Of a stretch of DNA of 64,000 nt, positions 1 through 64,000 are shown in pieces. The notes under the pieces were generated by a model. The model made no database searches. It was not told the DNA's origin and saw only the letters and a program-made list of their open reading frames with translations. This DNA comes from Spirochaetota bacterium. Lineage in GTDB: Bacteria > Spirochaetota > B62-G9 > DRHN01. The translations under genes and the position numbers were made by a program. Numbering within the stretch: the stretch's first letter is position 1; each line of letters starts with the position of its first letter. The stretch is taken from positions 9,172-73,171 of the forward strand of contig JAFGTF010000022.1 in NCBI GenBank assembly GCA_016934265.1. Direction: 5' to 3'.

Positions 1-907
1 CGGTGATAAGAGCATGCGCCGAGAGGGGGGGGAGCGCGAAGTTGTAGACCATATGCGCTTCGTCCGTCCCGCCGCCGAAATATGAAATGTTCTCCTCATG
101 GGGCACATTGGTCTCGGTAATGATCTTCACGTGCGGCGCGGCAAGGTCGAAGATGTCCCGGAAGAGCTTGACCACCGTGTGCGTCTGGGGGAGATGGAGG
201 CAGGAGGTTTTACTCTCCTTCCAGAGGTAGGCGATGGCGTCCAGCCGTATGACCGAGACGCCGTGGGAGACGTAGAAGAGCAGGACGTCGATGATATAGA
301 GCAGTACCTCGGGGTTCTTGAAGTTCAGATCGACCTGATCGGCGCTGAACGTGGTCCATACCTTTTTTACCCCCTCTGCGGTCTCGAACTCGGTGAGGAG
401 GGGGAGCGCGCGCGGACGGAATACGCGCGAGAGATCGAAGCGCTCGTCTGGCACTATGAAAAAGCGAGAAAACCGTTCGTCTCCCCGCAGAAATCCCAAA
501 AACGGCTCGCTCTTCTTAGAGATATGGTTTATGACGGCATCGAACATCAGCTTGAAATGCTTCCCCATGTCGTCGATATCTTCCCAGTCGCCGAGATCGG
601 GGTCGACGCGCTTGTAGTCGATGACGGAGAATCCGTCATCCGAAGAGTAGGGGAAGAAGGGGAGGATATGAACCGTCGAGACGATTCCCCTAAGGTGACG
701 ATCGAGGAAGCGGAAAAGCGCTCGAAGCGGTTTTTCTCCGGATCGTAGAAAGGAGTCTCCGTACGTGATCAAAACCGAGTCCTTTTCCGTGAACCGGTAG
801 CGCTTTTTTGGGATTTTCTTTTCGTATCGGGCGATCAGGTCGGCGAGCCGTTCCGAGATCGTCTCCGCCCGCTTCTCCCCGTATAGGAGGCGAAGCTTTT
901 GAAGCAT
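1..907 (-). CDS. GH13_18 sugar phosphorylase (sucrose/glucosylglycerate phosphorylase family), partial; C-terminus runs off the window start
   Basis: Reverse-strand translation from the ATG at 907 gives 'MLQKLRLLYGEKRAE...VHILPFFPYSSDDGFSVIDYKRVDP...AVINHIS...VSVIRLDAIAYLWKE...VYNFALPP'. These are the hallmark motifs of the GH13_18 sucrose-phosphorylase-like family. An alternative in-frame ATG lies at 931. No stop is reached before position 1. The listed plus-strand ORF 98..748 is antisense to this gene. Confidence 0.75.
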   Translation of the reverse strand, partial: MLQKLRLLYGEKRAETISERLADLIARYEKKIPKKRYRFTEKDSVLITYGDSFLRSGEKPLRALFRFLDRHLRGIVSTVHILPFFPYSSDDGFSVIDYKRVDPDLGDWEDIDDMGKHFKLMFDAVINHISKKSEPFLGFLRGDERFSRFFIVPDERFDLSRVFRPRALPLLTEFETAEGVKKVWTTFSADQVDLNFKNPEVLLYIIDVLLFYVSHGVSVIRLDAIAYLWKESKTSCLHLPQTHTVVKLFRDIFDLAAPHVKIITETNVPHEENISYFGGGTDEAHMVYNFALPPLSAHALIT

Positions 908-1099
908 TTTATCCGGTAACGGACGGTTCATACGCGTATTGTACGATATTTTCCCCTTCCCGTCAACCGGGCAGGCGCCGTCTCCCGCGAGCGGGGATCT
1001 CGTCACACCGTGCGGCGCCGGGCCTGCCCCGAGGTAAAAGGCTTGCAATGAGCGGTACGCCGTGATATACATAGATATAGAAGGCGTGACAGGGGGCCT

Positions 1100-2698
1100 G
1101 TGGGTTTGATGGAGGATAAGGATATTACACAGGAGATCGGTGTCGCCGAGCTGCAGACGCAGCAGGAGCGGCCGTCCTATATCAGGGACTGGCTGCGTAA
1201 GAACACCTTCCATCACACACAGTTCGATGATGTCAGGCGGCTCGTCGCACTGAAAAAAAAACAGAAAGTAGCTGTAAGCCTCTGTTTTCCAACCCTGAAC
1301 GAGGAAAATACGGTCGGGAGGGAGATCGCCCTGATCCGGGACGAGCTTGTCGAAAGGTATCCGCTCATAGACGAAATCGCTGTGGTGGACTCCGGTTCTA
1401 CGGATTGTACAAAGCAGGTGGCGGAAGAGGCGGGCGCGGATTTCTACTATTCGGGCGACATACTCTCCAAGTACAGGTTTTACCGCGGGAAGGGGGAGAA
1501 CCTCTGGAAAAGCCTCTATGCGCTGCGGGGTGACATAATCTGCTGGCTCGACGCGGATATCAGGAACATGCATCCGAGATTCGTACTCGGGTTGGTCGGC
1601 CCGCTCCTCGAGCATCCGGAAATATCGTACGTCAAGGCTTTCTACAAGAGACCTATCCGGTCGAAAGGAGAGCTCCGACACACCGGAGGCGGGAGAGTGA
1701 CGGAGCTCGTCGTCCGTCCGTTTTTCAATCTCCTCTTCCCCGAGCTCACCGGTATCGCACAGCCGCTCTCGGGCGAGTACGCCGGCCGCCGTGAACTTTT
1801 AGAGCGGCTGCCGTTCTTCACCGGGTACGGGGTCGAGGCGGGACATCTCATCGATATTCTCAGGATCTTCGGAATCGACGCGATCGGCCAGTGTGACATC
1901 GTGGTCAGGGTTCACAGGAACCAGTCGATTGAGGCGCTCCGCTCCATGTCCTACCGGATACTTAAGATACTTCTCCAGCGCGCGGACGACATGGGACGGA
2001 TAGAGATCTTCCAGGACCTGTCGGACTCGCTGCAGGTCATTACCGGGGTCAAGCGGCTCTACTCGATGGAGAAGATGAAGGTGTGGGGTACCGAGCGGCC
2101 GCCTATTATCTCGATACCCGAATACAGGGAAAAGCACGGTATTACGGTGGATACCTCGGAGAAAAGGGACAGGGAAGCGCTGAGGCCGCTCCCGTATACC
2201 GCTTCGCTCATGTTTCACGAGGACCTCGTGATTCCGCGGCTCAAAGGGCAGACGAAAGACGAGGTGATACGAGAGCTCGTCAGGGCGGGAAAAGAGCGTA
2301 TCCTCGACCTCGCGGAGGCGGAGAAAGAGCTTTTAACTTCCGGCGATGTGATCGAAACGCCGATCGGCAAGAACATCGCGCTCTTTCACGCGTTCGGGGC
2401 GTTCGTCGACGACATCGTACCGATCATAGGGCTCTCGCCGGATGGTATTGACATGAAGTCGCTCGACAGCGCGCCCATACATATCGCCTTGATGTTCCTT
2501 GCGCCCGAATACCTCGGAGAAATCTACAACAGGATAGTCGAGTCGTTCGCAAAGGTATTCTCACGGATGGAGCACTTCGAATGGCTGCTCCGGTGCGGGA
2601 CGCCGGACGAGATTATCGCATTCTACAGCTACCTCGAGGCGAAGAATAAAATAATGAAGATGCTCAGAATCGAGGATATACAGAGCATCTGCCTGTGA
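1100..2698 (+). CDS. gpgS: glucosyl-3-phosphoglycerate synthase (GT81, GpgS-like) fused to a C-terminal PTS EIIA type-2 (PtsN/EIIA-Ntr-like) domain
   Basis: Residues ~55-350 match Mycobacterium GpgS: 'PTLNEE', 'DSGSTDCT', 'RGKGENLWKSL...WLDADI', 'GGGRVTELVVRP', 'QPLSGEYAGRRELL', 'GYGVEAGHLID', 'RVHRNQ'. Residues ~370-532 show a PTS_EIIA_2 fold with a candidate phospho-His in 'GKNIALFHAF'. Confidence 0.8.
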   Translation: MGLMEDKDITQEIGVAELQTQQERPSYIRDWLRKNTFHHTQFDDVRRLVALKKKQKVAVSLCFPTLNEENTVGREIALIRDELVERYPLIDEIAVVDSGSTDCTKQVAEEAGADFYYSGDILSKYRFYRGKGENLWKSLYALRGDIICWLDADIRNMHPRFVLGLVGPLLEHPEISYVKAFYKRPIRSKGELRHTGGGRVTELVVRPFFNLLFPELTGIAQPLSGEYAGRRELLERLPFFTGYGVEAGHLIDILRIFGIDAIGQCDIVVRVHRNQSIEALRSMSYRILKILLQRADDMGRIEIFQDLSDSLQVITGVKRLYSMEKMKVWGTERPPIISIPEYREKHGITVDTSEKRDREALRPLPYTASLMFHEDLVIPRLKGQTKDEVIRELVRAGKERILDLAEAEKELLTSGDVIETPIGKNIALFHAFGAFVDDIVPIIGLSPDGIDMKSLDSAPIHIALMFLAPEYLGEIYNRIVESFAKVFSRMEHFEWLLRCGTPDEIIAFYSYLEAKNKIMKMLRIEDIQSICL

Positions 2699-2883
2699 AA
2701 GGCATCTGCCTGTGAAAGGCCGCGTCGGCGCCGCAGCTTCTCCGTGCATAGGATGCCGATACTGTCAACGCGTCGGCGCCGCAGCCCCTCCTCCCTAGGA
2801 TGCTGCCCCTTCCAACGCGGCGGTGTGTAACGCGCTCGATCCCCTACGGGCGGGAATGTATAGATGCGATCCCTCCCGAGGGG

Positions 2884-3066
2884 TCATTCTTCCTGGAACT
2901 CGAGCGCCATCTCAAGCTCCTCTTCGGTTATCGCACCCATTCCGATCAGTATCTCGCCGAGACGCTGGCTCGACGACTTCTGTATCTCGATCGCCTCGGT
3001 GAGATCGTCTATCGTGATCATTCCCGATTCCATGAGGACCTGACCGATCGGTTTTTTTTCGGGCAT
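2884..3066 (-). CDS. standalone MshEN-like (T2SSE_N-type) small protein, 60 aa, with tandem c-di-GMP-binding-type motifs
   Basis: ATG at 3064-3066 sits behind an AAAGGAGAAAG RBS. Two 24-aa motifs separated by a 5-aa spacer: 'PIGQVLMESGMITIDDLTEAIEIQ' - KSSSQ - 'RLGEILIGMGAITEEELEMALEFQ'. This fits the MshEN consensus RLGxx(LVI)(LVI)xxG(LVIF)(LVI)xxxxLxxxLxxQ. It is the last gene of the DUF39 / NIL-ferredoxin operon. Confidence 0.5.
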   Translation of the reverse strand: MPEKKPIGQVLMESGMITIDDLTEAIEIQKSSSQRLGEILIGMGAITEEELEMALEFQEE

Positions 3067-3125
3067 CAGCTTTCTCCTTTCTGACTGTCGGGGCCACTCT
3101 ATAAACCGGCGGTAAACCTGGAAGC

Positions 3126-3545
3126 CTACTCGATCATCTCCATCGCCATATACGGACAGGACGGTATACAGAGGCCGCAGCCGATACACTTCTCCTCGAC
3201 GAATTCGACCTCCATTCGCTCGCGGTCGGAGATGCTCAATGCCGCGGTAGGACACACGACCGTACACGCGCTGCAGTGGGTGCACCGTTCGTCGATACGC
3301 CTGATGATCTTGGAAACCGGCTTGAAAGATATGCCGAGCTCCCTGAGATAGTCCAAGCCGGCGTCGATGTTCTTTTTTTTACCGGATATTTCGATCACGA
3401 GCGTCCCCTCCTCGTCCTGGTCGATACGCGCCCGTGTAATATTCACCGTGATATCGTACTCCCGGATGAGGTTCGATATGATCGGCTTGTCTGCGAGCTT
3501 CCTCGGGTAATGGAGCATGATGTTGCGTGTCGGGTTCTGTGTCAT
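3126..3545 (-). CDS. NIL-domain 4Fe-4S ferredoxin (COG2122 family; homocysteine biosynthesis partner of DUF39)
   Basis: N-terminal NIL domain, then two CxxCxxCxxxCP clusters ('CTHCSACTVVCP', 'CIGCGLCIPSCP'). The start overlaps the stop of the upstream DUF39 gene (ATGA). Confidence 0.8.
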   Translation of the reverse strand: MTQNPTRNIMLHYPRKLADKPIISNLIREYDITVNITRARIDQDEEGTLVIEISGKKKNIDAGLDYLRELGISFKPVSKIIRRIDERCTHCSACTVVCPTAALSISDRERMEVEFVEEKCIGCGLCIPSCPYMAMEMIE

Positions 3546-4753
3546 GACTCATCACCTCCTTCGGGCCTGATAACGAGCGGCTTGAAGGTCTGTCCGGACT
3601 CGGGGCCCGGTATCGATTCGACCTTCTCGCTCAGCAGGAAACCGCCCTGCTGTATCCATGACTTCAGCGTCACTGCGATCTCTTTCGCTAAGGGGTAGCT
3701 CGAAAGCGAGCCGGTGGGCACCTTCTTCCCCCTGATGGTGACGGTCCCGCTTTTGAGATCACGGTAGCTCACCTTCGTGATGGTACCCGGTTCCCGTTTC
3801 GGATATGTGGTGGCGTAGTCGACTACCGGAGCGAGGATATCGGCGTCCGATACGCTCACGAATCCCGCGATCTCCTCGTCTAAAACCGGGATGGGAATCC
3901 CGATCCCCACGGCGAGGCTCACCCCGTATCCGAGCATCGATACGCCGCGTATGAAGCGCGTGTTCATCTGTTTCATGTCGCCTATCACGCAGATCGTGCC
4001 CGCGCCCTCGGTGGGAACGCCGTTTTTCCCGCGTTCCGCGGTAGGATTATGCTGGGTACCCTCCCAGCTGACGCGGCCCGTGCCCCCGCCGAGGAAAATC
4101 TTCGTCCCGATGCCGATCGTGCGGTAGTATGGATCGTTCAGCAGGGGACTGAGCTGCCCGGCAGAGCAGTAGTTTGCGTTGCCGATATGCGGCTGGAGTA
4201 TTCCGAGGTAGGTGTAGATGACCTTGGGAGAGGTGTTCACCGCGACGTTGTAGTTCTGGTATCCGTTTCTCGGGTTTAGCAAAAACGCCTGATTCAGGTC
4301 CTTGATATTGACATAGGTGTCGAGTTTTTTTCTCGGGTAGCAGTCCGTACCGTAGGATGTCGCCCGCAGGAACACGTCCCTGCCTGCGATGAGGTCCTCG
4401 ATTACATGCCCTCCCCCGTACCTGAACCTCCCCGGGTGTATCTTGTTCGCCGGATCGTCGTCGGGAATCTCCGTGGCGCCTATATAGACATCACAGGCGG
4501 CGATGCCTCCGTAGGCGAATACATCGTTGAGCCACGCTTTCTGTATTTTCATGCGGGGCGACGGGTGTCCGAAGTTGAGAAACGCGCCGGACGAGCACAT
4601 GGGGCCGAACGTACCGGTGGTTACCACATCGACCTGTTCCGAGGCCTTCTTCAGGCCGTTTTCATTGACATAACCCACTATCTCCTCTGCGGTGAAGATG
4701 CAGGCCTTCTTCTTTTTGATCCGTTCGTTTATTTCCTGTATAGTCTTTGCCAT
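3542..4753 (-). CDS. DUF39 / COG1900 homocysteine biosynthesis protein (L-aspartate-semialdehyde sulfurtransferase family)
   Basis: About 400-aa protein beginning 'MAKTIQEINERIKKKKACIFTAEE...' with conserved 'GGGHVIEDLIAG' and 'GTKIFLGGGTG' blocks. Start chosen at the ATG at 4753 behind an AAAGGAG RBS. It is paired with the NIL-ferredoxin as in the MA1821/MA1822 system. Confidence 0.8.
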   Translation of the reverse strand: MAKTIQEINERIKKKKACIFTAEEIVGYVNENGLKKASEQVDVVTTGTFGPMCSSGAFLNFGHPSPRMKIQKAWLNDVFAYGGIAACDVYIGATEIPDDDPANKIHPGRFRYGGGHVIEDLIAGRDVFLRATSYGTDCYPRKKLDTYVNIKDLNQAFLLNPRNGYQNYNVAVNTSPKVIYTYLGILQPHIGNANYCSAGQLSPLLNDPYYRTIGIGTKIFLGGGTGRVSWEGTQHNPTAERGKNGVPTEGAGTICVIGDMKQMNTRFIRGVSMLGYGVSLAVGIGIPIPVLDEEIAGFVSVSDADILAPVVDYATTYPKREPGTITKVSYRDLKSGTVTIRGKKVPTGSLSSYPLAKEIAVTLKSWIQQGGFLLSEKVESIPGPESGQTFKPLVIRPEGGDES

Positions 4754-4860
4754 AAGACGCTCCTTTTGTTGTTTGTAGTTTGTCGGCAAAAACTATCCAT
4801 GCCCCATAACATCGGTCCTCACCCCCTTGTGATACGAAAGTATTAACGTTGCAAAGAGCG

Positions 4861-5343
4861 CTATCGTTTGTAACCGAACTTCCTGAGAAGGGTCTTTCTC
4901 TCTTCCGTTTCCCCTTCTGATTCTACGCCTTTCGGCATGGACCCGTCGATGACTCCCAGTACACCTCGGCCCTGCTGCGTCTCGCCCACAATAACCTCGA
5001 GAGGATTCGCGGTGGCGCAGAATATGTGCACGACTTCCCGCACCGCCTTGATTGAGGGAAGTACGTTTATCGGAAAGCCGTTCTCGAGAAAGATGACGAA
5101 GATGTGTCCTGCACCGATACGACGGGCCGTATCGACCGCAAGCCGTGTGAGCTTTTCGTCGTTGCCGTCCTTTCTCGTAAGGCAGACCCCGCTCGCTTCA
5201 TTGAAGGCGATGCCGAACTTTATGTGCGGCGATGTATTGACGACCGCCTCGTAGAGGTCCTCAATGCTCTTTATGAAGTGGGTCTGGCCGACTATGATGT
5301 TCGCCCCTTCAGGAATGTCGATTGCGACGGTTTTGATCTCCAT
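4861..5343 (-). CDS. adenosine-specific kinase family protein (PF04008-like), 160 aa
   Basis: Fold-family recognition from 'MEIKTVAIDIPEGANIIVGQTHFIKSIEDLYEAVVNTSPHIKFGIAFNEASG'. The call rests on moderate similarity only. Confidence 0.45.
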   Translation of the reverse strand: MEIKTVAIDIPEGANIIVGQTHFIKSIEDLYEAVVNTSPHIKFGIAFNEASGVCLTRKDGNDEKLTRLAVDTARRIGAGHIFVIFLENGFPINVLPSIKAVREVVHIFCATANPLEVIVGETQQGRGVLGVIDGSMPKGVESEGETEERKTLLRKFGYKR

Positions 5344-5471
5344 ATCCCACCTCCGGCGTCCGGTGCGTAAGTATCTGTAATAGTAGTATAGGTCGCTCCT
5401 TTTGCAAACAGATTTTTATACCTTCCAGCCTGTAAATAGTATTACTATGTACGAAAAAGGCGAGGGGGCGT

Positions 5472-6548
5472 ATGATCGCGGTGACGGGAGGAGGAACGGG
5501 AGGGCATATTTTTCCCGTCTTCGCGCTCATAGAAGAGCTTTCACGCCGCGGGCATCGTGATATTGTCTGGATCGGTTCCAAGGCCGGAATTGAACGGGGC
5601 TGGGCCGAAAAGGCGGGTGTTCGCTACCGCGGAATTGCGACCGGAAAGCTCAGGCGATATTTTTCCCTGCGAAATCTCACCGATCCCTTCAAGGTGGTAA
5701 TCGGTCTGCTCGAGTCGTTTTTCTTTTTCCTCGGGAAGAGACCTCAGGTCCTCTTCTCGAAGGGGGGTTTTGTGTCGGTACCTCCCGTGCTCGCCGCTCG
5801 GCTCCTCGGGATTCCGGTAGTCACCCACGAGAGTGACACCGTACCCGGACTCGCCACGAGGATCATCTCGCGCGGCGCATCGGCGATCTGTGTCGGGTTT
5901 TCGCACACACGTGACGCATTCGAGGGAAAAAACGTCGTATGGACGGGGAATCCGGTTAGATCCGATGTACTGGACGGCGACGGCGACAGGGGCAGATCGT
6001 TTTTGGGGTTTTGGGACGATCTTCCGATGGTGTTCGTCGTCGGAGGGAGCCTCGGGGCCCGGATCCTGAATGAAACGGTCTGGGCGCTGTGCGGCGAAAC
6101 AAACGGTTTCAATATCGTCCATCAGTGCGGCAGAGGCAACAAAAAAACGGGTATGGATGAAAACCGGCACTATCGCCAGATCGAGTTCTTAGAGGACCGG
6201 ATGGGAGACGTCCTCGATGCGGCAACGGTCGTGGTATCGCGTGCGGGGGCGGGGGCGTTGTACGAAATAGCAAGCCTCGGCAAGGCGTCGATCCTGATCC
6301 CGCTTCCGCTGTCCGCGAGCAGGGGCGAGCAGATCGAAAACGCGCGCTATTTCGAGGCGCACGGCGCCTCGGTAGTCATCGCGAACGAGAATCTTACCCC
6401 CCATGCGCTCGAGGAGGCGATTCAGTCCCTGCTCGCGGACGGGCCACGGCTCGAGACGATGGGGAGGGAGGCGAAAAAGCTCGTTCGTAAAGACGCCGCT
6501 TCCGCGATTGCAAAGATCCTGGAAGGGTATCTAAAGCGGAAACAGTAG
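5472..6548 (+). CDS. murG: undecaprenyldiphospho-muramoylpentapeptide beta-N-acetylglucosaminyltransferase MurG
   Basis: 'MIAVTGGGTGGHIFPVFALIEEL' G-loop, 'VTHESDTVPGLATR', C-terminal 'GGSLGAR...RAGAGALYE...LIPLP' donor-binding motifs. GAGGGGG RBS. Confidence 0.85.
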   Translation: MIAVTGGGTGGHIFPVFALIEELSRRGHRDIVWIGSKAGIERGWAEKAGVRYRGIATGKLRRYFSLRNLTDPFKVVIGLLESFFFFLGKRPQVLFSKGGFVSVPPVLAARLLGIPVVTHESDTVPGLATRIISRGASAICVGFSHTRDAFEGKNVVWTGNPVRSDVLDGDGDRGRSFLGFWDDLPMVFVVGGSLGARILNETVWALCGETNGFNIVHQCGRGNKKTGMDENRHYRQIEFLEDRMGDVLDAATVVVSRAGAGALYEIASLGKASILIPLPLSASRGEQIENARYFEAHGASVVIANENLTPHALEEAIQSLLADGPRLETMGREAKKLVRKDAASAIAKILEGYLKRKQ

Positions 6549-6606
6549 CCGTAGTAAAAGAAATTGTAGTATATTTTGATCGAAATTTACTTAATAGGGG
6601 GAACCA

Positions 6607-7656
6607 ATGACCGATGTGAAAAAACTCCTCGGAGATGAAGCGAAGAGTCTTCTGGAATATAAATGCACTACCGTGCCGAAAGAGAACCTTCACCTCCCCG
6701 GACCGGATTTCATCGACAGGGTGGTGTCTTGTACTGACAGGCCGGTTCCCGTGATGCGGAACATGCAGACCGTATTCGATCACGGCCGTCTCGGGCAGAC
6801 CGGATATCTCTCGATACTTCCCGTCGACCAGGGCATCGAGCACTCCGCAGGAGCCTCGTTTGCACCGAACCCGATCTACTTCGATCCGGAAAACATTGTG
6901 AAGCTTGCAATCGAGGGGGGATGCAACGCGGTCGCCTCGACGCTCGGCGTGCTCGGGGCGGTCTCCAGGAAGTACGCGCATAAGATTCCGTTTATCATCA
7001 AGATAAACCATAACGAATTTCTCACCTATCCGAACAAGTTCGACCAGATACTCTTTGCCAGCGTGGACCAGGCGTTCAACCTCGGGGCTGTTGCGGTGGG
7101 TGCGACGGTCTACTACGGCTCGGATGAAGCGGGCAGGCAGATCCAGGAAATAACCGAGGCGTTCGAGTATGCTCACAGCCTCGGCATGTTCACCGTGCTC
7201 TGGGCGTATCTCAGAAACCCCGCCTTCAAGACGAAGGAAAAGGATTACCACCTTTCCTCAGACCTCTCGGGCCAAGCGAACCATCTCGGCGTGACGATCG
7301 AGGCTGATATCATCAAGCAGAAGCAGGCGGTATGCAACGGCGGCTACAATGCCCTGAAGTTTGGTAAGACCCATGAAAAGGTATACTCGGAGCTTACAAG
7401 CGACCACCCCATAGATCTCACGCGGTATCAGGTGGTAAACTGCTACATGGGGAGATCGGGGATGATCAACTCAGGCGGCGCGTCCGGCAAGGACGATTTC
7501 GCGCAGGCGGTGCGAACCGCGGTCATCAACAAGCGTGCGGGCGGCATGGGACTCATCTCCGGAAGGAAAGCCTTCCAGCGTCCGATGAAGGAAGGCGCCG
7601 GGCTGCTCAACATGATACAGGACGTGTACCTGGATAAAAGCATCACCGTCGCATGA
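6607..7656 (+). CDS. fbaB: class I fructose-bisphosphate aldolase (FbaB/DhnA type)
   Basis: Collinear with E. coli FbaB over essentially its full length: '[48 protein letters not shown]...[11 protein letters not shown]...VLWAYLRN...[15 protein letters not shown]...[15 protein letters not shown]...[12 protein letters not shown]'. Confidence 0.9.
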
Positions 7657-7678
7657 CGATATTCACGGAAACGGAATA

Positions 7679-7707
7679 AGAGGGGGAAAAATCCCCCTCT
7701 TTTTTTA
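7679..7707 (+). terminator. rho-independent terminator downstream of fbaB
   Basis: Stem 'AGAGGGGG' (7679-7686), loop 'AAAAAT', complementary 'CCCCCTCT' (7693-7700), then TTTTTTT (7701-7707). Confidence 0.7.
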
Positions 7708-7794
7708 CCCCAACCGGCGTTTTTTCCTCGACAGGCTTCGACTTCACTATTAACCAGTTATTTTTTTCGTTAACACACTTGTAACAGAGTGGTG

Positions 7795-8226
7795 TTATAT
7801 GCACAGTAACAAGTATGAGGAGGAATGACGGGCAGAAGACGATTGGTGAGTGGCTTCTTTGCGATTTTCATATTCATACGACGATGAGCGACGGAATCTC
7901 GCCGTGCAGGAGGTGAGAAGTATCGTCTCGGAAAAAAGCAGGGGACGAAAGTCGTATTTACCGGAGATACGCGCCGGATCGATTAGATGGGGTTTGTCAT
8001 TATTTAAAGAATAGGCCCTCGCATCTAAATGCGGTTGACACTCTTCAAAGGACAAGTTCTCCCCATTACGTCCTACCCCGATTCTAGAAGCAACGGGCTG
8101 ACCTTCCTCATCGACAATATGAAGGGACAGCCGCTGTATACGCATATCACGATGGAAAAAGGAGTACGGTCGAAACTCGCCGAGCTCGCATCCGATCTGC
8201 TGTAACAGGCCCGCACCAACGGTCAT
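7795..8226 (-). CDS. hypothetical protein; reality doubtful
   Basis: 143-aa ORF whose ATG overlaps the rimI-like stop (ATGA). Only the first ~60 aa look protein-like; the C-terminus is low-complexity and antisense to a PHP-like fragment on the plus strand. No recognisable family. Confidence 0.2.
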   Translation of the reverse strand: MTVGAGLLQQIGCELGEFRPYSFFHRDMRIQRLSLHIVDEEGQPVASRIGVGRNGENLSFEECQPHLDARAYSLNNDKPHLIDPARISGKYDFRPLLFSETILLTSCTARFRRSSSYEYENRKEATHQSSSARHSSSYLLLCI

Positions 8227-8696
8227 CGGATCAACGCCGGGAGCCGTTTTCCCATTACGATCGCGTCCTCTTTTTCCTGCGCGTAGTAGTTCTCAATGAG
8301 GCCGATTACAAAAAAGCCGCTTCGCTGGTAGAACCTGATGGCCTTTGCGTTCGAGGGCCTGACCTCGAGGTAGCAGTATCCCGCGTTTCTCCGCTTCGCA
8401 TTGTTGAAGAGGTGTTCGATCAGGAGGGTGCCGAGCCCCTTATGCTGGAACGAAGGACTTATCGCGATGTTTATGAGATGGATGATCCCGTCTAGGGAGG
8501 CCGTTACCGGCAGGAAAGAGGGTTGTTTTTTCAACAGGTGGTAGCCGCCGTACCCAAGAAGCGTCGTCTTTTTTCTCAGGGTGACGACCCAGTTGTTGTG
8601 GTCTTTTAGGATCAGCCTGAAGAACTCTTCGCTCCATGGATGCCGGAAGACCCCCTGCTCTATCGAGACGACCTCTTTGAGGTCTTTTTCCTCCAT
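8223..8696 (-). CDS. rimI: GNAT family N-acetyltransferase (RimI-like ribosomal-protein-alanine acetyltransferase)
   Basis: 'MEEKDLKEVVSIEQGVFRHPW...' and acetyl-CoA motif 'QHKGLGTLLIEHLFNNAKRRNAGYCYLEVRPSNAKAIRFYQRSGF'. Start taken at the ATG at 8696. Confidence 0.7.
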   Translation of the reverse strand: MEEKDLKEVVSIEQGVFRHPWSEEFFRLILKDHNNWVVTLRKKTTLLGYGGYHLLKKQPSFLPVTASLDGIIHLINIAISPSFQHKGLGTLLIEHLFNNAKRRNAGYCYLEVRPSNAKAIRFYQRSGFFVIGLIENYYAQEKEDAIVMGKRLPALIR

Positions 8697-8781
8697 TCTT
8701 GCGTAGGAGTAATCCGTCTGCATCGCTGCTTTTCACCCTCCTGAAGGAAAGGGCGTACAGCCGGCGGTCACGATACCGGTA

Positions 8782-9420
8782 TTACCGTTTGAAGTACCCG
8801 TCGAGCTTGTCGAGCTCTTCTGAGTTTACGATATCGAGGACATTTCCGTCCTTGGCGAGAAACCCGGACGAGATGAGCCTGCCGAGCTGCGTTTCTACCT
8901 CGTCTTCGGGAGCGTTTGTCTGCATCGATATATTCCTGACGGTTTCCGAGTAGTTCAATGAGCTGCTGGCCTCCCATTCGCCGGGGGACTTCGTCGCGCG
9001 ACGCAGATCGTTGAGGGCGCTTATCACGAGAGACTTGACGTCCCGCTTTGCGAGGTCCCGGATCTGGTTGTCGGCCTTTTCGAGGCGGAGGCAGAGTTTC
9101 TCGATTATATTCATTGCGATACTGGAGTTCTTGCTGATCATGCTGACGAAACCGTTCCTGTTGAAGGACAGAAGCTCGCAGTTGTCTATCGCGGTGGCGG
9201 TGGCCGTTCTCGGTGTCTGGCGGATGAGCGCCATTTCACCCAGGAAGTCACCTTTTCCCAGGACCATGAGTATCTTTTCGACGTTATTGACCCGCTTGGT
9301 AATCTTAATACGGCCCTTCTGGATAATGTACATCGTATCGCCGGGATCGCCCTCTTTGAAAAGGTCTCTTCCGGCCTCGAGTATCTGCCCGTATTTCTGA
9401 AAGAGAGAACTCTTTTCCAT
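8782..9420 (-). CDS. cyclic nucleotide-binding domain protein (Crp/cNMP-binding family)
   Basis: cNMP-binding beta-barrel motifs 'FKEGDPGDTMYIIQKGRIKITK...GKGDFLGEMALI...RTATATA'. Start at the ATG at 9420 behind a GAGGTAA RBS. Confidence 0.65.
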   Translation of the reverse strand: MEKSSLFQKYGQILEAGRDLFKEGDPGDTMYIIQKGRIKITKRVNNVEKILMVLGKGDFLGEMALIRQTPRTATATAIDNCELLSFNRNGFVSMISKNSSIAMNIIEKLCLRLEKADNQIRDLAKRDVKSLVISALNDLRRATKSPGEWEASSSLNYSETVRNISMQTNAPEDEVETQLGRLISSGFLAKDGNVLDIVNSEELDKLDGYFKR

Positions 9421-9703
9421 CGCGTTACCTCTCGAACATCGTTGGTATCGTAAGTATAGTATTTTTACGCGGTTTTTCAAAAGAATTTATCTCGATGTAG
9501 GGAGGTAAATCGGGCCGGCGGATTTTCAACTGCGGCTTCGGAGACGAGAAATACTTCGGCGTCGAAGCTCGTCTGTACTAGCAAGAGGTCACAGAAGCGT
9601 TTTCGCCCCCATGACTCCTTGCGTGATGATTGGTGAGTAGTGAAATGTAGTAACCTGAAAATCGGGTGAGTTCACACGCCTGAAACGGATCGACCCGCCG
9701 AAG

Positions 9704-10216
9704 TTACATCCTGATCTTTTTTATATCCTCCTTCAGCCGTTCGATATCCGTGATCCAGTCTTCGATATCCTGCTCGTGCTCGAGCTCCTCGCTTAAAATC
9801 TGCGTCGCCATTTGATGGGTCGCATGGTCTTTTCCGTTTGTGAAGTCCGCGATCTCCTTGTACCGTTTTATCGCGCACCGCTCGCCGGTCAGGTTTTGAT
9901 TCAGAATCACCTCGACATACGGATCGCTCGGAACTTCGTAACCGCACGCGCCGAGTTTCATCCACTCTTCCGGCGTAAGGACGGGAATGCCGCCGAGCTG
10001 AATGATGCGTCCCACGACGAGTACCGCATGGGCGAGCTCCTGGTCGGCATGCAGAAGGAGCTCCGGTTCGATCTCACTCCTCATCGGGCCCTCCATGACC
10101 CGTGCCCCGATCCAGTACTGGTAGTATGCAAGCCACTCCTCCGAAAGGGCCCCGTTGAGCATGACAATCAATTTTTTAGAATCTATCCCGAGAATATCGA
10201 CACCTTTCTGTCCCAT
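9704..10216 (-). CDS. Dps-like ferritin-superfamily protein (mini-ferritin)
   Basis: 'LNGALSEEWLAYYQYWIGARVMEGPMRSEIEPELLLHADQELAHAVLVVGRIIQLGGIPV' matches the Dps ferroxidase-helix pattern. Start at the ATG at 10216 with a CAAGGAGGGCG RBS. Confidence 0.6.
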   Translation of the reverse strand: MGQKGVDILGIDSKKLIVMLNGALSEEWLAYYQYWIGARVMEGPMRSEIEPELLLHADQELAHAVLVVGRIIQLGGIPVLTPEEWMKLGACGYEVPSDPYVEVILNQNLTGERCAIKRYKEIADFTNGKDHATHQMATQILSEELEHEQDIEDWITDIERLKEDIKKIRM

Positions 10217-10491
10217 ACACGCCCTCCTTGAATCGGTTTGTACTTCGCACGACCTTTCTTTATTCCCATTAATAGTACTGCAGAAAAACATTTTCCGCAA
10301 CGAATAATTAGTTTCTCCTGAATTATTCGCTGAAAAGAATTCGCTCTTCGAACGTTGCCGCTTCACCGCGGCTTTTGCATATGCATATACCGCGCCCATG
10401 TATAAGAGGCGGTATCCGGTTATAAAAATTAATCGGAAACAACCGTTACTGAAAAACGCCACCCTGCTTTTACCGTGCACGGGCGTATCGC

Positions 10492-13400
10492 TCACACGGT
10501 GATTCGCGCCTTGATCAGATTCAGGATGCTTGGGACCATGAACAGCGTGAAGAGGGTGGAAATAAGAAGCCCGCCTGAAACCGCGATGCCGAGGGGCTGT
10601 ATGATGTTCGAGCCTTCTCCCAGCCCGATGGCGAGTGGGAGCATGCCGAATACGGTGGTCAGCATGGTGATGACGATCGGTGTGAAGCGGATGCCAGCGG
10701 TTTCCACCAGTGCATCGATCTTGTTCGAGAAGTCCGAGCCTATTTTGAGGTAGAAATCGATCATGATTATGGCGTTGTTTACCACGATTCCCGCAAGCAG
10801 TATCGTGCCGAGCATGGAGTTGAGGTTAAGGGTCGATTTGAACACGAACAGGCTGAAAACGACTCCGATTAAGCCGAGGGGGACTGTTACGAGAATAACT
10901 AGCGGGATCGTAAGAGAGTTGAACTGGAACGCAAGCACCACATATATCAGCACGACCGAGGCGGCGAGCGCGATGAAGAGAGACCGGATCGCCTGATCGA
11001 GCTCCTCCTGGGGGTTGTCGAATACCACCGAGTAGCCGGAAGGGACTGTAAGGTGAGTCTCCACCTCCTCTCTGATGCGCGCCTCGTACTCGCTTCTTCG
11101 GGCCGAAGGGGTTCCGGGAGCCATCCGGGCGTACACCCTGAATATCGTCTCACCGTTCTCGGAGGCGATGCCTGAAACGCCCGTTGCCTCGTTGAAATCG
11201 AAGAAGTGCTTCAGTGGTAAGGCACTCTGTTTGTACGGAATGAGAAAGTTCTGGAGTGTGTTCCTTCCATTGATCTCGGCTTCCGGATATACGGCCGCCA
11301 CCTCGATGGTGTCCTGGTCCTGCTCGAACTCTACCGATGTGGTACCGCTCAGTATCTTCCGAATAAGCCGTAAGAGCCCGCTTTCCGTGAATTCTGGAAA
11401 TCCTTCGATGACCTCCGACCGCGCCGTCATCGAGATCTCATCCGAGAGGTCCGTCGGCGGATCGGTGAATACCCGGCTGTACAGCTCGGTCTCGTTGACC
11501 AGGTCCCGTATCCTTTCCAGTAACGTGATGGTCTCGATGGGATCATCCCCCTGCACGCTGATCTGCAGGTCCATGGTGCGCGGGAGAGGAAGCTGCGCGG
11601 GGTCCCACATCATAACGTTGTAGTACCATTTGTTGTCGCTTACAAACGCTTCCTGCAGCCGGGCGACGACCTCTTCCGCGTGCTGCGAGCTCGTGAGATT
11701 GATGAAGTAGCGGTTGAATCGGCCCCATACGTCCACGTAGGTCCCCTCAATGTACTGCCCCGCTACCTCGTTGATCCTAACCTCCATGAGAGGTATGATC
11801 TCTTGGACGATCTGCTCGGGATCGTCCATCGAAGGGCTCCGGAAGAAAAGTACCACCTTGTCGCTTTTAGGAGCGGAAATGATCTCCTTCGGGATCATCG
11901 GGAGGATCAGGAGTATGGAAAATGCGAGAAGCCCGAACGAAAAGAGCATAAAGAGGATCGTCGCCCACCTTCGTGTAAGCAGGCCTCGAAGCGTTCTCTT
12001 GTACAGGCCGATGAAAAAGCCCATAACCGTGACGGAGAACCGCCCGAGTCCGCCCGTCATAAGGTCCCGATCCGGTGTCACTCCCGCCCTCTTTCGGTTC
12101 GTCCGGTAGACGAGGGAGGCGATGAGCGGAATTAGTGTCAGGGCCACGACCATCGAGATGAGAAGCGCGAATATGACCGCCTTTGCCTGGTCGCCCAGAA
12201 TGGCGTTTGTCAGGGGGGCTGTGAACAGGATGGGGAGAAAAACCAGAACCGAGGTGAGAATGGAAGCAATGACCGGCGCGCGGACCTGTGCCACCGCCCT
12301 GATGATAAGATCCTTGAGATGCCCGCCGTCTCTCAGGGGGGATTCTTCGGTCCGGAAACGGTGTATGTTTTCCATTATAACGATGGCGGGGTCGATCACC
12401 ATTCCGACGGCAAGGGCGATGCCGCCGAGCGAAATGAGGTTCAGGCTGACCCTGAAGAAGTACATCAGGATAAACGACAGGATAAGGGTCACCGGGAGCG
12501 ATATGCCGATGAGCAGCGTGTTTCGGAGCTCTCCCAGGCTCAGCAGGACCACCAGCATCGCCAGCACGGCCCCTAAAAGCGCCGCCTGCACTACGTTCCT
12601 GATCGAACGGTCGATATACTCGGCCGGGTCGAGATACAGGTTAAACGTGGTGTCGTCGGGTAGGATGCCTTCCGTTTTTGCCTCTTTTAGTGTTGCGAGT
12701 ACGTCATGAGACATTTTGCGGACATTGCCGCCGTCTACCGGTGAGGCGGTGATTCGAATGCCACGGGCTCCGTTCATCACGAACGCGCGTTCTGGGAGCG
12801 CGTATATAATCGTTATGTCGGCGATGTCCCGGAGCCTGACCGAGACGTTTCCCTTCTGCGCCACGAGGATCTTTCCGATGTCGAATACTGAATCGATGCC
12901 TCTTTTGAATCGAACGCTGTACGTGGAGTCTCCCTCTTCGAGTTTTCCGACGGATTCCGGTCGGTAGCCTGTGACGAGGGCGGTCTCGACGTCCGCTATT
13001 GTCAAGCCGTAGGCCAGAAGGTCGGTCTGCCGCAGCACGACCTCGGCGTTCATCTCTTCCACACTGTAGATATCGACGCTCTCCGCATCCTCGATCCGGT
13101 TCAGGCGGGGCTGGACCGAGCCCTTCAATATTCGGTACAGCTCCTCCGGGCTTGATTGTCTGGAGGATATGCCCATCATCAGGTAGCCGGCGTTCTCGCC
13201 TGAAAAGTATCGGACATCGTACTTATCCCGGTACTCGGATGGGAGCAGGTCCATGATGTTTCTCATTGCAGATTCGACGTCGGATTTGGCCGCGTCGCTG
13301 TCGGTCTTCCAGTTGAAGGTTAGGGTGAAATCGCTTTTATCATTTTCGTATTCCACCTCCACGATGTCGACTCCCTCGATAACGAGGAGCCTGGATTCGA

Positions 13401-13593
13401 TTTCATCGGCGTACTCGTTTGAAAAGTCGACCGCGGATATGCCGGTATGGTAGATAACGGCCCGCACTCTCGGACGTCTGGTCTGCGGATAGAGCTGGAT
13501 CGGAAGACGGGTTGCCAGTATCCCGCCGGTCGCGCATAGTATGACGATGAGGAGGATGAAGCCCGTGCTCTTACGGAAAATGGCGTTCAGCAT
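10492..13593 (-). CDS. RND family efflux transporter permease (AcrB/HAE1-like), 1033 aa
   Basis: 12-TM RND architecture with two large periplasmic loops. Conserved TM4-region 'IGISLPVTLILSF', 'AVGMVIDPAIVIMENIHRF' and a C-terminal repeat. Confidence 0.9.
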   Translation of the reverse strand: MLNAIFRKSTGFILLIVILCATGGILATRLPIQLYPQTRRPRVRAVIYHTGISAVDFSNEYADEIESRLLVIEGVDIVEVEYENDKSDFTLTFNWKTDSDAAKSDVESAMRNIMDLLPSEYRDKYDVRYFSGENAGYLMMGISSRQSSPEELYRILKGSVQPRLNRIEDAESVDIYSVEEMNAEVVLRQTDLLAYGLTIADVETALVTGYRPESVGKLEEGDSTYSVRFKRGIDSVFDIGKILVAQKGNVSVRLRDIADITIIYALPERAFVMNGARGIRITASPVDGGNVRKMSHDVLATLKEAKTEGILPDDTTFNLYLDPAEYIDRSIRNVVQAALLGAVLAMLVVLLSLGELRNTLLIGISLPVTLILSFILMYFFRVSLNLISLGGIALAVGMVIDPAIVIMENIHRFRTEESPLRDGGHLKDLIIRAVAQVRAPVIASILTSVLVFLPILFTAPLTNAILGDQAKAVIFALLISMVVALTLIPLIASLVYRTNRKRAGVTPDRDLMTGGLGRFSVTVMGFFIGLYKRTLRGLLTRRWATILFMLFSFGLLAFSILLILPMIPKEIISAPKSDKVVLFFRSPSMDDPEQIVQEIIPLMEVRINEVAGQYIEGTYVDVWGRFNRYFINLTSSQHAEEVVARLQEAFVSDNKWYYNVMMWDPAQLPLPRTMDLQISVQGDDPIETITLLERIRDLVNETELYSRVFTDPPTDLSDEISMTARSEVIEGFPEFTESGLLRLIRKILSGTTSVEFEQDQDTIEVAAVYPEAEINGRNTLQNFLIPYKQSALPLKHFFDFNEATGVSGIASENGETIFRVYARMAPGTPSARRSEYEARIREEVETHLTVPSGYSVVFDNPQEELDQAIRSLFIALAASVVLIYVVLAFQFNSLTIPLVILVTVPLGLIGVVFSLFVFKSTLNLNSMLGTILLAGIVVNNAIIMIDFYLKIGSDFSNKIDALVETAGIRFTPIVITMLTTVFGMLPLAIGLGEGSNIIQPLGIAVSGGLLISTLFTLFMVPSILNLIKARITV

Positions 13594-13594
13594 T

Positions 13595-14452
13595 CTATTT
13601 CTCCGGCTTACCTATTACATCGCCCTCTTTTTCTCTTCCGGTCAGGACGGTGAGGTATCTCTCGCCTTCAGAAAGACCTTTGTCGATTCGAACGAGATCC
13701 CCGTATGTCGGTCCGAGCGCCACTTCCCTTGCGGAAAGCTTGTTATCTTCCGTTATGGTCCACAAAAAATATTTGCCGTAGCGGCGGATTACGAGATCGC
13801 GCCGCACGAACAGCCCTTTATCCCGATCGACAGGCAGATCTATGGTGACGAACTCTCCGACATAAGTCCGCTGACTGTTGGGGAAATGGAATGTCAAAGA
13901 AAACAGCCCGGTATCGTAATCGGGCTCCTGCGAGCGGTTTGCCAGAACGCCCGTTATCCTACTGCCGCCTGAGGTACGGGCAGAAACACGCTGCCCGATC
14001 CGTACCTTGAAGGCGTCCTTGTCGCTGATGGCCGCATCCAGCACGTATCCTTCGGTTCCGATAATTACGACAGCCGGTTCGTCGCTCGACACCTCGTCCG
14101 CTTCCTGGACATCCACCCGGGAGACCCATCCTGCGATTCTCGCCGTTACCACGTTTGGTTTATATACGTTCGTGATGTCGTCTTTCCGCCTGAGAGTGAA
14201 GAGCGCCTGCCCCTCCTCTACGAACTGCCCCTCTTCCACCGATACCTTCGAAACATAGCCCGCATTCGGTGTGAAGTGTACGATTCTGTTCTTTGGCTGG
14301 AGCCTGCCGACTACTGAGATAACATGGTGCTGCTCGGACACTTCGGCGGCCGTTACCGAAGGCAGCGGACGATCCGCTCTCTGCTGGGCGGAAGCGAAAG
14401 AGCCGGAACATACTATGGCGGCGGTTATCAGCGGGAGCATGCGTTTTTGCAT
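13595..14452 (-). CDS. RND efflux periplasmic adaptor (membrane fusion protein, HlyD family)
   Basis: Signal peptide 'MQKRMLPLITAAIVCSGSFASA', then biotinyl/lipoyl-like and beta-barrel MFP motifs. It sits 1 bp upstream of the RND gene. Confidence 0.85.
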   Translation of the reverse strand: MQKRMLPLITAAIVCSGSFASAQQRADRPLPSVTAAEVSEQHHVISVVGRLQPKNRIVHFTPNAGYVSKVSVEEGQFVEEGQALFTLRRKDDITNVYKPNVVTARIAGWVSRVDVQEADEVSSDEPAVVIIGTEGYVLDAAISDKDAFKVRIGQRVSARTSGGSRITGVLANRSQEPDYDTGLFSLTFHFPNSQRTYVGEFVTIDLPVDRDKGLFVRRDLVIRRYGKYFLWTITEDNKLSAREVALGPTYGDLVRIDKGLSEGERYLTVLTGREKEGDVIGKPEK

Positions 14453-14890
14453 CCTGATGACTCCTAGATCCGTGTTGGCCCGTGCTCAGACCGGCGCGGC
14501 CGGAGCGTGTGCGTTACTGTACTCATAAGATATCGTGAGCCTATGGTCTTATTGCATAGCAAAAAATATGAAAATGAAAGCCCGTGTACAATGCTTTTTA
14601 CACAATGGGAGGTATTATTTGTGGTTCTTCTCCAATCTCGTTGCTGATATATGATTATCAACCACGCGAATTATTAATAGGACAATGGGTATAAGCTTTT
14701 TGGTATTGTTATCTCCCATTTCTGTATTTGTACTGGAAAATCACGATTTTTAAAGCTCTCTTGCCGTACAAACAGTATTCAATGTGGAAACGGGCCTTCT
14801 TTTTTACTATATGCGTTTATCCTCATCAACTAATTTGCATTAGAACCGTATTTGTTAATACACGATTTGCCTCTTCCTTTGGCGTGCAGT

Positions 14891-16210
14891 TTATTGTATC
14901 GGCCCTGTCAACTGGTCCGCACTGGTGTTGAGCGCGTATTCGAGGTCGAACAGCCCTATAAGGTAGTTGTACCGTTCCTCGAGCATGTTGATTTTAGCCT
15001 CCTGCAGCGTAGCATTCGCATCTTCCACTTCCAGAAGTGCGGCTACCCCTGTGTTGTACTGCTGTTCGGTGAGGTCATACGTCTTCTGTGCAAGCAGGAC
15101 GTTTTTTTCAAGGGCCTTCATTGTTCTCGACGATTTGTTGAGCTTCAGAACTATGGATGCGATCTCCACCTCGGCGAGCTGTCTTTTCTGGATGAGATCG
15201 AGACGCGCTTTTTCGATTTCGTCGTCTATTGTTTTCATCGTAATGTCGCTCGAGGAGCCGGGCAAAAAGCCGTCGATGGGGAAGGATATTGCGATACCGA
15301 ACGTATTGCTGTCGTACCAGGTTCCAGGGCTCCCCCAGTCGGCGCGAAACGGGTCGTTCACCCCGGCCCTGAATGTGTACGAGAGTGAGAGGGTGGGAGT
15401 GTATTCCTCGGCGCCGGTGATTTTTCTTTCAACCTGGAGGGTCTCGATCTGTTTCAGCGCGCTCTGAATATCGAGCCTTTTTTCGAGGTACTTTTTTGAA
15501 AGTTCCCCTGTTTCCAGCACGAGCATCTTCGGATCTATCGAGCCTTCGATAGAAAGCGAGGTGTTGTTGTCTACACCGAGCATCTGCTTGAAGCCCATTG
15601 CTGCGATTTCGTATTCAACCTTTGCTTCTTCGAGGTCCGGCTTGAGGTTTTCAAGTGTGACCTGTGCGCTCAGCATGGTGAGCTCTGAGACTATGCCGTT
15701 CTCATAATTAGCCCTGGCCTGGTCGTACCGTTTCTGCGCGGTTTCTATGTTCTGCTCTACGAGCTTCTTTTTTTCACTCAGTATTATGAGGTAGTAGAAA
15801 CCCTCCTTTACATACCGTTCGAGCTCCTTCCGGGCGTTTTGATAATTTATCGTTTCCGCTTCATAAAAGACCCTCGTTTGCTGCATGCTGTATATGCCGG
15901 CGGCTGAAAGAGGGAGGCTTGCACTGATGCTGGCGGAAAGGTCCCAGGGTGAGGAAGCCGATAAGGCCCTGGACCCCCCGGATCCGGTTAGGCCCGTTCC
16001 GAGAGAAACGGACGGCAAAAATACGTTCCATGAGTGCTGGGTCGCCCGCTTTTTAGTGACGAGATCGATTCTCGATACCTTGAGATCGAGGTTGTTGTTC
16101 AGGGCGAGATCTACTGCGGTGTCGATATCAAGCCTGATCTCTTCGGCGTTCAGCAGTGCCGCCGAAGCCGTCAATACGGCGATCAGCAGGAAAAAATACC
16201 CGCGTCGCAT
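14891..16210 (-). CDS. TolC-like outer membrane efflux protein
   Basis: Signal peptide, then two OEP repeats ('DIDTAVDLALNNNLDLKVSRIDL...', '...LTEQQYNTGVAALLEVEDANATLQEAKIN'). Confidence 0.85.
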   Translation of the reverse strand: MRRGYFFLLIAVLTASAALLNAEEIRLDIDTAVDLALNNNLDLKVSRIDLVTKKRATQHSWNVFLPSVSLGTGLTGSGGSRALSASSPWDLSASISASLPLSAAGIYSMQQTRVFYEAETINYQNARKELERYVKEGFYYLIILSEKKKLVEQNIETAQKRYDQARANYENGIVSELTMLSAQVTLENLKPDLEEAKVEYEIAAMGFKQMLGVDNNTSLSIEGSIDPKMLVLETGELSKKYLEKRLDIQSALKQIETLQVERKITGAEEYTPTLSLSYTFRAGVNDPFRADWGSPGTWYDSNTFGIAISFPIDGFLPGSSSDITMKTIDDEIEKARLDLIQKRQLAEVEIASIVLKLNKSSRTMKALEKNVLLAQKTYDLTEQQYNTGVAALLEVEDANATLQEAKINMLEERYNYLIGLFDLEYALNTSADQLTGPIQ

Positions 16211-16314
16211 GTTATCTCCTTACAAATGGCCGGTATCTGTTTATTAATGTAAGAGACTATCGTTCTATTTGGAAGGGAATAAAATCAGTCTGTTTTTTTG
16301 CGATCCGTTCGAGA

Positions 16315-17436
16315 TTACGCCTCGAACCGCTTTTCGAGATATGCGGAGAGCTCTTCTATCGCTTCTGGAAAGTTTTCGCGGCCGAAGCCTATCCTGACAT
16401 GGTGTGTACCGAAACCGAATATACACGAGGAGACAAGCAGTATCCCGGTTTCATCCACAAGTTGTTCACAGAATCCGCAGGTGTTTTCAACAGCCCGCAT
16501 TCTGGGAAAACAGACTGACCCGCCTTTGGGCCTGTGCCAGGAGAACAGATCATGATAATCCCGGAAGAACGAATCGAGCAGACAGAGATTTTCTTTTACA
16601 CGCAGAAGCTGTTTTTTAATGATCCTGTTCCGGTTCCGAAGCGCCGCGATCGCGAGGATCTCGCTCGGTGCGCTGCCGCAGATAGTGGTATAGTCTTTGA
16701 GCATGGCGATTTTTTCGAGTTTTTTCCGGTATCTTGTCGCGATCCAGCCGATTCTGAGGCCCGGGAGACCGAAGCTCTTCGAGAGGCCGGAGAGTGTGAA
16801 CGCCATTTCGTAACGGTCGCATGCAGGCGGCAGCATGGTATGAGGTTCGATTTCCAAATACCGGTACATTTCATCGGAGAGCAGGTAGGCCCCGTGTTGC
16901 CTGGTGATATCGATAATCGTATCGAAGTCCTGCAGGGATGGTACGTATCCCGTTGGATTATGGGGGAAGTTTATCACGACGAGTGCGGTATCCGGACGGA
17001 TTAACCGGGCGAGCGTTTCGGGGTCGAACCGCCAGCCGCGACCCTCGTCCGGCTCCCATCGCGATACCTCGCATCCCATCGATCGAGCGACCTCGTACAG
17101 AGACTGGTATCCGGGAAAGGTGCACACGACATGGTCGCCCGGTGCGAGCAGCGCGTGCATGAGAAGGAATATCCCCTCCTCCGGTACGGTAATGATGACC
17201 TCCCCGGAGGAGATCTCTTCGTATAATTCGGAAACCGAGCTGCGGAGCAGGGGGTGGCCGCAAGACTCCGTATACCCGAGCTTCAAATTCTTCCACATTC
17301 GGGACGTTTCACCGTCTGCCATAGAAACGAGCTCCTCCATCGAGAGTGACTCGCAGTCCGAGCTCGAAAGAAGGTACCGGGCGCTGAATTCATGCGCGGC
17401 GAAGTACCGCTCGATTTCGAACGGCTGAATCTCCAT
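16315..17436 (-). CDS. PLP-dependent aminotransferase, class I/II
   Basis: 'VINFPHNPTGYVP' and PLP-lysine region 'FTLSGLSKSFGLPGLRIGW'. Confidence 0.75.
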   Translation of the reverse strand: MEIQPFEIERYFAAHEFSARYLLSSSDCESLSMEELVSMADGETSRMWKNLKLGYTESCGHPLLRSSVSELYEEISSGEVIITVPEEGIFLLMHALLAPGDHVVCTFPGYQSLYEVARSMGCEVSRWEPDEGRGWRFDPETLARLIRPDTALVVINFPHNPTGYVPSLQDFDTIIDITRQHGAYLLSDEMYRYLEIEPHTMLPPACDRYEMAFTLSGLSKSFGLPGLRIGWIATRYRKKLEKIAMLKDYTTICGSAPSEILAIAALRNRNRIIKKQLLRVKENLCLLDSFFRDYHDLFSWHRPKGGSVCFPRMRAVENTCGFCEQLVDETGILLVSSCIFGFGTHHVRIGFGRENFPEAIEELSAYLEKRFEA

Positions 17437-17831
17437 CGTCTGTCTCCTTTCGTTTGAGGTAGAGGCTTTCCTACTAAGATACCGGGAACGGGAACCGGAG
17501 AACAGGGAATAAGAGGAAGCGGCGGAAGCGCGGTAGTATCATGCCGCCGTACGGCACCGGCATGATACGGAGTCGGGGTGCATCGAGAGCCGGATCGATA
17601 TAGTGTGCGTATCAACCGTAATCGATCGTTGAAAGCCGGGCGAGGCGGATCGGTATTGCTGCATTTCGGACGAATAATCTTGTATCGGCGCACATATGTC
17701 CAAAAAAACAACGGTCTAATTCCGACCGGTACGTGGAAAAATTGACATAGGTGGTGTGCATACTCCGGAAAAAGCGGTATTTTGAGATACATAGCGAGCA
17801 AAGCACTGATCTGAAAGAAGGTTTTAAACGA

Positions 17832-19310
17832 ATGAATATATTACTTGTGTACCCGAAATACCCGAACACATTCTGGAGCTTCACGCACATACTGAAGTTC
17901 ATCTCAAAAAAGGCGGCTTTTCCGCCCCTCGGGCTTTTAACCGTGGCATCGATGCTGCCCGGAGAGTGGGAGAAGAGACTCGTGGACGTGAATGTCGAGA
18001 ATCTCGAAGATGGGGATATCGCCTGGGCCGATATGGTCTTTATCAGCGCCATGGTGGTACAGGAAGAAGACGCACAAAAAATCATCGACCGGTGCAGAGC
18101 GCAGGGGAAAACGGTCGTTGCAGGAGGGCCCGCTTTCACGATAAACCAGAAAAAATTTTCTGGTGTGGACCATTTCGTCCTCAATGAAGCGGAGGTCACC
18201 CTTCCCCGCTTTCTGAAAGACCTCGAAGACAAACACCCCAAACCGGTCTACAAATCAACCAAAAGGCCCGATATCACAAAAACTCCCGTTCCCCTCTGGT
18301 CGTTGATAAATTTCAGGGATTACGTGACTATGAACGTACAGTTTTCCAGGGGCTGCCCTTTCAACTGTGAATTCTGCGACATCCCGTTAATGAACGGCAG
18401 TAATCCGAGGACCAAGACGCCGGGTCAGATGATAAAAGAGATACAGTCGTTGTATGACGCGGGGTGGAGAGGGTCCATATTTATTGTTGACGACAACTTT
18501 ATCGGCAACAAAGTAAAGGTAAAAGTACTGCTTCATCATCTCGTAGAATGGCAAAAGGCGCACAAATACGCCTACAAGCTGCTTACAGAGGCAAGCACAA
18601 ACCTGGCTGAAGACGATGAGCTCATGAAGCTCATGAGCGCGGCGAACTTCCACAAGGTGTTTCTCGGGATCGAGACGCCGAATCTCGAGAGCCTCGAAGA
18701 GTGCAGCAAGCATCAGAATACGAGGAAGGACCTCGCAGAATCGGTGAGGACCATACATCGAAACGGGATGCAGGTAATGGGGGGATTTATAGTCGGGTTT
18801 GACAGTGACAAAGAGAGCATATTCGAGACACAGATCCAGTTCATCCAGAAGATCGGCGTGGTTACCGCCATGGTGGGGATACTCAACGCACTGCCGCAGA
18901 CAAGGCTCTACAAGAGGCTGAAGGCTGAGGGAAGGCTGCTCAGCGACTTCACGGGTGAGAATACGGACGGAACTCTGAACTTCATTCCTCGAATGGGGAA
19001 GAAGAAGCTCGTCGAGGGGTATAAAAAACTTATATCGACGATCTATGCGCCGGATCAGTACTATAAGAGAATTGATACATTTTTACGGCATTACAGGCCC
19101 ACCGTAAAAGGGTCGATCGCACTGACAGACATCGCTGCGTTCATACGTAGTATGTGGAGCATAGGAGTCCTCTCGAAAGCCCGTTTCCACTACTGGAAAT
19201 TGCTCGTAAAAACGTTTTTTACCAATAACAGCGCGTTTCCGATTGCAGTAGAGCTCGCTATCGCGGGGCTGCACTTTGACCGGGTCACAAGCGGGATTGT
19301 CTGTGTGTAG
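17832..19310 (+). CDS. B12-binding domain radical SAM protein with C-terminal DUF4070
   Basis: N-terminal B12-binding Rossmann ('MNILLVYPKYPNTFW...PPLGLLTVASML'), radical-SAM 'CPFNCEFC', C-terminal DUF4070-like region. ATG at 17832. Confidence 0.8.
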   Translation: MNILLVYPKYPNTFWSFTHILKFISKKAAFPPLGLLTVASMLPGEWEKRLVDVNVENLEDGDIAWADMVFISAMVVQEEDAQKIIDRCRAQGKTVVAGGPAFTINQKKFSGVDHFVLNEAEVTLPRFLKDLEDKHPKPVYKSTKRPDITKTPVPLWSLINFRDYVTMNVQFSRGCPFNCEFCDIPLMNGSNPRTKTPGQMIKEIQSLYDAGWRGSIFIVDDNFIGNKVKVKVLLHHLVEWQKAHKYAYKLLTEASTNLAEDDELMKLMSAANFHKVFLGIETPNLESLEECSKHQNTRKDLAESVRTIHRNGMQVMGGFIVGFDSDKESIFETQIQFIQKIGVVTAMVGILNALPQTRLYKRLKAEGRLLSDFTGENTDGTLNFIPRMGKKKLVEGYKKLISTIYAPDQYYKRIDTFLRHYRPTVKGSIALTDIAAFIRSMWSIGVLSKARFHYWKLLVKTFFTNNSAFPIAVELAIAGLHFDRVTSGIVCV

Positions 19311-19349
19311 GGTATACGATGTATCGGGCTTCGGTGAAAAAACGGCGAA

Positions 19350-20108
19350 TCAGAACATCGAGGTCAATTCTCTCAAACTCGTTATTATACGGGCCCTGTC
19401 TCTAAAGCCGTCGCCTGCCGGGTTCGGGCCGGGGCCTGTATCGATACTGTAATCCAGGGCGCGGTGATCCGTACCGTTTCTTTCTCTCATGATTACTACC
19501 GGCTTCATGGAAGCGGCAAGGGCGCCGGTAACGTCTTCCTCCGTGTCCCCGACATACGCCACTTCTCTGCCGTTGAGACCTGTTCCCTTGAGCGCTTTGG
19601 AAAATATCGCAGGATCCGGTTTCCTGTATCCGACCTCTGCAGAGACGATGACATTTTTGAACAGGTTGCCGAGCCCATATTCGGAGAGAATCCTGTACAC
19701 ATGGGGAGGGTGGTCGAAATTGCTTATCAGGCACAGGACTTTTCGCGGCTTTAGTGAACGGAGCACAGGGGCTGCTTCCTCGTCTATGCTGACATGCTTC
19801 TGCCAGGCGCACACGACTGTGTCCGCCATGACGCCGATATGCGCCGGTTTCAACTCGACGCCCAGCTCGATACCGAGCGTTTTGATCCGGCGCTCGAAAA
19901 CGGTGAGTCCGTCCTGAAAAGATACGGGTTCCTCCTTACCGAAAAACCGGTCGCAGCGTCGGGAAAATGCATCTATGGAAATGGAAAGGCCTTGTTTTTG
20001 CATGCAGTCATAGAATGTTTCGAGCCAGTCGATCCATGCGGCCTGCATATCTCCGTAGACGAGTAGGGTGCCGTAAAGGTCGAAAAAAATTCCCCGAATG
20101 CTCATCAC
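19350..20108 (-). CDS. HAD superfamily hydrolase (subfamily IA)
   Basis: Motif I 'GIFFDLYGTLL', motif II 'CLISN', motif III/IV 'KPDPAIF...VGDTEEDVTGA'. Confidence 0.7.
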   Translation of the reverse strand: MMSIRGIFFDLYGTLLVYGDMQAAWIDWLETFYDCMQKQGLSISIDAFSRRCDRFFGKEEPVSFQDGLTVFERRIKTLGIELGVELKPAHIGVMADTVVCAWQKHVSIDEEAAPVLRSLKPRKVLCLISNFDHPPHVYRILSEYGLGNLFKNVIVSAEVGYRKPDPAIFSKALKGTGLNGREVAYVGDTEEDVTGALAASMKPVVIMRERNGTDHRALDYSIDTGPGPNPAGDGFRDRARIITSLRELTSMF

Positions 20109-20231
20109 TACCCCCTCTTTTTACTACATGAGCGGGCATTCTTCGTTTATCCGCTTGATTTTTTGATGCGATAGGAACCTGTTATTATTAAAAGTATAAA
20201 AAGTATACGCTTTCCCCTGAAGACCATGCTC

Positions 20232-21116
20232 TCAGCGGCCGCACAGTTCCCTGAAATTGCAGTTTCTGCATATTTCTGTGTTGTCCGTCATAACAAAAAA
20301 CTTTTTCTCTTTTGGATTATTTTCCTCCACGTCAGCGCAGTATTCGTACATTTCGGCTGTCTCGCGTTTTATCGAGGTAAAAAACGCCTGAATGTCGTGA
20401 TCGTCGAACTCGTACTCCTTCTCCTCGTATTCGGGTTTGAGATACGCGATAATCGGGTTTATTTTTTCAGGTTCGATATTGAAATGATATGAAGCCCAGG
20501 AGGTATATCCAAGAAGTTGTTTTTTGTATTTTTCTTCATGCGGCTTGCCGGTCTTCCAGTCGATGATGTAGGTCCGCTTCTCAACCGGAAAAAGAAAGTC
20601 CACCTTAAAGTAAGCCTTCAGACCGTTTATCCTCGATTCGCCGTATCCGGGCGGATCCAGAATCCAATCCTTCTTCGTCGCTATAGCGCTGCCCCTCAAC
20701 CAGGTCATTCGGTCGCTGTTCAGGAAATTGGCAAGACAGAGCGTCACATCGGCCTCTATCCCGGAAATATCTGTTTGGGGAACGTCTTTATAATATACCT
20801 CTCTGAAGACGTTGGTTTTACAGTACCTCTTTAGATTTCTGATGGTATACTCAAAGAACTTTTTCCTGTTGATCGCCCCTTCATCCTTCAGGAGTCTTCC
20901 GATAAGGGTTTTGATCACCTCATGGGTGATTTCCCCCACCGCCAAAGGGACAGAAACCATCGCTTTGAGGGAATTGATCCTTTCAACGGGGTATTGGTTG
21001 TCGTGTTTTGCATAATACGTGTAGTAGTACCGGCGTTTGCAGATCTGAAACAGGTCATACCTTGAAATGGACCACCCGAGTATGGGGGTATACTCGAACT
21101 TTTTTATCCGGTACAT
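20232..21116 (-). CDS. Cas4-like PD-(D/E)XK nuclease with a C-x2-C-x5-C iron-sulfur motif, in a low-GC islet
   Basis: RecB-nuclease motif 'YIIDWKTGK', 'EYE', C-terminal 'CRNCNFRELC'. Local GC is roughly 40-45 %, against ~60 % in the flanks. Confidence 0.7.
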   Translation of the reverse strand: MYRIKKFEYTPILGWSISRYDLFQICKRRYYYTYYAKHDNQYPVERINSLKAMVSVPLAVGEITHEVIKTLIGRLLKDEGAINRKKFFEYTIRNLKRYCKTNVFREVYYKDVPQTDISGIEADVTLCLANFLNSDRMTWLRGSAIATKKDWILDPPGYGESRINGLKAYFKVDFLFPVEKRTYIIDWKTGKPHEEKYKKQLLGYTSWASYHFNIEPEKINPIIAYLKPEYEEKEYEFDDHDIQAFFTSIKRETAEMYEYCADVEENNPKEKKFFVMTDNTEICRNCNFRELCGR

Positions 21117-21359
21117 GGCAATGATCCATTATGACATGAATTCGAAGCGATGTCTTCTTTTTTCCGGCTGATGTCGCGCGATGTATACGGGAGTGCATAC
21201 TTTGTCTTTATCGTGAAAAATATTACATGTCAACGCCCGGCATCGTAGACCCCCAGACTGCGGTGGATTTTACAGAAAATAAATGATAGAATAGAAACAA
21301 TAATCGAACCGGTGTATCGAGAAAGACCGGTTTCATGGAAGCGCTCGAGGAGCGGGATC

Positions 21360-24300
21360 ATGAAATTAAAATTAAGCCAAAAAATATTGGTACTGTACAT
21401 TGCGACCAGTATCGTGATACTGGGAGCAATTTGGATCTTGCTTTCATCAATCCTGAGAAGAGACACGTTCGAGACGTTGCATACGGAGTTTCAGAACCAG
21501 CTCATGCATATCGATTACGCGTTGACTACCTTATTAGAGAATGTCGAACAGGATCTAGAAACGATCTCCCGAAACGAGGCCGTACGCTCGAGAGACGATG
21601 AGGATTTCACCTTCTTCCTCGATGCGGATGAGAGCACTTTTCACTATGAATACGGGGACCTCGAGAAGCGGATAATAACGATTTTCAACAGTTACAGAAC
21701 CACGCATCCGTATGTGAATTCCGTCTATATGGGTCGGGAGAACGGAAGCTTCGTTCGTTCGCATCCGCGTGCGAGGCCGACCGAGTACGATCCAAGAACG
21801 CGTCCGTGGTACGTCATCGGAAAGGAAAGCCATGGAAGGGCCGTGAGAACGCCGCCGTTCCGATCGGTAACCACACCGGACGTAACCGTAGACTATGTGA
21901 AAGCGCTCATTGATTCCGAAGGACAGTGTTACGGTGTCATCGGGATCGGTATCACTCTCAATGAGTTAACCGAATACCTGTCGAACTTCAACCCCGGTTA
22001 CGGCGGCAGGATGTTTCTGGTGGATGAAAAGGGCACGATACTCGTAAATCGGGGCGCCTTTGAGCGGTTTACCCATATCAAGACGTATAATGAACGGCTA
22101 TACCACGACCTCATGGAGAGGAATGAGGGGTATTCCCTGTTCGAGGAGAATTCGGTGCTTTCGTATGCATTCTTTTATACCTCCCCGGCTCTCGGCTGGA
22201 AGATAGCGGCCGTCATTCCTAAAAAGAATATCGAAAGAGCGGATAATGCGGCGGTGTTCAGAGTCTCCCTTGTCTTGTTTTTGGCTCTCGGTCTGCTCAG
22301 CGGCCTCACGCTTTTCGGGGTCGACCGTTTTATCATAAAGCCTATTACACGGCTCGACGAAGGCGCGGACCTCATTACGCGCTCCGGCAATCTCGATCAC
22401 CGTATCATGCTCGATACCGGCGATGAGATAGGACATCTGGCACGGACCTTCAATGGAATGATCGTCTCGATTAAAAAGGCGGAAAAAGAGCTTAAAAAAC
22501 ACCGTGATCATCTCGAGGAGCTCGTTCAGGAGAGGACCAGCGAGCTGAGCAAGTTGACCCAGGCCGTCGAACAGAGTCCCATATCGGTCATGATAACGGA
22601 TAGAGAGGGGAAAATAGAGTATTTCAATCCGCAGTTCATCGCTGAAAGCGGATATTCATCCTCGGATATTATCGGAAAAAGCCCCGAGCTCTTCGTGTCG
22701 GACGAATACGAGAGGTCCTTTTTCGACGAAGTGTGGGATACAACATCCAAAGGCGCTATATGGAGAGGAGAGGTTCTGAACCGGAGGAAGAACAACGAGG
22801 TATACTGGGCGAGCATGTCGGTATCGCCGATCTACAGCGATGATGAAGAGATCACTCATTTCGTCGCCACATACGAAAACATCACGGAGCGAAAGAGGGC
22901 GCAAAAAGAGCTCATCCTCCACGACAGGTTCATGGAAGGAACGGCGGAGGCGGTGACAGAGCTGATCGTGAACAGGGATGTGGGAACCGCAATGCAGAAT
23001 GCAATCAGGATATTCGGCGAAAAGATCGACGTGGACCGGTCGTATATTTATAAGAACCATACAACCGGCGACGGAAGACACGCGATGAGCCAGATATTCC
23101 AGTGGAGTTCCGATTCCGACACCCAGATTATCGACAACCCCGAGCAGCGGAATATTCCGTATGACGGTACCTTTACACGCTGGTACGATACGTTTTCCAA
23201 TCGGGAGCTCATCTCCGGTAGAATAGGCGAATTCCCGAATACGGAACGGGAGGCGCTTGAATCGAGAAGGGTGGAGTCGATGATCGCAGCGCCGATCTTC
23301 GTACGGGACAGTTTATGGGGATTTACCGGTTTCGACAACCTGAAGGAGTCCACAGGCTGGTCGGAAAGCGAGAAGACGATCTTTCTTGCATTCGCCAATA
23401 CTCTCGGTAAGGCGATTACGGGCGCACAGGACGGGATCGAGCTTAAGAAAGCGAAAAAGGCCGCCGAGAAGGCCAATCAGGCCAAGAGCGAGTTTCTCGC
23501 AAACATGAGCCACGAGATACGGACACCGATGAACGCCATCATGGGAATGACCCACCTCGCGCTGCAGACGGAGCTGACGTCGAAGCAGCGGGACTATCTT
23601 TCGAAGATCGATCTTTCGGCGCGTTCTCTTCTCGGGCTTATCAACGACATACTCGATTTTTCCAAGATAGAAGCGGGGAAGATCGAGATCGAGTCGGTGG
23701 ACTTTTATCTCGACGACGTCCTGGACAACCTGACAAGTCTCGTCGAGATGAGAATCGATAAAAAGGATCTCGAGTTCCTCTTCGATATACAGCCCGACGT
23801 TCCCCTGTCCCTCGTCGGCGATCCCCTGCGGCTCGGCCAGGTCCTTTTAAACCTCGCAAGCAACGCAATCAAGTTCACCGAGCGCGGAGAGATTGTGGTT
23901 AAGGTAGCGCTTGTTGAAAAAACGGAAAAAACGGCGACATTGAAATTCTCGGTCAGCGATACAGGCATAGGGCTGAAAGAGGAACAGATGACGATGCTTT
24001 TCAAGCCTTTTTCTCAGGCAGACGGGTCAATCACACGAAAGTACGGGGGCACCGGCCTCGGGCTGACGATATCAAAGCGCCTCGTTCGGATGTTCGACGG
24101 AGAGATAGGGGTCGAAAGCGAATACGGGAAGGGGAGCACGTTTTTCTTTACCGCAAAGTTCGGGCTTCATACAAAGAAGAAACGGCGCAGCGTTCTTTCC
24201 AGGGAGCTTGAGGGTATAAAGGCTCTCGTCGTCGACGATAACAAGACATCTCTGTATGTTTTGAAAGGAACGCTCGAGTCGTTCGGACTCGACGTTTCCC

Positions 24301-25715
24301 TCGCGGAATCCGGTGAAGAAGCGCTCGATGTCATGAGAAACATGCCCCACGAAGAGCCGTTCGATCTTGTGCTCATGGACTGGAATATGCCCGGCATGAA
24401 CGGCGTCGAGGCGTCCATGCTCATCAAACAGGACAGGGGGATTTTTAAAGTTCCCACCATTATCATGGTTACCGCATACGGTCGAGAAGAGGTGCTGCAA
24501 CAGGCGGAAGAAGCGAAGCTCGATCTCTTTTTAACCAAACCGGTAAGCCGGTCTGCGCTTTTCAACCTTATTATGGGGCTGCTCGGCAAAGGGGCTCCTG
24601 AGGCGGTGAGGTCGGTTATTAAAAAGGAGGGTTATATCGAGGCGGTACGGCGGATCAGGGGTGCGAGGATCCTCCTCGCGGAGGACAACGAGATCAATCA
24701 GCAGGTGGCGAAAGAGCTTCTTCAGGGAGTGGGGCTCGAGGTGGCTATCGCACAAAACGGGAACGAGGCGGTCGAGAAAGCGCTGAGCGGCTCGTACGAC
24801 GCGGTGTTGATGGATATCCAGATGCCGGAGATGGACGGGCTCGAGGCAACAAAAAGAATACGATCGAGCGGGAAAAAAGGCGCGGATACGGTACCCATTA
24901 TCGCCATGACCGCCCACGCGATTGAGCAGGACCGTGAAAAGAGCCTCGAGGCGGGAATGAACGATCATATAACGAAACCGATAGATCCGACCGAGTTCTT
25001 CTCTACGCTCGTTCGATGGATTTCTCCCCGGATGATCCGAACAGAAACCTCACCGAAAGAAAAAAAAGCCGCCCCCAAAGAGGAAAACGCGCCGTTTCCC
25101 GTCACCCTGACGGGAATAGACGATCATAAAGGCCTCGCACGGGTCGGGGGCAACGCCGTCGTGTACAAAGACCTCCTTTTGAAGTTTAAAAGGGATTTTT
25201 CCGAAAGCGGACGCAGCATCGAGAATGCAATCGAAGAGGAGGACCTACATACCGCCCGATATTTGGCGCATACGATAAAGGGTGTCGCGGGCAATATCGG
25301 GGCCGAAGGGCTGTATCGTGCCGCATCGACGCTGGATGACGCGCTCAGAGAAAAAAGAGTTGAAAATGGGGACAGAGTGATCGAAAATTATAAGAAAGAA
25401 CTCGATATGGTGGTGCGGTCGATTACTCTTCTCGAATCGACGGGTGACGGGAAGCATCGAGAAGATACGGAATCTAGAGGGAGTGGGAGCCCGAAGATTC
25501 TTCTTGCGATTTTATTGCGACTCGAGCTGCATATCAGAAAAAGCCAGCCGAAAGGGTGCGTGCCGCTCATCGAGGAGATAGAAGCGTTTTTGTGGCCGGA
25601 AGAGTACGTGAAAGATCTACGAAAGCTGGTACGGTATGTTAAAGGGTATAAGTTCGGGGAGGCGCTGGGTGTACTGGAATCGATGAAAGGCAGGCTGGAG
25701 AGGGGGGGCGGATAA
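21360..25715 (+). CDS. hybrid sensor histidine kinase / response regulator (double Cache - HAMP - PAS - GAF - HisKA - HATPase - REC - REC - HPt), 1451 aa
   Basis: TM '[20 protein letters not shown]'; a periplasmic Cache-like region; HAMP; PAS ('[21 protein letters not shown]'); H-box '[17 protein letters not shown]'; G-boxes 'SDTGIGL...[11 protein letters not shown]'; two REC domains ('[12 protein letters not shown]', '[12 protein letters not shown]'); an HPt domain ('[15 protein letters not shown]'). ATG at 21360 with a GAGGAG RBS. Confidence 0.9.
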
Positions 25716-25720
25716 CGGGT

Positions 25721-26821
25721 ATGAAAAAAAAGGCGTCGGTCCTTGTAGTGGATGACAATGAGACCAATATCGACATACTCATGGGAATCCTGGGCGACGA
25801 GTACGAGGTGAGCGTCGCGCTCGACGGAGAACGGGCGCTCGAAGTCGCCGGGGAACAACCGCCTGATATCGTCCTGCTCGACGTCATGATGCCCGGCATG
25901 GACGGCTATGATGTGTGCAGGAGGCTGCAGGAGAAAGAATCCACAAGAAAAATACCGGTGATCTTCGTCACCTCCAGGGGCGAGGTCGAAGACGAGGCAA
26001 TGGGGTTCGAGGCCGGAGGAGTGGACTATATCACCAAGCCGGTGAGCCCGTCTATCGTTCGCGCACGGGTACGAACACATCTCAATCTGAAACGGTACTC
26101 CCAGGAGCTCGAGCATCAGAACGAGGTCTTGAGGGAGAATGCAAGGCTCCAGGAGGAGATCGAGCAGATAAACCGCCACGATTTGAAGAACCCGCTTTCC
26201 GCCATGATATCCATTCCCAGAATGATTATCGAGAGGAACGGGGTAACCGAACGGCAGAAAGACCTCCTGCTGTTGATCGAGGAGGCGGGCTACAGAATGC
26301 TCGATTTGATAAACCGATCTCTCGACATTATAAAGATGGAGCGGGGCATATATCATATAGATCCCGTCCCGGTGAATATGGTGGAGGTGTTCGAGAAGAT
26401 ACTTAGGGAGATCAAGCCGATCACCGACGGCAAGCACATACCGGTCACGCTGTTTCTGCGGGACAAGCCGGTATCAGGCGGCGAATCGTTCCGCATCACC
26501 GGAGAAGAGTTTCTCTTCTATTCCCTGTTTGTGAATCTTTTGAAAAACGCGGTGGAGGCGTCGCCCGACGGTAGGCCCGTAAAGGTATTTTTCGAAGGGG
26601 TGAAACGTCCCGTCGTCAGGGTTACAAACGACGGTGCTATCGCGGAAGAAATTCGAGGGCGTTTTTTCGACAAGTTCTGTACCTACGGCAAGAAAGGCGG
26701 CACCGGTCTCGGCACGTATATCGCGCGGCTGATAACCGAGACCCTCAGCGGCAAAATCGGCTTCGAGACCTCAGAAGAGACGGGTACGACTCTTACGGTA
26801 ACGTTTCCTCCATCCCTCTAA
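25721..26821 (+). CDS. response-regulator receiver fused to a histidine kinase (REC-HisKA-HATPase)
   Basis: REC 'VLVVDDNETNIDIL...VLLDVMMPGMDG'; H-box-like 'RHDLKNPLSAMIS'; ATPase 'GGTGLGTYIARL'. Confidence 0.85.
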   Translation: MKKKASVLVVDDNETNIDILMGILGDEYEVSVALDGERALEVAGEQPPDIVLLDVMMPGMDGYDVCRRLQEKESTRKIPVIFVTSRGEVEDEAMGFEAGGVDYITKPVSPSIVRARVRTHLNLKRYSQELEHQNEVLRENARLQEEIEQINRHDLKNPLSAMISIPRMIIERNGVTERQKDLLLLIEEAGYRMLDLINRSLDIIKMERGIYHIDPVPVNMVEVFEKILREIKPITDGKHIPVTLFLRDKPVSGGESFRITGEEFLFYSLFVNLLKNAVEASPDGRPVKVFFEGVKRPVVRVTNDGAIAEEIRGRFFDKFCTYGKKGGTGLGTYIARLITETLSGKIGFETSEETGTTLTVTFPPSL

Positions 26822-26858
26822 ATTCAGGCAGCGCCGGGATACGAGGTTGTTTCCATAT

Positions 26859-27713
26859 TTAGTATCGTTTCGAGCCATGGCCGTTTTCTGTTTCGCCCAG
26901 CGTCCCTTTTGTACCGATCAGCACAAAAGCGGCTGCAATCCAGGCCAGCCCTGCGGATAACACGGCATCGGAAAAGCTCTCCTTTATTGACATCGACTGA
27001 GCTGAAAGTACGATCGCGCTGAAGGTGATGCTGTAATGGAACAGAAAAATCAGCGGCATGCTCCCCTTCGTCCTGTTATAGACCCACGTCATCAGAATGG
27101 AATACGGCATGAGGAGCAAAGGCCCCACGAGAATAAAATAGGGGATGAATATAATGCCGTAATGGCCTGCCCCGATGTAGTCAGTGGGCAGGTGCCACAT
27201 TCCCCAGAGAAACCCCACGAGCAGTGAAGCGGAAACAGGGCCGAACCGGGATTGCGCTTCGGGCAGGGCCGTTTGGCGCCAGCCGAACTCCTCGCCGAGG
27301 CTTGCGAAGACAGGCCACATGAGCCCGAGGGCGAGGCGGCCCGAAACGCCGTCCAGAGAAAGCGATTTTCCCGCCGCCGCAAAGATCACAAACCGCAGCA
27401 AGTGGAGGCAGGGAACGAGAAGCAGTGAGATGACGTACCAGACGGCTTTGAAGCGCCATAGTATCAGCGAGGAAAGAAGCCGCCCGGCCCCGCCTTTTCC
27501 ATTTATAATGCGAGCACAGATCATGCCGGCCACACTCGGTCCGAAGCCCCCGAGGACGGCAAGCACTAGAAACGAAGGCGAAGGGCCTCCCTCCATAAAA
27601 GACCCCGGTTTGGAAGTTATCACAAGATACGCCCATAAGACCCATGAGATCGCAAACGCGAGCAGGATGTATAATCCGAGGAGGTTTTTCGCTGTCATAT
27701 CATTACGTCCCAT
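26859..27713 (-). CDS. CPBP family intramembrane metalloprotease (CAAX protease/Abi-like)
   Basis: Polytopic membrane protein with 'EEFGWRQ' and 'FLWGMWHLP' CPBP motifs. Confidence 0.7.
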   Translation of the reverse strand: MGRNDMTAKNLLGLYILLAFAISWVLWAYLVITSKPGSFMEGGPSPSFLVLAVLGGFGPSVAGMICARIINGKGGAGRLLSSLILWRFKAVWYVISLLLVPCLHLLRFVIFAAAGKSLSLDGVSGRLALGLMWPVFASLGEEFGWRQTALPEAQSRFGPVSASLLVGFLWGMWHLPTDYIGAGHYGIIFIPYFILVGPLLLMPYSILMTWVYNRTKGSMPLIFLFHYSITFSAIVLSAQSMSIKESFSDAVLSAGLAWIAAAFVLIGTKGTLGETENGHGSKRY

Positions 27714-27940
27714 GAAAGACCCCCTGTCAGGAGATAGTATTTATCGATACGAAATTATAGTGGCGACCGCGGTAAAACACAAGGGTGAAAATCGGGCGGG
27801 GCAGGATCGATCTTATTGTTCTTGAATATGGACCCGGTTCCTGTTTACTTTGATATTATAAAAGTTTTAAAAAGTGTACGTATGTCCCGTTTATGTGGAA
27901 ATTTGTTGCTTTTTATTTCTCCGCCCCCTACCATTTTGCC

Positions 27941-28327
27941 ATGATGCGTCCGGTGATGATAGCCCTCATCCTCTTCATGTTCGCAGGCGTGTTTCCCCTT
28001 GCGGCTGAAGAGACGGCGTACGACGTGCTCGTGACGGAACCGGATAGGGAGGAATCCGCATTAGCACAGGTTATACGGTTCTACCGGGAGCGCATCTCGT
28101 CACACGACGGAGCGAGGTGCCTCTACTACCCGACCTGTTCCGACTTCTATAGGCAGGCGGCGGCACGGTACGGGTTCTTTTGGGGAACGGTTATGATCGT
28201 CGACCGGATGGTATACAGGGAAGACCCTGCATCCATGAGCCGGTACGAGTACCTGGAAGAGCGGGGAAGCTTCAGCGACCCGGTATACCACAACTACATC
28301 TTCGCACCGTCCGATTACTACGAATGA
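27941..28327 (+). CDS. YidD-like haemolytic-domain protein with an N-terminal signal/TM segment
   Basis: 'VIRFYRERISSHDGARCLYYPTCSDFYRQAAARYG' matches the YidD 'CRFxPTCSxY' core. Start at the MM at 27941. Confidence 0.55.
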   Translation: MMRPVMIALILFMFAGVFPLAAEETAYDVLVTEPDREESALAQVIRFYRERISSHDGARCLYYPTCSDFYRQAAARYGFFWGTVMIVDRMVYREDPASMSRYEYLEERGSFSDPVYHNYIFAPSDYYE

Positions 28328-29256
28328 AAAAGAAGCTCATCATTATAGTATTCATCGCGTTCGCCTCATGCGTATGGCAGGCGGTCGCCCAGGAGGCGAG
28401 CGCGCAGATCAACGACGATGATGATCTCGGGTACGGGATTTACCTCTTCGAGCGCGGCAGGTACGGACTCTCGATACTCGAGCTCGAGCGGTATATATAC
28501 CGTCACCCGCAGGACCGCCATACGCCGCACGCCGGGCTTCTGCTCGCGCTCTCCTACGCGAACGAGTCGAAGTACGACGAGGCGCTCTCACTCCTCGGCG
28601 AGCTCGAGCGGGCGGTTTCAGGAAGCCCGTGGGAGGAGCGCTATTCCGGTATCCTGTGCGAGACGGGGTTTCACCGGCTGAGTCTTCTGTTTCGGCTGAA
28701 AAAACCCTTAGAGTTCGACCTGGAGAAGGAGCGCGTCGCGACGATATGCAGGGAGCCCGATGAACACCTGGGTCGCTATACGGACGCGATGACCGTGGCA
28801 CTCGAGATCTACGATATGCAGTGGCAGCAGGCACTGCGCGAGCTTCAAAACTCTCGCTACCTTTCAGAAGGTCTCACCGAAAAGATTGCGGCGGAGCTCG
28901 AGGAGGCGTTAAAACAGCGGGATAAAAGCCCTGTTCTCGGCGGCATATTTTCCATCGTTCCCGGGATGGGGCACCTGTATGCGGGCAGGGCGTGGGACGG
29001 ATTCAAGAGTCTTTTAGTCAACGCGACCTTCATCACGCTGTCCGTGGTGTGCTTCACGAACGACCTGCCGGTTGCCGGCGGGATATTTACCGGGGTCGAG
29101 GGGGTCCTCTATATCGTGAATATCTACGGCGGCGTGAACGCCGTGCTGCAGGAGAACGCCCGGCAGGCGGTGATTCGGCGCGACCGTATGCTCAAGCTTT
29201 TGCCTGCACCGCCTTTGAAGATCATATCGATTACCGAGGAGTTCGAGATCAGATGA
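28324..29256 (+). CDS. secreted/membrane-anchored TPR-like protein, hypothetical
   Basis: ATG at 28324 overlaps the upstream stop (ATGA). Signal peptide 'MKKKLIIIVFIAFASCVWQAVA', helical repeat region, two C-terminal hydrophobic segments. Confidence 0.5.
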   Translation: MKKKLIIIVFIAFASCVWQAVAQEASAQINDDDDLGYGIYLFERGRYGLSILELERYIYRHPQDRHTPHAGLLLALSYANESKYDEALSLLGELERAVSGSPWEERYSGILCETGFHRLSLLFRLKKPLEFDLEKERVATICREPDEHLGRYTDAMTVALEIYDMQWQQALRELQNSRYLSEGLTEKIAAELEEALKQRDKSPVLGGIFSIVPGMGHLYAGRAWDGFKSLLVNATFITLSVVCFTNDLPVAGGIFTGVEGVLYIVNIYGGVNAVLQENARQAVIRRDRMLKLLPAPPLKIISITEEFEIR

Positions 29257-30209
29257 TCGCCCACGACGTGATCACCTTCCTCTGCGCGAAGGAAACTCTC
29301 CCCGAAGTCAGGCTCGAGATAACCCCGTACCGTTACGGGAAGTGGGACAAAAGCATATACAACCCGAAGGCGAAAATAGAAATGCGCGGGGGAAAGAGGC
29401 CGTCCGTAGCCCATGACGACCCGATGATAGACGAGGACCGCTACTATGCCGATTTCGTCACGTACCACTCCCCGAACGGCAATACGACCGACCTGTACGA
29501 GACGATCGCCCTCTACTCTGCGGAGCCTGACTGGGGAATGGATGAAACGATACGGGTTTCGCCGTTCCAGTTTCTCACCGGCGGGAGCCAGGGGTACCGG
29601 CACCTCCGCTTCGCCCTCTTCGGCATCCGTGCCGGGGCGGCGCACAAAAGGGCGATTCACTTTACGAGGCTCGCCGAACGGGCATTCGACGGAGGCGACA
29701 GGTACTGGGGTGTCAGGTTCAGCGCGTGCGCGATCCACTACATCGAGGACCTTCTCACCCCGCTGCACCAGAAGCCGTGCACCGAAGGCTTCTACCTGAG
29801 GGTACTCCTGGCATGGAAGCGGATGGGCGGGATCTTTACCGTTGGGTTCAATTACCACCACTCCTTCGAGCGGTACACCGGCTACCACCTCTGGCACGGG
29901 ACAAAATGGCTCATCGACGCGATACGGCGGGCGAAACGGATCGATATTGGACCCTTGGAGAAAGATCTGAAAGTCTTCTGGAAGAGGGCGAAGAGGCTTA
30001 CCTGCCGGGTCTTCAGGGAGTGGAGGGGATTCTTGAAGGGGAAGATGGAGCACGGTATAAACCTTCTCGGTCCGGAGGAAGTGGCGGTCCTGGATCCGCC
30101 GGACAGCCTGAAGCGCCTTATCGAAGAGTGGCTCGATCTCGCAGCCGGACTGGTAAAAGGGTATCTCGATCGGTTCGTCGCCCCCCGCCTCGAGGAGGGC
30201 CGCCCGTGA
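29253..30209 (+). CDS. zinc-dependent phospholipase C / P1-nuclease family-like protein
   Basis: ATG at 29253 overlaps the upstream stop. 'AIHYIEDLLTPLHQ' and His/Asp-rich helices typical of the Zn-PLC family. Confidence 0.5.
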   Translation: MIAHDVITFLCAKETLPEVRLEITPYRYGKWDKSIYNPKAKIEMRGGKRPSVAHDDPMIDEDRYYADFVTYHSPNGNTTDLYETIALYSAEPDWGMDETIRVSPFQFLTGGSQGYRHLRFALFGIRAGAAHKRAIHFTRLAERAFDGGDRYWGVRFSACAIHYIEDLLTPLHQKPCTEGFYLRVLLAWKRMGGIFTVGFNYHHSFERYTGYHLWHGTKWLIDAIRRAKRIDIGPLEKDLKVFWKRAKRLTCRVFREWRGFLKGKMEHGINLLGPEEVAVLDPPDSLKRLIEEWLDLAAGLVKGYLDRFVAPRLEEGRP

Positions 30210-32866
30210 AACTTGTCCGCCTCGACTTTACTCGCGATCCGTCCCGGTTCGCTGCGGTGTATATTAAGAAAAATAAGCTTCACCCGCAAAGGACGCTCGT
30301 AATCACGCCGACGGAGCGTTTTAAGGCATATATGGCCCGAGCCCTTCTTGATACATACGGTACCGAAGACGCAATATCCCCCGCTATGATGAAGATAGGC
30401 GACCTCTCACAGGTCCTCGCCGGGTATGAGGGGCGGGAGCTCGCGAACGAAATGCAGAAGCTCAACCTCCTGTACAACGCCTGCGGGAGAACCGGCGGGT
30501 TCGAAGAGCTGTTCGGAAAAGACGTTTTTTCCGGATTCTCCTCGTTTCAGCGACTCGCACGGGGCCTGCTCGGCGCGTTCGAAGAGATCAACCGGATGGA
30601 GGCGGACCTCGGCGGGGGGGTAAGTGCCGAGTACTATGAAGGCTTCGTACGTCACTTCGAAATATTCCGCCGGATTTATGAAAGCTATAGGACGGTTCAG
30701 CAGGAGCGCGGGCTCTTCGATACCGGTTTTCTCCTCGAAAAGGTGAAAGAGAGGAATATTAGAGATTTTTTTTCCGTGTACGACGACGTGGTATTCATCT
30801 CACCGCTCCTTCTCACCGCTTTCGAGCGCCGGGTCTTCCGCCTTGTGGAGGACAAGCTGCACGTCATCTACCAGGACACGGACGAATATGACTTTTCGGA
30901 CCTCTTGACCTACCGTGGCCCGGACACGGACGAATATGACTTTTCGGACCTCTTGACCTACCGTGGCCAGGACACGGAGCATGATCCCTATAAAAGCAGG
31001 CCCGCGAACGGGTCGGAAACCCCGGGAAGGCTCGTTCTCCACGAAACGTCCACCAGGATCGAGACCGTCATGCTCGTTTTATCGCTCATCGAAAAGGAGC
31101 GCGACAGGGGCGTAGAGCCGCACGAAATCGCGGTGCTCAACATAGATCCTGAGGTGTGCGAGATGGTCCTTCGGTCGTGCGGGAAGCTCGGGATACCGGC
31201 GAACTACACGCGAGGCGTTGCAGTGAGAAAGGCGCCGGTCTTTGTGTTTCTCAGGCTCGTCGGCGATTTCTTCGACTCGGGTATGGACTCGGCAGTTTTA
31301 ACCCAGCTCGTACGGTCCGAGTTCTTCTGCGAGCTTTCGGGACTGAGGGATTGGAAAAAGCTGCACGAGCGGATCATAAAAGGGAGGGTCTTCTCCACAA
31401 GACCTCTTGCCGACGGCCTTCTCGATGAGAAGAGCAGTGAGGTCCTCGCTCGCCTTCGGGACCTGTACACGGCGAAGGGTTTCGATACGCTGTATAAAAG
31501 GCTTCTGTCCCTCTTCGAAACGCTCGGAGGGAAGCGGCCGTTCGAGTTCTACACCGTCAGGGACATGCTTCTCGAGTGCGTGCTGCAGCTAGACGAGCTT
31601 GCGGTGGCGCTACCGGAATCGTGTTTCGACATCTTCCTGCAGTACGCGGCAAGCAGGAGGTATACCCTGAAAGGGGCCGTCGGGGAAGGGGTTCAGATCG
31701 TCGGCCTGCTCGAAACGAGAGGGGTTTCCTTCAGGACCGTCATCGTGCCGACCTTCAACGAGGGGTATTTCCCTACGGCCCCCGACTTCGACATGGTCTT
31801 CTCCTCAGACCTGAAAAAAGCGCTCGGGCTTTTGACACGGTCCGACCGGGAGAAGCTCGAGTTCTACTATCTGAAACGGCTTTTAGATGCATCGGAGCGC
31901 GCACACCTCATACCGATACGGGATTCGGTCGGGGAGTTCGAAATACCGAGCAGGTACTGCCACATCCTGAGCACCGAAAAGGGCGGGGGGGTTCCCCACA
32001 CGCTCCCCGTCCCGAAAAGGGCTTTTTCGGCGGGACCTGCTTCCGACGGGCCCCCGCGGCTTACGACGAGGCCGGGCAGCTACAGCAGACTCGACATCCA
32101 CCGACTGAAGCGGTGCGAGACGCAGTACTACATTGCGAAGACGCTGAAAATCGAGGGAGAGAAGGTCCTTTCGAAAAAGATCGAGATGGACTTCGTGGGA
32201 CTTTTGGTGCACAAGTTCCTCAGGGACCTGTACGGCGGTCTCGACTTCGAAAATCTCCCCGAAAGAGAAGAATTCGAGCGATCGATAGTTCAGCGATTTA
32301 ACGCGGAATTCACGGACGGCCTCTTCGGCACGCGCGAGGAGGTCTTCGCAAGAAGGATACTGCTCGAAAACCTGAAAGATTCCCTCATGAAAGACTACGA
32401 GCGGTTTCGGGAGGGAACCGCCGTGTGCGGTGACCTGCTCGAGCGCGACTTTACGGCCACCGTCGGCGGCTTCAATCTCACGGGAAGGATAGACAGGATC
32501 GACCGCTCTATTGACGGGGGGTATACGATTCTCGACTACAAGACCGGGAGAGTGCCCGATAAAAAGGACCATATGCCCGAGAAAGACTACATGGAGGCGC
32601 AGCTCGGATTCTACGGGCTTTTGTTCTTGAAAACCTTTCCCGACCGCCGCATGGGCGGCCTCGGCTACTACGACCTCTCCAAAAATAAAGACGTCGTGAT
32701 TCTCGTGAAGGGGGAGGAGGCGAAGGCGTACGTCGACGGTTTCGAAACGCACCTCGTGGGGTTTTTAGAGCGGTTCGAGAAGAAAGAGGGGCTTTCTCTT
32801 GCAGCGGATATGGCCTGTTGCACGTACTGCCCCTACTATACGATATGCAGGGTATACGACGCATGA
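30206..32866 (+). CDS. addB: AddB-like helicase-nuclease subunit (inactivated helicase region plus C-terminal RecB-type nuclease with an Fe-S motif)
   Basis: GTG at 30206 behind a GAGGAGGGC RBS (GTGA overlap). C-terminal 'ILDYKTGR' nuclease motif and 'CCTYCPYYTIC' cysteine cluster. It lies immediately upstream of, and is coupled to, the UvrD-type AddA. Confidence 0.7.
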   Translation: MKLVRLDFTRDPSRFAAVYIKKNKLHPQRTLVITPTERFKAYMARALLDTYGTEDAISPAMMKIGDLSQVLAGYEGRELANEMQKLNLLYNACGRTGGFEELFGKDVFSGFSSFQRLARGLLGAFEEINRMEADLGGGVSAEYYEGFVRHFEIFRRIYESYRTVQQERGLFDTGFLLEKVKERNIRDFFSVYDDVVFISPLLLTAFERRVFRLVEDKLHVIYQDTDEYDFSDLLTYRGPDTDEYDFSDLLTYRGQDTEHDPYKSRPANGSETPGRLVLHETSTRIETVMLVLSLIEKERDRGVEPHEIAVLNIDPEVCEMVLRSCGKLGIPANYTRGVAVRKAPVFVFLRLVGDFFDSGMDSAVLTQLVRSEFFCELSGLRDWKKLHERIIKGRVFSTRPLADGLLDEKSSEVLARLRDLYTAKGFDTLYKRLLSLFETLGGKRPFEFYTVRDMLLECVLQLDELAVALPESCFDIFLQYAASRRYTLKGAVGEGVQIVGLLETRGVSFRTVIVPTFNEGYFPTAPDFDMVFSSDLKKALGLLTRSDREKLEFYYLKRLLDASERAHLIPIRDSVGEFEIPSRYCHILSTEKGGGVPHTLPVPKRAFSAGPASDGPPRLTTRPGSYSRLDIHRLKRCETQYYIAKTLKIEGEKVLSKKIEMDFVGLLVHKFLRDLYGGLDFENLPEREEFERSIVQRFNAEFTDGLFGTREEVFARRILLENLKDSLMKDYERFREGTAVCGDLLERDFTATVGGFNLTGRIDRIDRSIDGGYTILDYKTGRVPDKKDHMPEKDYMEAQLGFYGLLFLKTFPDRRMGGLGYYDLSKNKDVVILVKGEEAKAYVDGFETHLVGFLERFEKKEGLSLAADMACCTYCPYYTICRVYDA
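30874..30969 (+). repeat. 48-bp in-frame tandem duplication inside addB (two full copies plus a diverged third)
   Basis: 'GGACACGGACGAATATGACTTTTCGGACCTCTTGACCTACCGTGGCC(C/A)' at 30874-30921 and 30922-30969 encodes DTDEYDFSDLLTYRGP/Q twice. A third copy begins at 30970 and diverges. Confidence 0.85.
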
Positions 32867-35800
32867 GCGACGGATACGAGCGAGACGACATGATTTCAGA
32901 AGGACCGGATCCACTGTCGGTGTATAATCCGGAAGAATCGTTCGCGCTTTCGGCGTCCGCAGGATCCGGCAAGACCTTCGCCCTTACCACGAGGCTCTTG
33001 GCCATGCTTTTGTCCGGGCGGTCGTGCGGCGAGATCCTCGCCATTACCTTCACCAACCTCGCGGCGAACGAGATACGAGACGGCCTTTTCAAACGCCTCG
33101 ACGCGCTGGAGAACGGAAGTCCCGAGGAGACCGCCATCTACACCGGGCTTTTGAAAACGGACGGGGAAACGCTCAAACGCAGGGCGAGAAAGCTGCGCTA
33201 CGATCTCGTCGGACAGTTCGGCTTTCTTCGCGTCTCGACCATTCACAGCTTTCTCGGCAGGATGATATTTGCCTTCCCGAAAGAGACGGGGTACATGCTC
33301 GACCTTTCGATCATCGACGAACGGGAGAAGGAAAAACTGCTGTCCGAGTCCCTCGAGGATTTCTACCGCCTGATAGCGGCCGATAGCCACCTCTTCGACC
33401 GCATCCTCGACTTCATACGGGTCTACCGGGAGGGAAGGGCGAAGACGGAAGCCGTGCTCCTCGACATCCACGCGAAAATCGCGGCGAAACGCTACGTTCT
33501 CGGGGAGATGGTGGGGGGGGAGGCGAAGCGAAGCGCAGGCGTTGTTTACGAATATGCCGCGTGCAAGAAGAAACTGTGGTCTCGGGAGACCATGCAGCGC
33601 GTGCGGCTTCTCGCGGAGGCCGCAGTCTCCCATATGGAGGGGCACGGGGAGAACAAAAACCTCGGCTCCTTCGTGCGGGACCTCGATGAATTCCTCGAAA
33701 AAAGAAACCCGAAGGCCCTCTATAAAATGCCGGCATTCAGGCGGGCGGAACAGGAAGGGCCCATCAGATACCTCAAGCCGTTTTTCGACGGCACGGAAAA
33801 AGAGGATCCTCCGGCTTTCCGGAAGGCCTTCGAAGCGGTGAGGGAGGATATCCGAAGATACGTCGCGTCCGAGATGGAATACTACATCGATACCTGGTTC
33901 GAGATCTTCCGGCGCGTGCAGCTGTTCTACGAAGAGAGGAAGAAAAAGAGGCATGTCATCGATTTCGACGATATCGAGCTTGTCTCGCTCCGCCTTCTTC
34001 AGGCCCTCTCGGATTACGGGTATCTGGACTTCAGGCTCGACTCCAGGATACGCTACGTCCTTATCGACGAGTTCCAGGATACATCCGAATCGCAGTGGGA
34101 GGTCCTGAAAGAGGTCGTGCGCAGGGCGCTTCTTGAGGGCGGAAATATTTTCTACGTCGGGGACGTCAAGCAGTCCATATACCGGTTCAGGGGAGGGGAG
34201 CCGTGGCTGTTCGGGGAGGTGAGAAAAACCCTCGGCATCCCGGAGAGAAGTCTCGAGTACAACTTCAGGCAGAACGGGCTTTTACTCGGGACGGTGAACG
34301 GCGTCTTCGAAAGAATATCGAAGGAGGTCTTCTCGGAATACGGCTATAAAACACAGCTTCTTCCGCCGGGACGAAGAGAACGCGACCGGGGGTTTCTTTC
34401 GGTAAAACGGTACGAAAAAAAAGAGGCGCTTTTCGACGGGCTCGTCGATACCGTACGCGGGCTCGAGAAACAGGGCGTGTCATTGAGCGACATCGCGGTC
34501 TTATGCCGGAGAAATTCGGAGGCGGAAGAGGTCGAGTCGCTGTTATTTTCACACCGCATTCCGTACAGGACGTCCGGAAGGAGTCCGCTTCTTTTGGACC
34601 CCGCCGTCTTGGACGTCGTGAATCTGTTGAAGCTCTGTGTGCGGCCCGACGAGCCGGTGCTGTTCTGTGGCTTCCTCCGGTCCCGTATGGCGGGTTTTTC
34701 ATATGAAAAGCTCGGGCATATCGGTGTCATGGGAAAAGACGGCCTGAAAAGGTACGACCCGAGCCTCGATAAAAAGTTGGGCGGGATCATCGAAGGATCG
34801 CGCTATTTGCTTCCGTCCGAGGTCGTGTGGCGCATCTACGACGAGCTCTGCGCCCTTGATGCGTATCCTCACCACCGGGAAGCCCTCTTGGATCTTTTGG
34901 AAACGGCGGTGAGCTTCGAGAACGGGAGGGAGATACCGACGCTCGAGCGTTTCTTAGGCTGGCTCGAAGAGAGCGGGCTGAACCTCCCCATAAAATCCGG
35001 GGCTGGACGGGGGATCGTCGTCCAGACGATACACAAGGCCAAGGGGCTCGAATACCACACCGTCATACTGCCGTATCTTTCCAAGCCTTTCAGGTTCAGG
35101 CTCGACAACTCTCTTTTGTATACCCGGAATGAAAAGGGAAAGGTGGATGCGGTGGGGATTGCCGGCTCTACATACGCCGCGTACCTCGGCATGGAGGGAA
35201 TGATCAGGCAAAACGATTTGGAGTACAGGATCGACGAGCTCAACGGGTTGTATGTCGCGCTCACCAGGGCGCGCGAGAACCTCGTCGTACTCCCGCTTCT
35301 TGCACGCGGTGAGACGATCGGGGATGTCTTCCTTACTGCATTCGATCCGGGGTATAAGAAAGAGGGGGGGGTGTACGGGAAAACGCTGGGGAGGGTCGTA
35401 CCGAGCACGGAAAAAGCCGAGCACACCGAGCGGTCATACGAAAAGCGGCCGTTTGAAGCAGGGACCGGGAAGCACGAGCTCGTGTCTGACGAGCCGTATG
35501 CGGTCGCGGCCGACCTGCGGAAGAGGAGGGCGGGTCTCTTGAAGGGCCTTCTCTTCCATAAGGCGATCGAGATGTCGAAAACGCTTCCCTCTGCGGACGA
35601 GATCGAAAGGCTCGTCGACCGGGCGATGGCGCTCGTCGGCATCCCCTATACGAAGCGTGAGCGCATGACGGCGGAAGCGGGTGCGAAGCGAGCCCTGTTC
35701 AACACCGTCGACGATAAGAGGCTCGCCCGCTACTTTTCCGATGAGGCCGCTTCCGAAATAGAGACGCTTTCTTCGAAGTATAAAAACCTTCTTGGAAGGG

Positions 35801-36033
35801 TAGACAGGGCGTATATCGGTGATATAATATCGATCATCGACTTCAAGACGGACGAGCCGAAAGAAGGCGGCGACTTAGGCGAGCTTGTTAGAGTATATAG
35901 GGGACAGGTTTCCTCGTACTGCAGGGCGTTCGAGAATATCTTTTCAAAACGGCCGGTGGAGGGGTGGCTGTATTTCACCGAGGCTCCCCTGAAAGAACGG
36001 CTTGTCAAGGTATACGAAAAGGAGGAACCATGA
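32863..36033 (+). CDS. addA: AddA-like UvrD/Rep superfamily-1 helicase with a C-terminal nuclease
   Basis: Walker A 'ASAGSGKTFALT'; helicase motifs 'DEFQDTS', 'VGDVKQSIYRFRGG', 'TIHKAKGLE'; C-terminal 'IIDFKTDEP' nuclease motif. Confidence 0.8.
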   Translation: MSDGYERDDMISEGPDPLSVYNPEESFALSASAGSGKTFALTTRLLAMLLSGRSCGEILAITFTNLAANEIRDGLFKRLDALENGSPEETAIYTGLLKTDGETLKRRARKLRYDLVGQFGFLRVSTIHSFLGRMIFAFPKETGYMLDLSIIDEREKEKLLSESLEDFYRLIAADSHLFDRILDFIRVYREGRAKTEAVLLDIHAKIAAKRYVLGEMVGGEAKRSAGVVYEYAACKKKLWSRETMQRVRLLAEAAVSHMEGHGENKNLGSFVRDLDEFLEKRNPKALYKMPAFRRAEQEGPIRYLKPFFDGTEKEDPPAFRKAFEAVREDIRRYVASEMEYYIDTWFEIFRRVQLFYEERKKKRHVIDFDDIELVSLRLLQALSDYGYLDFRLDSRIRYVLIDEFQDTSESQWEVLKEVVRRALLEGGNIFYVGDVKQSIYRFRGGEPWLFGEVRKTLGIPERSLEYNFRQNGLLLGTVNGVFERISKEVFSEYGYKTQLLPPGRRERDRGFLSVKRYEKKEALFDGLVDTVRGLEKQGVSLSDIAVLCRRNSEAEEVESLLFSHRIPYRTSGRSPLLLDPAVLDVVNLLKLCVRPDEPVLFCGFLRSRMAGFSYEKLGHIGVMGKDGLKRYDPSLDKKLGGIIEGSRYLLPSEVVWRIYDELCALDAYPHHREALLDLLETAVSFENGREIPTLERFLGWLEESGLNLPIKSGAGRGIVVQTIHKAKGLEYHTVILPYLSKPFRFRLDNSLLYTRNEKGKVDAVGIAGSTYAAYLGMEGMIRQNDLEYRIDELNGLYVALTRARENLVVLPLLARGETIGDVFLTAFDPGYKKEGGVYGKTLGRVVPSTEKAEHTERSYEKRPFEAGTGKHELVSDEPYAVAADLRKRRAGLLKGLLFHKAIEMSKTLPSADEIERLVDRAMALVGIPYTKRERMTAEAGAKRALFNTVDDKRLARYFSDEAASEIETLSSKYKNLLGRVDRAYIGDIISIIDFKTDEPKEGGDLGELVRVYRGQVSSYCRAFENIFSKRPVEGWLYFTEAPLKERLVKVYEKEEP

Positions 36034-36836
36034 TCGTTTCCGTGATACAGTTCGAAACGAAAGGCAAAGAGGTCGTCTTGGACAGGGGCCTCGAGCTTAT
36101 AGAAAAGGCCTTGAAGGGGAAACCGGATCTCATCGTGCTTCAGGAGCTTTTCAACACCCTGTATTTCCCCCAGTACGAGAACAAGGAATTTTTCGGCCTC
36201 GCGGAAGAGATACCCGGCGTCACGACGGAGAAGATCGCCGAAAAGGTCAAAGGAAGCGGAACTACGGTCGTGGCGCCGATCTTCGAGAAGAGCAAGGACC
36301 GCTACTTCTGCTCCGCTGCGGTGGTCGATCCGGAGCGGGGAGTGGTCGGGACCTACCGCAAGCTGCACGTGCCGACGATTCCGGATATCCACGAGCCGTA
36401 CTACTTTCACAAAGGCGACCGCGGCCACCAGGTTTTCGACGTTGCGGGGGTCCGCATCGCCGTGATGCTCTGCTACGACCGCCATTTCCCGGAGAGTGCG
36501 AGGCTCTACGGCCTCAAGGAGGTTGATCTCCTCTGCGTCAGCTCTGCAACGCCGAAAAAAGCGGCGGGTCCCTGGTACTTCGAGATGCAGGCGCACGCGT
36601 TCTCGAACTGCTTCGCAGTCGCCTGCGCGAACAGATCGGGAACGGAAGACGGGGCAGAGTTTTTGGGATCGAGCTTCATTGCGGACCACAAGGGCGGGAT
36701 CGTCGCAAAATGCAGGGACTCGGGAGACTGCGTCATCACCGCGGATATCAACATAGAAGCGATCAGGGAGACGAAAAAGAAGCTCGCGTTCTACCGGGAC
36801 CGGCGGCCCGATCTCTACCGGGAGCTCGGCAGATAA
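36030..36836 (+). CDS. carbon-nitrogen hydrolase (nitrilase superfamily; N-carbamoylputrescine-amidase-like)
   Basis: Catalytic-triad context: 'VLQELF' (Glu), 'YRKLH' (Lys), 'GVRIAVMLCYDRHFPE' (Cys). The start overlaps the addA stop (ATGA). Confidence 0.8.
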   Translation: MIVSVIQFETKGKEVVLDRGLELIEKALKGKPDLIVLQELFNTLYFPQYENKEFFGLAEEIPGVTTEKIAEKVKGSGTTVVAPIFEKSKDRYFCSAAVVDPERGVVGTYRKLHVPTIPDIHEPYYFHKGDRGHQVFDVAGVRIAVMLCYDRHFPESARLYGLKEVDLLCVSSATPKKAAGPWYFEMQAHAFSNCFAVACANRSGTEDGAEFLGSSFIADHKGGIVAKCRDSGDCVITADINIEAIRETKKKLAFYRDRRPDLYRELGR

Positions 36837-37143
36837 CGCGAAGGATCCACCGTTAATTACCCTGAGCACGGTCGTTTTCAGGCGTATATGTATCCGCTTA
36901 ATCGTATGCCCCGGACCGTGTGCAGGGTGTTCTATAATCATAAATAATACTCCCCCTTGATTGGTACGGAATCGATGTACCGGCCCAAATAAAGCGGCGA
37001 TCCGGCCTTGTTTCATCTTTAGACGGAAAATTTGATTTAACAGGTCGTCGGACTTATTATCATACGGATGTTGCGTAATCCACCGGATATTTTTTTATCC
37101 GCCGGATATCTTTTCATCCGCCCCCTTGATAAAGGGAAGGAGT

Positions 37144-37746
37144 ATGAAACGTTTCTTATTACTTTTATTACTGCCTTTCTTCCTTCTTACGCGAGGAGAG
37201 CTAAAGGCCCATCCCCACGTCTTTTTAGACACGAGGGTCACGGTGGTGCTCGACTCGGAGGGCGTTACGGGTTTCTGGATCGAGTGGGAGTTCGACGAGA
37301 TGTTCAGCGCGATGATAATCCAGGACTTCGACGAAGATTATGATTTCTCCTTCAGCCCCGCCGAGATAGCGAACATCGAAAAGAACGCGTTCTCCAATTT
37401 GAAGAATTTTCACTATTTCACCTATGTCTCCTGGAAGGGTGGGGAGTATACGGGAAAAAAAATTCGAGACTTCTCCGCCTCCATCAGGGGTGATACGCTG
37501 GTGTACCGGTTTTTCGTACCGTGCAGGATCGGTATCGACGATACCGGGATGGTTATAAAGGTCTGGATCTACGACGACAGCTACTACTGCGACGTCGGGT
37601 TCGCCGAGGAAGAACCGGCTGCCTTCGAGGGTGAGAAAGGGTACGGTATTGAAGCGGTAATCGCAAGGGATGAACGCATAACCTACTACTTCGGGCAGGT
37701 TTCCCCGCAGGTGCTTCGGCTCTCGGTCAGGAGAAACGATGGATAG
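37144..37746 (+). CDS. DUF1007 family periplasmic protein (partner of NicO-type nickel/cobalt transporters)
   Basis: Signal peptide 'MKRFLLLLLLPFFLLTRGELKAHPHVF' and a DUF1007-like body. ATG at 37144 behind an AAGGGAAGGAG RBS. The 3' end overlaps the next gene. Confidence 0.55.
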   Translation: MKRFLLLLLLPFFLLTRGELKAHPHVFLDTRVTVVLDSEGVTGFWIEWEFDEMFSAMIIQDFDEDYDFSFSPAEIANIEKNAFSNLKNFHYFTYVSWKGGEYTGKKIRDFSASIRGDTLVYRFFVPCRIGIDDTGMVIKVWIYDDSYYCDVGFAEEEPAAFEGEKGYGIEAVIARDERITYYFGQVSPQVLRLSVRRNDG

Positions 37747-38629
37747 AAGGCGCCTTATCATTCTGCCGGTTTTTATCGTGCTGCTTTTGTGCGTCGCCGC
37801 CGCGGCGCTCGGCGACAACCCTTTTATGGGCGGAACGGCGGTCGAGAAATCGAAACGGGGGCTGAACTACCCCCTGTTCGTGAAACGGTTCATGCGGAAG
37901 ATCGGCCTGCTGCAGCGGAATCTGAACGAGCGGATGACCTCGCTCGGTAAAGAGATCAAGACAAAAGAGAACCCGCGTGCGGCCTTCATGCTGTTTGCGC
38001 TCGTGTTCGCGTACGGGGTCGTTCACGCGCTCGGTCCGGGGCACGGGAAGACGGTTTCCGGTTCCTATTTCCTTACCAGGCGGGCGACCGTGAAAAACGG
38101 AATAATCCTGGGGTCCGTCATTGCGCTGATACACGCCGTGTCGGCCGTGTCCGTGGTCCTCGTTCTCTACTTCATATTGAAGAAGGGCATCGGCGTGTCG
38201 ATGGAGCACTATTCGAGGGTCGTGAAGATCATAAGCGCGGGTGCGATCGTGCTAATCGGCCTCTTCCTCTTCGCGCGGAGGATACTGAAAAAGGTACCGT
38301 CCGAACGAGAGAGCCTCCCCCGCGACAGAAGCATACTTTTAATCGCCCTCGCAGTCGGAATCGTGCCCTGTCCCGGCGCGGTGCTCATACTGCTTTTTTC
38401 GATGAGCATGGATATCATAGGGTACGGCGTGTTGCTCGCCTTCGTGATGTCGCTCGGCATGGCCCTTACCATTTCGGTGACCTGCTGTGCGGTCATTACC
38501 GCGAAAAAGGGGATATTCGGTTCGGGTGAGGAGAGAGGAGTGAGGCGCACCGCTCTTTTTTCCGTTGAAATCACAGGCGCCGTTATCGTGGTTCTGTTCG
38601 GCACCTTTCTTCTGGCCGGCGCGGTATGA
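37739..38629 (+). CDS. nickel/cobalt transporter, NicO/RcnA-like family
   Basis: Signature 'HALGPGHGK' and a His-containing loop, with a 6-TM topology. Confidence 0.75.
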   Translation: MDRRRLIILPVFIVLLLCVAAAALGDNPFMGGTAVEKSKRGLNYPLFVKRFMRKIGLLQRNLNERMTSLGKEIKTKENPRAAFMLFALVFAYGVVHALGPGHGKTVSGSYFLTRRATVKNGIILGSVIALIHAVSAVSVVLVLYFILKKGIGVSMEHYSRVVKIISAGAIVLIGLFLFARRILKKVPSERESLPRDRSILLIALAVGIVPCPGAVLILLFSMSMDIIGYGVLLAFVMSLGMALTISVTCCAVITAKKGIFGSGEERGVRRTALFSVEITGAVIVVLFGTFLLAGAV

Positions 38630-38673
38630 AAAAAAAGGCGGCACCAAGGCCGCCCTTCCTCTTGTGGTCGTAT

Positions 38674-38821
38674 TAAAATGGGGACAGCGCCTATTTTACA
38701 TGATCAAACATACGGCGACTGTCCCTGTTTTTTTATCGTATAACTTTCGGTAAAAGTTGGATTTCGCGTATTTTAACAGCACAAACGAGGATATTTAAAA
38801 TAGGGCGCTGTCCCCATTTTA
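38674..38821. repeat. 25/26-bp near-perfect inverted repeat flanking a 97-bp AT-rich core
   Basis: Left arm 38674-38698 is 'TAAAATGGGGACAGCGCCTATTTTA'. Right arm 38796-38821 is 'TAAAATAGGGCGCTGTCCCCATTTTA', its reverse complement apart from one C indel. The right arm overlaps the TAA stop of the transketolase C-subunit gene. Confidence 0.8.
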
Positions 38822-39751
38822 CAGAAACCCCTTCACCGTCTCTTTTATCTGATCGGGAAGAAGGCCGTAGAGACCGAGGAGGTCGTCGTACGGGCCGTTG
38901 CTTGCGAACTGGTCGTCGATACCGATCATCTTCACCTTCGTGCACACGCCTTCACGCGCGAGCGTCTCGCAGACGATGCTCCCCAGGCCGCCCGCGAGGT
39001 AGTGCTCTTCCACGGTGACGATCGTACCGGTCTCTTTCGCCGCCTTCAGCACTATCCCGGAGTCGAAGGGCTTCAGTGTGTGGATGTCGATGAGCCGCAC
39101 GTCGACGCCCTCTTTTTTGAGCGCCTCGGCCGCGGCGTGCGCATTCGCGAACACCGTACCGGTGCCGATGAGGGTCACGTCTTTTCCGTCCCTGACAAGG
39201 TATCCCTTTCCCAGCTCGAACGGGTAGTTCTCCTCGAAGAGAACCGGCATCTTCTCCTTGCCGATCTTAATGTAGCAGGGGCCGGTGATGTCCGCGGCGG
39301 CGTGCACCACCTTCTTTATCTCGACCGGGTCGGCGGGATTGAGCACCGTGACGCCGGGAATCGTACGTATGAGCGCGACGTCGTCGAGGGACTGGTGCGT
39401 GGGGCCGAGGTCCGAATAGGAGATGCCTGCGCAACGGCCCACGACCTTTACGTTCTGCCGCATATAGCCGAGGTCGTTTCTGAACATCTCGAACGGCCTC
39501 GCGGTCACGAACGGCGCGATCGCCACGACGAACGGAATCTTGCCGGTCGTCGCGAGACCGGATGCGAACCCTATGACGCCCTGCTCCATGATGCCGAACT
39601 CCAGGTGGCGATCGGGAAACTTCTCCTTGAAGGGGGTCATACCGGACCCGCCCGAGCTGTCGGCGGATATGGCAATGACAGTTCCGTATTTTTCGCCGAC
39701 CTCGACCAGCGCCTCGCCAAATGTTTTTCTCGGGTCCTTGCTCTCGCTCAT
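38819..39751 (-). CDS. tktB: transketolase, C-terminal subunit
   Basis: Pyrimidine-binding and C-terminal domains: 'GIMEQGVIGFASGLA', 'THQSLDDVALIRTIPG'. Confidence 0.9.
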   Translation of the reverse strand: MSESKDPRKTFGEALVEVGEKYGTVIAISADSSGGSGMTPFKEKFPDRHLEFGIMEQGVIGFASGLATTGKIPFVVAIAPFVTARPFEMFRNDLGYMRQNVKVVGRCAGISYSDLGPTHQSLDDVALIRTIPGVTVLNPADPVEIKKVVHAAADITGPCYIKIGKEKMPVLFEENYPFELGKGYLVRDGKDVTLIGTGTVFANAHAAAEALKKEGVDVRLIDIHTLKPFDSGIVLKAAKETGTIVTVEEHYLAGGLGSIVCETLAREGVCTKVKMIGIDDQFASNGPYDDLLGLYGLLPDQIKETVKGFL

Positions 39752-40593
39752 TCCTCAAGCCTCCTGTCTATCGCGGCAAACTCCTGCTCCGCCTGCAGTA
39801 TCTCCTCCTCCTTCGCCTTCCAGTAGTGGAAATCCACCCTGTCTTCCGCAAAAGAGATGCCCTTCGATTTCACCGTATCGGCGATCACCACGGACGGCTT
39901 TCCCTTTTCGAACGGGAACTCCTCCGCAGCTTTTACTATTGTCTCGATATCGTGGCCGTTTATGATCCTCGTTCCCCAGCCGAACGACCGCCACCGCTCT
40001 TCGAGCGGCTCATAGCTCATCACCTCCACCGTGCGGCCGGAGATCTGCAGCGAATTCCGGTCTACGAAGACGAGCATGTTGTCGAGCTTGTGATGGCTCG
40101 AGGCCGCGGCGGCTTCCCAGTTCGAGCCCTCCGCGAGCTCGCCGTCTCCCATTATGACGTATACCTTCGATCCGAGCCCGTCCATCTTCAGCCCCATGGC
40201 CATGCCGCCCGCGATCGAAAGGCCGTGGCCGAGGGCGCCGGTGTTGGACTCGACGCCGGGCAGCTTGTGCATATCAGGATGACCGGGCAGCTTCGAGCCG
40301 AGCGAACCGTACGTGTCCAAAACCGAATGGTCGAAGAAACCGCGCTCCGCCAAAACGGCGTAGAGGGCGAGACACTTGTGGCCGGCCGAGAGCACGAACC
40401 GGTCGCGGTCGCGCATCAGAGGCTTTTTCGGGTCGATATTCATTATTTTGAAATACAGCGCGGTGACGATGTCGACTATGGAAAGCGCGCCGCCGATATG
40501 TCCCATCTTGCCCGCCTTGATCTCCCTCAGCACGTTCTTCCTCACCTGCAGGGCGGTCTTCTGCAGTGTTTTCAGTTCCTGTGGTGTAAGCAT
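39748..40593 (-). CDS. tktA: transketolase, N-terminal (thiamine-diphosphate-binding) subunit
   Basis: 'GHIGGALSIVDI', 'GHPDMHKLPGVESNTGALGHG', 'VIMGDGELAEGSNWEA'. ATGA overlap with the C-terminal subunit gene. Confidence 0.9.
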   Translation of the reverse strand: MLTPQELKTLQKTALQVRKNVLREIKAGKMGHIGGALSIVDIVTALYFKIMNIDPKKPLMRDRDRFVLSAGHKCLALYAVLAERGFFDHSVLDTYGSLGSKLPGHPDMHKLPGVESNTGALGHGLSIAGGMAMGLKMDGLGSKVYVIMGDGELAEGSNWEAAAASSHHKLDNMLVFVDRNSLQISGRTVEVMSYEPLEERWRSFGWGTRIINGHDIETIVKAAEEFPFEKGKPSVVIADTVKSKGISFAEDRVDFHYWKAKEEEILQAEQEFAAIDRRLEE

Positions 40594-40647
40594 TGAAAGT
40601 CGCTCCTATGATCTACATACGTAAATGCGGGAGCAATACGTCCGTAT

Positions 40648-41094
40648 TTACGTCCGGTGCTCCTTCGCGTACTCGTAGATACGCTGTATTTTAGGTTCCG
40701 AGCGTCCGCCGGGCGTGTACTCGGCATCCATCCAGACCTTGACGAGCGTCTTGGCGAGCTGCGGCCCTATGGTCTGCGCACCCATGGTCATTATGTTCGC
40801 GTTGTTGCTCTTTCTGGACCGTTCCGTCGAGTAGGAGTCGGCGCATAGGGCCGCGTAAGCGCCCGGCACCTTGTTCGCCGCGATGCACATGCCGATTCCG
40901 GTCCCGCAGATCAGGATTCCGCGGTCGTGCGTACCGTTCGCAACGGCCTCGGCAACCTTGAATGCGACGTTCGCGTAGATAGGATCGTCGCTTCCGTAAT
41001 CCTCGCACTCGTATCCCAGCTCGGCGAGCTCTTGTTTCACAAGCTCTTTCATATCGGCTGCATTCGGGTCGCAGCCGACGGCTACCTTCTTCAT
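40648..41094 (-). CDS. rpiB: ribose-5-phosphate isomerase B (RpiB/LacAB family)
   Basis: 'MKKVAVGCDPNA...GILICGTGIGMCIAANK...'. ATG at 41094. Confidence 0.85.
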   Translation of the reverse strand: MKKVAVGCDPNAADMKELVKQELAELGYECEDYGSDDPIYANVAFKVAEAVANGTHDRGILICGTGIGMCIAANKVPGAYAALCADSYSTERSRKSNNANIMTMGAQTIGPQLAKTLVKVWMDAEYTPGGRSEPKIQRIYEYAKEHRT

Positions 41095-41167
41095 GTACGG
41101 GTCCTCCTGTCGCGTAATTTCTGTATGGTGGTAAGATACTAAAAGAGAAAAGATAATGAAAGGAATA

Positions 41168-42067
41168 TTACGTCTTCTTTGCAAGCGCACGCTGCTTCTC
41201 GTAGGCGAAGAGCTCGTCGCGCTTCAGCGGTCCCTCTTCTATCTCGACGCCGAGTTTTTCAGAAAAGGCGGACAGAACACAGGCTTTGAACTCCTCCTTG
41301 CCGGGCCTTTTCCCTGTCACCTCCTCGACGGACGTGATCGGCTCGAGCACCTTGTCCTTCACCTCGGGAGGAACCCATATTACCTTGAAGAAGTCGTCGG
41401 TGACGAGCGGCCCGAGGAAGCAGAGGACGTTCACGACCTCGAGGCCCTCGACCTCCGAAATGACGCAGGTGGCGATCTTCTTTCCGCCGACGCGCACGGA
41501 GCCGCGGTGCTTGTACCAGGCGTCCTTCACGCCGAAGCACGCGAGAGCCTTCAGGATTACCTCCCCGATCCGCCTGTACGCAGTGTCCGAATCGCTGAAG
41601 AAACCCTTTTGGTGCACCATCTGCAGAGAAACGGTGGATTCCGGATGGACGAACACGAGCGTCCGCTCGCCCGTGAGGATGATATGCTCGAGCGTCGGCA
41701 CGTCGGGCTTGATCTCGTTCAAGAGCGGCGCGAAGTTGGTGAGCGCAATAATCGCCTTCGCGCCTGAGTCGTTCAGTATGTGTATAACCTCACGGCCCTT
41801 GTACATCGTATTGAAGGGAACGGCGACGGCGCCGAGCTTCTGGAGCGCGTAGAAGGAGTACACGAACTCCGGGATATTCGGCAGCATGATGGCCACCCTG
41901 TCCCCTTTCTTCACGCCCAAGCCCAGCAGCCCGTTCGCGAGCTTGTTCACCGATTCGTTGAGCTGCGCGAAGGTGATCGTTTTTCCCTCGAATACGAGGG
42001 CTGCCTTCTTCTTGTATATCTTCGCCCTGTCCTCGATGGTCTCGCCGAGGCTTTTTCTTTCGATCAC
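41168..42067 (-). CDS. chimeric ORF: N-terminal ~134 aa of an AMP-dependent acyl-CoA synthetase fused in frame to the C-terminal ~165 aa of a lipoate-protein-ligase (BPL_LplA_LipB) family protein
   Basis: GTG at 42067 behind an AGGAG RBS. Residues 1-134 carry the AMP-binding N-terminal block 'GDRVAIMLPNIPEF...DSGAKAIIA...HIILTG'. Residues ~137-299 carry LplA-like 'AYRRIGEVILKALACFGVKDAW...GSVRVGGKKIATCVISE'. See findings. Confidence 0.5.
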   Translation of the reverse strand: MIERKSLGETIEDRAKIYKKKAALVFEGKTITFAQLNESVNKLANGLLGLGVKKGDRVAIMLPNIPEFVYSFYALQKLGAVAVPFNTMYKGREVIHILNDSGAKAIIALTNFAPLLNEIKPDVPTLEHIILTGERTLVFVHPESTVSLQMVHQKGFFSDSDTAYRRIGEVILKALACFGVKDAWYKHRGSVRVGGKKIATCVISEVEGLEVVNVLCFLGPLVTDDFFKVIWVPPEVKDKVLEPITSVEEVTGKRPGKEEFKACVLSAFSEKLGVEIEEGPLKRDELFAYEKQRALAKKT

Positions 42068-42077
42068 CGGTTTCTCC

Positions 42078-43487
42078 TCACTTTCCGTTTTTTTCCAGAA
42101 GCCGTTCGTCCTTGTACCCGTCTCGAAGCTCCTTCTTGAGCACTTTCCCCGTTGCCGACTTCGGGAGTGATTCCCGGAACTCGACGAACTTCGGCAGCTT
42201 GTATGGAGAGAGATGCTCCCTGCAGAACTCGACGATCTCCTTCGGGTCCGCGGTCTCGCTTTCCTCGAGCACGATGAAAGCCTTCACAGTCTCGCGCCCG
42301 CTCTTGTCCGGCACGCCGATGACGGCGGCGTCATGAACCTTCGGGTGGGTGAACAGCACCTCCTCGACCTCGCGGGGGGAGATATTGAACCCGCCCCTGA
42401 TGATGATGTCCTTCTTCCTGTCAGTGATGAAGATATACCCTTCTTCGTCTTTGTACCCCATATCGCCGGTATGAAACCAGCCGTTCTTCATCGCCTCCGC
42501 GGTCTCCTCCGGGTTGTTGTAGTACCCCTTGCTTATCATGGCCCCCTTTATCACGATCTCGCCGGTTTCGTTCGGCCCCAGCTCGACGTCGTTCTCGTCG
42601 AATATCTTTATCTCGATCTGCAGCGGAGGCTTGCCGATGGAACCCGGCCTGTACCCCTCGCCGGTGGTATTGAGACAGACGGCGGAGGTGGTCTCGGTAA
42701 GGCCGTATCCCTCGGAGAGCTGGGTCTGGAATACCTCTTCGAACTCCCTGATCGTGGTGAGCGGAAGGGGCGCTCCGCCGGAGATGCAGCTCCGCAGTGA
42801 TTTCGGGATCGATGTCTTCCTCGACTTCGAGATCTGCAGAAGGTGTATGTACATCGACGGTATCGCGATGAGCACCGTCGCCTGTACCTCGGCCATGTTC
42901 TTCAGAAGCTCGGTGGGGCTGTACTGGGGGATCAGGCTCAGGGTGCAGCCGAAATAGACCGCGGGGGTCAAAACATTCGCCATCGCGTACACGTGGTACA
43001 AAGGCAGCACGCCCACGATCCGGTCCTCCGGGTAGAGGGGGAAAATCACCTCGACCAATTCGAACTCACCGAGGAAGTTTTCGTGCGTGAGCATGACGCC
43101 CTTGGGGCTGCCCGTCGTGCCTGAAGTGTAGAGCAGAAGCGCGGTATCGGAAAGGTCCACCTCCTCGGCTGAGAACTTGCTCGACGATTTGATCATAAGC
43201 TCCTTGAGCGAGACGGTATCCGTCTGCTTCGCGCCGCCCCGTCCGCTCCGTGGATAGGAAGCGACGTCGATGTCGTGATCCTTCGCCGACTGCTTGTCCA
43301 CCCGCACGTCCGCACCCGCGAGGATACCTTTTTTATTAACGCCCTGCACGACCACGGTATCCGGTATCTTCTCCCGCGAGAGAAGGTACTTGCCCGCGAG
43401 CCTTCCCTCCACGAGAGCCGACGGGTACGCCAGTATGTCCGCGGCGTCGCCCTCGGGGTTGTAGATGAGTCTCCATTTGTCCGCCAT
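42078..43487 (-). CDS. chimeric ORF: N-terminal ~88 aa of a lipoate-protein-ligase family protein fused in frame to the core and C-terminal domain of an AMP-dependent acyl-CoA synthetase (FadD-like)
   Basis: Residues 1-88 'MADKWRLIYNPEGDAADILAYPSALVEG...KYLL...PDTVVVQG...DIDVASYPRSGRGGA' track the LplA/LplJ N-terminus through the RRxSGGGAV region. The remainder is a canonical ANL enzyme: 'YTSGTTGSPKGVMLTHEN', 'GYGLTET', 'GWFHTGD', 'SATGKV'. Confidence 0.55.
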   Translation of the reverse strand: MADKWRLIYNPEGDAADILAYPSALVEGRLAGKYLLSREKIPDTVVVQGVNKKGILAGADVRVDKQSAKDHDIDVASYPRSGRGGAKQTDTVSLKELMIKSSSKFSAEEVDLSDTALLLYTSGTTGSPKGVMLTHENFLGEFELVEVIFPLYPEDRIVGVLPLYHVYAMANVLTPAVYFGCTLSLIPQYSPTELLKNMAEVQATVLIAIPSMYIHLLQISKSRKTSIPKSLRSCISGGAPLPLTTIREFEEVFQTQLSEGYGLTETTSAVCLNTTGEGYRPGSIGKPPLQIEIKIFDENDVELGPNETGEIVIKGAMISKGYYNNPEETAEAMKNGWFHTGDMGYKDEEGYIFITDRKKDIIIRGGFNISPREVEEVLFTHPKVHDAAVIGVPDKSGRETVKAFIVLEESETADPKEIVEFCREHLSPYKLPKFVEFRESLPKSATGKVLKKELRDGYKDERLLEKNGK

Positions 43488-43491
43488 ATTC

Positions 43492-44970
43492 TTAATCGGC
43501 CTCCAGGAATTCTTCCACCTCGTCGAAGAACTTCGCCTTGATCTCCTCCGACGGCCGTTCGGTGAAAAGGCTCACAACGATATACAGTATCATATTGACG
43601 ATGATCGTCGGCATCACGGGGTGCATCCCGAAAAAGAGCGGTTTGTAAAGGAGCCCCGCCACGAGGTATATGAGCCCGGCCAGGGTGCCGACGATCGCCC
43701 CCTGCTTTGTGCCGCGCTTCCATAAGATTCCTCCCACAAGCGCGGGCCCCCACTGCGCAAACCCCGGTATGGTGACCTCCGTGAGGTAGAGGGCCATGGC
43801 CTTGGTATACCGAAGGGAAACGACGAGGCTGATGATGGTGATGCCCACGACCGACCAACGCGCCCACTTTACGATCTTGGAGTCTTCCGCTTCCGGCTTG
43901 AAGAAGCCCTGGATGAGGTCGCGGGCGATGATGATACTGGAGGTGAGAAGCTGCACCGCGGCGGTGGAGACAGCGGCCGCTATCACCCCCATGAGGACGT
44001 ATACGGAGAACCAGCTCGGCAGCTTCTGCGTTATTATGGTTTGTACGATCGAATCGGCCGCCTCCTTTCCGGTGACGCCGGGCATCACCACCGGAGCAAC
44101 GAGAGAGCCCCAGATGAACGGGAGGGTGTAGAAGAACACCCCGCCGAATATGAATATGAGTATGGGAAACCATTTGAAGAGGACCTTGTCGCGCGCGGTC
44201 ATAACGCCGATGACGATATGCGGCCAGGAGAAGGCCATGAGCCCGACGACCATCGTGCCGCCGATCACAACCGGTGTGAAATAGCCCAAGGGTCCCGGTG
44301 CGGAGAGCATCTCCGGGTTCTGCACCATGAGTGTCTGTGCCGCCGCCTTCAGCCCCCCCGGAATGAGCCTGTTGAAGGCCCAGATCAGCGATCCCAAGAG
44401 AGCCGATGCGTACACGCTTCCCAAGAATATGTTCACCCACGCGACGATGCGCATTCCGCCGAGTATGACGAGTATCACGAGAAGGACTACGGTGTACGCG
44501 GCCCCGACTATGATGGGCATCCCGGTGAGCGTCTTGAACCCTAATCCCACTCCCAAAGGCTGTATGCCGACGTACGGGACGATGAATACGAGGAGCATGA
44601 GGGAGAGCAGTACCCGTAAGAACGGCGATTCGTACCGTTCCGCCAGTACCTCGACGGGGGAGAGAAACCGGTTCAGCCTCGCAATGGCCCAGAGGCGGGG
44701 CCCGAGAAACATGTACAGGGCGGCGAATCCGGCGACCGATCCCCAGACAAAATAGATGTATGAGGGTCCGTGCAGGTATAAAAACCCCGGGTAGCCGTAA
44801 AACGTCCAGGATGAAGATACCGCAAAGAGCACGAAGAAAAACATCACCACAACGCCGATCGTTCTCCCTGCGAGCATGTAGTCCTCCGCGGTCTTGGCTG
44901 AAACCTTGTAGCCGTAGGCGGCCATGCCTAAAATAGCCAGACCGAAAAGGGCGAGAATAAGAATTGTCAT
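43492..44970 (-). CDS. sodium:solute symporter family transporter (monocarboxylate/acetate permease-like)
   Basis: 13-TM SSS architecture. It pairs with the upstream DUF4212 small subunit and is followed by an acyl-CoA ligase, as in acetate-uptake (actP) loci. Confidence 0.8.
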   Translation of the reverse strand: MTILILALFGLAILGMAAYGYKVSAKTAEDYMLAGRTIGVVVMFFFVLFAVSSSWTFYGYPGFLYLHGPSYIYFVWGSVAGFAALYMFLGPRLWAIARLNRFLSPVEVLAERYESPFLRVLLSLMLLVFIVPYVGIQPLGVGLGFKTLTGMPIIVGAAYTVVLLVILVILGGMRIVAWVNIFLGSVYASALLGSLIWAFNRLIPGGLKAAAQTLMVQNPEMLSAPGPLGYFTPVVIGGTMVVGLMAFSWPHIVIGVMTARDKVLFKWFPILIFIFGGVFFYTLPFIWGSLVAPVVMPGVTGKEAADSIVQTIITQKLPSWFSVYVLMGVIAAAVSTAAVQLLTSSIIIARDLIQGFFKPEAEDSKIVKWARWSVVGITIISLVVSLRYTKAMALYLTEVTIPGFAQWGPALVGGILWKRGTKQGAIVGTLAGLIYLVAGLLYKPLFFGMHPVMPTIIVNMILYIVVSLFTERPSEEIKAKFFDEVEEFLEAD

Positions 44971-44988
44971 GTCGTTCCTCCTTTTTTC

Positions 44989-45210
44989 CTACCGGTAGGG
45001 CCAGTATTTAAAGAAGTAGATCAGGTACGCAACGAGCCAGACCAGGGTCATGACCAGTCCGGCGAAGAGCGGAAGGGTCATCCAGCCGAACACGAGGATC
45101 TTCGCGGTGAAGTAGCGGGTCACGAAGAGCATGCCCACGACGGAAAGAAAGAGGATTCCGACGAAGATCTTTCCTGGCGTATGTCTTAAGATTTCACGCA
45201 TCGTTTCCAC
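44989..45210 (-). CDS. DUF4212 small membrane protein (putative solute:sodium symporter small subunit)
   Basis: 73 aa with two TM helices, immediately upstream of the SSS transporter. Confidence 0.65.
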   Translation of the reverse strand: METMREILRHTPGKIFVGILFLSVVGMLFVTRYFTAKILVFGWMTLPLFAGLVMTLVWLVAYLIYFFKYWPYR

Positions 45211-45403
45211 CTCCTGCGGTATGATACCCCGCTGGCCTTATTTTCAGTCTCATTATCTTCACTCGTCTTCGGCCTGCCGTATTTTTAGTGAAACCTGCCG
45301 CATACGTGCATGGGCGGGGTGCGGCCTCTTTGGGGGCCGTATTCTTCTCCTTTTTGATGGTTTATTATTATATTATTAAAAACCCGCGTCAATGGTTAAA
45401 TAA

Positions 45404-46837
45404 ATGACAATCAAAGGTCCCGAAGGCCTGCAAAAGACGGAGGAAGCGGTCTCCGAGCTTTCGCCTCTTCTTAAAAGCGGCCGGATCGAAAGGCTCGAAA
45501 ACCTCGACGAGCGTACCCTCGTCATGTCCGTGTATCGGAACGGGCGGCACACGGTCGTCGCCTGCGTATCGAAGCGGTCGCCTGGAGTGTTTCTTTTCAC
45601 CGAAACGGTACGGCCCGAGTATCTCTACTCGTCCGCAAAGACGGCTCATATGAGCAGGATTCTCAAAGCATGCAAGATCACGGATGTTTTTTGCTTCGGG
45701 CAGGGGGTCGTGTTCACCTGCCGGGGAGAGGAAGAGTTGCAGCTCTTCGTCGATTTCGGCGTTTCGGACATAGCGCTCGCGGACAAAGAAGGGCGCGCGA
45801 TCGCGTCTCTTTTCGGTCGTATTGACGAGGCGGTCCGGTATCAGGCGGCCTCCAACGGCCCGCGCGCACCGAAAACGCGGAACACACCGGTAAGCGATAT
45901 GCTTTCCGCACGCTTTTTCTCGGAACGAAACGGCGGGCTTGTCGCCGCAGCTTTGAAAACGCTGAATACCGAGGAGAAAAAGAAAAAGCGGCTTCTTTTG
46001 AAGCTTTCACAAGAGGACAGGGAGGCACAGCAGGGCGAGCGGTACAAATGGTGGGGAGAGCTTCTCAAGTACAACCTCGAACGGGTGCCGCCCGGCGCGA
46101 GCGCCGTTTCGCTTCGGGACTTCGAGGGAAAAACCGAAACGGTGCCGCTCGACCCGCGTATGACCGCGCGACAGAACATGGAGCGCTATTTCGCCCGCTA
46201 CCGGAAGATGAAGCGGAGAAAGGGTGGGTCTTCAGAACGGGTAGAGAACGAGAAGAATGCGCTTTTTCGTATCTCGGCGCTGAAGAAGAGGATCACAGGC
46301 GGCGATCTCGTCGGCCTCGACCGGCCTCCATCGCTTCTTTTATCCGCCCCGGAGCTCGAAGCGCTCGGCCGGGGACTTTTAGGGAGGCTCGAAAAGGCCC
46401 TTACCGGCGGGGGGAAGAAAAAAAAGCAGCCGGAAGAGGAAAAGAAGCCGCACCTCGTTTTTTTTACCTCCTCGGGCAAGCGGGTGTTCGTCGGGCGGAA
46501 CGCGTCCGAGAACGACGAGCTCGTCAGGCGGGTGGCGCGCGGGAACGACCTCTGGTTTCACGCGGAAGGTGTTTCCGGGAGCCATGTGCTGCTCCGGTAC
46601 GAGAAGAAAGGCGGGTTCACCGAAAACGACGTGCGCGACGCCTGCATGCTCGCTCTGCACTTCAGCAGATTCCGCGACCAAAAAAGCGGCCCCGTCGTTT
46701 ACACTTTCTGCAAGTGCGTGAAAAAAAAGAAGGGGGCGGGAGCCGGGCACGTCGAATACTTCAACAACAAGACGAAGATCGTTACGATGGACGACTCGGT
46801 GCTCGCCGGACTGCTCGGTCGGACGCAGGCTCGCTGA
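45404..46837 (+). CDS. NFACT-family (RqcH/FbpA-like) protein with a C-terminal NFACT-R (DUF814) domain
   Basis: C-terminal 'VFVGRNASENDELVRRVARGNDLWFHAEGVSGSHVLL' is the DUF814 signature. The N-terminal region is NFACT-N-like. Confidence 0.6.
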   Translation: MTIKGPEGLQKTEEAVSELSPLLKSGRIERLENLDERTLVMSVYRNGRHTVVACVSKRSPGVFLFTETVRPEYLYSSAKTAHMSRILKACKITDVFCFGQGVVFTCRGEEELQLFVDFGVSDIALADKEGRAIASLFGRIDEAVRYQAASNGPRAPKTRNTPVSDMLSARFFSERNGGLVAAALKTLNTEEKKKKRLLLKLSQEDREAQQGERYKWWGELLKYNLERVPPGASAVSLRDFEGKTETVPLDPRMTARQNMERYFARYRKMKRRKGGSSERVENEKNALFRISALKKRITGGDLVGLDRPPSLLLSAPELEALGRGLLGRLEKALTGGGKKKKQPEEEKKPHLVFFTSSGKRVFVGRNASENDELVRRVARGNDLWFHAEGVSGSHVLLRYEKKGGFTENDVRDACMLALHFSRFRDQKSGPVVYTFCKCVKKKKGAGAGHVEYFNNKTKIVTMDDSVLAGLLGRTQAR

Positions 46838-46994
46838 CGGGCGATGAAATCACTTGACAACGGCGGGGGGAGGTAATTTATTTGTTTATTCCATCGACAG
46901 TAACGATCCGTCCGTTCGAAGCGGTTTCGATGCGCAAAATGCCGGATCTTCGAACGGCGGGCTGCGATCTTCGATCGTTTAACAGGGGCGTGAA

Positions 46995-48200
46995 ATGAAA
47001 AAAGCGGTGCTTGCATTCTCCGGCGGTCTCGATACCTCCTTCTGCGTGGTCTATCTCAAGGAGGAGCTCGGATACGACGTGATATCGGTCACGGTCGATA
47101 CGGGCGGATTCTCGAAAGAGGAGCTGAAACGGATAGAAACGCGGGCCTATTCGCTCGGCGTGAAGAAGCATATCACCGTCGACGCCACCAAGTTCGTGTA
47201 TGACAGGTTCATCTCCTATATTGTGAAGGGCAACTCGCTGAGAGGGAACGTCTACCCGCTCTCGGTCGGCGCAGAACGGGTGGCCCAGGCCGTCGAGATA
47301 TCCAGAACGGCCGTCCGTGAGAAGGCGGACGCGGTCTGCCACGGCTCGACCGGCGCGGGTAACGACCAGATCAGGTTCGACGTCGCGTTCAGGGCGCTGG
47401 TTCCGGAAAAAGAGCTTCTCACGCCGATACGCGAGCTCGGTCTCTCGAGGGAACAGGAGGCCGACCGGCTCGCCGCCTGGGGCTTTCCGGTCGACGCCGA
47501 GGTGAAGGACTACTCCATAAACGAGGGAATCTGGGGTACCACGATAGGCGGAAAGCAGACGCACGACCCGTGGGACTTCCCTCCGGATACGGTGTTCAAA
47601 CATACGAGTGGAACGGACGGCCCAGCGCTTCCCCCGCGAGAGATCGTCATAGTTTTCAAAGAGGGGCTCCCGGTCGAGTTGGAGGGCGAGAAGCTGTCAG
47701 GAGTCGACGCCCTGCGCCGACTCAACGAAACGGCCGGCGGATACGGTATCGGGAGGGGGGTGCACGTGGGAGATACGATCCTCGGAATAAAGGGAAGGAT
47801 CGTATTCGAGGCGCCGGCGCCGGTGGTTCTGATCGCCGCGCACAGGGAGCTCGAAAAGCTCGTGCTCTCCAAGAACCAGCGTTTCTGGAAGGACCACCTC
47901 GGGCAGGTGTACGGCGACATGCTGCACGAGGGGCTCTATTTCGATCCGGTGATGCGCGACATCGAGGCGATGCTCGATTCGTCCCAGGAGAGCGTTTCGG
48001 GTCGTGTGAGGGTGCGGCTTCTGCCCGGCAGCTTCCTCGTCACCGGGACGGAGAGCGAGTACTCGCTCATGAAGAGCGACCTCGCGACATACGGCGAGGT
48101 ACAGTCGCTGTGGGACAGCAGGGACGCCGAGGGATTCAGCAGGATATACGGGATACCGGCGAGGCTGTTCGGTATCGTACACAAGGACAAATGGCTTTGA
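46995..48200 (+). CDS. argG: argininosuccinate synthase
   Basis: PP-loop 'AFSGGLDTS', then 'HGSTGAGNDQIRFD'. It heads an argC/D/F'/B/H cluster. Confidence 0.8.
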   Translation: MKKAVLAFSGGLDTSFCVVYLKEELGYDVISVTVDTGGFSKEELKRIETRAYSLGVKKHITVDATKFVYDRFISYIVKGNSLRGNVYPLSVGAERVAQAVEISRTAVREKADAVCHGSTGAGNDQIRFDVAFRALVPEKELLTPIRELGLSREQEADRLAAWGFPVDAEVKDYSINEGIWGTTIGGKQTHDPWDFPPDTVFKHTSGTDGPALPPREIVIVFKEGLPVELEGEKLSGVDALRRLNETAGGYGIGRGVHVGDTILGIKGRIVFEAPAPVVLIAAHRELEKLVLSKNQRFWKDHLGQVYGDMLHEGLYFDPVMRDIEAMLDSSQESVSGRVRVRLLPGSFLVTGTESEYSLMKSDLATYGEVQSLWDSRDAEGFSRIYGIPARLFGIVHKDKWL

Positions 48201-49222
48201 AGAAGCTTAGGGTCGACAAGATCGCCTCCGTGACCGTCAACCTCGGTCTTTCGAAGACTGTGGAGGTCTCTGACAGAATCAGCGCCAGGCAGGGTGCGGT
48301 CTGCGTTGTCAGGGCGCTCGAGGAGAAGCGGGTCTACGACAAGCTGGAGCTGTCATCCGGGCGCATGGCAAAGATATCGAGGGGCGACATAATCGTCGGC
48401 GCCCTCGGTAAAAGGCGCGCGCTCATGGGATTCTGCGGCGTCGTTCCCGAGTCCGTGAAGACCGGCGATACGCTCAACATCCTCAATATAGGGGGTGTGA
48501 TCGGAAAGGCCACGAGCTACAACCGGGACTACGGGCTCCCGCTCAAGGTGGAAGTGCTCGGTGCGGCCTGCAGGGAGGGGACGCCTCTCAATATAGCGGA
48601 CCACGCAAGGCCCGTCGCCTCCACGCTGCGATCGTCGATGCCGATCGTCGTCGTCTCGGGAACGTCAATGAACAGCGGCAAGACGGTAGCCGCATCGAAG
48701 ATCGTCCAGGAGCTCACCTGGAAAGGGTATACGGTCGCAGCGGCAAAGGTGTCCGGAGTGTCCGCGTTGAAGGATACTCTCAACATGATGGACCATGGTG
48801 CGGTAGAGGCGCTCTCGTTTCTCGATTTCGGCTACCCCTCCACGGTCGGATCGGAGGATGTGCCCCGTATTACGAAGGGCGCGCTCAACGCCCTCTCGGA
48901 GTCGGATCCGGATGTCTGTGTGGTAGAGCTCGGGGACGGCATTCTGGGGGACTACGGGGTGAAAACGTTCTTTTCCGACCGGGAGATCGCTTCCGCGATC
49001 TCTTGCAACATCGTGTGCGCGATCGATCCGGTGGGGGCGTGGGGGATAACCGAGATCCTGCGAAAGGAGGGGATCGGTGTGGACCTCGTCTCCGGTCCCA
49101 TAACGGACAACACCGTGGGCATAGATTTTATACGGAACAACCTGGGCTGTACGGGCATCAACGCGGTGGACGGGAAGAAGCTCGGCGACTTCGTTCAGCG
49201 CCGTATAGGTGAAAAGTCATGA
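48191..49222 (+). CDS. DUF1611-like P-loop (BioD/CobQ-fold) protein of unknown function embedded in the arginine cluster
   Basis: ATG at 48191 overlaps the argG end. Rossmann-like N-domain, then P-loop 'VVVSGTSMNSGKTVAASKIV'. The 3' end overlaps the argC start. The family assignment is tentative. Confidence 0.4.
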   Translation: MALKKLRVDKIASVTVNLGLSKTVEVSDRISARQGAVCVVRALEEKRVYDKLELSSGRMAKISRGDIIVGALGKRRALMGFCGVVPESVKTGDTLNILNIGGVIGKATSYNRDYGLPLKVEVLGAACREGTPLNIADHARPVASTLRSSMPIVVVSGTSMNSGKTVAASKIVQELTWKGYTVAAAKVSGVSALKDTLNMMDHGAVEALSFLDFGYPSTVGSEDVPRITKGALNALSESDPDVCVVELGDGILGDYGVKTFFSDREIASAISCNIVCAIDPVGAWGITEILRKEGIGVDLVSGPITDNTVGIDFIRNNLGCTGINAVDGKKLGDFVQRRIGEKS

Positions 49223-50271
49223 TCTTCAAGAGCAAAAAACGGATCAGCGTCGGTATTATCGGCGGCGCGGGATACGGGGGCTCCGAGCTCCTCAGGATTC
49301 TTCTCTTTCACCCGAAGGTGCAGCTTTTATTCGTCACTTCCAGACAGCACGCGGGGAAAAAGGTCGCGTCCGTAAACCGGTTCCTCACCGGGGTCACCGA
49401 CCTCGTGTTCACGGAGCCCGACATCGACGGCATTCCGCAGGACACCGACCTCGTGTTCTTCGCGACGCCGCACGGCGTGTCCATGACCATGATGAAGGCG
49501 CTCGTAAACAGGGTGCCGAAGGCTCGGGTGGTGGACCTGAGCGGGGATTTCCGCCTGAAGAACGCGAACGTATACAGGCAGTACTACGGAAAGGAACACG
49601 GGGCCGCGGAGCTTTTAGAGCGGTTTTTCTACGGCCTTCCGGAGTTTTGCCGGGACTCGGTGAAGAATGCGCAGTATGTCGCGAATCCCGGATGCTTCGC
49701 CACCGGGATCATCTTTGCGCTGTACCCCCTCTTTTTAGCCGATGCGGTCGGCAGGGCCGTACACGTCGTATCGGTAACCGGGTCTTCCGGATCGGGTGAG
49801 TCGCCGAAAGCGGTGACGCATCATCCGTACAGGGCGAAAAACTTCAAGTCTTATAAAATACTGGAGCATCAGCACCTGCCGGAGATTCAGCAGTTCTTCC
49901 GGTCCCAGTTTCCCGGCCGGGATACGGAGATAGGGATCGTGCCGCAGTCCGGCCCCTTCGTCAGAGGGATATACACCACCTCGTCGGTATACGGCGTTTC
50001 CGCGTCGTCAGACGACGTACGGGCGGCGTTCGAATCGTCGTACGAAAACGAGCGGTTCGTCAGGATCGTGGATGAATCCCCGGAGGTAACGACGGTTTGC
50101 GGGACGAACCACGTGGAGGTCGCCTTTGTCTGCAAGAACGACTGGATCGTGAGCATGAGCGCGATAGACAACCTCGTCCGAGGCGCGAGCGGTCAGGCCG
50201 TGCAGAATATGAACCTCATGTTCGGATTCGACGAAGACGAGGGCCTCCTGTTTCCCGGCATGAGACCGTAA
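49219..50271 (+). CDS. argC: N-acetyl-gamma-glutamyl-phosphate reductase
   Basis: 'ISVGIIGGAGYGGSELLRIL', catalytic Cys in 'ANPGCFATG', C-terminal 'NLVRGASGQAVQNMNLMFG'. Confidence 0.9.
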   Translation: MIFKSKKRISVGIIGGAGYGGSELLRILLFHPKVQLLFVTSRQHAGKKVASVNRFLTGVTDLVFTEPDIDGIPQDTDLVFFATPHGVSMTMMKALVNRVPKARVVDLSGDFRLKNANVYRQYYGKEHGAAELLERFFYGLPEFCRDSVKNAQYVANPGCFATGIIFALYPLFLADAVGRAVHVVSVTGSSGSGESPKAVTHHPYRAKNFKSYKILEHQHLPEIQQFFRSQFPGRDTEIGIVPQSGPFVRGIYTTSSVYGVSASSDDVRAAFESSYENERFVRIVDESPEVTTVCGTNHVEVAFVCKNDWIVSMSAIDNLVRGASGQAVQNMNLMFGFDEDEGLLFPGMRP

Positions 50272-50312
50272 CCGCGGCGCCGTTCGTACCACTACTAAAG
50301 AGGATACAAAAG

Positions 50313-51485
50313 ATGGGAATGAAATTCGACGAGATCAAGGAAATGGAAGAGAAGTACCAGCTCGGTACGTACAGGAAGCTCTCTTTGGCGGTTGCGCGCG
50401 GCGAGGGCGTATACGTGTGGGACACGGAGGGAAAACGGTATCTCGACCTGTACGGCGGGCACGCGGTGGCGCTGGTCGGCCACTGCCATCCCCGGGTCGT
50501 AAAGGCGGTTTCCGATCAGGTCAAGACGCTCGTCTTCTACTCGAACGTCGTATACTCCGAGGTACGGGCGCTCGCGTCGAAGGCGATCGTCGAGGTGGCG
50601 CCTTCCTCGATGGACAGGGTGTTCTTTTGCAACTCGGGTGCAGAGGCGAACGAGACCGCTCTCAAGATCGCGCGCCGGTTCACCGGCAAAACGAGGGTGG
50701 TCGCGATGAAGGAGGGGTTTCACGGGAGGACCATCGGTGCACTCAGCGCCACCGCGCTCGGCCACTACCGGAGTGATTTCATACCCGTGCTCGATGCGTT
50801 CGATTTCATCCCGTTTGGAGACGCCGGCGCGCTCGAGAGCGCCGTATCGGACCAAACCGCGGCGGTGATGCTCGAGCCCGTCCAGTCCATGGCCGGGGTC
50901 GAGATCGCGGACGACGGGTACTATAAAAAGCTTCGACGGATCTCGTCCGCGCACGGCGCCCTGCTCATCTTCGACGAAATACAGACCGGATTCGGGAGAA
51001 CGGGCGAGTGGTTCTTCGGAGACCGTATCGGTGTGGTTCCCGACCTCATCACCCTCGCCAAGGGAATCGGGGGCGGCCTGCCGCTCGGCGCCGTTTTGAT
51101 AGACAAACGCGTGTCAAAGACGATAGGGTACGGGGAGCACGGATCGACGTTCGGCGGCGGCCCCGTTGCAGCGAGCGCTCTTTTCGCCACGATACAGGCG
51201 ATACGGGAGGATAAGCTTTTAGAAAACGCCAGGGATACGGGCGAATATCTGAAAACCGAGCTGCAGAAGATCGGCATCGTTAAAGCGGTGAAGGGGCGGG
51301 GGCTCCTTTTGGGTATAGAGATAACAAAGAAGGCCTCCGATTGCCGGGACCGGCTGCTCGAGCGGGGAATCATCACCGGCACGTCGGCGAAACCGGACGT
51401 GCTCAGGCTTCTGCCTCCCCTCGTGCTCACGCCCGATGAGGCAAAGCCATTTATCGAAGCGCTGACCGAGTACGGCGAGGGGTGA
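50313..51485 (+). CDS. argD: acetylornithine aminotransferase
   Basis: Class III aminotransferase: 'LDLYGGHAVALVGHCHP', 'FCNSGAEANETALKIAR', 'LIFDEIQTGFGRTG', PLP-Lys 'TLAKGIGGG'. ATG at 50313 with an AAAGAGG RBS. Confidence 0.9.
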   Translation: MGMKFDEIKEMEEKYQLGTYRKLSLAVARGEGVYVWDTEGKRYLDLYGGHAVALVGHCHPRVVKAVSDQVKTLVFYSNVVYSEVRALASKAIVEVAPSSMDRVFFCNSGAEANETALKIARRFTGKTRVVAMKEGFHGRTIGALSATALGHYRSDFIPVLDAFDFIPFGDAGALESAVSDQTAAVMLEPVQSMAGVEIADDGYYKKLRRISSAHGALLIFDEIQTGFGRTGEWFFGDRIGVVPDLITLAKGIGGGLPLGAVLIDKRVSKTIGYGEHGSTFGGGPVAASALFATIQAIREDKLLENARDTGEYLKTELQKIGIVKAVKGRGLLLGIEITKKASDCRDRLLERGIITGTSAKPDVLRLLPPLVLTPDEAKPFIEALTEYGEG

Positions 51486-51524
51486 GGAGGCGCTGAGGGC
51501 TATTTACTACGAAGGGGTGGCATT

Positions 51525-52526
51525 ATGGAACACTTTATAACGACGGCGGATTTCTCGGCGGATGAGCTCGACGAGCTCATCGACCGTGCGGGACGCATGA
51601 AGCGGGGGGAAGAGGCGCCTACCGTGGCGGGGAAAAATCTTATACTGCTTTTTTTCAACCCCTCTCTCAGAACGAGAACATCGTTCGAGTTCGCGATGCA
51701 ACAGCTCGGCGGCAATACCGTCACGCTCAATACGGGCGGGGACACGTGGAAGCTCGAGGACAGAGAGGGCGTGGTCATGGACGGTGAGGCTGCGGAGCAC
51801 ATTACGGACGCGGCGCGGGTTTTGGGACGGTATGCGGACGCTATCGGAATACGGGTGTTCGCCGCGGGGGAATCATGGGAAAAGGACAGAAAGGACCCCG
51901 TGCTCGGGGCCTTCGTGCGGGAAGCGGGTGTGCCGGTCGTCAACATGGAGTCGTCCCTCTACCACCCGAACCAGGCGCTCGGGGACATCATGACCGTAAA
52001 GGAGCATTTCGGGAGGGATATACGGGGCCTTCCCATAACCATAACCTGGGCGAACCACCCGAATCCGCTCCCCATGGCGGTGGCGAACTCGATACTTCTT
52101 ATCTCCTGCCGTTTCGGGATGGACGTACGGCTCGTGCGGCCTGAAGGATACGACCTCGACGAAACCGTGATGGACAGGGCGAAAGAGCTTTTAAAAGAGT
52201 CAAAAGGGAGCATACGAGTAACCGATAACATAAATGAGGGTTTCAAAGGCTCCAGGGTGGTCTACGCGAAGAGCTGGGGAAGCATCCGCTTCTACGGTGA
52301 CAAGAAGAGGGAGCGCGAACATCGTAAAAGCCTCGACGGGTGGATCGTCGACGACGAGAAGATGGCCCTCACGGACGGCGGTGTGTTCATGCACTGCCTT
52401 CCGGTACGACGCAACGTTGTGGTGACCGACTCGGTCATCGACGGTAAAAGCTCGATCGTCTACGACGAGGCCGAGAACCGGCTCCATGCGCAGAAGGCCG
52501 TGCTCTGCCGCCTCCTCGGAGGATAG
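51525..52526 (+). CDS. argF': N-acetylornithine (or N-succinylornithine) carbamoyltransferase, ArgF' type
   Basis: Near-collinear with Xanthomonas AOTCase: 'LLFFNPSLRTRTSFE', 'VNMESSLYHPNQALGD', 'VVYAKSWGS...IVDDEKMALTDGGVFMHCLPVRRNV...DEAENRLHAQKA'. The canonical ornithine-binding 'DxxxSMG' motif is replaced by 'AKSWGS'. Confidence 0.85.
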   Translation: MEHFITTADFSADELDELIDRAGRMKRGEEAPTVAGKNLILLFFNPSLRTRTSFEFAMQQLGGNTVTLNTGGDTWKLEDREGVVMDGEAAEHITDAARVLGRYADAIGIRVFAAGESWEKDRKDPVLGAFVREAGVPVVNMESSLYHPNQALGDIMTVKEHFGRDIRGLPITITWANHPNPLPMAVANSILLISCRFGMDVRLVRPEGYDLDETVMDRAKELLKESKGSIRVTDNINEGFKGSRVVYAKSWGSIRFYGDKKREREHRKSLDGWIVDDEKMALTDGGVFMHCLPVRRNVVVTDSVIDGKSSIVYDEAENRLHAQKAVLCRLLGG

Positions 52527-52688
52527 TGATGAGAAACTCGTTCGCCGGCCTAAAAGGAGGCGGAGGAGGAAAAAAAGCAATCATCGTGCGGTCCGAACAA
52601 ACCGCGGATAAGAAAACAAACGCGGGACCGGCCCGGGTAGAACAATAGGCGGGATTTGCTCGGGTAGAACAATAGGCGGGAGTATATT

Positions 52689-53606
52689 ATGGAGGATATA
52701 GGCATCCTCAAACAGGCACTTCCCTATTTCAAAGAGTACAAGGGGAAGACGTTCGTCATAAAGGTGGGCGGCGAGCTCGTACAGGAGTACAGGGTCATCG
52801 ACGGTATCGCGCAGGACGTCTCCCTCATGCACCAGACCGGCATCAGGACGGTGCTCGTGCACGGCGGCGGTCCGCAGGCGAACGAGCTCTCGCAACGTCT
52901 CGGAATCACGCCGAAGATAGTGGGGGGCAGGAGGGTCACCGACGAGGAGGCGCTCGAGGTAACGAAGATGGTGTTCGCCGGGAAGATCAACCACGAAATC
53001 CTCACCCTCATCCAGAAGCATGGTTCGAGTGCGGTCGGTCTCTCCGGGATAGACGGCAGCATGATAGTGGCGCGGCGCCGGGCGCCGATGGAGATCACGG
53101 ACCGGGCCACTGGAGAAACGAACAACGTCGACTACGGCCACGTCGGCGATATCAGGGAAGTCAACGTCGGCCTTTTGGAAACGCTTCTCTCCGAGGGATA
53201 CGTGCCGGTCATATCGTCGCTCGCGGACGACGGCGAGGGGAATATTCTGAACATCAACGCCGATACCGTCGCCTCACGACTCGCGGTCGCGCTCGGTGCA
53301 TACAAGTTCATCACCATGACGAACGTGAACGGGGTGCTGAAAAACAGGGACGATCCGGAATCGAAGATTTCGTATATTTCGAAAAAACAGGCAGAGCGTC
53401 TCATCGAAGAGGGAACGCTGGCGGGCGGTATGGTGCCCAAGGTACAGACGTGCCTTGATGCGGTGAAAGGCGGCGTGAAGCGTGTCCATATCTTGAACGG
53501 CTTCGAGAAGGATTCTCTCCTCAAAGAGGTGTTCACGAAGAAAGGCGTGGGCACGATGATTCTGACCGATGAAGATGCGGAGGAATACGGTGCACGGGGT
53601 TATTGA
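52689..53606 (+). CDS. argB: acetylglutamate kinase
   Basis: 'FVIKVGGELV', 'VLVHGGGPQ', 'NINADTVA', 'TMTNVNGVL'. Confidence 0.9.
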   Translation: MEDIGILKQALPYFKEYKGKTFVIKVGGELVQEYRVIDGIAQDVSLMHQTGIRTVLVHGGGPQANELSQRLGITPKIVGGRRVTDEEALEVTKMVFAGKINHEILTLIQKHGSSAVGLSGIDGSMIVARRRAPMEITDRATGETNNVDYGHVGDIREVNVGLLETLLSEGYVPVISSLADDGEGNILNINADTVASRLAVALGAYKFITMTNVNGVLKNRDDPESKISYISKKQAERLIEEGTLAGGMVPKVQTCLDAVKGGVKRVHILNGFEKDSLLKEVFTKKGVGTMILTDEDAEEYGARGY

Positions 53607-53735
53607 ATTACGCGGCTTCGGCCCGTAACGCAATAACCGTCCGATACGTATCCGGAGGATCGAAATCTCGGATTTCAGCCCCCGGAATACGTACTGCACG
53701 GGGTCATTGAATTCTGGAAATGGAGGAGTGGAAGA

Positions 53736-55142
53736 GTGGCGCTGAGAGACGGAAGGTTCGAAAATCCCGTTTCGGAGAGCTTCGGCAGAATAAATCCGTC
53801 CATCCACGTGGACCGTAGACTCTTCAAGGAGGATATACGGGGTTCGATCGCCTATGCCGGAGCCCTCGGGAAGAACAAGATCATCAGCAGGGAGGAGGAG
53901 GCGCTCATTGTCGGAGGTTTGAGTGAAATAGAGAAGGAGATAGAGGAGGGCGGCTTCCCGTTTTCCGAAGAGGACGAGGACATACACATGAACGTGGAGC
54001 GGCGGCTTTTCGAAAAGATAGGTGAAGCCGCATACAAACTCCATACGGGGAGGAGCAGGAACGAGCAGATCGTTCTCGACGAGATGCTCTATCTCAAAAA
54101 GGCGACGTCCGAGCTCGACCGGTCGCTAAAAGCCACGGTCTCGGCGGCCCTTGGTGCCGCGAAAGGATGCGTGGAGGTAGTCGTTCCATCCTACACACAC
54201 CTCAGGCGCGCGCAGCCTGCAAGCCTCGCGCATCTCTTTCTCGCGTACTGCCACCCGCTGCAGCGGGCGAGGGAGCGCTGTTCCGATTACTGGAAGCGGC
54301 TCGACAGGATGCCGCTCGGGTCCGGTGCGGTCGCAGGCTCGGCGCTCGGCATCGACAGGGCATACCTCGCCGACAAACTAGGCTTCTCCGGGATCACGGA
54401 AAATTCGATCGACGCCGTCTCCACCAGGGATTTCATCCTCGAATTCGTATGGATATGCGCCGAGGCGTGCACCACGCTTTCGAGAATCTCCGAGGACCTC
54501 ATCATCCTTTCTTCCGAGGAGTTCGGTTTCCTCCGCCTGCCGGATGGTTTCTGCACCACCTCCTCGCTCATGCCGCAGAAGGCGAATCCCGATGCGCTCG
54601 AGCTCGTACGGGGAAAATCGTCGAGGGTTACGGCGGCCCTCGTGTCGCTTTTCACCCTTTTAAAGGGGCTCCCCTATTCCTACGACCGGGACCTGCAGGA
54701 GGACAAGGAGCCGATGTTCGACGCGGCGGACACGACCCTTTCGGTGCTCGGCGTGGTAAAAGGGATCTTCGAGGGCCTCAAGGTGAACGAGGAGAGGATC
54801 AAGCTCGCGGTAGAGGGTTCGGGAGACCTCATATTCGCCACCGACGTCGCGGACTGGCTCGTGAGACGCGGTATACCGTTCAGGGAGGCCCACAGGACGG
54901 TGGGAAAGATCGTCGGTTTCGCGGTAAAGGAGAAGAAAGGATTGCGCGAGCTCTCCGTCGGGGAGTACCGGCGGTTCTGCGGGCTGTTCGACGAATCGGT
55001 GTACGACCTGTTCGACTACAGGCGGTCGGTCGACAGCCACGACGTTCCCGGAGGGACGGCCTTCACGAGGGTCCGGGAGCAGATCGGCACGCTCGAAAAG
55101 GCGCTGAAACGGGGAGAAGACCTCGGCGCGGGCTCCCACTGA
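53736..55142 (+). CDS. argH: argininosuccinate lyase
   Basis: Fumarase/lyase class: 'GSGAVAGSALGIDRAYLA', signature 'SSLMPQKANPDALELVRGK'. GTG start with a GGAGG RBS. Confidence 0.9.
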   Translation: MALRDGRFENPVSESFGRINPSIHVDRRLFKEDIRGSIAYAGALGKNKIISREEEALIVGGLSEIEKEIEEGGFPFSEEDEDIHMNVERRLFEKIGEAAYKLHTGRSRNEQIVLDEMLYLKKATSELDRSLKATVSAALGAAKGCVEVVVPSYTHLRRAQPASLAHLFLAYCHPLQRARERCSDYWKRLDRMPLGSGAVAGSALGIDRAYLADKLGFSGITENSIDAVSTRDFILEFVWICAEACTTLSRISEDLIILSSEEFGFLRLPDGFCTTSSLMPQKANPDALELVRGKSSRVTAALVSLFTLLKGLPYSYDRDLQEDKEPMFDAADTTLSVLGVVKGIFEGLKVNEERIKLAVEGSGDLIFATDVADWLVRRGIPFREAHRTVGKIVGFAVKEKKGLRELSVGEYRRFCGLFDESVYDLFDYRRSVDSHDVPGGTAFTRVREQIGTLEKALKRGEDLGAGSH

Positions 55143-55298
55143 AAACCGGATCGCAACGCTCCGTTACGTTCCCTCCGAATTCGTAAAGCAGCAAACGGTT
55201 CAGAAAGCTCTCCGCGTATCGGCACGGCTGAAAGAGGAACGTGGGACATCCGAACGGCGTCAGCGCCGCTTTATCCATGTAATCGTTCCGAATTGTGT

Positions 55299-55326
55299 TT
55301 GAAATATTATCCCCCCGTACTATAAT
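55299..55326 (+). promoter_or_regulatory. sigma70-like promoter (TTGAAA-N16-TATAAT) upstream of zupT, bracketed by an 11-bp perfect inverted repeat
   Basis: -35 TTGAAA at 55299-55304, 16-bp spacer, -10 TATAAT at 55321-55326. The IR arms 'AATCGTTCCGA' at 55281-55291 and 55350-55360 (reverse complement) flank it. Confidence 0.4.
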
Positions 55327-55401
55327 TTCCAGTGTTTTCCGTCATGCAGTCGGAACGATTCGGTGTCTGATCTCCCAAACGGCGGATAACAGGAGGTTGG
55401 C

Positions 55402-56211
55402 ATGCTGGAATCTCTCTTGAGCTTCAATCCCATCGTCCAGGCGCTGTTCGGTACCATATTCACCTGGTTTCTCACCGCGCTCGGCGCGGCCTGTGTATTT
55501 TTAATGAAGAGTCTCAAACGGAAGGTCTTGGACCTCATGCTCGGATTCGCCGCAGGCGTCATGATCGCGGCGAGCTTCTGGTCTCTCCTTCAGCCGGCCA
55601 TAGAGATGTCGGAGGGCGGGAACGTGCCGTCGTTCGTCCCGGCGGTCTCAGGGTTTCTGCTGGGCGGCGTGTTCTTATGGGGCATCGACAGGCTTCTTCC
55701 CCACCTGCATTTAGGGCTCCCGAGGGAGGAGGCGGAGGGCATAAAGACCAGCTGGCAGCGCAGTATCCTGCTTGTTCTCGCGATAACGATTCACAACATC
55801 CCGGAAGGGCTTGCCGTCGGCGTGGCGTTCGGTGCGGTAGCGTCGGGGCTCCCGTCCGCGACGATCGCAGCCGCGGTCGCGCTCGCATTCGGGATCGGGA
55901 TACAGAACTTCCCCGAGGGACTGGCCGTTTCCATGCCGCTTAGGCGCGAGGGCATGTCGAGAGCTAAAAGCTTTTTCTTCGGACAGCTCTCGGGAATGGT
56001 CGAGCCGGTCGCAGGCGTGCTTGGGGCGGCGGCGGTCATTTTCGCCCGGCCGATTCTCCCCTACGCCCTCTCTTTCGCCGCAGGCGCGATGATATTCGTC
56101 GTCGCGGAAGAGCTCATACCGGAGTCGCAGCGCGAGGGCACGGACGTGGCGACGATAGGAGTTATGATCGGATTCGCGGTTATGATGCTGCTCGACGTCG
56201 CGCTCGGCTGA
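55402..56211 (+). CDS. zupT: ZIP family metal (zinc) transporter ZupT
   Basis: 8-TM ZIP protein with '[14 protein letters not shown]' and '[10 protein letters not shown]' metal-binding motifs. Confidence 0.85.
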
Positions 56212-56762
56212 AAGACCCCCCATGTAGAATGTCGATACCGGATGGAGAGTGGGCGGCGCAGACGGGCATACGCCCGGCATCCCGGCTCTGTGCCGGCATT
56301 CTCATCAGGATGAAATTCGAATTATTAATTATTTTTACGGCAGATAATCAAAACGCCCGTTTTCTGCGATTGAATATGACAGCCGTTGTAATTCATTATT
56401 ACGTACACTAGAAATAAAACTCGGCATCGGCTATTGTTACAAACGGCGTATATGATTCCGGATTGAATAAGGAAGCCGACGATACAACAGACATCGAAAA
56501 AATGGGGAGTATTAAAATTAGGATTTCGAACTACTATTATGAGTATTTACAATCCTATAACGGATTATAGTCCAGCTTCAAAGTCATCGTTGTATCGGTG
56601 GTTATACGGAGAATGTGAATGCTGTCGGTGTGTGGTAAAGGGGCTGTTATTTTGTCTTCCTTAGGAAGAAAAATTCGGTCTGTGCAGAGGCGTGCCGTCT
56701 ACCGGCCGTGTTCTTTTGACACAAAAGGATGAAGAAATGTATACTGTCCCAATGGTATAGTT

Positions 56763-58160
56763 TCAGTTCATCATTCCTGGGCTGGGAGGCGCCTCGGGAT
56801 CCCATGTTTGTGCTGCCATGTCCGTGACGTACGCCCCATTGGTCGTGCGTCGTGCCGCACAAAGCGATTCCACCGGAGGTCCGGACCAGCCTTCATCGCA
56901 TAGGAATTCATAATCATTCGGAAGAAGCCCGTCTACGGAGTAGCAGAGCCCGTCTAAGAATACAGGTCCGCTCTGGACGGCGAGCTCGTCCTTCGTCCCG
57001 GGCGGCCGCCCGTCGGGAATATGGAAGACCGTCCCGTCGTTTTCGAAGCTGTCGCTCCATACGACGACGAGGTGGCTCCCCTCTTCCGCCTGAACGTCTT
57101 CACCGCCGGTGATCGACGAATCAGTGCCGTCGAGGTCGGTCACGACGATATATTTCAGGTTTCCGCCCCGTGTGATAAAAAGCTCCACCCAGTCCTCACC
57201 CGTCTCGTCGTGCGCGTCGACCCTGAACTCAGTGATCATGGCGAGGGCCGAGTCCCCGGGAACACTCGGCTCGAACGGCGTGTCGCTGTTTTCAGCCCCG
57301 GGCGTGCCGAACGTGCCGTCCGAAAGGTTTATGCAGGCGCTCTCGGTGTACCAAAATTCCTCTTCCCATCCGGGGTCTTCTGAATGGGTGTAGCGGGACA
57401 GGGAGGCTGTTTGATCGCCGGTAAGGCCTCCGGTGTAGTCTCCACCGTCGCCTGCGGTATCGAGAACGTCTCCCGATCCGTTTCGCAGCACAAAGGGGCC
57501 GAACGTGGAGTTCGAAAAAGAGAGGGATTGTTGCGCGCAGTCTATCCGGCAGAGGATCGCCGACTTTTCGCTCCCCTCGGGGTAGTTGGCGATGAGAAAC
57601 AGCCCGAAGCCCTCGATCCTCCCGGAAAATAAAAGCGGCACGCCTTTGCCCGCGGCGTTGTCGATCGAATAGAGTGAGAGGTAGAAAGGGCGCTCTGAGC
57701 GGTTTTTTATCTCGAGGTATTCGTCGTACGGGCTTGTTGCGGTCCCGGCCCAGGCGATCTCGTTTATGAGGATGTCGCCGGGGCCGGGAGGAGGCCCTTC
57801 ATCCGTCACCGTGATCGCTACAGAAAAGCTGCGGCCCGAGTCGTCTCGCGCGACGATCGTGACGATGGACTTTGTGTCGACGTCCGGGGGGATGTAGGTG
57901 ACACGGGCGCCCGTGTCGGGATCGAAGCGGCCGAAACGCTCCGGCTCGGTCTTCCAAATAACGGTACCCGACTCTCCCTCGGCCTCGAGGGAAAGAGGCT
58001 GCGTGTCGAGTATCTCCTCTTTTTCAGCCGTTATGTAAAGCTCTTCTTCGTCGTCCTCAGCCTCTCTTGTGGGATTTTCTATGTTCGTGCAGCCGGACCC
58101 GCTGAAGATGAGGAATCCCACGAAAAAGTGCACGGCGGATATGTATAAAGACGGTTTCAT
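56763..58160 (-). CDS. lipoprotein with two lamin-tail domains (LTD)
   Basis: Start at the ATG at 58160 ('MKPSLYISAVHFFVGFLIFSGSGC', lipobox-like). LTD cores 'ILINEIAWAGT...YLEIKN' and 'AMITEFRVDAHDETGEDWVELF'. The longer listed ORF upstream is GC-rich junk. Confidence 0.6.
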   Translation of the reverse strand: MKPSLYISAVHFFVGFLIFSGSGCTNIENPTREAEDDEEELYITAEKEEILDTQPLSLEAEGESGTVIWKTEPERFGRFDPDTGARVTYIPPDVDTKSIVTIVARDDSGRSFSVAITVTDEGPPPGPGDILINEIAWAGTATSPYDEYLEIKNRSERPFYLSLYSIDNAAGKGVPLLFSGRIEGFGLFLIANYPEGSEKSAILCRIDCAQQSLSFSNSTFGPFVLRNGSGDVLDTAGDGGDYTGGLTGDQTASLSRYTHSEDPGWEEEFWYTESACINLSDGTFGTPGAENSDTPFEPSVPGDSALAMITEFRVDAHDETGEDWVELFITRGGNLKYIVVTDLDGTDSSITGGEDVQAEEGSHLVVVWSDSFENDGTVFHIPDGRPPGTKDELAVQSGPVFLDGLCYSVDGLLPNDYEFLCDEGWSGPPVESLCAARRTTNGAYVTDMAAQTWDPEAPPSPGMMN

Positions 58161-58296
58161 CCTGCCGTTATCCAACACGGATTCGGGCCGAATAATTTCA
58201 CCATTCGGCGTAATATTTGCTCTTGAGGCGCACGGAATATTCGCCCTGTAACCTATGGGCTTTCGGTACAAGCGTTTCAGGTTCCGGTAACACCTG

Positions 58297-60576
58297 CTAG
58301 CACTTCGAATAGCCGCAGGAGTGGCAGATCTCACAGCCGCCCTCGTGCTCGAGTATGCTGCCGCACTCGGGACACATACCTGCAATGGTCTTGGTGTGGG
58401 AGGATGAGGAGCTGTTCGACTCGTCGTTCTCGTCGAACAGTTCGCGTTCCTCTTTTTTTGCCTCGATCTTGGCGGTGCGCTTCTTGTTGTACACGTTGAG
58501 GTAGCGCTCCACGACCTTGGCGAGCGCATCCGAACAGGAGAGGACCTTGCCGCCCTTCTGCGGTAAAAGCGACGGCGAGGGACACCGCATGCCTTTGAGC
58601 TGCTTTACCACTGAGTACGGGTCGACGTTCGAGCGAAACGCCATTGAAATGAGGCGCGCCTGTGCGTCGAGCTGCGAAGCGGCGCATCCTCCCGCCTTTC
58701 CCATGCTTGCGAACAGCTCACACGGTCCGCATTCGTCTTCGTTTATCGTGACGTACAGGTTTCCGCATCCCGTTTCGATCTTCTCGGTAAAGCCCATGGT
58801 TACCTTGGGCCGCTCCCTCGGGGCGAACTTGTGCTGGTCCTTCTCCTTCTTGATCTTGCCGGTGGAGAGTACCTGGACGTCACGCGAGCCGTCCCGGTAT
58901 ACGGTGATCCCCTTGCACTTCAGCTTGTACGCCTCGAGGTACACGTCGAGCACGTCGTCCACCGTTGCGGAATTGGGGAAGTTCACCGTCTTCGAAACGG
59001 CGTTGTCGATATACTGCTGGAAGACCGCCTGCATGCGTATATGGTCGATCGGGGCGATGTCATGTGCCGTAACGAACAGGCTTTGGAACTTGGACGGGAT
59101 TCCGCTGATGCCTTTTACGCTCCCGTTTTGGGCGATCTCCCGGACTATGTTATCGGAGTAGAACCCCTCCTTTTCGGAAATCTCCAAGAAGAGGGGATTG
59201 GTCTCCGGGAGCTTGTTGTTGTCGAGCACGTTTCTCGTGAAGCTGACCGCGAAGAGCGGCTCGATACCTGAAGAGCAGCCTGCAATGATCGAGATCGTCC
59301 CGGTCGGCGCGATGGTGGTTCTCGTGGCGTTCCTGAACTTCTTCTCGGTATTGGCGTAGACGGACCTGCTCCAGTTCGGGAACACCCGCCGCTCCTCCGC
59401 GAGCATCAGGGAAGCCATGTCGGACTCCTCCTGGAGGAACCGGACGATCCTATTGCCGGTTTCGAAGGCCTCTTCAGAGTTGTACGGTATCCCAAGCCTG
59501 ATGAGCATGTCGGAAAAGCCCATCACGCCGAGACCGATCTTTCGGTTGTTCTGTACGAGGTTTTTTATCTGCTCCAGCGGAAAAACGGAGCGGTCCACCA
59601 CGTTGTCGAGAAAATGTATCGCTGCATGGATCGTATACTTCAGCCGCTCCCAGTCTATCTCGTCGTTTATGACCATCTGCTTGAGGTTGATGGAGCCAAG
59701 GTTGCAGGCCTCGTACGGCAGAAGCGGCTGCTCGCCGCACGGGTTGGTTGATTCGATGGCCCCGATCGCGGGGGTCGGGTTGTACCGGTTGATCTCGTCG
59801 ATGAATACGAGCCCGGGATCGCCGTACTGCCAGGCACGCTCCGCGATGAGGTTGAATACCTTCCTCGCCTTCAGCGTGCCCGCTACCTTGTTGTTTCTCG
59901 GGTTGATAAGCCGGTAATCGTCGTCCGTCAGGACGGCGTTCATGAACTCGTCGGTCGCGGCGACCGAAATATTGAAGTTGTTGAGCAAATGCTGCTCGGA
60001 TTTGGAGTTTATGAAGTCTATGATATCGGGGTGGTGAACGCTCAGGATACCCATGTTCGCGCCCCGTCTCGTTCCGCCCTGCACGATAGTCTCCGTGGCG
60101 GTATCGAATATCCTCATGAAGGAAACGGGTCCGCTCGAGATTCCCTTCGTCGTCTTTACCACATCGCCGTGCGGCCGTAGGCGCGAAAAGGAGAAGCCCG
60201 TCCCTCCTCCGCTCTTGTGGATCATGGCGGTGTACTTCACCGCGTCGAAAATACTGTCTATGGAGTCCTCGACCGGAATGACGAAGCAGGCGGAGAGCTG
60301 CTGGAGCTCCCTTCCCGCATTCATGAGGGTTGGTGAGTTCGGGAGAAAATCGAGGCTCACCATGAGATTATAGAACTGCTCGGCGGTATGCTCCACAGGC
60401 GCATTCTTGTCATACAGCCGGTCGGCCTCCGCGATATCCTTCGCCACCCTGAGGAACATCTCCTCGGGACCTTCCGTGGGATTTCCCTTTTCGTCCTTTT
60501 TGAGGTATCGCTTTTTCAGTACGGTAAGTGCGTTCTCGGAAAGATACAGTTTTTCCCTGTTTTTAGTAATCGACAT
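58297..60576 (-). CDS. nrdJ: adenosylcobalamin-dependent ribonucleotide reductase (class II, NrdJ)
   Basis: 'TNPCGEQPLLPYEACNLGSINL' active-site region, N-terminal 'LSENALTVLKKRYL', C-terminal Cys-rich zinc ribbon 'CPECG...CEICHSCG'. Confidence 0.9.
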   Translation of the reverse strand: MSITKNREKLYLSENALTVLKKRYLKKDEKGNPTEGPEEMFLRVAKDIAEADRLYDKNAPVEHTAEQFYNLMVSLDFLPNSPTLMNAGRELQQLSACFVIPVEDSIDSIFDAVKYTAMIHKSGGGTGFSFSRLRPHGDVVKTTKGISSGPVSFMRIFDTATETIVQGGTRRGANMGILSVHHPDIIDFINSKSEQHLLNNFNISVAATDEFMNAVLTDDDYRLINPRNNKVAGTLKARKVFNLIAERAWQYGDPGLVFIDEINRYNPTPAIGAIESTNPCGEQPLLPYEACNLGSINLKQMVINDEIDWERLKYTIHAAIHFLDNVVDRSVFPLEQIKNLVQNNRKIGLGVMGFSDMLIRLGIPYNSEEAFETGNRIVRFLQEESDMASLMLAEERRVFPNWSRSVYANTEKKFRNATRTTIAPTGTISIIAGCSSGIEPLFAVSFTRNVLDNNKLPETNPLFLEISEKEGFYSDNIVREIAQNGSVKGISGIPSKFQSLFVTAHDIAPIDHIRMQAVFQQYIDNAVSKTVNFPNSATVDDVLDVYLEAYKLKCKGITVYRDGSRDVQVLSTGKIKKEKDQHKFAPRERPKVTMGFTEKIETGCGNLYVTINEDECGPCELFASMGKAGGCAASQLDAQARLISMAFRSNVDPYSVVKQLKGMRCPSPSLLPQKGGKVLSCSDALAKVVERYLNVYNKKRTAKIEAKKEERELFDENDESNSSSSSHTKTIAGMCPECGSILEHEGGCEICHSCGYSKC

Positions 60577-60727
60577 CAGGAAGTTCCCCTCGCCCTGAAC
60601 GGTGCGGTAAAATGTAGGCGGTTACAGTATACCAAAAAATCGATTTGAATAAAACAGATTTTTTCTCGTTTTTACAGAAAATGATGCTATCTTTCTTTTT
60701 AACGGCCATGGATAAAAAGAGACGGGC

Positions 60728-61417
60728 ATGAGCGGGAGCAGAAAGACATTTATCCTGCTTTTTCTGGTAACCGTGCTCTACACCGTATACCGGTACCAGG
60801 GAAGCGAGGCGTTTTTCCTCACTCATTTTCGGCTTCTGCCCGCAAACCGGAGCATCGGAACCCTCGCCGTGTATTACAGATGGTGCATGGCGTTCCTGCT
60901 GTTGGGTGTTTTGCCGGCGTGCATCGTCAGGTTCGTCTTCAAGGAACCGCTCGCCTGGTACGGCGTCGCCGTGAACCGTCCGCTCGTCACATTCCTCGTC
61001 ACGCTCATCGGTATCGTGATAGTGACCCCGCTGGTCTATTTCGGGGCGAGGAACCGACTGCTTTCCTCCATCTACCCCCTCGTCGGTGATTCTTCGCTCT
61101 CGTACGGGAGGTTTGCGGAGAGCGCCCTGTTTTATCTTCTCTACTATGCCGGGTACGAGTTTTCCTTCAGGGGGCTTCTGTTCATGGGGCTGAAGGACGA
61201 TATCGGAGAATGGCAGGCCGTGGGAGTATCCCTCGCCGCCTCCGTGCTGCTCCATGTAACCCAGCCTGAGAGCGAGATGCTCATGGCGATAGTCGCGGGC
61301 ATCGCGTTTCCCCTTGTGACACGCAGGCTCGGCTCCCTTTTTCCCGCATTGCTCATTCACGCGTATACGGGAATCGCCCTCGACTACTGGATCATCATCT
61401 ATCAGGGAGGGTTCTGA
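60728..61417 (+). CDS. CPBP family intramembrane metalloprotease
   Basis: 'YAGYEFSFRGLLF' (EExxxR) and 'HVTQ' (FxxxH-like) motifs with a multi-TM topology. Confidence 0.7.
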   Translation: MSGSRKTFILLFLVTVLYTVYRYQGSEAFFLTHFRLLPANRSIGTLAVYYRWCMAFLLLGVLPACIVRFVFKEPLAWYGVAVNRPLVTFLVTLIGIVIVTPLVYFGARNRLLSSIYPLVGDSSLSYGRFAESALFYLLYYAGYEFSFRGLLFMGLKDDIGEWQAVGVSLAASVLLHVTQPESEMLMAIVAGIAFPLVTRRLGSLFPALLIHAYTGIALDYWIIIYQGGF

Positions 61418-61424
61418 CTTCCCT

Positions 61425-62567
61425 TCAGCTCGAGGCGGCGAACGCTCCCTCGATATCGGCGACGATGTCCTCGGGGTCCTCGATACCGACCGAGAGCCTG
61501 AGCGTGGTCTCGGTGATCCCCATCGCTTCACGCTCCTTTGGCCCAAGCTGCGCGTGGGAAGTCTCGAACGGGTAGCATAGTATCGATTCCACCCCGCCGA
61601 GGCTTATCGCCCCCTTGATGACGGACAGGTGCTCGGTGAACCGTCTGGCCTCGGAAAGAGTCCCCTCAAGCGTGAAAGCGACGATGCCGCCGAAACCTTT
61701 CATCTGTCGCCTGGCGAGGTCATGGTCGGGATGGCTCTCGAGGCCCGGGTAGTGTACCTCACGTACCCTGTCGGAGCGCTCGAGCGCTCGTGCGACCGTG
61801 AGGGCGTTTTTGTTCTGCATTTGTACCCTGAGGGGAAGGGTCTTCAAGCCCCGGTCCAAGAGAAAGCAGGAGAAGCAGTCGAGTGACCCGCCGAGGCTTT
61901 TCTGCATGTCTGCGATCCGCTCCATGAGCCGTTCGCTCGATACGACCGCACCGCAGGCGATGTCGCTGTGCCCCCCGAGATACTTCGTTCCGCTGTGGAC
62001 GGTAATGTCGACGCCCATGTCGAGCGGCTTCTGGTTTATCGGCGTGGCGAAGGTATTGTCTATTACCGAAACGAGCCCGTGATCGCCGGCGATCCTCGCG
62101 ATCTTTTCGATGTCCACCAGCCTGAGGAGCGGATTGGAGGGGGTCTCGAAGTATAAGAGCTTCGTGCGCGAGGTGATCTCCCGCTCGACGGCAGCGGGAT
62201 CGTTCGACTCCGGGACTCCGACACTGATACCGTACCGCGCAAGGTCTTGGGCGACGAACCTTCGGGTACCGCCGTAGATGTCGGACTGGACCACGCAGTG
62301 GTCTCCTGCTTCGAGGAGGGAAAGGAATACGGTGGTTATCGCCGCCATCCCCGAGGAGAACACGAGGCCCTTTTCTCCATGCTCGAGCGCGGCGATCTTC
62401 TCCGCAGGCGCGCGCTGTGTGAACGTGTTGCTGTACCGCGGATACCGGATCTCGTTCGACGGATGAGGAAACAGGTGTGCGGTCGAGAGGTACAGGGGGG
62501 TGTTGAGGCCGCCTTCGTTCGCGTCCGGATAGGATCCTTCGTGTATGCAAATCGTGCTGTCCTTCAT
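61425..62567 (-). CDS. Cys/Met-metabolism PLP-dependent enzyme (cystathionine gamma-synthase/beta-lyase family)
   Basis: 'VFSSGMAAI', PLP-Lys 'HSGTKYLGGHSD'. Start taken at the ATG at 62567 (MKDSTIC...), behind a GGAGGA RBS, rather than at 62582. Confidence 0.8.
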   Translation of the reverse strand: MKDSTICIHEGSYPDANEGGLNTPLYLSTAHLFPHPSNEIRYPRYSNTFTQRAPAEKIAALEHGEKGLVFSSGMAAITTVFLSLLEAGDHCVVQSDIYGGTRRFVAQDLARYGISVGVPESNDPAAVEREITSRTKLLYFETPSNPLLRLVDIEKIARIAGDHGLVSVIDNTFATPINQKPLDMGVDITVHSGTKYLGGHSDIACGAVVSSERLMERIADMQKSLGGSLDCFSCFLLDRGLKTLPLRVQMQNKNALTVARALERSDRVREVHYPGLESHPDHDLARRQMKGFGGIVAFTLEGTLSEARRFTEHLSVIKGAISLGGVESILCYPFETSHAQLGPKEREAMGITETTLRLSVGIEDPEDIVADIEGAFAASS

Positions 62568-62730
62568 ATAATCCTCCGTCATTTGGTACCCCTATACTAC
62601 CCCCGTTTCTGCGGGATTTGTACTATTTTATCCCGCGGAAATCGTTGAAAAACGGGGCATGGCACTTGTTTATAGAACGGTATGCGTGTACATTTTACAA
62701 AACAGGCGGCATAAGGAGAAGACGATAAGG

Positions 62731-63456
62731 GTGAGAGAGAAGATCATCGGATGCAGGGTGCTGGCGCGCGAGTTGTACTACTGCGCGTCCCGTTCTCCCC
62801 ACAGGATCGGGATCGAGCTGTACAAGGCGGGCCTCCACGAGCGGCCCGAAAAGCTCAACCGGTTTTTGAAGGACGCGATAGCAAAAACCACGAGGGAGGA
62901 GTGCGACCGCATTCTCTTGAGTTACGGTCTCTGCGGGAACGGGACCCTCGAGGTAACCCATCCCGACCTGCCGATAGCGGTGCACAACTGCCACGACTGT
63001 ATCCCGCTTCTTTTCGGCGACAAGAGGCGGCACGAACAATGGATTAAAAAGACGCCGGGTACCTTCTTCTACTCATGCGGTTGGATCGACGAGCTACTTG
63101 TGCCGGGGTGCCCGGATTACGACGACAAGTACCTCATGCTGTACAACAAGACGATAACGAAAAAGCAGCGGAACACGGTGGAGCGGATACTCGTCGAGCA
63201 CTACTCGGTACTTGCATACATACACTGGGACGAGCTCGGTGACGCTCTCGGCGAAAAGGGCCGCCGCTATACGAAGGCGTGCTGTGCGTCGCTCAACGAT
63301 CGGTTCGATCTAGGGCTTCGGTATGAGGAGGTCTCGGGAGGGCCCACACTGATTCAGGCGTTCGTCGACGGCCGTTGGAACGACGACGTCGTTGTCGTAG
63401 AACCGGGGAAAAAGCTTTTATTCAACGCGCCGAACGGCAATCTCTACTGCGGATAG
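62731..63456 (+). CDS. DUF1638 domain protein
   Basis: GTG at 62731 behind an AAGGAG RBS. 'EKIIGCRVLARELYY' fits the DUF1638 N-terminus. Confidence 0.5.
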   Translation: MREKIIGCRVLARELYYCASRSPHRIGIELYKAGLHERPEKLNRFLKDAIAKTTREECDRILLSYGLCGNGTLEVTHPDLPIAVHNCHDCIPLLFGDKRRHEQWIKKTPGTFFYSCGWIDELLVPGCPDYDDKYLMLYNKTITKKQRNTVERILVEHYSVLAYIHWDELGDALGEKGRRYTKACCASLNDRFDLGLRYEEVSGGPTLIQAFVDGRWNDDVVVVEPGKKLLFNAPNGNLYCG

Positions 63457-63457
63457 C

Positions 63458-64000
63458 CTATCCGCGCAGACCGTACAGAAGCTCCGTGGGCTTTTGCGAC
63501 TGTTCTCTTTGCTTGAGCTCGACGATCTTTTGCGACAACACTTCCGGATTGACAGCGTGCTCCACAACGCCGCCTTTGAGAATGTGCACGGCCTCCTGTG
63601 CGGTCCTTCGCTGCAGCTCCCGTCTCGATTCCTCCGAATACCAGGCCGCATGGTCGGAAAGGACGACGTTGTCGAGCCCGCAGAGGGGGCTCTTCGTATC
63701 GAACGGTTCGGATTCGTAGACGTCGAGCGCGGCGCCGCCGATGAGCTCCTCCTTTAGTGCGGTGTACAGCGCGCGCTGGTCGATCACCGCCCCCCTCGAC
63801 GTGTTGACGAGGATCGCGTCTTTTTTCATCATCCTGAACGTAGACAGGTTGAAGAGGTGATGTGTTCGTTCCGAGAGCGGGACGTGGATCGACAGGTAGT
63901 CGCAAACGATGGCGAGCTTTTTGAAGTCCAGCGGGGTCGTGCCGTCCGCATCGAATACCTGTTTCTTCACATACGGATCGCAGGCGAAGAAGTGGAACCC
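63458..64000 (-). CDS. D-isomer-specific 2-hydroxyacid dehydrogenase (PGDH-like), partial; N-terminus lies beyond the window end
   Basis: NAD-binding and catalytic region: 'ILVNTSRGAVIDQRALYTALKEELIGGAALDVYESEP', 'LSDHAAW'. Confidence 0.8.
   Translation of the reverse strand, partial: GFHFFACDPYVKKQVFDADGTTPLDFKKLAIVCDYLSIHVPLSERTHHLFNLSTFRMMKKDAILVNTSRGAVIDQRALYTALKEELIGGAALDVYESEPFDTKSPLCGLDNVVLSDHAAWYSEESRRELQRRTAQEAVHILKGGVVEHAVNPEVLSQKIVELKQREQSQKPTELLYGLRG

Follow-up and report, generated by a model that had tools for sequence, protein, structure and literature searches.

Glucosylglycerate (GG), a sugar that protects cells from stress, builds up in several bacteria deprived of nitrogen, by a regulation that has been called elusive (PMC5381378). 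The locus described here raises the question of whether GG synthesis can be controlled through a phosphotransferase system (PTS) domain built into the first enzyme of its biosynthesis. In a 64-kb stretch of DNA from a Spirochaetota bacterium (64,000 nucleotides, hereafter the window), a preliminary description had read a 532-aa open reading frame as glucosyl-3-phosphoglycerate synthase (GpgS) with a C-terminal PTS EIIA type-2 domain, and had suggested direct, phosphorylation-dependent control of GpgS. The two-domain reading was borne out, as the models NF010496 and PF00359 were both matched above cutoff (Table 1). For the mode of control we favor a different account, to which we give about an even chance. 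The protein would be a GpgS with an EIIA(Ntr)-fold regulator, the fusion would be old, and in the window's clade a "pseudo-EIIA" would gate or stabilize GpgS mainly without His phosphorylation.

Table 1. Features of the divergent GGaP/GpgS-EIIA locus (positions in the window)
Feature	Positions	Strand	Details
Predicted GH13_18 glucosylglycerate phosphorylase (GGaP), N-terminal 302 codons	1..907	-	gene runs past window edge
Divergent intergenic region, GGaP / GpgS-EIIA genes	908..1099	.	192 bp
Complete GpgS-EIIA fusion gene	1100..2698	+	532 aa, GTG start
Predicted GT81 glucosyl-3-phosphoglycerate synthase catalytic domain	1184..2119	+	aa 29-340; NF010496 match
Linker	2120..2209	+	aa 341-370; after conserved ERPP (aa 332-335) and Y342
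PTS EIIA type-2 (Ntr-type) fold domain, active site remodelled	2210..2623	+	aa 371-508; PF00359
His430 codon (CAC)	2387..2389	+	equivalent of phosphorylated His73 of E. coli PtsN
C-terminal helical tail and stop codon	2624..2698	+	aa 509-532

The fusion gene has an alternative ATG start at 1109, and homologues at 65–93% identity to the 532-aa protein share its length and architecture. The NCBIfam GpgS equivalog NF010496 matched the catalytic domain with 371.4 bits (E=2.9e-111) against a cutoff of 262. The motifs DSGSTD, GGGRVTELV, and QPLSGEYA, which had been picked out before, were present, with most residues invariant across 113 homologues. Invariant in these fusions were D151/D153, R199-V-T201-E, Q221-PLSGEY, R270, H272, N274, and Q275, and the invariant residues D151, D153, R199, T201, E226, R270, H272, and N274 were aligned to 3f1y. 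Searching the PDB with phmmer gave 231 bits for Rubrobacter xylanophilus MpgS (3f1y) and about 200 bits for mycobacterial GpgS. The AF2 model (mean pLDDT 83.8, pTM 0.80, residues 1–22 disordered) has a GT-A fold superimposable on solved GpgS structures, with Foldseek TM scores, normalized to the target, of 0.85–0.92 to M. tuberculosis and M. hassiacum GpgS and R. xylanophilus MpgS. Mycobacterial GpgS (Rv1208 and the M. hassiacum enzyme; PDB 4Y6N, 7P5L) and the R. xylanophilus GT81 MpgS/GpgS (3F1Y) have the same fold at 36–42% identity and share the motifs DxD, GGGRVTE, QPLSGEY, and RxHRNQ with the window protein. They are stand-alone enzymes of about 325–390 aa without a regulatory domain, whereas in the window protein a linker and an EIIA-fold domain of 160 aa follow the catalytic part. 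With its catalytic-motif residues invariant in 113 fusions, the catalytic domain is predicted to be an active GpgS.

The nature of the transferred sugar was also considered. The top PDB match by sequence and fold was deposited as R. xylanophilus mannosyl-3-phosphoglycerate synthase (3f1y, 3o3p), and an MGS-type glycosyltransferase adjoins the fusion at two loci of the sister clade introduced below. Both observations would fit a domain that makes mannosyl-3-phosphoglycerate (MPG), or both MPG and GPG, in a mannosylglycerate or mannosylglucosylglycerate system. This is improbable in our view, since the GpgS equivalog cutoff was exceeded by more than 100 bits while MPG synthase models reached only 12–17 bits, and since the conserved neighbor is a predicted glucosylglycerate-specific phosphorylase. 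The neighbor and the equivalog score thus favor glucose as the transferred sugar.

That neighbor had been described as a divergently transcribed GH13_18 phosphorylase, which held up, and it can be named more precisely as a predicted GGaP. The fragment (Pfam Alpha-amylase, 77 bits) is 50% identical to E. coli YcjM over 295 aa (E=5e-103), and its sequence KIITETNVPH holds the TETN motif defined as GGaP-specific (PMC7178133), in common with the known GH13_18 GGaPs of E. coli (YcjM), Meiothermus silvanus, and Spirochaeta thermophila. The closest NCBIfam model, sucrose phosphorylase TIGR03852, scored below cutoff because the protein is truncated by the window edge. Loop A, where a GGaP is expected to have Glu instead of Gln, lies past this edge and was read in orthologues. 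All 11 full-length orthologues (555–560 aa, 44–48% identical to YcjM over about 550 aa) had TETN and the loop A Glu in YELN (YEIN in YcjM). GGaP was originally discovered via its genomic association with GpgS (PMC7178133). The proposed pairing of synthase and phosphorylase was found at 12 of 15 assessable loci in the window's clade but was absent from all eight sister-clade neighborhoods; a GH13 gene near one sister-clade fusion (L024) was rejected as GGaP, being amylosucrase-like, 25% identical, and without TETN.

In agreement with the preliminary description, no GpgP-like phosphatase was adjacent to the fusion gene, and none was detected anywhere in the 64-kb window. The MpgP-type HAD domain of a GpgS-HAD fusion (P0154) matched nothing as a query in the window or 25 loci, and the sole HAD protein in the window (19350–20108) is generic and lies 17 kb away. 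The intergenic region contains one possible promoter for the GGaP gene, a minus-strand sigma-70-like match at 966..938 (TTGACG-17-TACAAT, 10/12), but matches of this kind occur near chance level (2 found versus 1.2 expected). An assignment of a small downstream ORF as MshEN-like was unsupported by Pfam.

The C-terminal domain matched PTS_EIIA_2 (PF00359) with 51.6 bits (E=1.3e-13, cutoff 27) over positions 2–140 of the 144 in the model. A single-sequence PDB search gave no match for this domain and a profile was required, the best profile matches being the PtsN structures 2a0j (2e-21) and 1a6j (1e-20). Foldseek likewise returned IIA-Ntr 2a0j as the best match (TM 0.81), together with 1a6j, 4gqx, 3urr, and 1a3a. 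By profile and predicted fold, the domain is closest to PtsN/EIIA(Ntr), and its earlier assignment as Ntr-type was correct. The EIIA fold was also matched by SLC4 cytoplasmic regulatory domains, which are not known to depend on PTS phosphorylation.

His430 is present and aligns with the phospho-His of PtsN structures. Its surroundings had been described as resembling those in PtsN, and this did not hold. The canonical signature is R-E...G-x-G-I-A-I-P-H, and the window protein has S414, G415, and F429 in place of its Arg, Glu, and Pro; together with Y476 these stand at PtsN R57, E58, P72, and H120. Tyr replaces His120, the second active-site His, in 112 of 114 fusions. From the EIIA(Ntr)/EIIA(Mtl) structural literature, we take Arg57, Pro72, and His120 of PtsN to have roles in phosphotransfer. 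Compared with PtsN (E. coli 1A6J, N. meningitidis 2A0J), the window domain keeps the phospho-His position, but the window's clade lacks the signature Arg, Glu, and Pro, and its His is not universal. Unlike free PtsN, the domain is covalently joined to its presumed target. No phospho-acceptor is known downstream of PtsN (PMC13104625), and the fused domain would likewise be a terminal regulator.

Of the top 120 homologue clusters, 114 contained both domains; they come from Spirochaetota, Calditrichota, and Eisenbacteria. These 114 comprise 49 clusters of the window's clade and 65 of a sister clade of about 505 aa, whose species distribution rests on database names. Sister-clade proteins, such as Salinispira pacifica WP_455381906.1, Eiseniibacteriota UCF79554.1, and Calditrichota NOX36830.1, have the same two-domain architecture and a GpgS domain ending alike (ERPP...Y), without a 25-aa N-terminal extension. 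Their conservation is centered on the EIIA active site, with Arg in 64, and Glu, Pro, and His in all, of the 65 clusters (98–100%). In the window's clade, the same positions held Arg in 1, Glu in 1, Pro in 0, and His in 45 of the 49 clusters, and the EIIA domains of the two clades are just 23% identical. The GpgS domains nearest to the window's clade from outside it were nine sister-clade fusions, and from these nearest relatives the fusion appears to be shared by descent, with all EIIA fusions forming one strictly monophyletic group in only 4 of 75 bootstraps of the GpgS tree.

The four exceptions in the window's clade carry Asn (P0012, P0022) or Ser (P0014, P0024) in place of His. Because these variants are full length and retain all nine of the checked catalytic-domain residues, the domain is kept even without a phosphorylatable His. 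The His is also less conserved than its neighbors I422, F432, G433, F435, and D437, which are all at 100%. Meanwhile K/R424 was gained in 46 of 49 clusters, and K424 and the sequence HAFGxFVDD are conserved in this clade only. Some of this clade-specific conservation may reflect short divergence time, because the clade is narrow.

These observations bear on the nitrogen-PTS switch suggested earlier, in which His430 is phosphorylated via EI-Ntr and NPr, switching GpgS and coupling GG synthesis to nitrogen/carbon status. For the sister clade such a switch is plausible, and for the window's clade it is weaker, because the canonical site is kept in the former and lost in the latter. A working phospho-site in the window's clade could still be envisaged, as the domain is Ntr-type by profile and fold, His430 aligns with PtsN His73 and persists in 92% of clusters, and K/R424 could replace the lost Arg. 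GG accumulation under nitrogen deprivation, with its elusive regulation (PMC5381378), would suit such a switch, as would the PTS(Ntr) homologues known in Spirochaetales (PMC13104625) and a permease-less PTS relay in T. denticola (Gonzalez et al. 2005, as cited in PMC2937029). In addition, a soluble PTS EIIB gene lies 1.8 kb upstream of the fusion at a Caldithrix-like sister-clade locus.

Set against this are the loss of Arg, Glu, and Pro, all present in three aligned PtsN chains as well as in the sister clade, the missing second active-site His (Tyr476 in the window), and the natural Asn/Ser variants in otherwise intact proteins. The gene neighborhoods gave a similar picture. Searches of the whole window by tblastn with E. 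coli HPr, NPr, PtsN, and EI, along with Pfam scans of predicted ORFs, detected no PTS genes, and none were detected in 16 related loci; the Pfam scan of window ORFs likewise contained no domain matching HprK. A link to nitrogen through a sigma-54 promoter of gpgS was considered and rejected, because the upstream GG-N10-GC/TTGCA element at about 1034–1050 was not conserved, occurring in only the window and one orthologue (L003) among 16 upstream regions (the window and 15 orthologues). Overall, we regard nitrogen-PTS switching through His430 as possible but doubtful.

Loss of the canonical residues, with a His that some members dispense with, could also indicate that the domain is a structural relic without a regulatory role, serving only folding, solubility, or oligomerization of GpgS. 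Stand-alone GpgS of about 320–345 aa is common and functional, which would agree with such a relic. However, the EIIA domain is 65% identical within the window's clade (80% for GpgS), unlike a decaying appendage, and many invariant clade-specific residues surround the former active site and fill the C-terminal helix. No full-length clade member among the best 120 homologue clusters has lost the domain. A mere relic is therefore quite unlikely.

The layout of the chain was examined in the same model and alignments. The GpgS domain is closed by ERPP and Y342, of which R333, P334, and Y342 are invariant, and the GpgS-HAD fusion P0154 has a similar RPPI..Y end. The rest of the linker is poorly conserved, at 16% identity between clades and a pLDDT of about 68–77. 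A predicted helix (502–521) runs into the C-terminal tail, where YLEAKNKIxKML is strongly conserved, with invariant residues in the alignment of the window's clade. For a two-domain chain, the pTM of the model suggests a fixed domain arrangement.

We thus return to the pseudo-EIIA account. The gene product would be an active GT81 GpgS carrying a C-terminal regulatory domain of EIIA(Ntr) fold, through an old fusion common to the sister clade of Spirochaetia, Calditrichota, and Eisenbacteria. In the sister clade, GpgS would most likely be switched as an HPr/NPr relay changes its phosphorylation state. In the window's clade, made up of uncultured Spirochaetota, the domain would have been remodelled into a non-canonical pseudo-EIIA, apparently still under strong purifying selection. 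From this selection and the confidently predicted packing of the two domains, we infer that the pseudo-EIIA still gates or stabilizes GpgS within the same polypeptide. It would do so mainly via a new conserved surface formed by K/R424, HAFGxFVDD, and the C-terminal helix rather than by canonical His phosphorylation, with phosphorylation of His430 an auxiliary or altered input at most. GGaP would provide the degradative branch (GG + Pi -> Glc-1-P + glycerate), and braking GpgS post-translationally would keep synthesis and degradation from running as a futile cycle. Regulation by the domain, its direction, and any involvement of phosphorylation are what we infer here, beyond the observed domain identities, folds, residue conservation, gene neighborhoods, and fusion distribution. 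Free EIIA(Ntr), which binds and regulates the sugar-metabolism enzyme GlmS (PMC5024086), offers a precedent for such a role, and the SLC4 regulatory domains of matching fold offer another.

The fusion had also been put forward as not known to have been described. Literature searches gave no paper on it, and it goes unmentioned in a PTS(Ntr) review from 2026, but the fusion itself is common, as the cluster counts above show. Public named copies are annotated as plain "glucosyl-3-phosphoglycerate synthase", and fragments as "PTS sugar transporter subunit IIA", names that conceal the fusion architecture. Although widespread, the EIIA fusion is far outnumbered by stand-alone and USP-fused forms and is therefore not the standard architecture of GpgS; N-terminal USP fusions made up 47 of 123 representatives at the 50%-cluster level, compared to a handful for EIIA. 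In other fusions, the same catalytic domain (about 45–54% identical) is joined to other sensor or pathway-partner domains, including tandem USP + GpgS, GpgS + HAD phosphatase, GpgS + cpYpsA/SLOG, GpgS + MGS-type GT, and GT4 + GpgS + GH13. That GpgS has repeatedly acquired small sensor domains (USP, cpYpsA/SLOG) speaks for post-translational control as a general theme for this enzyme.

The control of GG levels under nitrogen and osmotic stress is recognized as still awaiting explanation (PMC5381378), and the covalent attachment of an EIIA(Ntr)-type domain to GpgS provides a concrete, testable mechanism. From this attachment one would predict that GT81 enzymes elsewhere might be regulated by free PtsN, and a biosynthetic glycosyltransferase would join the few direct targets of EIIA(Ntr). 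The canonical and remodelled clades also form a natural experiment in the conversion of a phosphotransfer domain into a pseudo-enzyme regulator. More tentatively, the fusions could serve as a "Rosetta stone", revealing that an HPr/NPr -> EIIA-Ntr relay controls an enzyme of GG synthesis. If so, the regulatory PTS would directly control compatible-solute synthesis at the enzyme level, and the sister clade would switch by means of a genuine phospho-His. In the window's clade we would then be seeing a transition in which an attached EIIA lost its phosphotransfer chemistry and became a phosphorylation-independent allosteric module, and GpgS would act as a hub enzyme whose attached sensor domain (EIIA, USP, or SLOG) can be exchanged from one phylum to another.

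Our analysis upheld the preliminary description of a real open reading frame encoding a glucosyl-3-phosphoglycerate synthase (GpgS) joined to a PTS EIIA domain, next to a GH13 gene fragment (see table). Residues 29–340 passed the NCBIfam GpgS equivalog NF010496 (371.4 bits, cutoff 262), and residues 371–508 passed the Pfam PTS_EIIA_2 model (51.6 bits, cutoff 27). The nearest solved structure to the catalytic domain was the GT81 enzyme of Rubrobacter xylanophilus deposited as mannosyl-3-phosphoglycerate synthase (MpgS; 3f1y, 231 bits), and mycobacterial GpgS structures were also among the closest (about 200 bits). An AlphaFold2 (AF2) model of the fusion, based on an alignment of 113 homologues (pLDDT 83.8, pTM 0.80), matched 3f1y and the mycobacterial structures with TM-scores of 0.85–0.92 normalised to the target. 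The DxD (D151, D153), GGGRVTE, QPLSGEY and RxHRNQ residues were invariant in all 113 fusion proteins. The enzyme is very probably active. Mannose as the sugar handled would fit the name under which 3f1y was deposited, and we consider it improbable; the equivalog score and the neighbouring gene favour glucose as the transferred sugar.

Features of the window and of two sister-clade (clade B) loci (coordinates of L022 and L023 refer to those loci)
Feature	Position	Strand	Remarks
GH13 (GGaP) gene, first 302 codons	1..907	-	cut by window edge
GpgS-EIIA fusion gene	1100..2698	+	532 aa, GTG start
Small ORF convergent with gpgS, about 60 aa	2884-3066, within ORF 2884..3285	-	two tandem 24-residue repeats ('...RLGEILIGMGAITEEELEMALEFQ')
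Homocysteine biosynthesis enzyme, then NIL-ferredoxin protein	3126-4789	-	PF01837 HcyBio/DUF39, 500 bits
Two adjacent AMP-binding enzyme family ORFs	41171-43487	-	profile matches
Arginine biosynthesis cluster, ordinary	49219-55139	+	semialdehyde dehydrogenase (argC-like), class-III aminotransferase (argD-like), ornithine carbamoyltransferase, amino-acid kinase (argB-like), argininosuccinate lyase
L022: soluble PTS EIIB(Man), mannose/sorbose family	7663-8154	+	site 'DDRLIHGQV'
L023: fusion neighbourhood	5382-9060 and 20414-21344		upstream, MGS-type glycosyltransferase and glycerate kinase (DUF4147/MOFRL); downstream, MscS-type channel

The 'EIIA(Ntr)-type' label given earlier to the C-terminal domain was borne out for both fold and family, with structures of PtsN, the EIIA(Ntr) of the nitrogen PTS, leading both the profile and the fold matches. 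A PDB search with a single EIIA-domain sequence returned no match, but a profile of 18 fusion C-termini matched, in order, N. meningitidis 2a0j (2e-21), E. coli PtsN 1a6j (1e-20), Burkholderia PtsN (4gqx and 3urr) and then EIIA-Mtl. The IIA-Ntr structure 2a0j was also the best fold match for a separate AF2 model of residues 300–532 (TM 0.81). His430 (codon 2387–2389) aligned with the phosphorylated His of PtsN. The structural literature assigns mechanistic roles in EIIA(Ntr) and EIIA(Mtl) to Arg57, His120 and Pro72 of PtsN.

Both Pfam domains were present in 114 of the best 120 homologue clusters at 90% identity. These full-length fusions comprised clade A, to which the window protein belongs (49 clusters, 527–547 aa, 65–93% identical to it), and clade B (65 clusters, about 505 aa, 39–48% identical to it). 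Our main new finding is this division into one clade whose active site is canonical and another where it is remodelled. Clade B kept the Arg equivalent to PtsN R57 in 64/65 clusters and the Glu, Pro and His in 65/65 each, and its conservation was centred on exactly these residues. This EIIA domain looks like a genuine terminal phospho-acceptor, and a PTS phospho-switch is the most likely mechanism for clade B. Clade A, in contrast, had the Arg in 1/49, the Glu in 1/49 and the Pro in none, with Phe or Tyr in its place, while the His was present in 45/49. The His was replaced by Asn in two clusters and by Ser in two; these four variants were full length and kept all nine catalytic-domain residues checked. 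The clade A His was less conserved than the nearby I422, F432, G433, F435 and D437 (each 100%). Clade A also gained a basic residue at position 424 (K/R in 46/49), and 'HAFGxFVDD' was fixed. Tyr occupied the PtsN His120 position in 112 of the 114 fusions, across both clades.

The preliminary description had proposed a phospho-switch at His430. The retention of this His in most of clade A speaks for it and the lost Arg, Glu and Pro speak against it, and we find it rather doubtful that such a switch operates in the window protein. A purely structural relic would agree with the same losses. Mean identity within clade A was still 65% for the EIIA domain (80% for GpgS), and the domain is therefore maintained by selection; the relic reading is very unlikely. 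From these patterns the clade A domain resembles a regulatory module that has been remodelled and may not depend on phosphorylation. For the window EIIA, we give an even chance to a non-canonical, mainly phosphorylation-independent module descended from a genuine PTS-regulated ancestor. Neither Pfam searches of predicted ORFs nor tblastn with E. coli HPr, NPr, PtsN and EI as queries detected PTS components anywhere in the 64-kb window. PTS(Ntr) homologues are reported in Spirochaetales (PMC13104625), and the part of PMC2937029 citing Gonzalez et al. (2005) attributes a permease-less PTS relay to T. denticola.

The window GH13 fragment was 50% identical to E. coli YcjM and contained the TETN motif, which sets glucosylglycerate phosphorylase (GGaP) apart within GH13_18 (PMC7178133). 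All 11 full-length orthologues carried the loop A Glu ('YELN') and shared 44–48% identity with YcjM across their whole length. Because of these features, the divergent gene is identified by sequence as GGaP. Co-localisation of GpgS and GGaP was previously known and was the route of GGaP's discovery (PMC7178133). The GGaP reading frame stays open past the Met at 907 up to 1681 (window 1–1681, minus strand), overlapping gpgS antisense; since homologues align from residue 1–4, the gene probably does start at 907 and its extended open frame is incidental. As previously stated for the adjacent genes, no phosphatase partner (GpgP) was evident, and a search of the window for an MpgP-type phosphatase found none.

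A clade A-specific C-terminal profile scan of species-representative genomes gave 16 loci, 15 labelled as uncultured Spirochaetota/Spirochaetes MAGs and one as an uncultured bacterium; they include a complete 3.5-Mb chromosome (CP070841.1). The divergent GH13 gene was present in 12 of 15 assessable clade A loci and was not upstream of gpgS in L002, L009 and L016. The region was broadly syntenic, with HcyBio/NIL-ferredoxin, adenosine-specific kinase, MurG and DeoC/LacD-family aldolase genes. The HcyBio and NIL-ferredoxin genes were both found in 8/16 related loci; we take this pair to be the homocysteine pathway described chiefly in methanogens, which here occurs within Spirochaetota. The small ORF convergent with gpgS had no significant Pfam match; its repeats presumably resemble the c-di-GMP-binding MshEN/T2SSE_N motif, and its C-terminal part was conserved in 10 related loci. 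In the AMP-binding pair, the upstream ORF covered profile positions 151–384 plus the C-terminal domain; in the downstream ORF, a match to positions 2–124 preceded a catalytic domain resembling that of lipoate-protein ligases. This odd pair might reflect rearrangement or a frameshift.

GGaP adjoined the fusion in none of the eight clade B neighbourhoods examined. An MGS-type glycosyltransferase was adjacent in two, upstream in L023 and, as an MGS-like enzyme, downstream in L017, an Eiseniibacteriota chromosome. The gene content of L023 suggests a (mannosyl)glucosylglycerate locus. On the Caldithrix-like contig L022, the EIIB gene lay 1.8 kb upstream of the fusion, with an NTP_transferase (sugar-1-phosphate nucleotidyltransferase) gene nearby and no EIIC or EIID among the called genes. 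An overlapping SDR gene preceded the fusion in two Spirochaetia clade B loci.

An exhaustive search of 1.84 billion representatives at 50% identity yielded 602 GpgS matches at E<=1e-30, and the architectures of the best 150 were surveyed; 123 of these had a near-complete GpgS domain. Stand-alone GpgS accounted for 45/123 and N-terminal extensions of at least 200 aa for 47/123. USP domains were found in all four extensions tested (P0123, P0125, P0129, P0142), in tandem in three, and a USP-bearing extension of about 280–300 aa or more followed by GpgS was the commonest multi-domain form among close relatives. Within the same best 150, EIIA occurred only on P0122, P0124 and P0005, the representative of the window's clade. 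Other C-terminal extensions (10/123) were HAD phosphatase, cpYpsA/SLOG and MGS-type glycosyltransferase domains, exemplified by P0154 (Hydrolase_3 HAD), P0147 and P0121, respectively, and one 1383-aa protein (P0138; 1/123) joined GT4, GpgS and GH13. The Hydrolase_3 fusion is likely a bifunctional GpgS/GpgP. A literature search pairing glucosylglycerate with universal stress protein found no paper of relevance, judged by titles and abstracts. A neighbour-joining tree built on the GpgS domain recovered clade A as monophyletic in 75/75 bootstraps and placed nine clade B fusions as the closest relatives outside it; all EIIA fusions were strictly monophyletic in just 4/75 replicates. The tree is consistent with a single old EIIA fusion and later losses or swaps, though it does not demonstrate this.

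Nearly every full-length copy with a source name was annotated as 'glucosyl-3-phosphoglycerate synthase', and JGI names of the PTS-IIA type appeared occasionally; one truncated copy was named 'PTS sugar transporter subunit IIA'. Named fusions included MBN2322479.1, WP_455381906.1 (cultured Salinispira pacifica), UCF79554.1 (Eiseniibacteriota) and NOX36830.1 (Calditrichota). The window protein itself was absent from the sequence collection searched, where its nearest relative was 93% identical. The earlier suggestion that the fusion is undescribed agrees with the literature: open-access full-text searches for GpgS with EIIA and for glucosylglycerate with phosphotransferase system found no description, and a 2026 PTS(Ntr) review (PMC13104625) mentions neither fusions, glycosyltransferases nor compatible solutes. 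As far as we have seen, the fusion is common in databases and not discussed in print.

EIIA-type domains on non-transport proteins are known in general, as in PRD regulators. Both domains singly and the GpgS/GGaP association were likewise already known; new here are the clade A/clade B split and the wider range of sensor domains fused to GpgS. The architecture appears undescribed though abundant and mis- or under-annotated. What the data show is a GpgS that appears intact, an EIIA-fold domain that has been maintained, a model predicting both domains with confidence, and a partner gene for GGaP. The EIIA domain would gate GpgS within the same polypeptide, and this gating may prevent a futile cycle with GGaP.

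Follow-up and report, generated by a model that had tools for sequence, protein, structure and literature searches.

A free-standing 60-residue MshEN_N domain encoded behind homocysteine-biosynthesis genes in one Spirochaetota sub-clade

In the 64-kb stretch of DNA analysed here (the window), a short open reading frame on the minus strand (2884..3066, the mini-gene) follows two genes of an alternative route to homocysteine. The mini-gene is a real, strongly constrained gene, and its product consists of a free-standing domain of the MshEN_N type. Its position behind the homocysteine genes results from a rearrangement peculiar to this lineage and does not reflect a conserved partnership. We lean, by a modest degree, towards the reading that the mini-protein is a trans-acting, free-standing c-di-GMP receptor, encoded by an autonomous gene that, in one sub-clade, became part of the DUF39 transcript by capture.

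The mini-gene and the domain it encodes

The mini-gene product has 60 residues, MPEKKPIGQVLMESGMITIDDLTEAIEIQKSSSQRLGEILIGMGAITEEELEMALEFQEE. An AGGAG lies 8 nt 5' of the ATG as a strong ribosome-binding site, and the site is strong in all lineages. Pairwise comparison of 21 distinct orthologue DNA sequences gave a median dN/dS of 0.089 with a maximum of 0.25, indicating purifying selection. The median pS was 0.76, which places synonymous sites near saturation, and pN was 0.16.

The earlier note had described this third gene as encoding only a T2SSE_N/MshEN fold, and the profile, sequence and structure searches bore it out as a free-standing MshEN_N-type domain. The NCBIfam model NF053729.1 ('c-di-GMP_motif, MshE-related') matched the mini-protein with 67.8 bits (cutoff 38, E 5.3e-19), and the alignment spanned model positions 1-53 of 53. 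Two divergent members of the mini-protein family also passed this model. Among PDB sequences, phmmer retrieved T. thermophilus PilF (E 6.7e-16) and V. cholerae MshE 5HTL (E 2e-5). The AF2 model (pLDDT 92.2) predicted a four-helix bundle, with helices at residues 7-13, 19-30, 36-42 and 48-58. Its top Foldseek match was 5HTL, the c-di-GMP-bound V. cholerae MshEN (rmsd 0.6 A over 54 columns, TMq 0.87); c-di-GMP-bound MshEN and PilF GSPII-B were the best matches, and 7LKM was also listed. The profile check proposed in the note succeeded with the NCBIfam model and failed with Pfam T2SSE_N (PF05157), which gave no match to the mini-protein at E<=1. Since the Pfam model spans a longer two-subdomain unit and the mini-gene encodes the N-terminal subdomain only, we rejected the missing match as evidence against the domain assignment. 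The C-terminal subdomain is absent; the protein is thus MshEN_N only and lacks the full MshEN/T2SSE_N architecture, in which T2SSE_N1 (MshEN_C) comes next and an ATPase or another output domain usually after it.

The family comprises at least 248 clusters of proteins of about 60 aa, with lengths of 52-108 aa among the 120 listed, and was found in Spirochaetota metagenome genomes only. Public records label its members 'hypothetical protein', 'predicted transcriptional regulator' or 'PilB'. The last two are JGI labels backed by no profile, and we did not adopt them. A Sta1 profile match (E 0.011) was below cutoff.

Ligand motifs, spacer and charge

Two 24-residue repeats are separated by the 5-residue spacer KSSSQ, exactly as the note had quoted them. 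Motif I, PIGQVLMESGMITIDDLTEAIEIQ, covers residues 6-29 (2980..3051, minus strand), the spacer residues 30-34 (2965..2979, minus strand) and motif II, RLGEILIGMGAITEEELEMALEFQ, residues 35-58 (2893..2964, minus strand), and the protein ends two residues past motif II. The note's reading of a second repeat close to the consensus and a first repeat with P for R also held, as motif II fits the strict motif and motif I, which starts with Pro, fits the relaxed 24-residue motif of Wang 2016. The mini-gene was the sole match to the tandem relaxed motif in the window and in 97 loci.

An Arg at position 1 of each motif, as in the strict consensus, is present in motif II and replaced by Pro in motif I. 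The relaxed motif permits [RKPN] at this position (Wang 2016, PMC5013675). In T. thermophilus PilF, GSPII-B has K and L at motif position 1 and binds c-di-GMP at 6 nM, and GSPII-C has Pro (P335) there and binds with a Kd of ~0.3-0.5 uM. The Pro opening motif I is therefore not disqualifying, and by analogy with PilF the Arg would be dispensable for c-di-GMP binding.

The mini-protein keeps the Gly at position 3, the triad positions 2/17/21, the turn Gly at position 10 and the terminal Gln at position 24 in both motifs. Its hydrophobic 'Leu triads' are I7/L51/L55 and L36/L22/I26, and the triad positions remain hydrophobic in the family. Invariant family residues are G8, L11, G15 and Q29 in motif I and G37, L40, L51 and L55 in motif II, where Q58 varies little if at all. 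Motif I has a variable residue at position 1 (P/L/Q/S/K), which is never Arg; motif II varies at position 1 (R/K/M) and at the turn Gly (G/D/N/E). We looked for the known inactivating changes of the XpsE type in the mini-protein and found none. As the key positions of Wang 2016 are present and conserved, we infer that the mini-protein would be competent for c-di-GMP binding.

Conservation extends beyond the ligand motif. The spacer follows the family pattern K-S-[ST]-x-Q and is unusually conserved, with K30 and S31 invariant and Q34 conserved to at least 90%, even among members of 53% identity, whereas the MshEN spacer has been described as non-conserved (Wang 2016, PMC5013675). The family-specific conserved residues outside the ligand motif are the spacer K30/S31/Q34, D20, E27, E49/E50 and F57, and the acidic tail is also conserved. 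The mini-protein has a net charge of -10, a pI of 4.1 and an acidic C-terminus, and its relatives range from -9 to -13. The proven c-di-GMP-binding domains compared with it are far less acidic (net charge 0 to -2). In addition, the basic patch around the ligand described by Wang 2016 has shrunk to K4, K5 and R35. This high acidity is a caveat for nucleotide binding.

Gene order and transcription around the mini-gene

All three genes lie on the minus strand at the positions given before. The DUF39/HcyBio gene (3542..4753, minus strand, 403 aa) matched PF01837 with 500.9 bits (E 2e-150), and its ATG is preceded by AAGGAG 7 nt upstream. We take its product, from the family function given in PMC5764234, to be the sulfur-incorporating enzyme of the route from aspartate-semialdehyde to homocysteine; the protein is 58-92% identical to those of 80 loci across many phyla. 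The adjacent gene (3126..3545, minus strand, 139 aa) encodes a NIL-domain protein with 2x[4Fe-4S] ferredoxin (PF09383, 68.7 bits; two PF00037 Fer4 stretches). The window thus contains the DUF39 gene with the adjacent NIL-ferredoxin gene that marks the homocysteine pathway. Genetics in Desulfovibrio and Methanosarcina established this pair as an alternative homocysteine route (PMC5764234), and the assignment in the note agrees with both the Pfam matches and the published genetics. The described pathway needs no MshEN_N component (PMC5764234). A tblastn search with the PRK04334-type protein of L021 for the COG2122-like third pathway component found no match in the 64-kb window; this gene may lie elsewhere in the source genome.

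The NIL-ferredoxin ATG and the HcyBio stop overlap by 4 nt (ATGA), and these two genes are therefore translationally coupled. The mini-gene had likewise been called translationally adjacent. This description does not hold, as a 59-nt spacer (3067..3125, minus strand), which contains the AGGAG of the mini-gene, separates it from the NIL stop.

The flanking genes define the slot in which these genes lie. Upstream is a PF04008 ('Adenosine_kin') gene (4861..5343, minus strand, 241.8 bits), found in this place and on the same strand at all syntenic loci of the main clade; the literature gave nothing usable on its function. Downstream, a gene for glucosyl-3-phosphoglycerate synthase fused to PTS_EIIA_2 (GpgS-EIIA; 1100..2698, plus strand; NF010496 371 bits, PF00359) is convergent with the mini-gene. 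It is the usual downstream neighbour, but is not adjacent in L129 or L103. The convergent intergenic spacer (2699..2883) has a stem-loop without a U-tract just past the stop of the mini-gene and an exact direct repeat of 17 nt (2721-2737 and 2769-2785). A structured RNA or terminator in 2690-2890 was considered and rejected, the fold z-score of -1.8 being not significant. An Rfam E-value scan of 2500-5700 for a riboswitch or other RNA element ahead of HcyBio or the mini-gene returned nothing but a chance miRNA match.

The order DUF39-NIL-mini on one strand with gaps of 15-200 nt was confined to 8 lineages, all from a single Spirochaetota sub-clade (the window, L001, L018/L100, L019, L098, L099, L136 and L129). 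The gap between the NIL gene and the mini-gene is 59 nt in the window and 15-27 nt in L129 and L001. The adjacency has been kept in fairly divergent lineages, with mini-protein identity down to ~63-68% (L129, L136), and a sub-clade-specific functional coupling is therefore possible. Mini-genes without an adjacent DUF39-NIL pair were found in L005-17, L101-114 and L131-135; in about 13 sister lineages the mini-gene stands right after the PF04008 gene, with no DUF39 pair beside it. L022 has the DUF39-NIL pair in the same slot and no mini-gene, and in L127 the mini-gene is inverted onto the opposite strand. In the Spirochaetota L020, L021 and L023, the pair is located elsewhere, beside a COG2122-like gene. 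L020 and L006 come from one sample, which suggests that genomes with a DUF39-free slot may have DUF39-NIL-COG2122 at another site. Among 74 DUF39 loci of other phyla, the NIL gene adjoins HcyBio in 52, and the COG2122-like gene, the usual third gene, is paired with DUF39-NIL in 30. None of the 74 has a mini-protein homologue (hmmsearch at E<=10 with filters off; two regex motif versions). The check for conservation of the mini-gene next to DUF39 operons elsewhere thus turned out against it beyond the one sub-clade. The same variation in gene order counts against the suggestion that the mini-protein is functionally part of sulfur amino-acid biosynthesis, as the association mostly fails.

In a neighbour-joining tree of PF04008 and MurG, the loci with DUF39 in the slot formed one clade, with L129 apart. 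Because this tree has neither an outgroup root nor bootstrap values, DUF39-NIL may also have been present ancestrally and been lost several times. A possible second methionine link came up in the divergent mini-genes of L124 and L122 and the DUF39 gene of L021, all beside URO-D/MtaA-like genes. We treated it as a coincidence, because the proteins share only 33% identity and are paralogues within a large family.

The upstream regions followed the gene order. In nearly all DUF39-free lineages, TATAAT/TATACT boxes matching the -10 consensus lie 20-90 nt upstream of the mini-gene. In the window, L001, L018, L098 and L099, no sigma-70-like match of at least 8/12 precedes the mini-gene; L019 has one of 8/12. 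A promoter and terminator scan of 3067-3125 gave nothing convincing, the best sigma-70-like match being 7/12. These promoter assignments are consensus matches only. In L001, a clear terminator was found 3' of the mini-gene only. The short gaps, the missing promoter match and the L001 terminator make the co-transcription with the homocysteine genes that the note had proposed plausible for the window lineage.

Interpretation and known systems

Genomic capture is the best explanation of this arrangement, which does not argue for a dedicated function in homocysteine synthesis. The 60-aa product is the minimal 53-residue bundle that binds one c-di-GMP in ATPases of the MshE/PilB type, and it carries no fused output domain. 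It would most likely be a small, diffusible protein that acts in trans as a c-di-GMP receptor or adaptor and that, when ligand-bound, may engage another protein through the conserved spacer, the very acidic helix 4 and the C-terminal tail. The mini-gene is autonomous and belongs to one Spirochaetota clade, where it occupies a slot prone to rearrangement, between the PF04008 gene and the convergent GpgS-EIIA gene. In the sub-clade of the window, the DUF39-NIL pair would have landed directly upstream of it. There the promoter of the mini-gene seems to have been lost, and the gene is probably now read through from the DUF39-NIL operon. We found no GGDEF, EAL, HD-GYP or PilZ motif in the open reading frames of the 64-kb window, and no GGDEF motif in 524 kb of clade loci. 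Since these loci are mostly the same region, the latter null says little about the genome.

The alternatives differ in what the mini-protein binds and in why it is encoded where it is. It is unlikely that the mini-protein keeps just the MshEN_N fold, no longer binds a nucleotide and serves as a small acidic adaptor between proteins or mimics the ligand of a basic protein. XpsE and PilF GSPII-A are precedents for the fold being kept without binding, and the N-terminal domain of X. citri PilB binds a PilZ protein (7LKM). The strongly negative charge, the acidic tail and the absence of Arg (motif I) or its variability (motif II) at position 1 fit this idea, and a conserved spacer, unlike that of MshEN, suggests a different constraint. 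However, the triad, Gly and Gln positions required for binding are all under strong purifying selection, no known inactivating substitution is present, and the Arg-free motifs of PilF GSPII-B bind at nM affinity. A partnerless buffer or sink that binds c-di-GMP and sets its free level is improbable. It would suit a minimal binding module without an output domain, and high expression would agree with the strong ribosome-binding site seen in all lineages. But a 1:1 sink would need a very high copy number, and the conserved non-ligand residues and acidic tail point to an additional interaction surface.

We also doubt strongly that the mini-protein is a dedicated sensor of c-di-GMP, or a related nucleotide, that regulates the DUF39/NIL-ferredoxin pathway and is co-transcribed for that reason. 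The closely spaced order in 8 distinct lineages, the lack of a promoter-like site for the mini-gene in most of them and the L001 terminator placed only after the mini-gene all fit this idea. Against it, the mini-gene is strongly conserved, equipped with its own -10 box and not flanked by DUF39 in about 13 sister lineages; L022 carries the pair alone, and in L127 the mini-gene is inverted. Moreover, a COG2122-like partner takes the third place in L020, L021, L023 and the 30 loci of other phyla, where mini-protein homologues are absent from all 74, and the known pathway does not need such a component (PMC5764234).

The family is conserved, strongly selected and uncharacterised, and no new regulatory layer of homocysteine biosynthesis is revealed. 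A bolder version, in which the capture in the sub-clade of the window made receptor abundance depend on methionine or sulfur status and the ~60-aa proteins form a new minimal class of diffusible c-di-GMP receptors, is unlikely. If true, that class would be the MshEN counterpart of stand-alone PilZ proteins, and the capture would link second-messenger signalling to sulfur amino-acid metabolism. The case also cautions that a recent rearrangement can be the reason why a gene belongs to an operon in a single genome. To our knowledge, MshEN is among only two or three c-di-GMP receptor domains with a wide distribution, and all characterised examples regulate a fused output domain. A natural protein made of the 53-residue binding unit alone would have to signal in trans or buffer. 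Such a protein would be smaller than any other natural c-di-GMP receptor and would lend itself to use as a biosensor scaffold.

The homocysteine pair of the window matches both families of M. acetivorans MA1821/MA1822 and D. vulgaris DvMF_1464/0262/0044, with its genes adjacent and coupled. It differs from the described DUF39 and NIL/ferredoxin (+COG2122) pathway in that its third gene is the MshEN_N mini-gene, which lies outside that pathway (PMC5764234). The V. cholerae MshEN_N (5HTL; PMC5013675) shares with the mini-protein the two 24-residue motifs, the 5-residue spacer and the four-helix bundle (35% identity; 0.6 A over 54 columns against the model), and its isolated residues 1-62 bind c-di-GMP alone with a Kd of 0.35 uM. 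It forms, however, the N-terminal end of a type IV pilus ATPase, with T2SSE_N1 next in the chain, whereas the mini-protein is the bundle alone. The mini-protein also has Pro instead of Arg opening motif I, a net charge of -10 against about -1, a conserved spacer and an acidic tail. Cyanothece cce_1044 is listed as (MshEN_N)2, 'MshEN_N only, no T2SSE_N1 domain' (Wang 2016, PMC5013675, Supplementary Table 4). As in the mini-protein, no domain other than MshEN_N is named; unlike the single 60-aa domain studied here, it is cyanobacterial and has two tandem MshEN_N, and a single-domain stand-alone MshEN_N is absent from that table (PMC5013675). The GSPII domains of T. thermophilus PilF gave the best PDB sequence match, with KPLGEIL in GSPII-C against KPIGQVL in the mini-protein, but they lie within an 889-aa ATPase, have C-terminal subdomains that reinforce the ligand contacts and are near neutral in charge. 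Stand-alone receptors with a PilZ domain, such as P. aeruginosa MapZ and Borrelia PlzA, are small, single-domain and act in trans. They offer a functional analogy to the mini-protein; their fold and binding motif are unrelated to it.

The mini-gene and the fold of its product

Four minus-strand genes lie in order in the window: a PF04008 gene (4861-5343), a DUF39/HcyBio gene (3542-4753; PF01837, 500.9 bits), a gene for a NIL ferredoxin with two [4Fe-4S] clusters (3126-3545) and the mini-gene of 60 codons (2884-3066), with AGGAG ahead of the ORF. The first gap is 107 nt, the NIL-ferredoxin ATG overlaps the HcyBio stop, and 59 nt precede the mini-gene. The coordinates, peptide strings and repeat structure in the earlier note were all exact; its description of the third gene as translationally adjacent was inaccurate, given the 59-nt spacer. 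The alternative homocysteine route that it assigned to DUF39 and NIL-ferredoxin is established by genetic work on Methanosarcina and Desulfovibrio (PMC5764234). The PF04008 ('adenosine specific kinase') gene had no NCBIfam match, and we found no usable literature on the function of its family.

Convergent with the mini-gene is a gene (1100-2698, plus strand) for glucosyl-3-phosphoglycerate synthase (GpgS; NF010496, 371 bits) that carries a PTS EIIA-2 regulatory domain at its C-terminus. This fusion is kept throughout the clade. Next come GH13 alpha-amylase-family, GT1 and HAD genes, and together these genes may be a regulated cluster for a compatible solute of the glucosylglycerate type. The convergent spacer holds an exact 17-nt direct repeat, GCTGCGGCGCCGACGCG, at 2721-2737 and 2769-2785 (minus strand), 48 nt apart. 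Two matches occurred in 0/100 shuffles, and the window has no further copies.

The NCBIfam model NF053729.1 (53 positions; 'cyclic di-GMP-binding domain-containing protein, MshE-related') matched the mini-protein end to end (67.8 bits, cutoff 38, E 5e-19); the Pfam T2SSE_N model gave no match. A PDB sequence search returned Thermus thermophilus PilF (E 7e-16) and Vibrio cholerae MshE (E 2e-5). The AlphaFold2 model, with 42 homologues as input, has four helices (pLDDT 92.2), and its top structural matches were c-di-GMP-bound MshEN (5HTL, rmsd 0.6 Å, 54 columns) and PilF GSPII-B. These matches uphold the MshEN-fold assignment. By sequence, motif and predicted fold, the mini-protein belongs to the family of MshEN_N, the N-terminal c-di-GMP-binding four-helix subdomain of MshE-type ATPases.

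The first homologue search returned 41 proteins, short ones only, and the family-profile search gave at least 248 clusters at E<=1e-6. Among the 120 members listed, all lengths were 52-108 aa and all organism-named records were Spirochaetota MAGs. The median dN/dS over 21 distinct coding sequences was 0.089 (maximum 0.25), and synonymous sites were almost saturated. The short homologues, the low dN/dS and the domain matches argue that the mini-gene is expressed as a protein and strongly constrained.

Predicted c-di-GMP binding

The motif of Wang 2016, RLGxx(L)(V/I)xxG(I/F)(L/V)xxxxLxxxLxxQ in two copies (PMC5013675), has its key positions all satisfied in motif I (residues 6-29) and motif II (residues 35-58) of the mini-protein. 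I7/L51/L55 and L36/L22/I26 would make up the two hydrophobic triads. Family members show no change, or only conservative changes, at the triad positions, at the glycine in position 3 and at the terminal glutamine of each motif, and the mini-protein carries none of the XpsE-inactivating substitutions. The proline noted in place of arginine in the first repeat is real; across the family, position 1 is P/L/Q/S/K in the first motif and R/K/M in the second. The relaxed motif of Wang 2016 permits [RKPN] there (PMC5013675). PilF GSPII-B, with K and L at this position, binds c-di-GMP at 6 nM, 'not relying on arginine residues', and GSPII-C, with proline, binds at about 0.3-0.5 μM. V. cholerae MshEN_N alone (62 residues) has a Kd of 0.35 μM (PMC5013675).

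We found no GGDEF/EAL genes in the 64-kb window. A 1467-aa hybrid sensor kinase (dCache-HAMP-PAS-GAF-HisKA-HATPase-REC-REC-Hpt) and then a REC-HisKA-HATPase protein are encoded at 21312-26821 (plus strand); no c-di-GMP turnover domains were found in them. Throughout the clade, the same syntenic block retains a gene for a cNMP-binding-domain protein (PF00027; 8782-9480, minus strand).

Gene order and the homocysteine genes

The PF04008 - DUF39 - NIL - mini order, in most cases with convergent GpgS next, is that of the window and of L001-4, L018/L100, L019 (complete chromosome CP070841.1), L098, L099, L136/137 and L129/130, loci from other genomes. The mini-gene directly follows PF04008, without DUF39-NIL, in the same syntenic region of about 13 other lineages (L005-17, L101, L102, L105-114, L131-135). 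In L022, PF04008, an SDR gene, DUF39 and NIL are followed 86 nt on by convergent GpgS, and the mini-gene is absent. In L103/104 the series is PF04008, SDR, mini-gene; L127/128 combine DUF39-NIL with a mini-gene that lies on the other strand. The slot between PF04008 and GpgS (window 2699-5343; L005, L022, L103, L127, L129) thus holds the mini-gene alone, DUF39-NIL-mini, SDR with DUF39-NIL, the latter with an inverted mini-gene, or SDR with the mini-gene, and is a rearrangement hot spot. PF04008 stands at every syntenic clade locus, upstream of the slot, which usually holds the mini-gene.

In other phyla, 0/74 DUF39 loci had a mini homologue (hmmsearch E<=10; motif regex); NIL adjoined DUF39 in 52 of them, and in 47 the pair was flanked on each side by 700 nt or more. 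The expected conservation beside DUF39 operons elsewhere was therefore not borne out. A COG2122-like gene was carried by 30 of the 74; a COG2122/PRK04334-like gene adjoins DUF39-NIL, located elsewhere, in Spirochaetota L020, L021 and L023, and none is in the 64-kb window. Stand-alone members that have diverged further (about 53-60% identity; L115-117, L122, L124-126) have unrelated gene neighbourhoods. MtaA/CmuA-like URO-D genes adjoin divergent mini-genes (L124, 5295-6476; L122, 192-1388) and also DUF39 in L021 (2432-4982), probably by coincidence, because the proteins are only 33% identical and are paralogues.

In an NJ tree of PF04008 and MurG (midpoint root, no bootstrap), loci with DUF39 in the slot form one clade that also holds L022 and L127, in which the mini-gene was lost and inverted, respectively; L129 is on a long branch outside it. 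The simplest history would be a single insertion of DUF39-NIL upstream of a pre-existing mini-gene; ancestral DUF39-NIL with several losses is a less simple but admissible alternative. Under either history, the mini-gene is kept and constrained without adjacent DUF39, and DUF39-NIL works without the mini-gene.

A TATAAT/TATACT box lies 20-90 nt ahead of the mini-gene start in nearly every lineage without DUF39-NIL directly upstream. No sigma-70-like site of at least 8/12 was found upstream of it in the window, L001, L018, L098 or L099. The absence of a promoter or terminator from the window's NIL-to-mini spacer, NIL-to-mini gaps down to 15-27 nt, and a canonical hairpin and T-run only after the mini-gene in L001 make the co-transcription claimed earlier likely in the window, as judged by consensus matches. 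The arrangement suggests that the mini-gene lost its promoter once the pair had been inserted, rather than that the operon was built by design.

Proposed mode of action and known systems

We propose that the mini-protein is a free-standing MshEN_N module that would bind one c-di-GMP and then act in trans. Family-specific residues outside the ligand motif are conserved (spacer K30-S31-x-x-Q34, D20, E27, E49/E50, F57), and the C-terminal tail is acidic and of variable length. They suggest a second, probably electrostatic, surface, which could receive a basic partner. The gene neighbourhood offered no consistent partner candidate beyond shared synteny. A pure c-di-GMP buffer is the least probable of the other readings. 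The family has a net charge of -9 to -13 (pI about 4.1), the equivalent segments of proven binders have 0 to -2, and the mini-protein keeps only part of the basic patch that surrounds the ligand. This acidity and reduced patch are caveats for the predicted binding, and a nucleotide-blind acidic adaptor, rather unlikely beside the intact motifs, is the leading rival.

A dedicated regulator of the homocysteine pathway is improbable, only marginally less so than the buffer. Co-transcription would suit it, but the mini-gene persists in about 13 lineages without DUF39-NIL, L022 keeps the pair without the mini-gene, and the other-phyla loci have none. Gene order mostly speaks against a functional tie, and the apparent connection with sulfur amino-acid biosynthesis is for the most part a chance result of how the genes came to be arranged.

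NCBI already has a domain model recognising the mini-protein (NF053729.1); no published description of a single-domain stand-alone MshEN_N was found in the searchable literature. The 'MshEN_N only' table of Wang 2016 lists (MshEN_N)2 (cce_1044) and several fusions, and the single-domain stand-alone form is absent from it (PMC5013675). The spacer, conserved in the mini-protein family, is non-conserved in MshEN proper. Set against known MshEN_N, the mini-protein, with its predicted c-di-GMP binding, has a different architecture and charge and, by implication, another mode of action.

Follow-up and report, generated by a model that had tools for sequence, protein, structure and literature searches.

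The most AT-rich 1.2 kb of a 64-kb stretch of DNA from an uncultured Spirochaetota bacterium (the window, by which we mean the whole stretch analyzed) carries one gene, and we conclude that this gene probably encodes a native, vertically inherited, and independently transcribed iron–sulfur nuclease of the PD-(D/E)XK type that would cut the ends or flaps of single-stranded DNA (ssDNA) and may serve genome maintenance rather than defense. A sequence-only reading had suggested that the same locus may be a horizontally acquired islet with an orphan Cas4-like nuclease. The dip itself is real: positions 20110-21330 have a GC content of 44.3%, the minimum of the window and ∼3.4 SD below its mean, and only 0.16% of sliding windows across the 64 kb are as AT rich. 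However, the surroundings, which had been put at ∼60% GC, measured 51–52% in the flanking 2-kb bins and 55.5% over the whole window, so that the contrast is 7–11 points instead of 15–20. The 294-aa nuclease is the sole product encoded in the dip, and no cas1/cas2, helicase, or integrase gene adjoins it, both as the reading had stated (Table 1).

Table 1. Coordinates of the nuclease gene, its predicted motifs, and the flanking noncoding segments (positions in the 64-kb window)
Feature	Position	Strand	Remarks
Spacer, nuclease stop codon to HAD hydrolase start codon	20109..20231	.	39% GC; adds to the dip
Nuclease CDS	20232..21116	-	294-aa stand-alone PD-(D/E)XK (PF12705) iron–sulfur nuclease (predicted); ACE1-like clade, Cas4/AddB-nuclease superfamily
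C-terminal cysteine cluster C283-x2-C286-x5-C292 (CRNCNFRELC)	20241..20270	-	Three cysteines invariant
Q200-L-L-G-Y204, QhxxY motif of RecB-type nucleases	20505..20519	-	Q200, G203, and Y204 invariant
Motif III D186-W-K188 (D-x-K of IDWKTGK)	20553..20561	-	Invariant
Codon of D173, predicted motif II catalytic aspartate	20598..20600	-	Invariant within KVDFLFP; corresponds to the first D of the ACE1 D-DxK triad (PMC12094033)
Motif I G61-E-I-T-H65	20922..20936	-	G61 and H65 invariant
Codon of C26, N-terminal cysteine of the predicted 4Fe-4S ligands	21039..21041	-	Invariant in 36 sequences
Divergent intergenic region, nuclease/hybrid histidine kinase	21117..21311	.	42% GC; adds to the dip
Sigma-70-type promoter (predicted)	21128..21156	-	-35 AAGACA, 17-nt spacer, extended -10 TGtCATAAT; consensus scan

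The protein matched the Pfam profile PF12705 (PDDEXK_1) at 49.7 bits, well above the gathering cutoff of 22, with residues 15-292 covering profile positions 2-246 of 247. This profile search, which the sequence-only reading had proposed, and the invariant motifs bear out its assignment of a single-domain RecB/Cas4-type PD-(D/E)XK nuclease with a C-terminal cysteine cluster. We judged invariance on a 36-sequence alignment spanning several phyla, in which G61/H65, D173, D186-W-K188, Q200/Y204, and four cysteines do not vary. IDWKTGK had been correctly named as motif III, and the cluster CRNCNFRELC contains only invariant cysteines. In contrast, EYE, also listed as a nuclease motif, is not canonical and belongs to a family-specific invariant P228-x-Y230-x-E232. 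With C26 at the N terminus and C283, C286, and C292 at the C terminus, the protein has the 1+3 cysteine set of the iron staple nucleases (Cas4, AddB, AdnA, Dna2, Exo5, and ACE). The AF2 model (pLDDT 94.9) has ACE1 as its closest structure, at 15–17% identity, and it is predicted to share the ACE1 fold, a PD-(D/E)XK core with extra helices and an Fe4S4 cluster. A single-sequence search of PDB sequences with the nuclease gave no match; the family profile was required.

The family to which this nuclease belongs is compact. Its members have ∼290 aa, essentially all of them are single-domain proteins, and profile scores run from 430 to 180 bits before a gap. They occur in at least 12 bacterial phyla and retain ∼50% identity across phyla; the delta proteobacterium NaphS2 is one carrier (locus L076). 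The distribution is patchy (at least 515 of ∼185,000 GTDB species representatives), and a core repair function would seldom be spread in this way. Our literature search turned up no publication devoted to the family.

The GC deficit is a family-wide by-product of amino acid composition and no sign of foreign origin. GC is low because the protein uses much Lys, Tyr, Asn, Ile, and Glu but little Gly or Ala, and AT-rich spacers on both sides add to the dip. Amino acid composition explains ∼7 of the ∼11 missing GC points, and a regional GC3 trend common to the neighboring genes explains ∼3. GC1, GC2, and GC3 of the nuclease gene are 0.434, 0.329, and 0.597, respectively, compared with a GC3 of 0.63–0.64 in its neighbors. 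With the codon usage of the host, the amino acids of the nuclease predict a GC content of 0.495, which is the minimum among 31 genes (mean 0.565). After correction for amino acids, the residual is −0.041, compared with −0.027 to −0.033 for the adjacent genes. GC and codon usage, which the reading had suggested as a check, therefore do not mark the gene as foreign: its GC3 is near that of its neighbors, and its residual lies close to their value of about −0.03. The same pattern holds in 80 homologous loci from hosts of 25–66% GC. There, the GC3 of the nuclease gene follows that of its neighbors, with r = 0.94 and a mean difference of +0.008. At codon positions 1 and 2, its GC averages 0.069 below theirs, and in 72 of the 80 loci the gene as a whole has more AT than the flanking sequence.

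In relatives at 92%, 76%, and 69% identity, the nuclease gene lies between a yidD cluster and an aminotransferase/OEP cluster, and its immediate flanking genes differ among the three. Every contig spanning the site carries the gene (six at 92%, one at 76%, and two at 69% identity), and none has an empty site, the presence data coming mostly from searches seeded with the nuclease itself. The absence from close relatives that had been proposed as a check was thus not seen in any of these contigs. An unbiased search, anchored on the radical-SAM gene, returned 80 metagenome loci, none with any other window gene, which suggests that this gene, rather than the nuclease, is the movable piece. With the aminotransferase as anchor, we recovered an 83% relative whose contig stops short of the site and a 66% relative that is nonsyntenic. 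Amino acid identity of the nuclease was 92.2% in one comparison (88–96% for its neighbors) and 68.7% in another (65–67%), with dN/dS values of 0.147 and 0.078, respectively, both within the neighbors’ range. A neighbor-joining tree of 80 members largely mirrors taxonomy, with clades for Chloroflexota, Acidobacteriota, Elusimicrobiota, Desulfobacterales, Desulfatiglandales, CPR, WOR-3, and Spirochaetota, and the window nuclease falls in the last of these. Because its position is kept, its divergence is in step with that of its neighbors, and the tree largely follows taxonomy, we regard the gene as native. As far as the data allow, it is a conserved gene of its lineage, the outcome that the reading had itself set against its islet.

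A recently acquired low-GC islet, holding an orphan nuclease left over from a CRISPR adaptation module or from a larger defense island, is consequently very improbable. Such an origin would fit the lowest GC of the window, a single gene without partners, and Cas4-like motifs. However, the deficit lies at codon positions 1 and 2, recurs in the homologous loci, and is accompanied there by a GC3 ameliorated to each host; the site is kept in relatives down to 69% identity though the neighbors change, and dN/dS stays at 0.08–0.15. Marks of mobility are missing as well: we found no flanking repeats beyond chance level near the nuclease, no tRNA in the 64 kb, no Rfam match, and no integrase or cas domain among the window’s annotated ORFs. 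Cas4 models failed, and family members are ∼290-aa stand-alone proteins everywhere, with nothing lost from a larger module, which also disposes of the orphan or remnant status. Equally hard to credit is descent from a phage or plasmid recombination exonuclease that was later domesticated, or from an antidefense nuclease like the Cas4-like protein of Campylobacter phages. Phage PD-(D/E)XK and RecB-family exonucleases do have the same fold (Foldseek TM ∼0.6), and there are weak PHROG matches (E = 3e-6), but identity to viral proteins is only 12–16%. The search for phage homologs that the reading had called for gave no tblastn match in 50,697 phage records and at most 26% identity in IMG/VR; the best match in plasmid collections has only 24.5% identity. 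No prophage genes lie near the locus, and inheritance is vertical. An antidefense or phage origin is thus left without support.

The nuclease gene is probably transcribed independently, from its own predicted promoter. The predicted −10 element ends 11 nt upstream of the ATG, and the transcript leader would be very short. In the relatives L001, L006, and L007, the promoter block is conserved with the same spacing to the ATG, and L009 has TACAAT. No conserved palindrome indicating an SOS-type or other operator was evident in a five-sequence upstream alignment, and nothing resembling a minus-strand terminator lies in the spacer downstream of the gene.

An AddB-like/AddA-like helicase–nuclease pair lies at 29726-36033, 8.6 kb from the nuclease, and in the Spirochaetota lineage the nuclease is found near yidD-addB-addA. 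No conserved partner gene was found among the 142 nearest neighbors at 71 loci (Pfam and PADLOC scans), and when ∼970 ORFs from 96 loci were clustered all against all, no family was shared by more than 11 of 80 groups. The neighbor families that do recur either reflect lineage-specific housekeeping synteny or have kinase and ABC domains of a generic kind. An alkyltransferase-like (MGMT-domain) gene adjoins the nuclease in four loci, all from Acidobacteriota, and Smr and UvrD genes lie near it in one Elusimicrobiota locus; each of these repair-gene associations is limited to one lineage, which counts against the maintenance case.

The invariant motifs and cysteines, the AF2 model, and the known activity of ACE1 make an active ssDNA nuclease with end threading the likeliest identity of the protein. 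Judged from fold and motifs, C26, C283, C286, and C292 would ligate a 4Fe-4S cluster and thereby staple the N-terminal part of the protein to its C-terminal part, and D173, D186, and K188, aided by H65 and Q200/Y204, would coordinate Mg2+ or Mn2+ at a buried site. ssDNA may thread into this site from a free end, as in ACE1, AdnA, and Dna2, and the substrate would then be ssDNA tails or flaps, with intact duplex spared. Fe-S binding, substrate, and polarity are read here from a predicted fold at 15–17% identity to ACE1, and the buried channel is drawn by analogy. In the cell, the enzyme could complement the AddAB-type machine encoded 8.6 kb away, working independently of a helicase. We somewhat favor ssDNA end or flap processing in genome maintenance over a dedicated role in antiphage defense, because the nuclease has no conserved partner, diverges like an ordinary gene, lies near yidD-addB-addA, and has repair genes beside some of its homologs.

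It is less likely, in our judgment, that the protein is instead a single-gene innate defense nuclease of the solo-Cas4 type, or an ACE-like partner acting in trans with an Argonaute from another part of the genome, that degrades invading ssDNA or DNA ends or generates or trims guide DNAs. The closest structure, ACE1, is a defense accessory, and the best PADLOC matches are two pAgo-associated Aga_Cas4-like_Nuc models (53–57 bits; E = 8e-16 and 1e-14). These scores are no better than the 49.7 bits of the generic PF12705 profile, however, and model PDLC02406 gives 95 bits to a Bacillus relative (WP_236805783.1) and 53 to the window nuclease. On the side of defense, 19 of 58 ACE1 and 92 of 115 ACE2 proteins come from genomes without pAgo (PMC12094033), and a solo-Cas4 mutant of Synechococcus has lowered plasmid immunity (as cited in PMC12094033). 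In one family member, a Swt1-like HEPN domain, typical of conflict systems, is fused to the N terminus; AbiEii and transposase genes neighbor the nuclease at locus L012, and the nearest-neighbor scan returned two restriction enzymes, AbiEi, and WYL. The patchy phyletic spread also fits a defense gene.

Such defense-type matches are nevertheless a small minority of the neighbors. The 64-kb window contains no pAgo, cas, or other defense gene, pAgo and Piwi were missing from the commonest families of the 142 nearest neighbors, and Cas1 and Cas2 were missing from the 25 commonest. The stable locus, the neighbor-like divergence, and a tree ordered by taxonomy also speak against defense, ∼50% identity across phyla is atypical of fast-turnover defense genes, and no close relatives were found in phage, plasmid, or viral collections.

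The gene in the window is therefore best described as one copy of a widespread, tightly conserved, stand-alone relative of the Argonaute-associated ACE1 in an Argonaute-free neighborhood. This copy adds only membership to the family, and the finding is modest. Going further, we tentatively propose, as a possibility, that the ∼290-aa family is an unrecognized, vertically inherited maintenance nuclease, a bacterial counterpart of eukaryotic Exo5, MGME1, or the nuclease module of Dna2, and that ACE1 and ACE2 are offshoots of it recruited by Argonaute systems, not its ancestors. If true, the family would be a helicase-independent, Fe-S–stapled nuclease that threads and trims ssDNA ends or flaps in phyla with many uncultured lineages (Spirochaetota, Elusimicrobiota, CPR, WOR-3, Chloroflexota, Acidobacteriota, and Desulfobacterota). 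Work on a single member would tell whether nucleases of the ACE type stem from a housekeeping ssDNA-end nuclease and would also fill a gap in the DNA metabolism of many uncultured phyla. The locus also illustrates how a strong GC dip that arises purely from amino acid composition and AT-rich intergenic spacers can lead to a false island call, and how codon-position GC across homologous loci distinguishes such composition effects from real horizontal transfer.

Among known systems, CRISPR-associated Cas4 was rejected as an identity for the protein: TIGR00372 gave 10.3 bits against a cutoff of 65, PF01930 had no match at E ≤ 1, and the PADLOC Cas4 models reached at most 16 bits. The window nuclease is ∼90 aa longer than CRISPR Cas4 (PDB 4IC1 and 8D3L) and has an extra helical region, and neither cas1 nor cas2 among the window’s annotated ORFs nor a CRISPR array among repeats near the gene was found. 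In AddB, AdnA, and Dna2, the nuclease domain is joined to a helicase motor or has one as its partner, whereas the window nuclease is a lone domain; it is not a recent paralog of the nuclease domain of the window’s own AddB, to which BLASTP found no significant similarity. The eukaryotic enzymes Exo5 and MGME1, which are likewise stand-alone, count among the closest known systems.

Solo-Cas4 proteins (Hudaiberdiev et al. 2017, PMC5704561) resemble the nuclease in their genetics. They lie outside CRISPR loci, are inherited mainly vertically, and evolve under ordinary purifying selection, and we found all three of these properties in the window nuclease. Solo-Cas4 is enriched in CPR and Chloroflexi, and a role in defense or repair has been proposed for it (PMC5704561). 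However, Solo-Cas4 proteins belong to COG1468/PF01930 and have ∼200 aa, and the window nuclease matches PF12705 and not PF01930. The 2017 survey treated PF12705 proteins as a separate “Cas4-like” group of phage-encoded or helicase-linked forms only, and the stand-alone bacterial family described here is absent from its discussion (PMC5704561). The Solo-Cas4 of M. mazei is oligomeric and prefers supercoiled dsDNA (PMC12501428), a preference that would be unexpected for a channel-type enzyme such as we propose.

ACE1 is an end-requiring ssDNA endonuclease with a D-DxK site inside a 10–13 Å channel (PMC12094033, 2025). Like the window nuclease, it is a single domain of similar size (278 vs. 294 aa) without a helicase domain, with nearly equal spacing of the D-DxK triad and with one N-terminal and three C-terminal cysteines. 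The two share only 15–17% identity, and the family profile covers only the C-terminal half of the ACE1 sequences, including 9IAC (E = 8e-5). The APACE1 systems to which ACE1 belongs pair it with a long-A pAgo and are confined to Cyanobacteriota, whereas the nuclease here is from Spirochaetota and its family spans at least 12 phyla. With this identity, the partial profile match, and PADLOC Aga_Cas4-like scores that are alike for two different models and close to the generic Pfam score, we rejected membership in the ACE1 clade proper. ACE2-type and related stand-alone PF12705 nucleases of ∼300–320 aa, which mostly occur without pAgo (PMC12094033), are in contrast homologous to the family from end to end. 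The Bacillus cereus megaplasmid protein WP_236805783.1, for example, aligned with the family at an hhalign probability of 99.6% and 26% identity and shares its N-terminal WS-SR...C-R-Y-Y-YY segment, the DWKTG motif, and the C-x2-C-N-x-x-E-x-C tail. These proteins are longer through insertions and score at most 147 bits against the family profile, and they form a sister group to the family of the window nuclease.

At 44.3% GC, the stretch at 20110–21330 is the minimum among all 1.2-kb stretches of the 64 kb; the window as a whole has 55.5%. The stretch lies ~3.4 sd under the mean, and only 0.16% of sliding windows are equally low. A sequence-only reading had picked out this ~1.2-kb dip and the single gene in it, and both observations stand; its value of ~60% GC for the surroundings was overstated, the 2-kb flanking bins lying at 51–52%. 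We checked GC and codon usage, as that reading had proposed. Comparing the codon positions of the nuclease (GC1 0.434, GC2 0.329, and GC3 0.597) with the adjacent genes (GC3 0.63–0.64) and the window means (0.59, 0.40, and 0.69, respectively) placed the deficit at the amino-acid-specifying positions, with GC3 near that of the neighbors. Lys (9.9% vs. 5.5%) and Tyr (8.2% vs. 3.5%) are overrepresented in the protein, as are Asn, Ile, and Glu; Gly (4.1% vs. 8.3%) is underrepresented, together with Ala, Leu, and Val. With host codon usage, the predicted GC of the gene is 49.5%, the lowest among 31 genes (mean 56.5%, minimum 52.7%). The gene's actual GC of 45.3% leaves a residual of −4.1 points, and the genes on either side have residuals of −2.7 to −3.3 points, a regional GC3 trend being common to all; the two spacers bordering the nuclease have 39% and 42% GC. 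After correction for composition, genes at ~13.6–27.7 kb (13595–27713) fall 2–3 points below expectation, and most genes beyond 38 kb (38819–62582) lie 1–4 points above it; the nuclease and its neighbors share the regional GC3 shift of the former. The second-lowest 1.2-kb stretch in the window (14501–15701, 46.9%) overlaps the gap between the RND membrane-fusion and OEP genes and the start of the latter.

We then compared 80 homologous loci from hosts ranging from 25% to 66% GC. Gene GC follows flank GC (r = 0.95), and gene GC3 follows neighbor GC3 (r = 0.94, mean difference +0.008). Positions 1+2 are lower by 0.069 on average, and the nuclease gene exceeds its flanks in AT content at 72 of the 80 loci. 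The window copy (−0.072 overall and −0.055 at GC3 relative to its flanks) lies in the lower part of this distribution but within it. Because the same pattern recurs over these loci, the dip is a property of the protein family, each copy having codon usage adapted to its host. Part of the value of the finding is this methodological lesson.

Features of the window around the nuclease gene
Feature	Coordinates	Strand	Remark
RND membrane-fusion gene	13595–14452		
OEP gene	14891–16210		
B12-binding radical-SAM/DUF4070 gene	17751–19310	+	Two genes from nuclease
HAD hydrolase	19350–20108	-	Neighbor of nuclease
Nuclease	20232..21116	-	Sole convincing gene in dip, 294 aa
Promoter-like element	21128–21156	-	-35 AAGACA, 17 nt, extended -10 TGtCATAAT, 11 nt from ATG
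Hybrid histidine kinase	21312–25715	+	1467 aa; neighbor of nuclease
Rce1-like gene	26859–27713		Missing in L001, a relative's locus
yidD	27893–28327	+	Start of co-directional cluster 27893–36033
Two genes without Pfam match	Between yidD and AddB-like gene	+	Same cluster
AddB-like protein	29726–32866	+	C-terminal PDDEXK_1
AddA-like UvrD-type helicase	32818–36033	+	

The sequence-only reading had suggested that the region may be a horizontally acquired islet and proposed checking close relatives for its absence. The nuclease is present at its site in relatives with 92%, 76%, and 69% identity. Six contigs, each from a different sample, represent the 92% level, and on them the window order of kinase, nuclease, HAD, radical-SAM, aminotransferase, OEP, and RND pump genes is unchanged; at 76% (locus L189), yidD, nuclease, and HAD remain and both kinase genes are missing; at 69%, including a Spirochaetota metagenome-assembled genome (MAG), the nuclease lies between yidD and the aminotransferase/OEP genes, and its immediate neighbors are all different. 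The nuclease is thus the constant element and its neighbors the variable ones, the reverse of an islet. It diverges at the pace of its surroundings, with 92.2% identity to the 92% relative (neighbors 88–96%; dN/dS 0.147, neighbors 0.09–0.38) and 68.7% to the 69% relative (neighbors 65–67%; dN/dS 0.078). In a neighbor-joining tree of 80 members, clades correspond, with few exceptions, to Chloroflexota, Acidobacteriota, Elusimicrobiota, Desulfobacterales, Desulfatiglandales, Patescibacteria, WOR-3, and Spirochaetota, and the window copy falls within the last. Two exceptions, L019 (JAGVIO010000213.1, an "archaeon" MAG) inside WOR-3 and L036 (Dadabacteria) inside Anaerolineae, result from rare transfer or from misbinning. 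An NCBI "Spirochaetes bacterium" MAG encodes a protein 100% identical to the neighboring aminotransferase.

Marks of mobility were lacking. Repeats flanking the nuclease did not exceed chance level, the 64 kb held no tRNA and no Rfam match, and the window contained no integrase, cas, or Argonaute gene; its remaining genes are ordinary chromosomal ones (for class II ribonucleotide reductase, arginine biosynthesis, MurG, and the AddB/AddA-like pair). The suggested search for phage homologs found no family member in 50,697 phage records; the best plasmid match is a Bacillus protein (24.5% identical), and the best IMG/VR matches are ≤26% identical. Relatives were located mainly by nuclease-based search, which biases the comparison toward presence, and two unbiased anchor searches yielded no further informative contigs; no empty site was seen among relatives, of which the databases hold few close ones. 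As far as these data go, the reading as a horizontally acquired, orphan, or remnant gene is refuted by its proposer's own criterion, conservation in the lineage.

Between yidD and the nuclease lies a variable slot (window 21312–27713; L007 2710–8117; L189). L189 has nothing there; the window and L001 have a hybrid histidine kinase and a response-regulator kinase. In L007/L008 the slot is filled by pP_pnuc_1 (PF18165, a predicted pPIWI-associated nuclease), an 805-aa SMC_N/AAA ATPase, DUF1330, and an isochorismatase; of these, pP_pnuc_1 and the ATPase look like a defense-type pair. Since yidD directly adjoins the nuclease divergently in L189, the ancestral order may have been the nuclease back-to-back with a yidD-addB-addA recombination-repair cluster. 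The radical-SAM/DUF4070 gene has metagenome relatives of up to 82% identity (L106–L185) whose loci share no other window gene, and it is missing from the site in a 69% Spirochaetota relative; together with the HAD hydrolase, it looks likelier to be movable cargo than the nuclease does.

The protein matches Pfam PF12705 (PDDEXK_1) over its full length (49.7 bits vs. a cut-off of 22), in agreement with the earlier assignment to the RecB/Cas4-type superfamily. The best PADLOC matches, two models of Cas4-like nucleases associated with prokaryotic Argonautes (pAgo; 53–57 bits), are not superior to this generic model. An alignment of 36 sequences (mean column identity 58%) has invariant residues that include C26, G61/H65, D173, D186-W-K188 (within the previously noted IDWKTGK), Q200/Y204, and C283, C286, and C292 (the CRNCNFRELC cluster, C283-x2-C286-x5-C292). 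The reported "EYE" is not a canonical nuclease motif; it belongs to a family-specific invariant P228-x-Y230-x-E232. The invariant residues comprise the complete set expected for an active nuclease of the RecB/Cas4 type with an iron-sulfur "staple" of 1+3 cysteines. Confidence in the AlphaFold2 model is high (pLDDT 94.9, pTM 0.89), and an ACE1/AdnA/Dna2-type fold is predicted with high confidence. Below ACE1, an Argonaute-associated nuclease, the ranked structure matches were Dna2 (14.3), AdnA (14.2), the putative exonuclease 3L0A (13.1), MGME1 (12.0), RecE and AddA (11.2), type I-C Cas4 (10.9), SSO0001 (10.3), and Exo5 (9.9). Foldseek agreed, and viral proteins were no closer (TM ~0.6, 12–16% identity).

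The nuclease is probably transcribed independently with a very short leader, since its own promoter-like element ends 11 nt before the ATG and is conserved at that distance in relatives down to 67–69% protein identity. No Shine-Dalgarno-like sequence is evident, which, with the closeness of the conserved -10, suggests a leaderless or nearly leaderless mRNA.

The family is broad. In a large protein database it has 973 relatives, of which the top matches are full-length, ~290 aa, and ~50% identical across phyla, and at least 515 GTDB species representatives carry a member. Full-length scores in a library clustered at 50% identity extend from 433 down to ~180 bits, after which comes a step to a sister group of 300- to 320-aa proteins at ≤147 bits. 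One sister-group nuclease (L103; Bacillus cereus plasmid NZ_AP022879.1, 6001–8058; 316 aa, alignable over its whole length at 26% identity with an hhalign probability of 99.6%) adjoins a HIRAN-domain protein on a 234-kb megaplasmid, with a site-specific integrase ~5.6 kb upstream and no annotated Argonaute in the 13-kb stretch. We found no paper on this nuclease family; the window copy is an unremarkable member of a family that is uncharacterized yet already catalogued, and flagging this conserved, ACE1-like stand-alone family is a further part of the finding's value.

As to cellular role, we favor genome maintenance, to which we give about an even chance, because the gene evolves like an ordinary one at a stable locus, is absent from mobile elements, and has no defense-island context. 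It is intact, under purifying selection, and retains all catalytic and cluster-ligand residues. The termini would be joined through a 4Fe-4S cluster held by the four cysteines, and D173, D186, and K188 would coordinate Mg2+ or Mn2+. Single-stranded DNA would thread from a free end to the buried site, so that tails and flaps would be trimmed and duplex DNA spared. A defense function, solo or Argonaute-linked, is possible, unsupported, and in our estimate rather unlikely. Swt1-like HEPN domains are typical of conflict systems, and one such domain (PF18731, E 8e-34) is fused N-terminally to the family nuclease in P0122 (454 aa), the sole domain fusion among the 150 best representatives. When the 142 nearest neighbors in 71 loci were scanned with Pfam and PADLOC, defense-type matches were scattered (two restriction enzymes, one AbiEi, one WYL, one Cas3c-like, and a few AAA ATPases), and neither Piwi/pAgo nor Cas1/Cas2 appeared in the most frequent families.

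Clustering ~970 ORFs from 96 loci revealed no conserved partner, no ORF family occurring in more than 11 of 80 groups. Recurring neighbors are generic kinase/ABC domains or lineage-specific housekeeping synteny: formate-tetrahydrofolate ligase and lipoproteins in the WOR-3-like lineage, an FAD-linked oxidase in Acidobacteriota, and a PHO4-type transporter in Desulfatiglandales. Hints of DNA repair are as thin as those of defense, each limited to a single lineage: an alkyltransferase-like gene adjoining the nuclease in four Acidobacteriota loci, Smr and UvrD genes near it in one Elusimicrobiota locus, and the nearby co-directional yidD-x-x-addB-addA cluster in Spirochaetota. The alkyltransferase-like gene (L084 6919–7308; L093 5848–6246; probably also L044 and L052) is convergent with the nuclease and encodes an MGMT DNA-binding domain with PWQRV replacing the active-site PCHRV, a DNA-damage-sensing function.

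Among known systems, the nuclease is a PF12705 member and, in the broad sense, a Cas4-family iron-staple nuclease. It is not a CRISPR Cas4, because both the curated models (TIGR00372, 10.3 bits vs. a cut-off of 65; PF01930, no match) and the genomic context fail. Nor is it ACE1 in the defined sense, since no pAgo lies in the window, the protein is not cyanobacterial, and identity is 15–17%. ACE1 partners with a long-A Argonaute in cyanobacteria, and many ACE1 and most ACE2 proteins are found in genomes without pAgo (PMC12094033). The nuclease behaves as described for solo-Cas4 genes, which are inherited vertically, evolve under ordinary selection, and are enriched in CPR and Chloroflexi (PMC5704561); unlike them, it belongs to the PF12705 branch, of which that study covers only forms encoded by phages or linked to helicases. 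ACE1 is an end-requiring ssDNA endonuclease whose D-DxK site sits in a 10–13 Å channel too narrow for duplex DNA (PMC12094033), and by analogy, we predict that the nuclease works most like ACE1 and the nuclease modules of AdnA, AddB, and Dna2.
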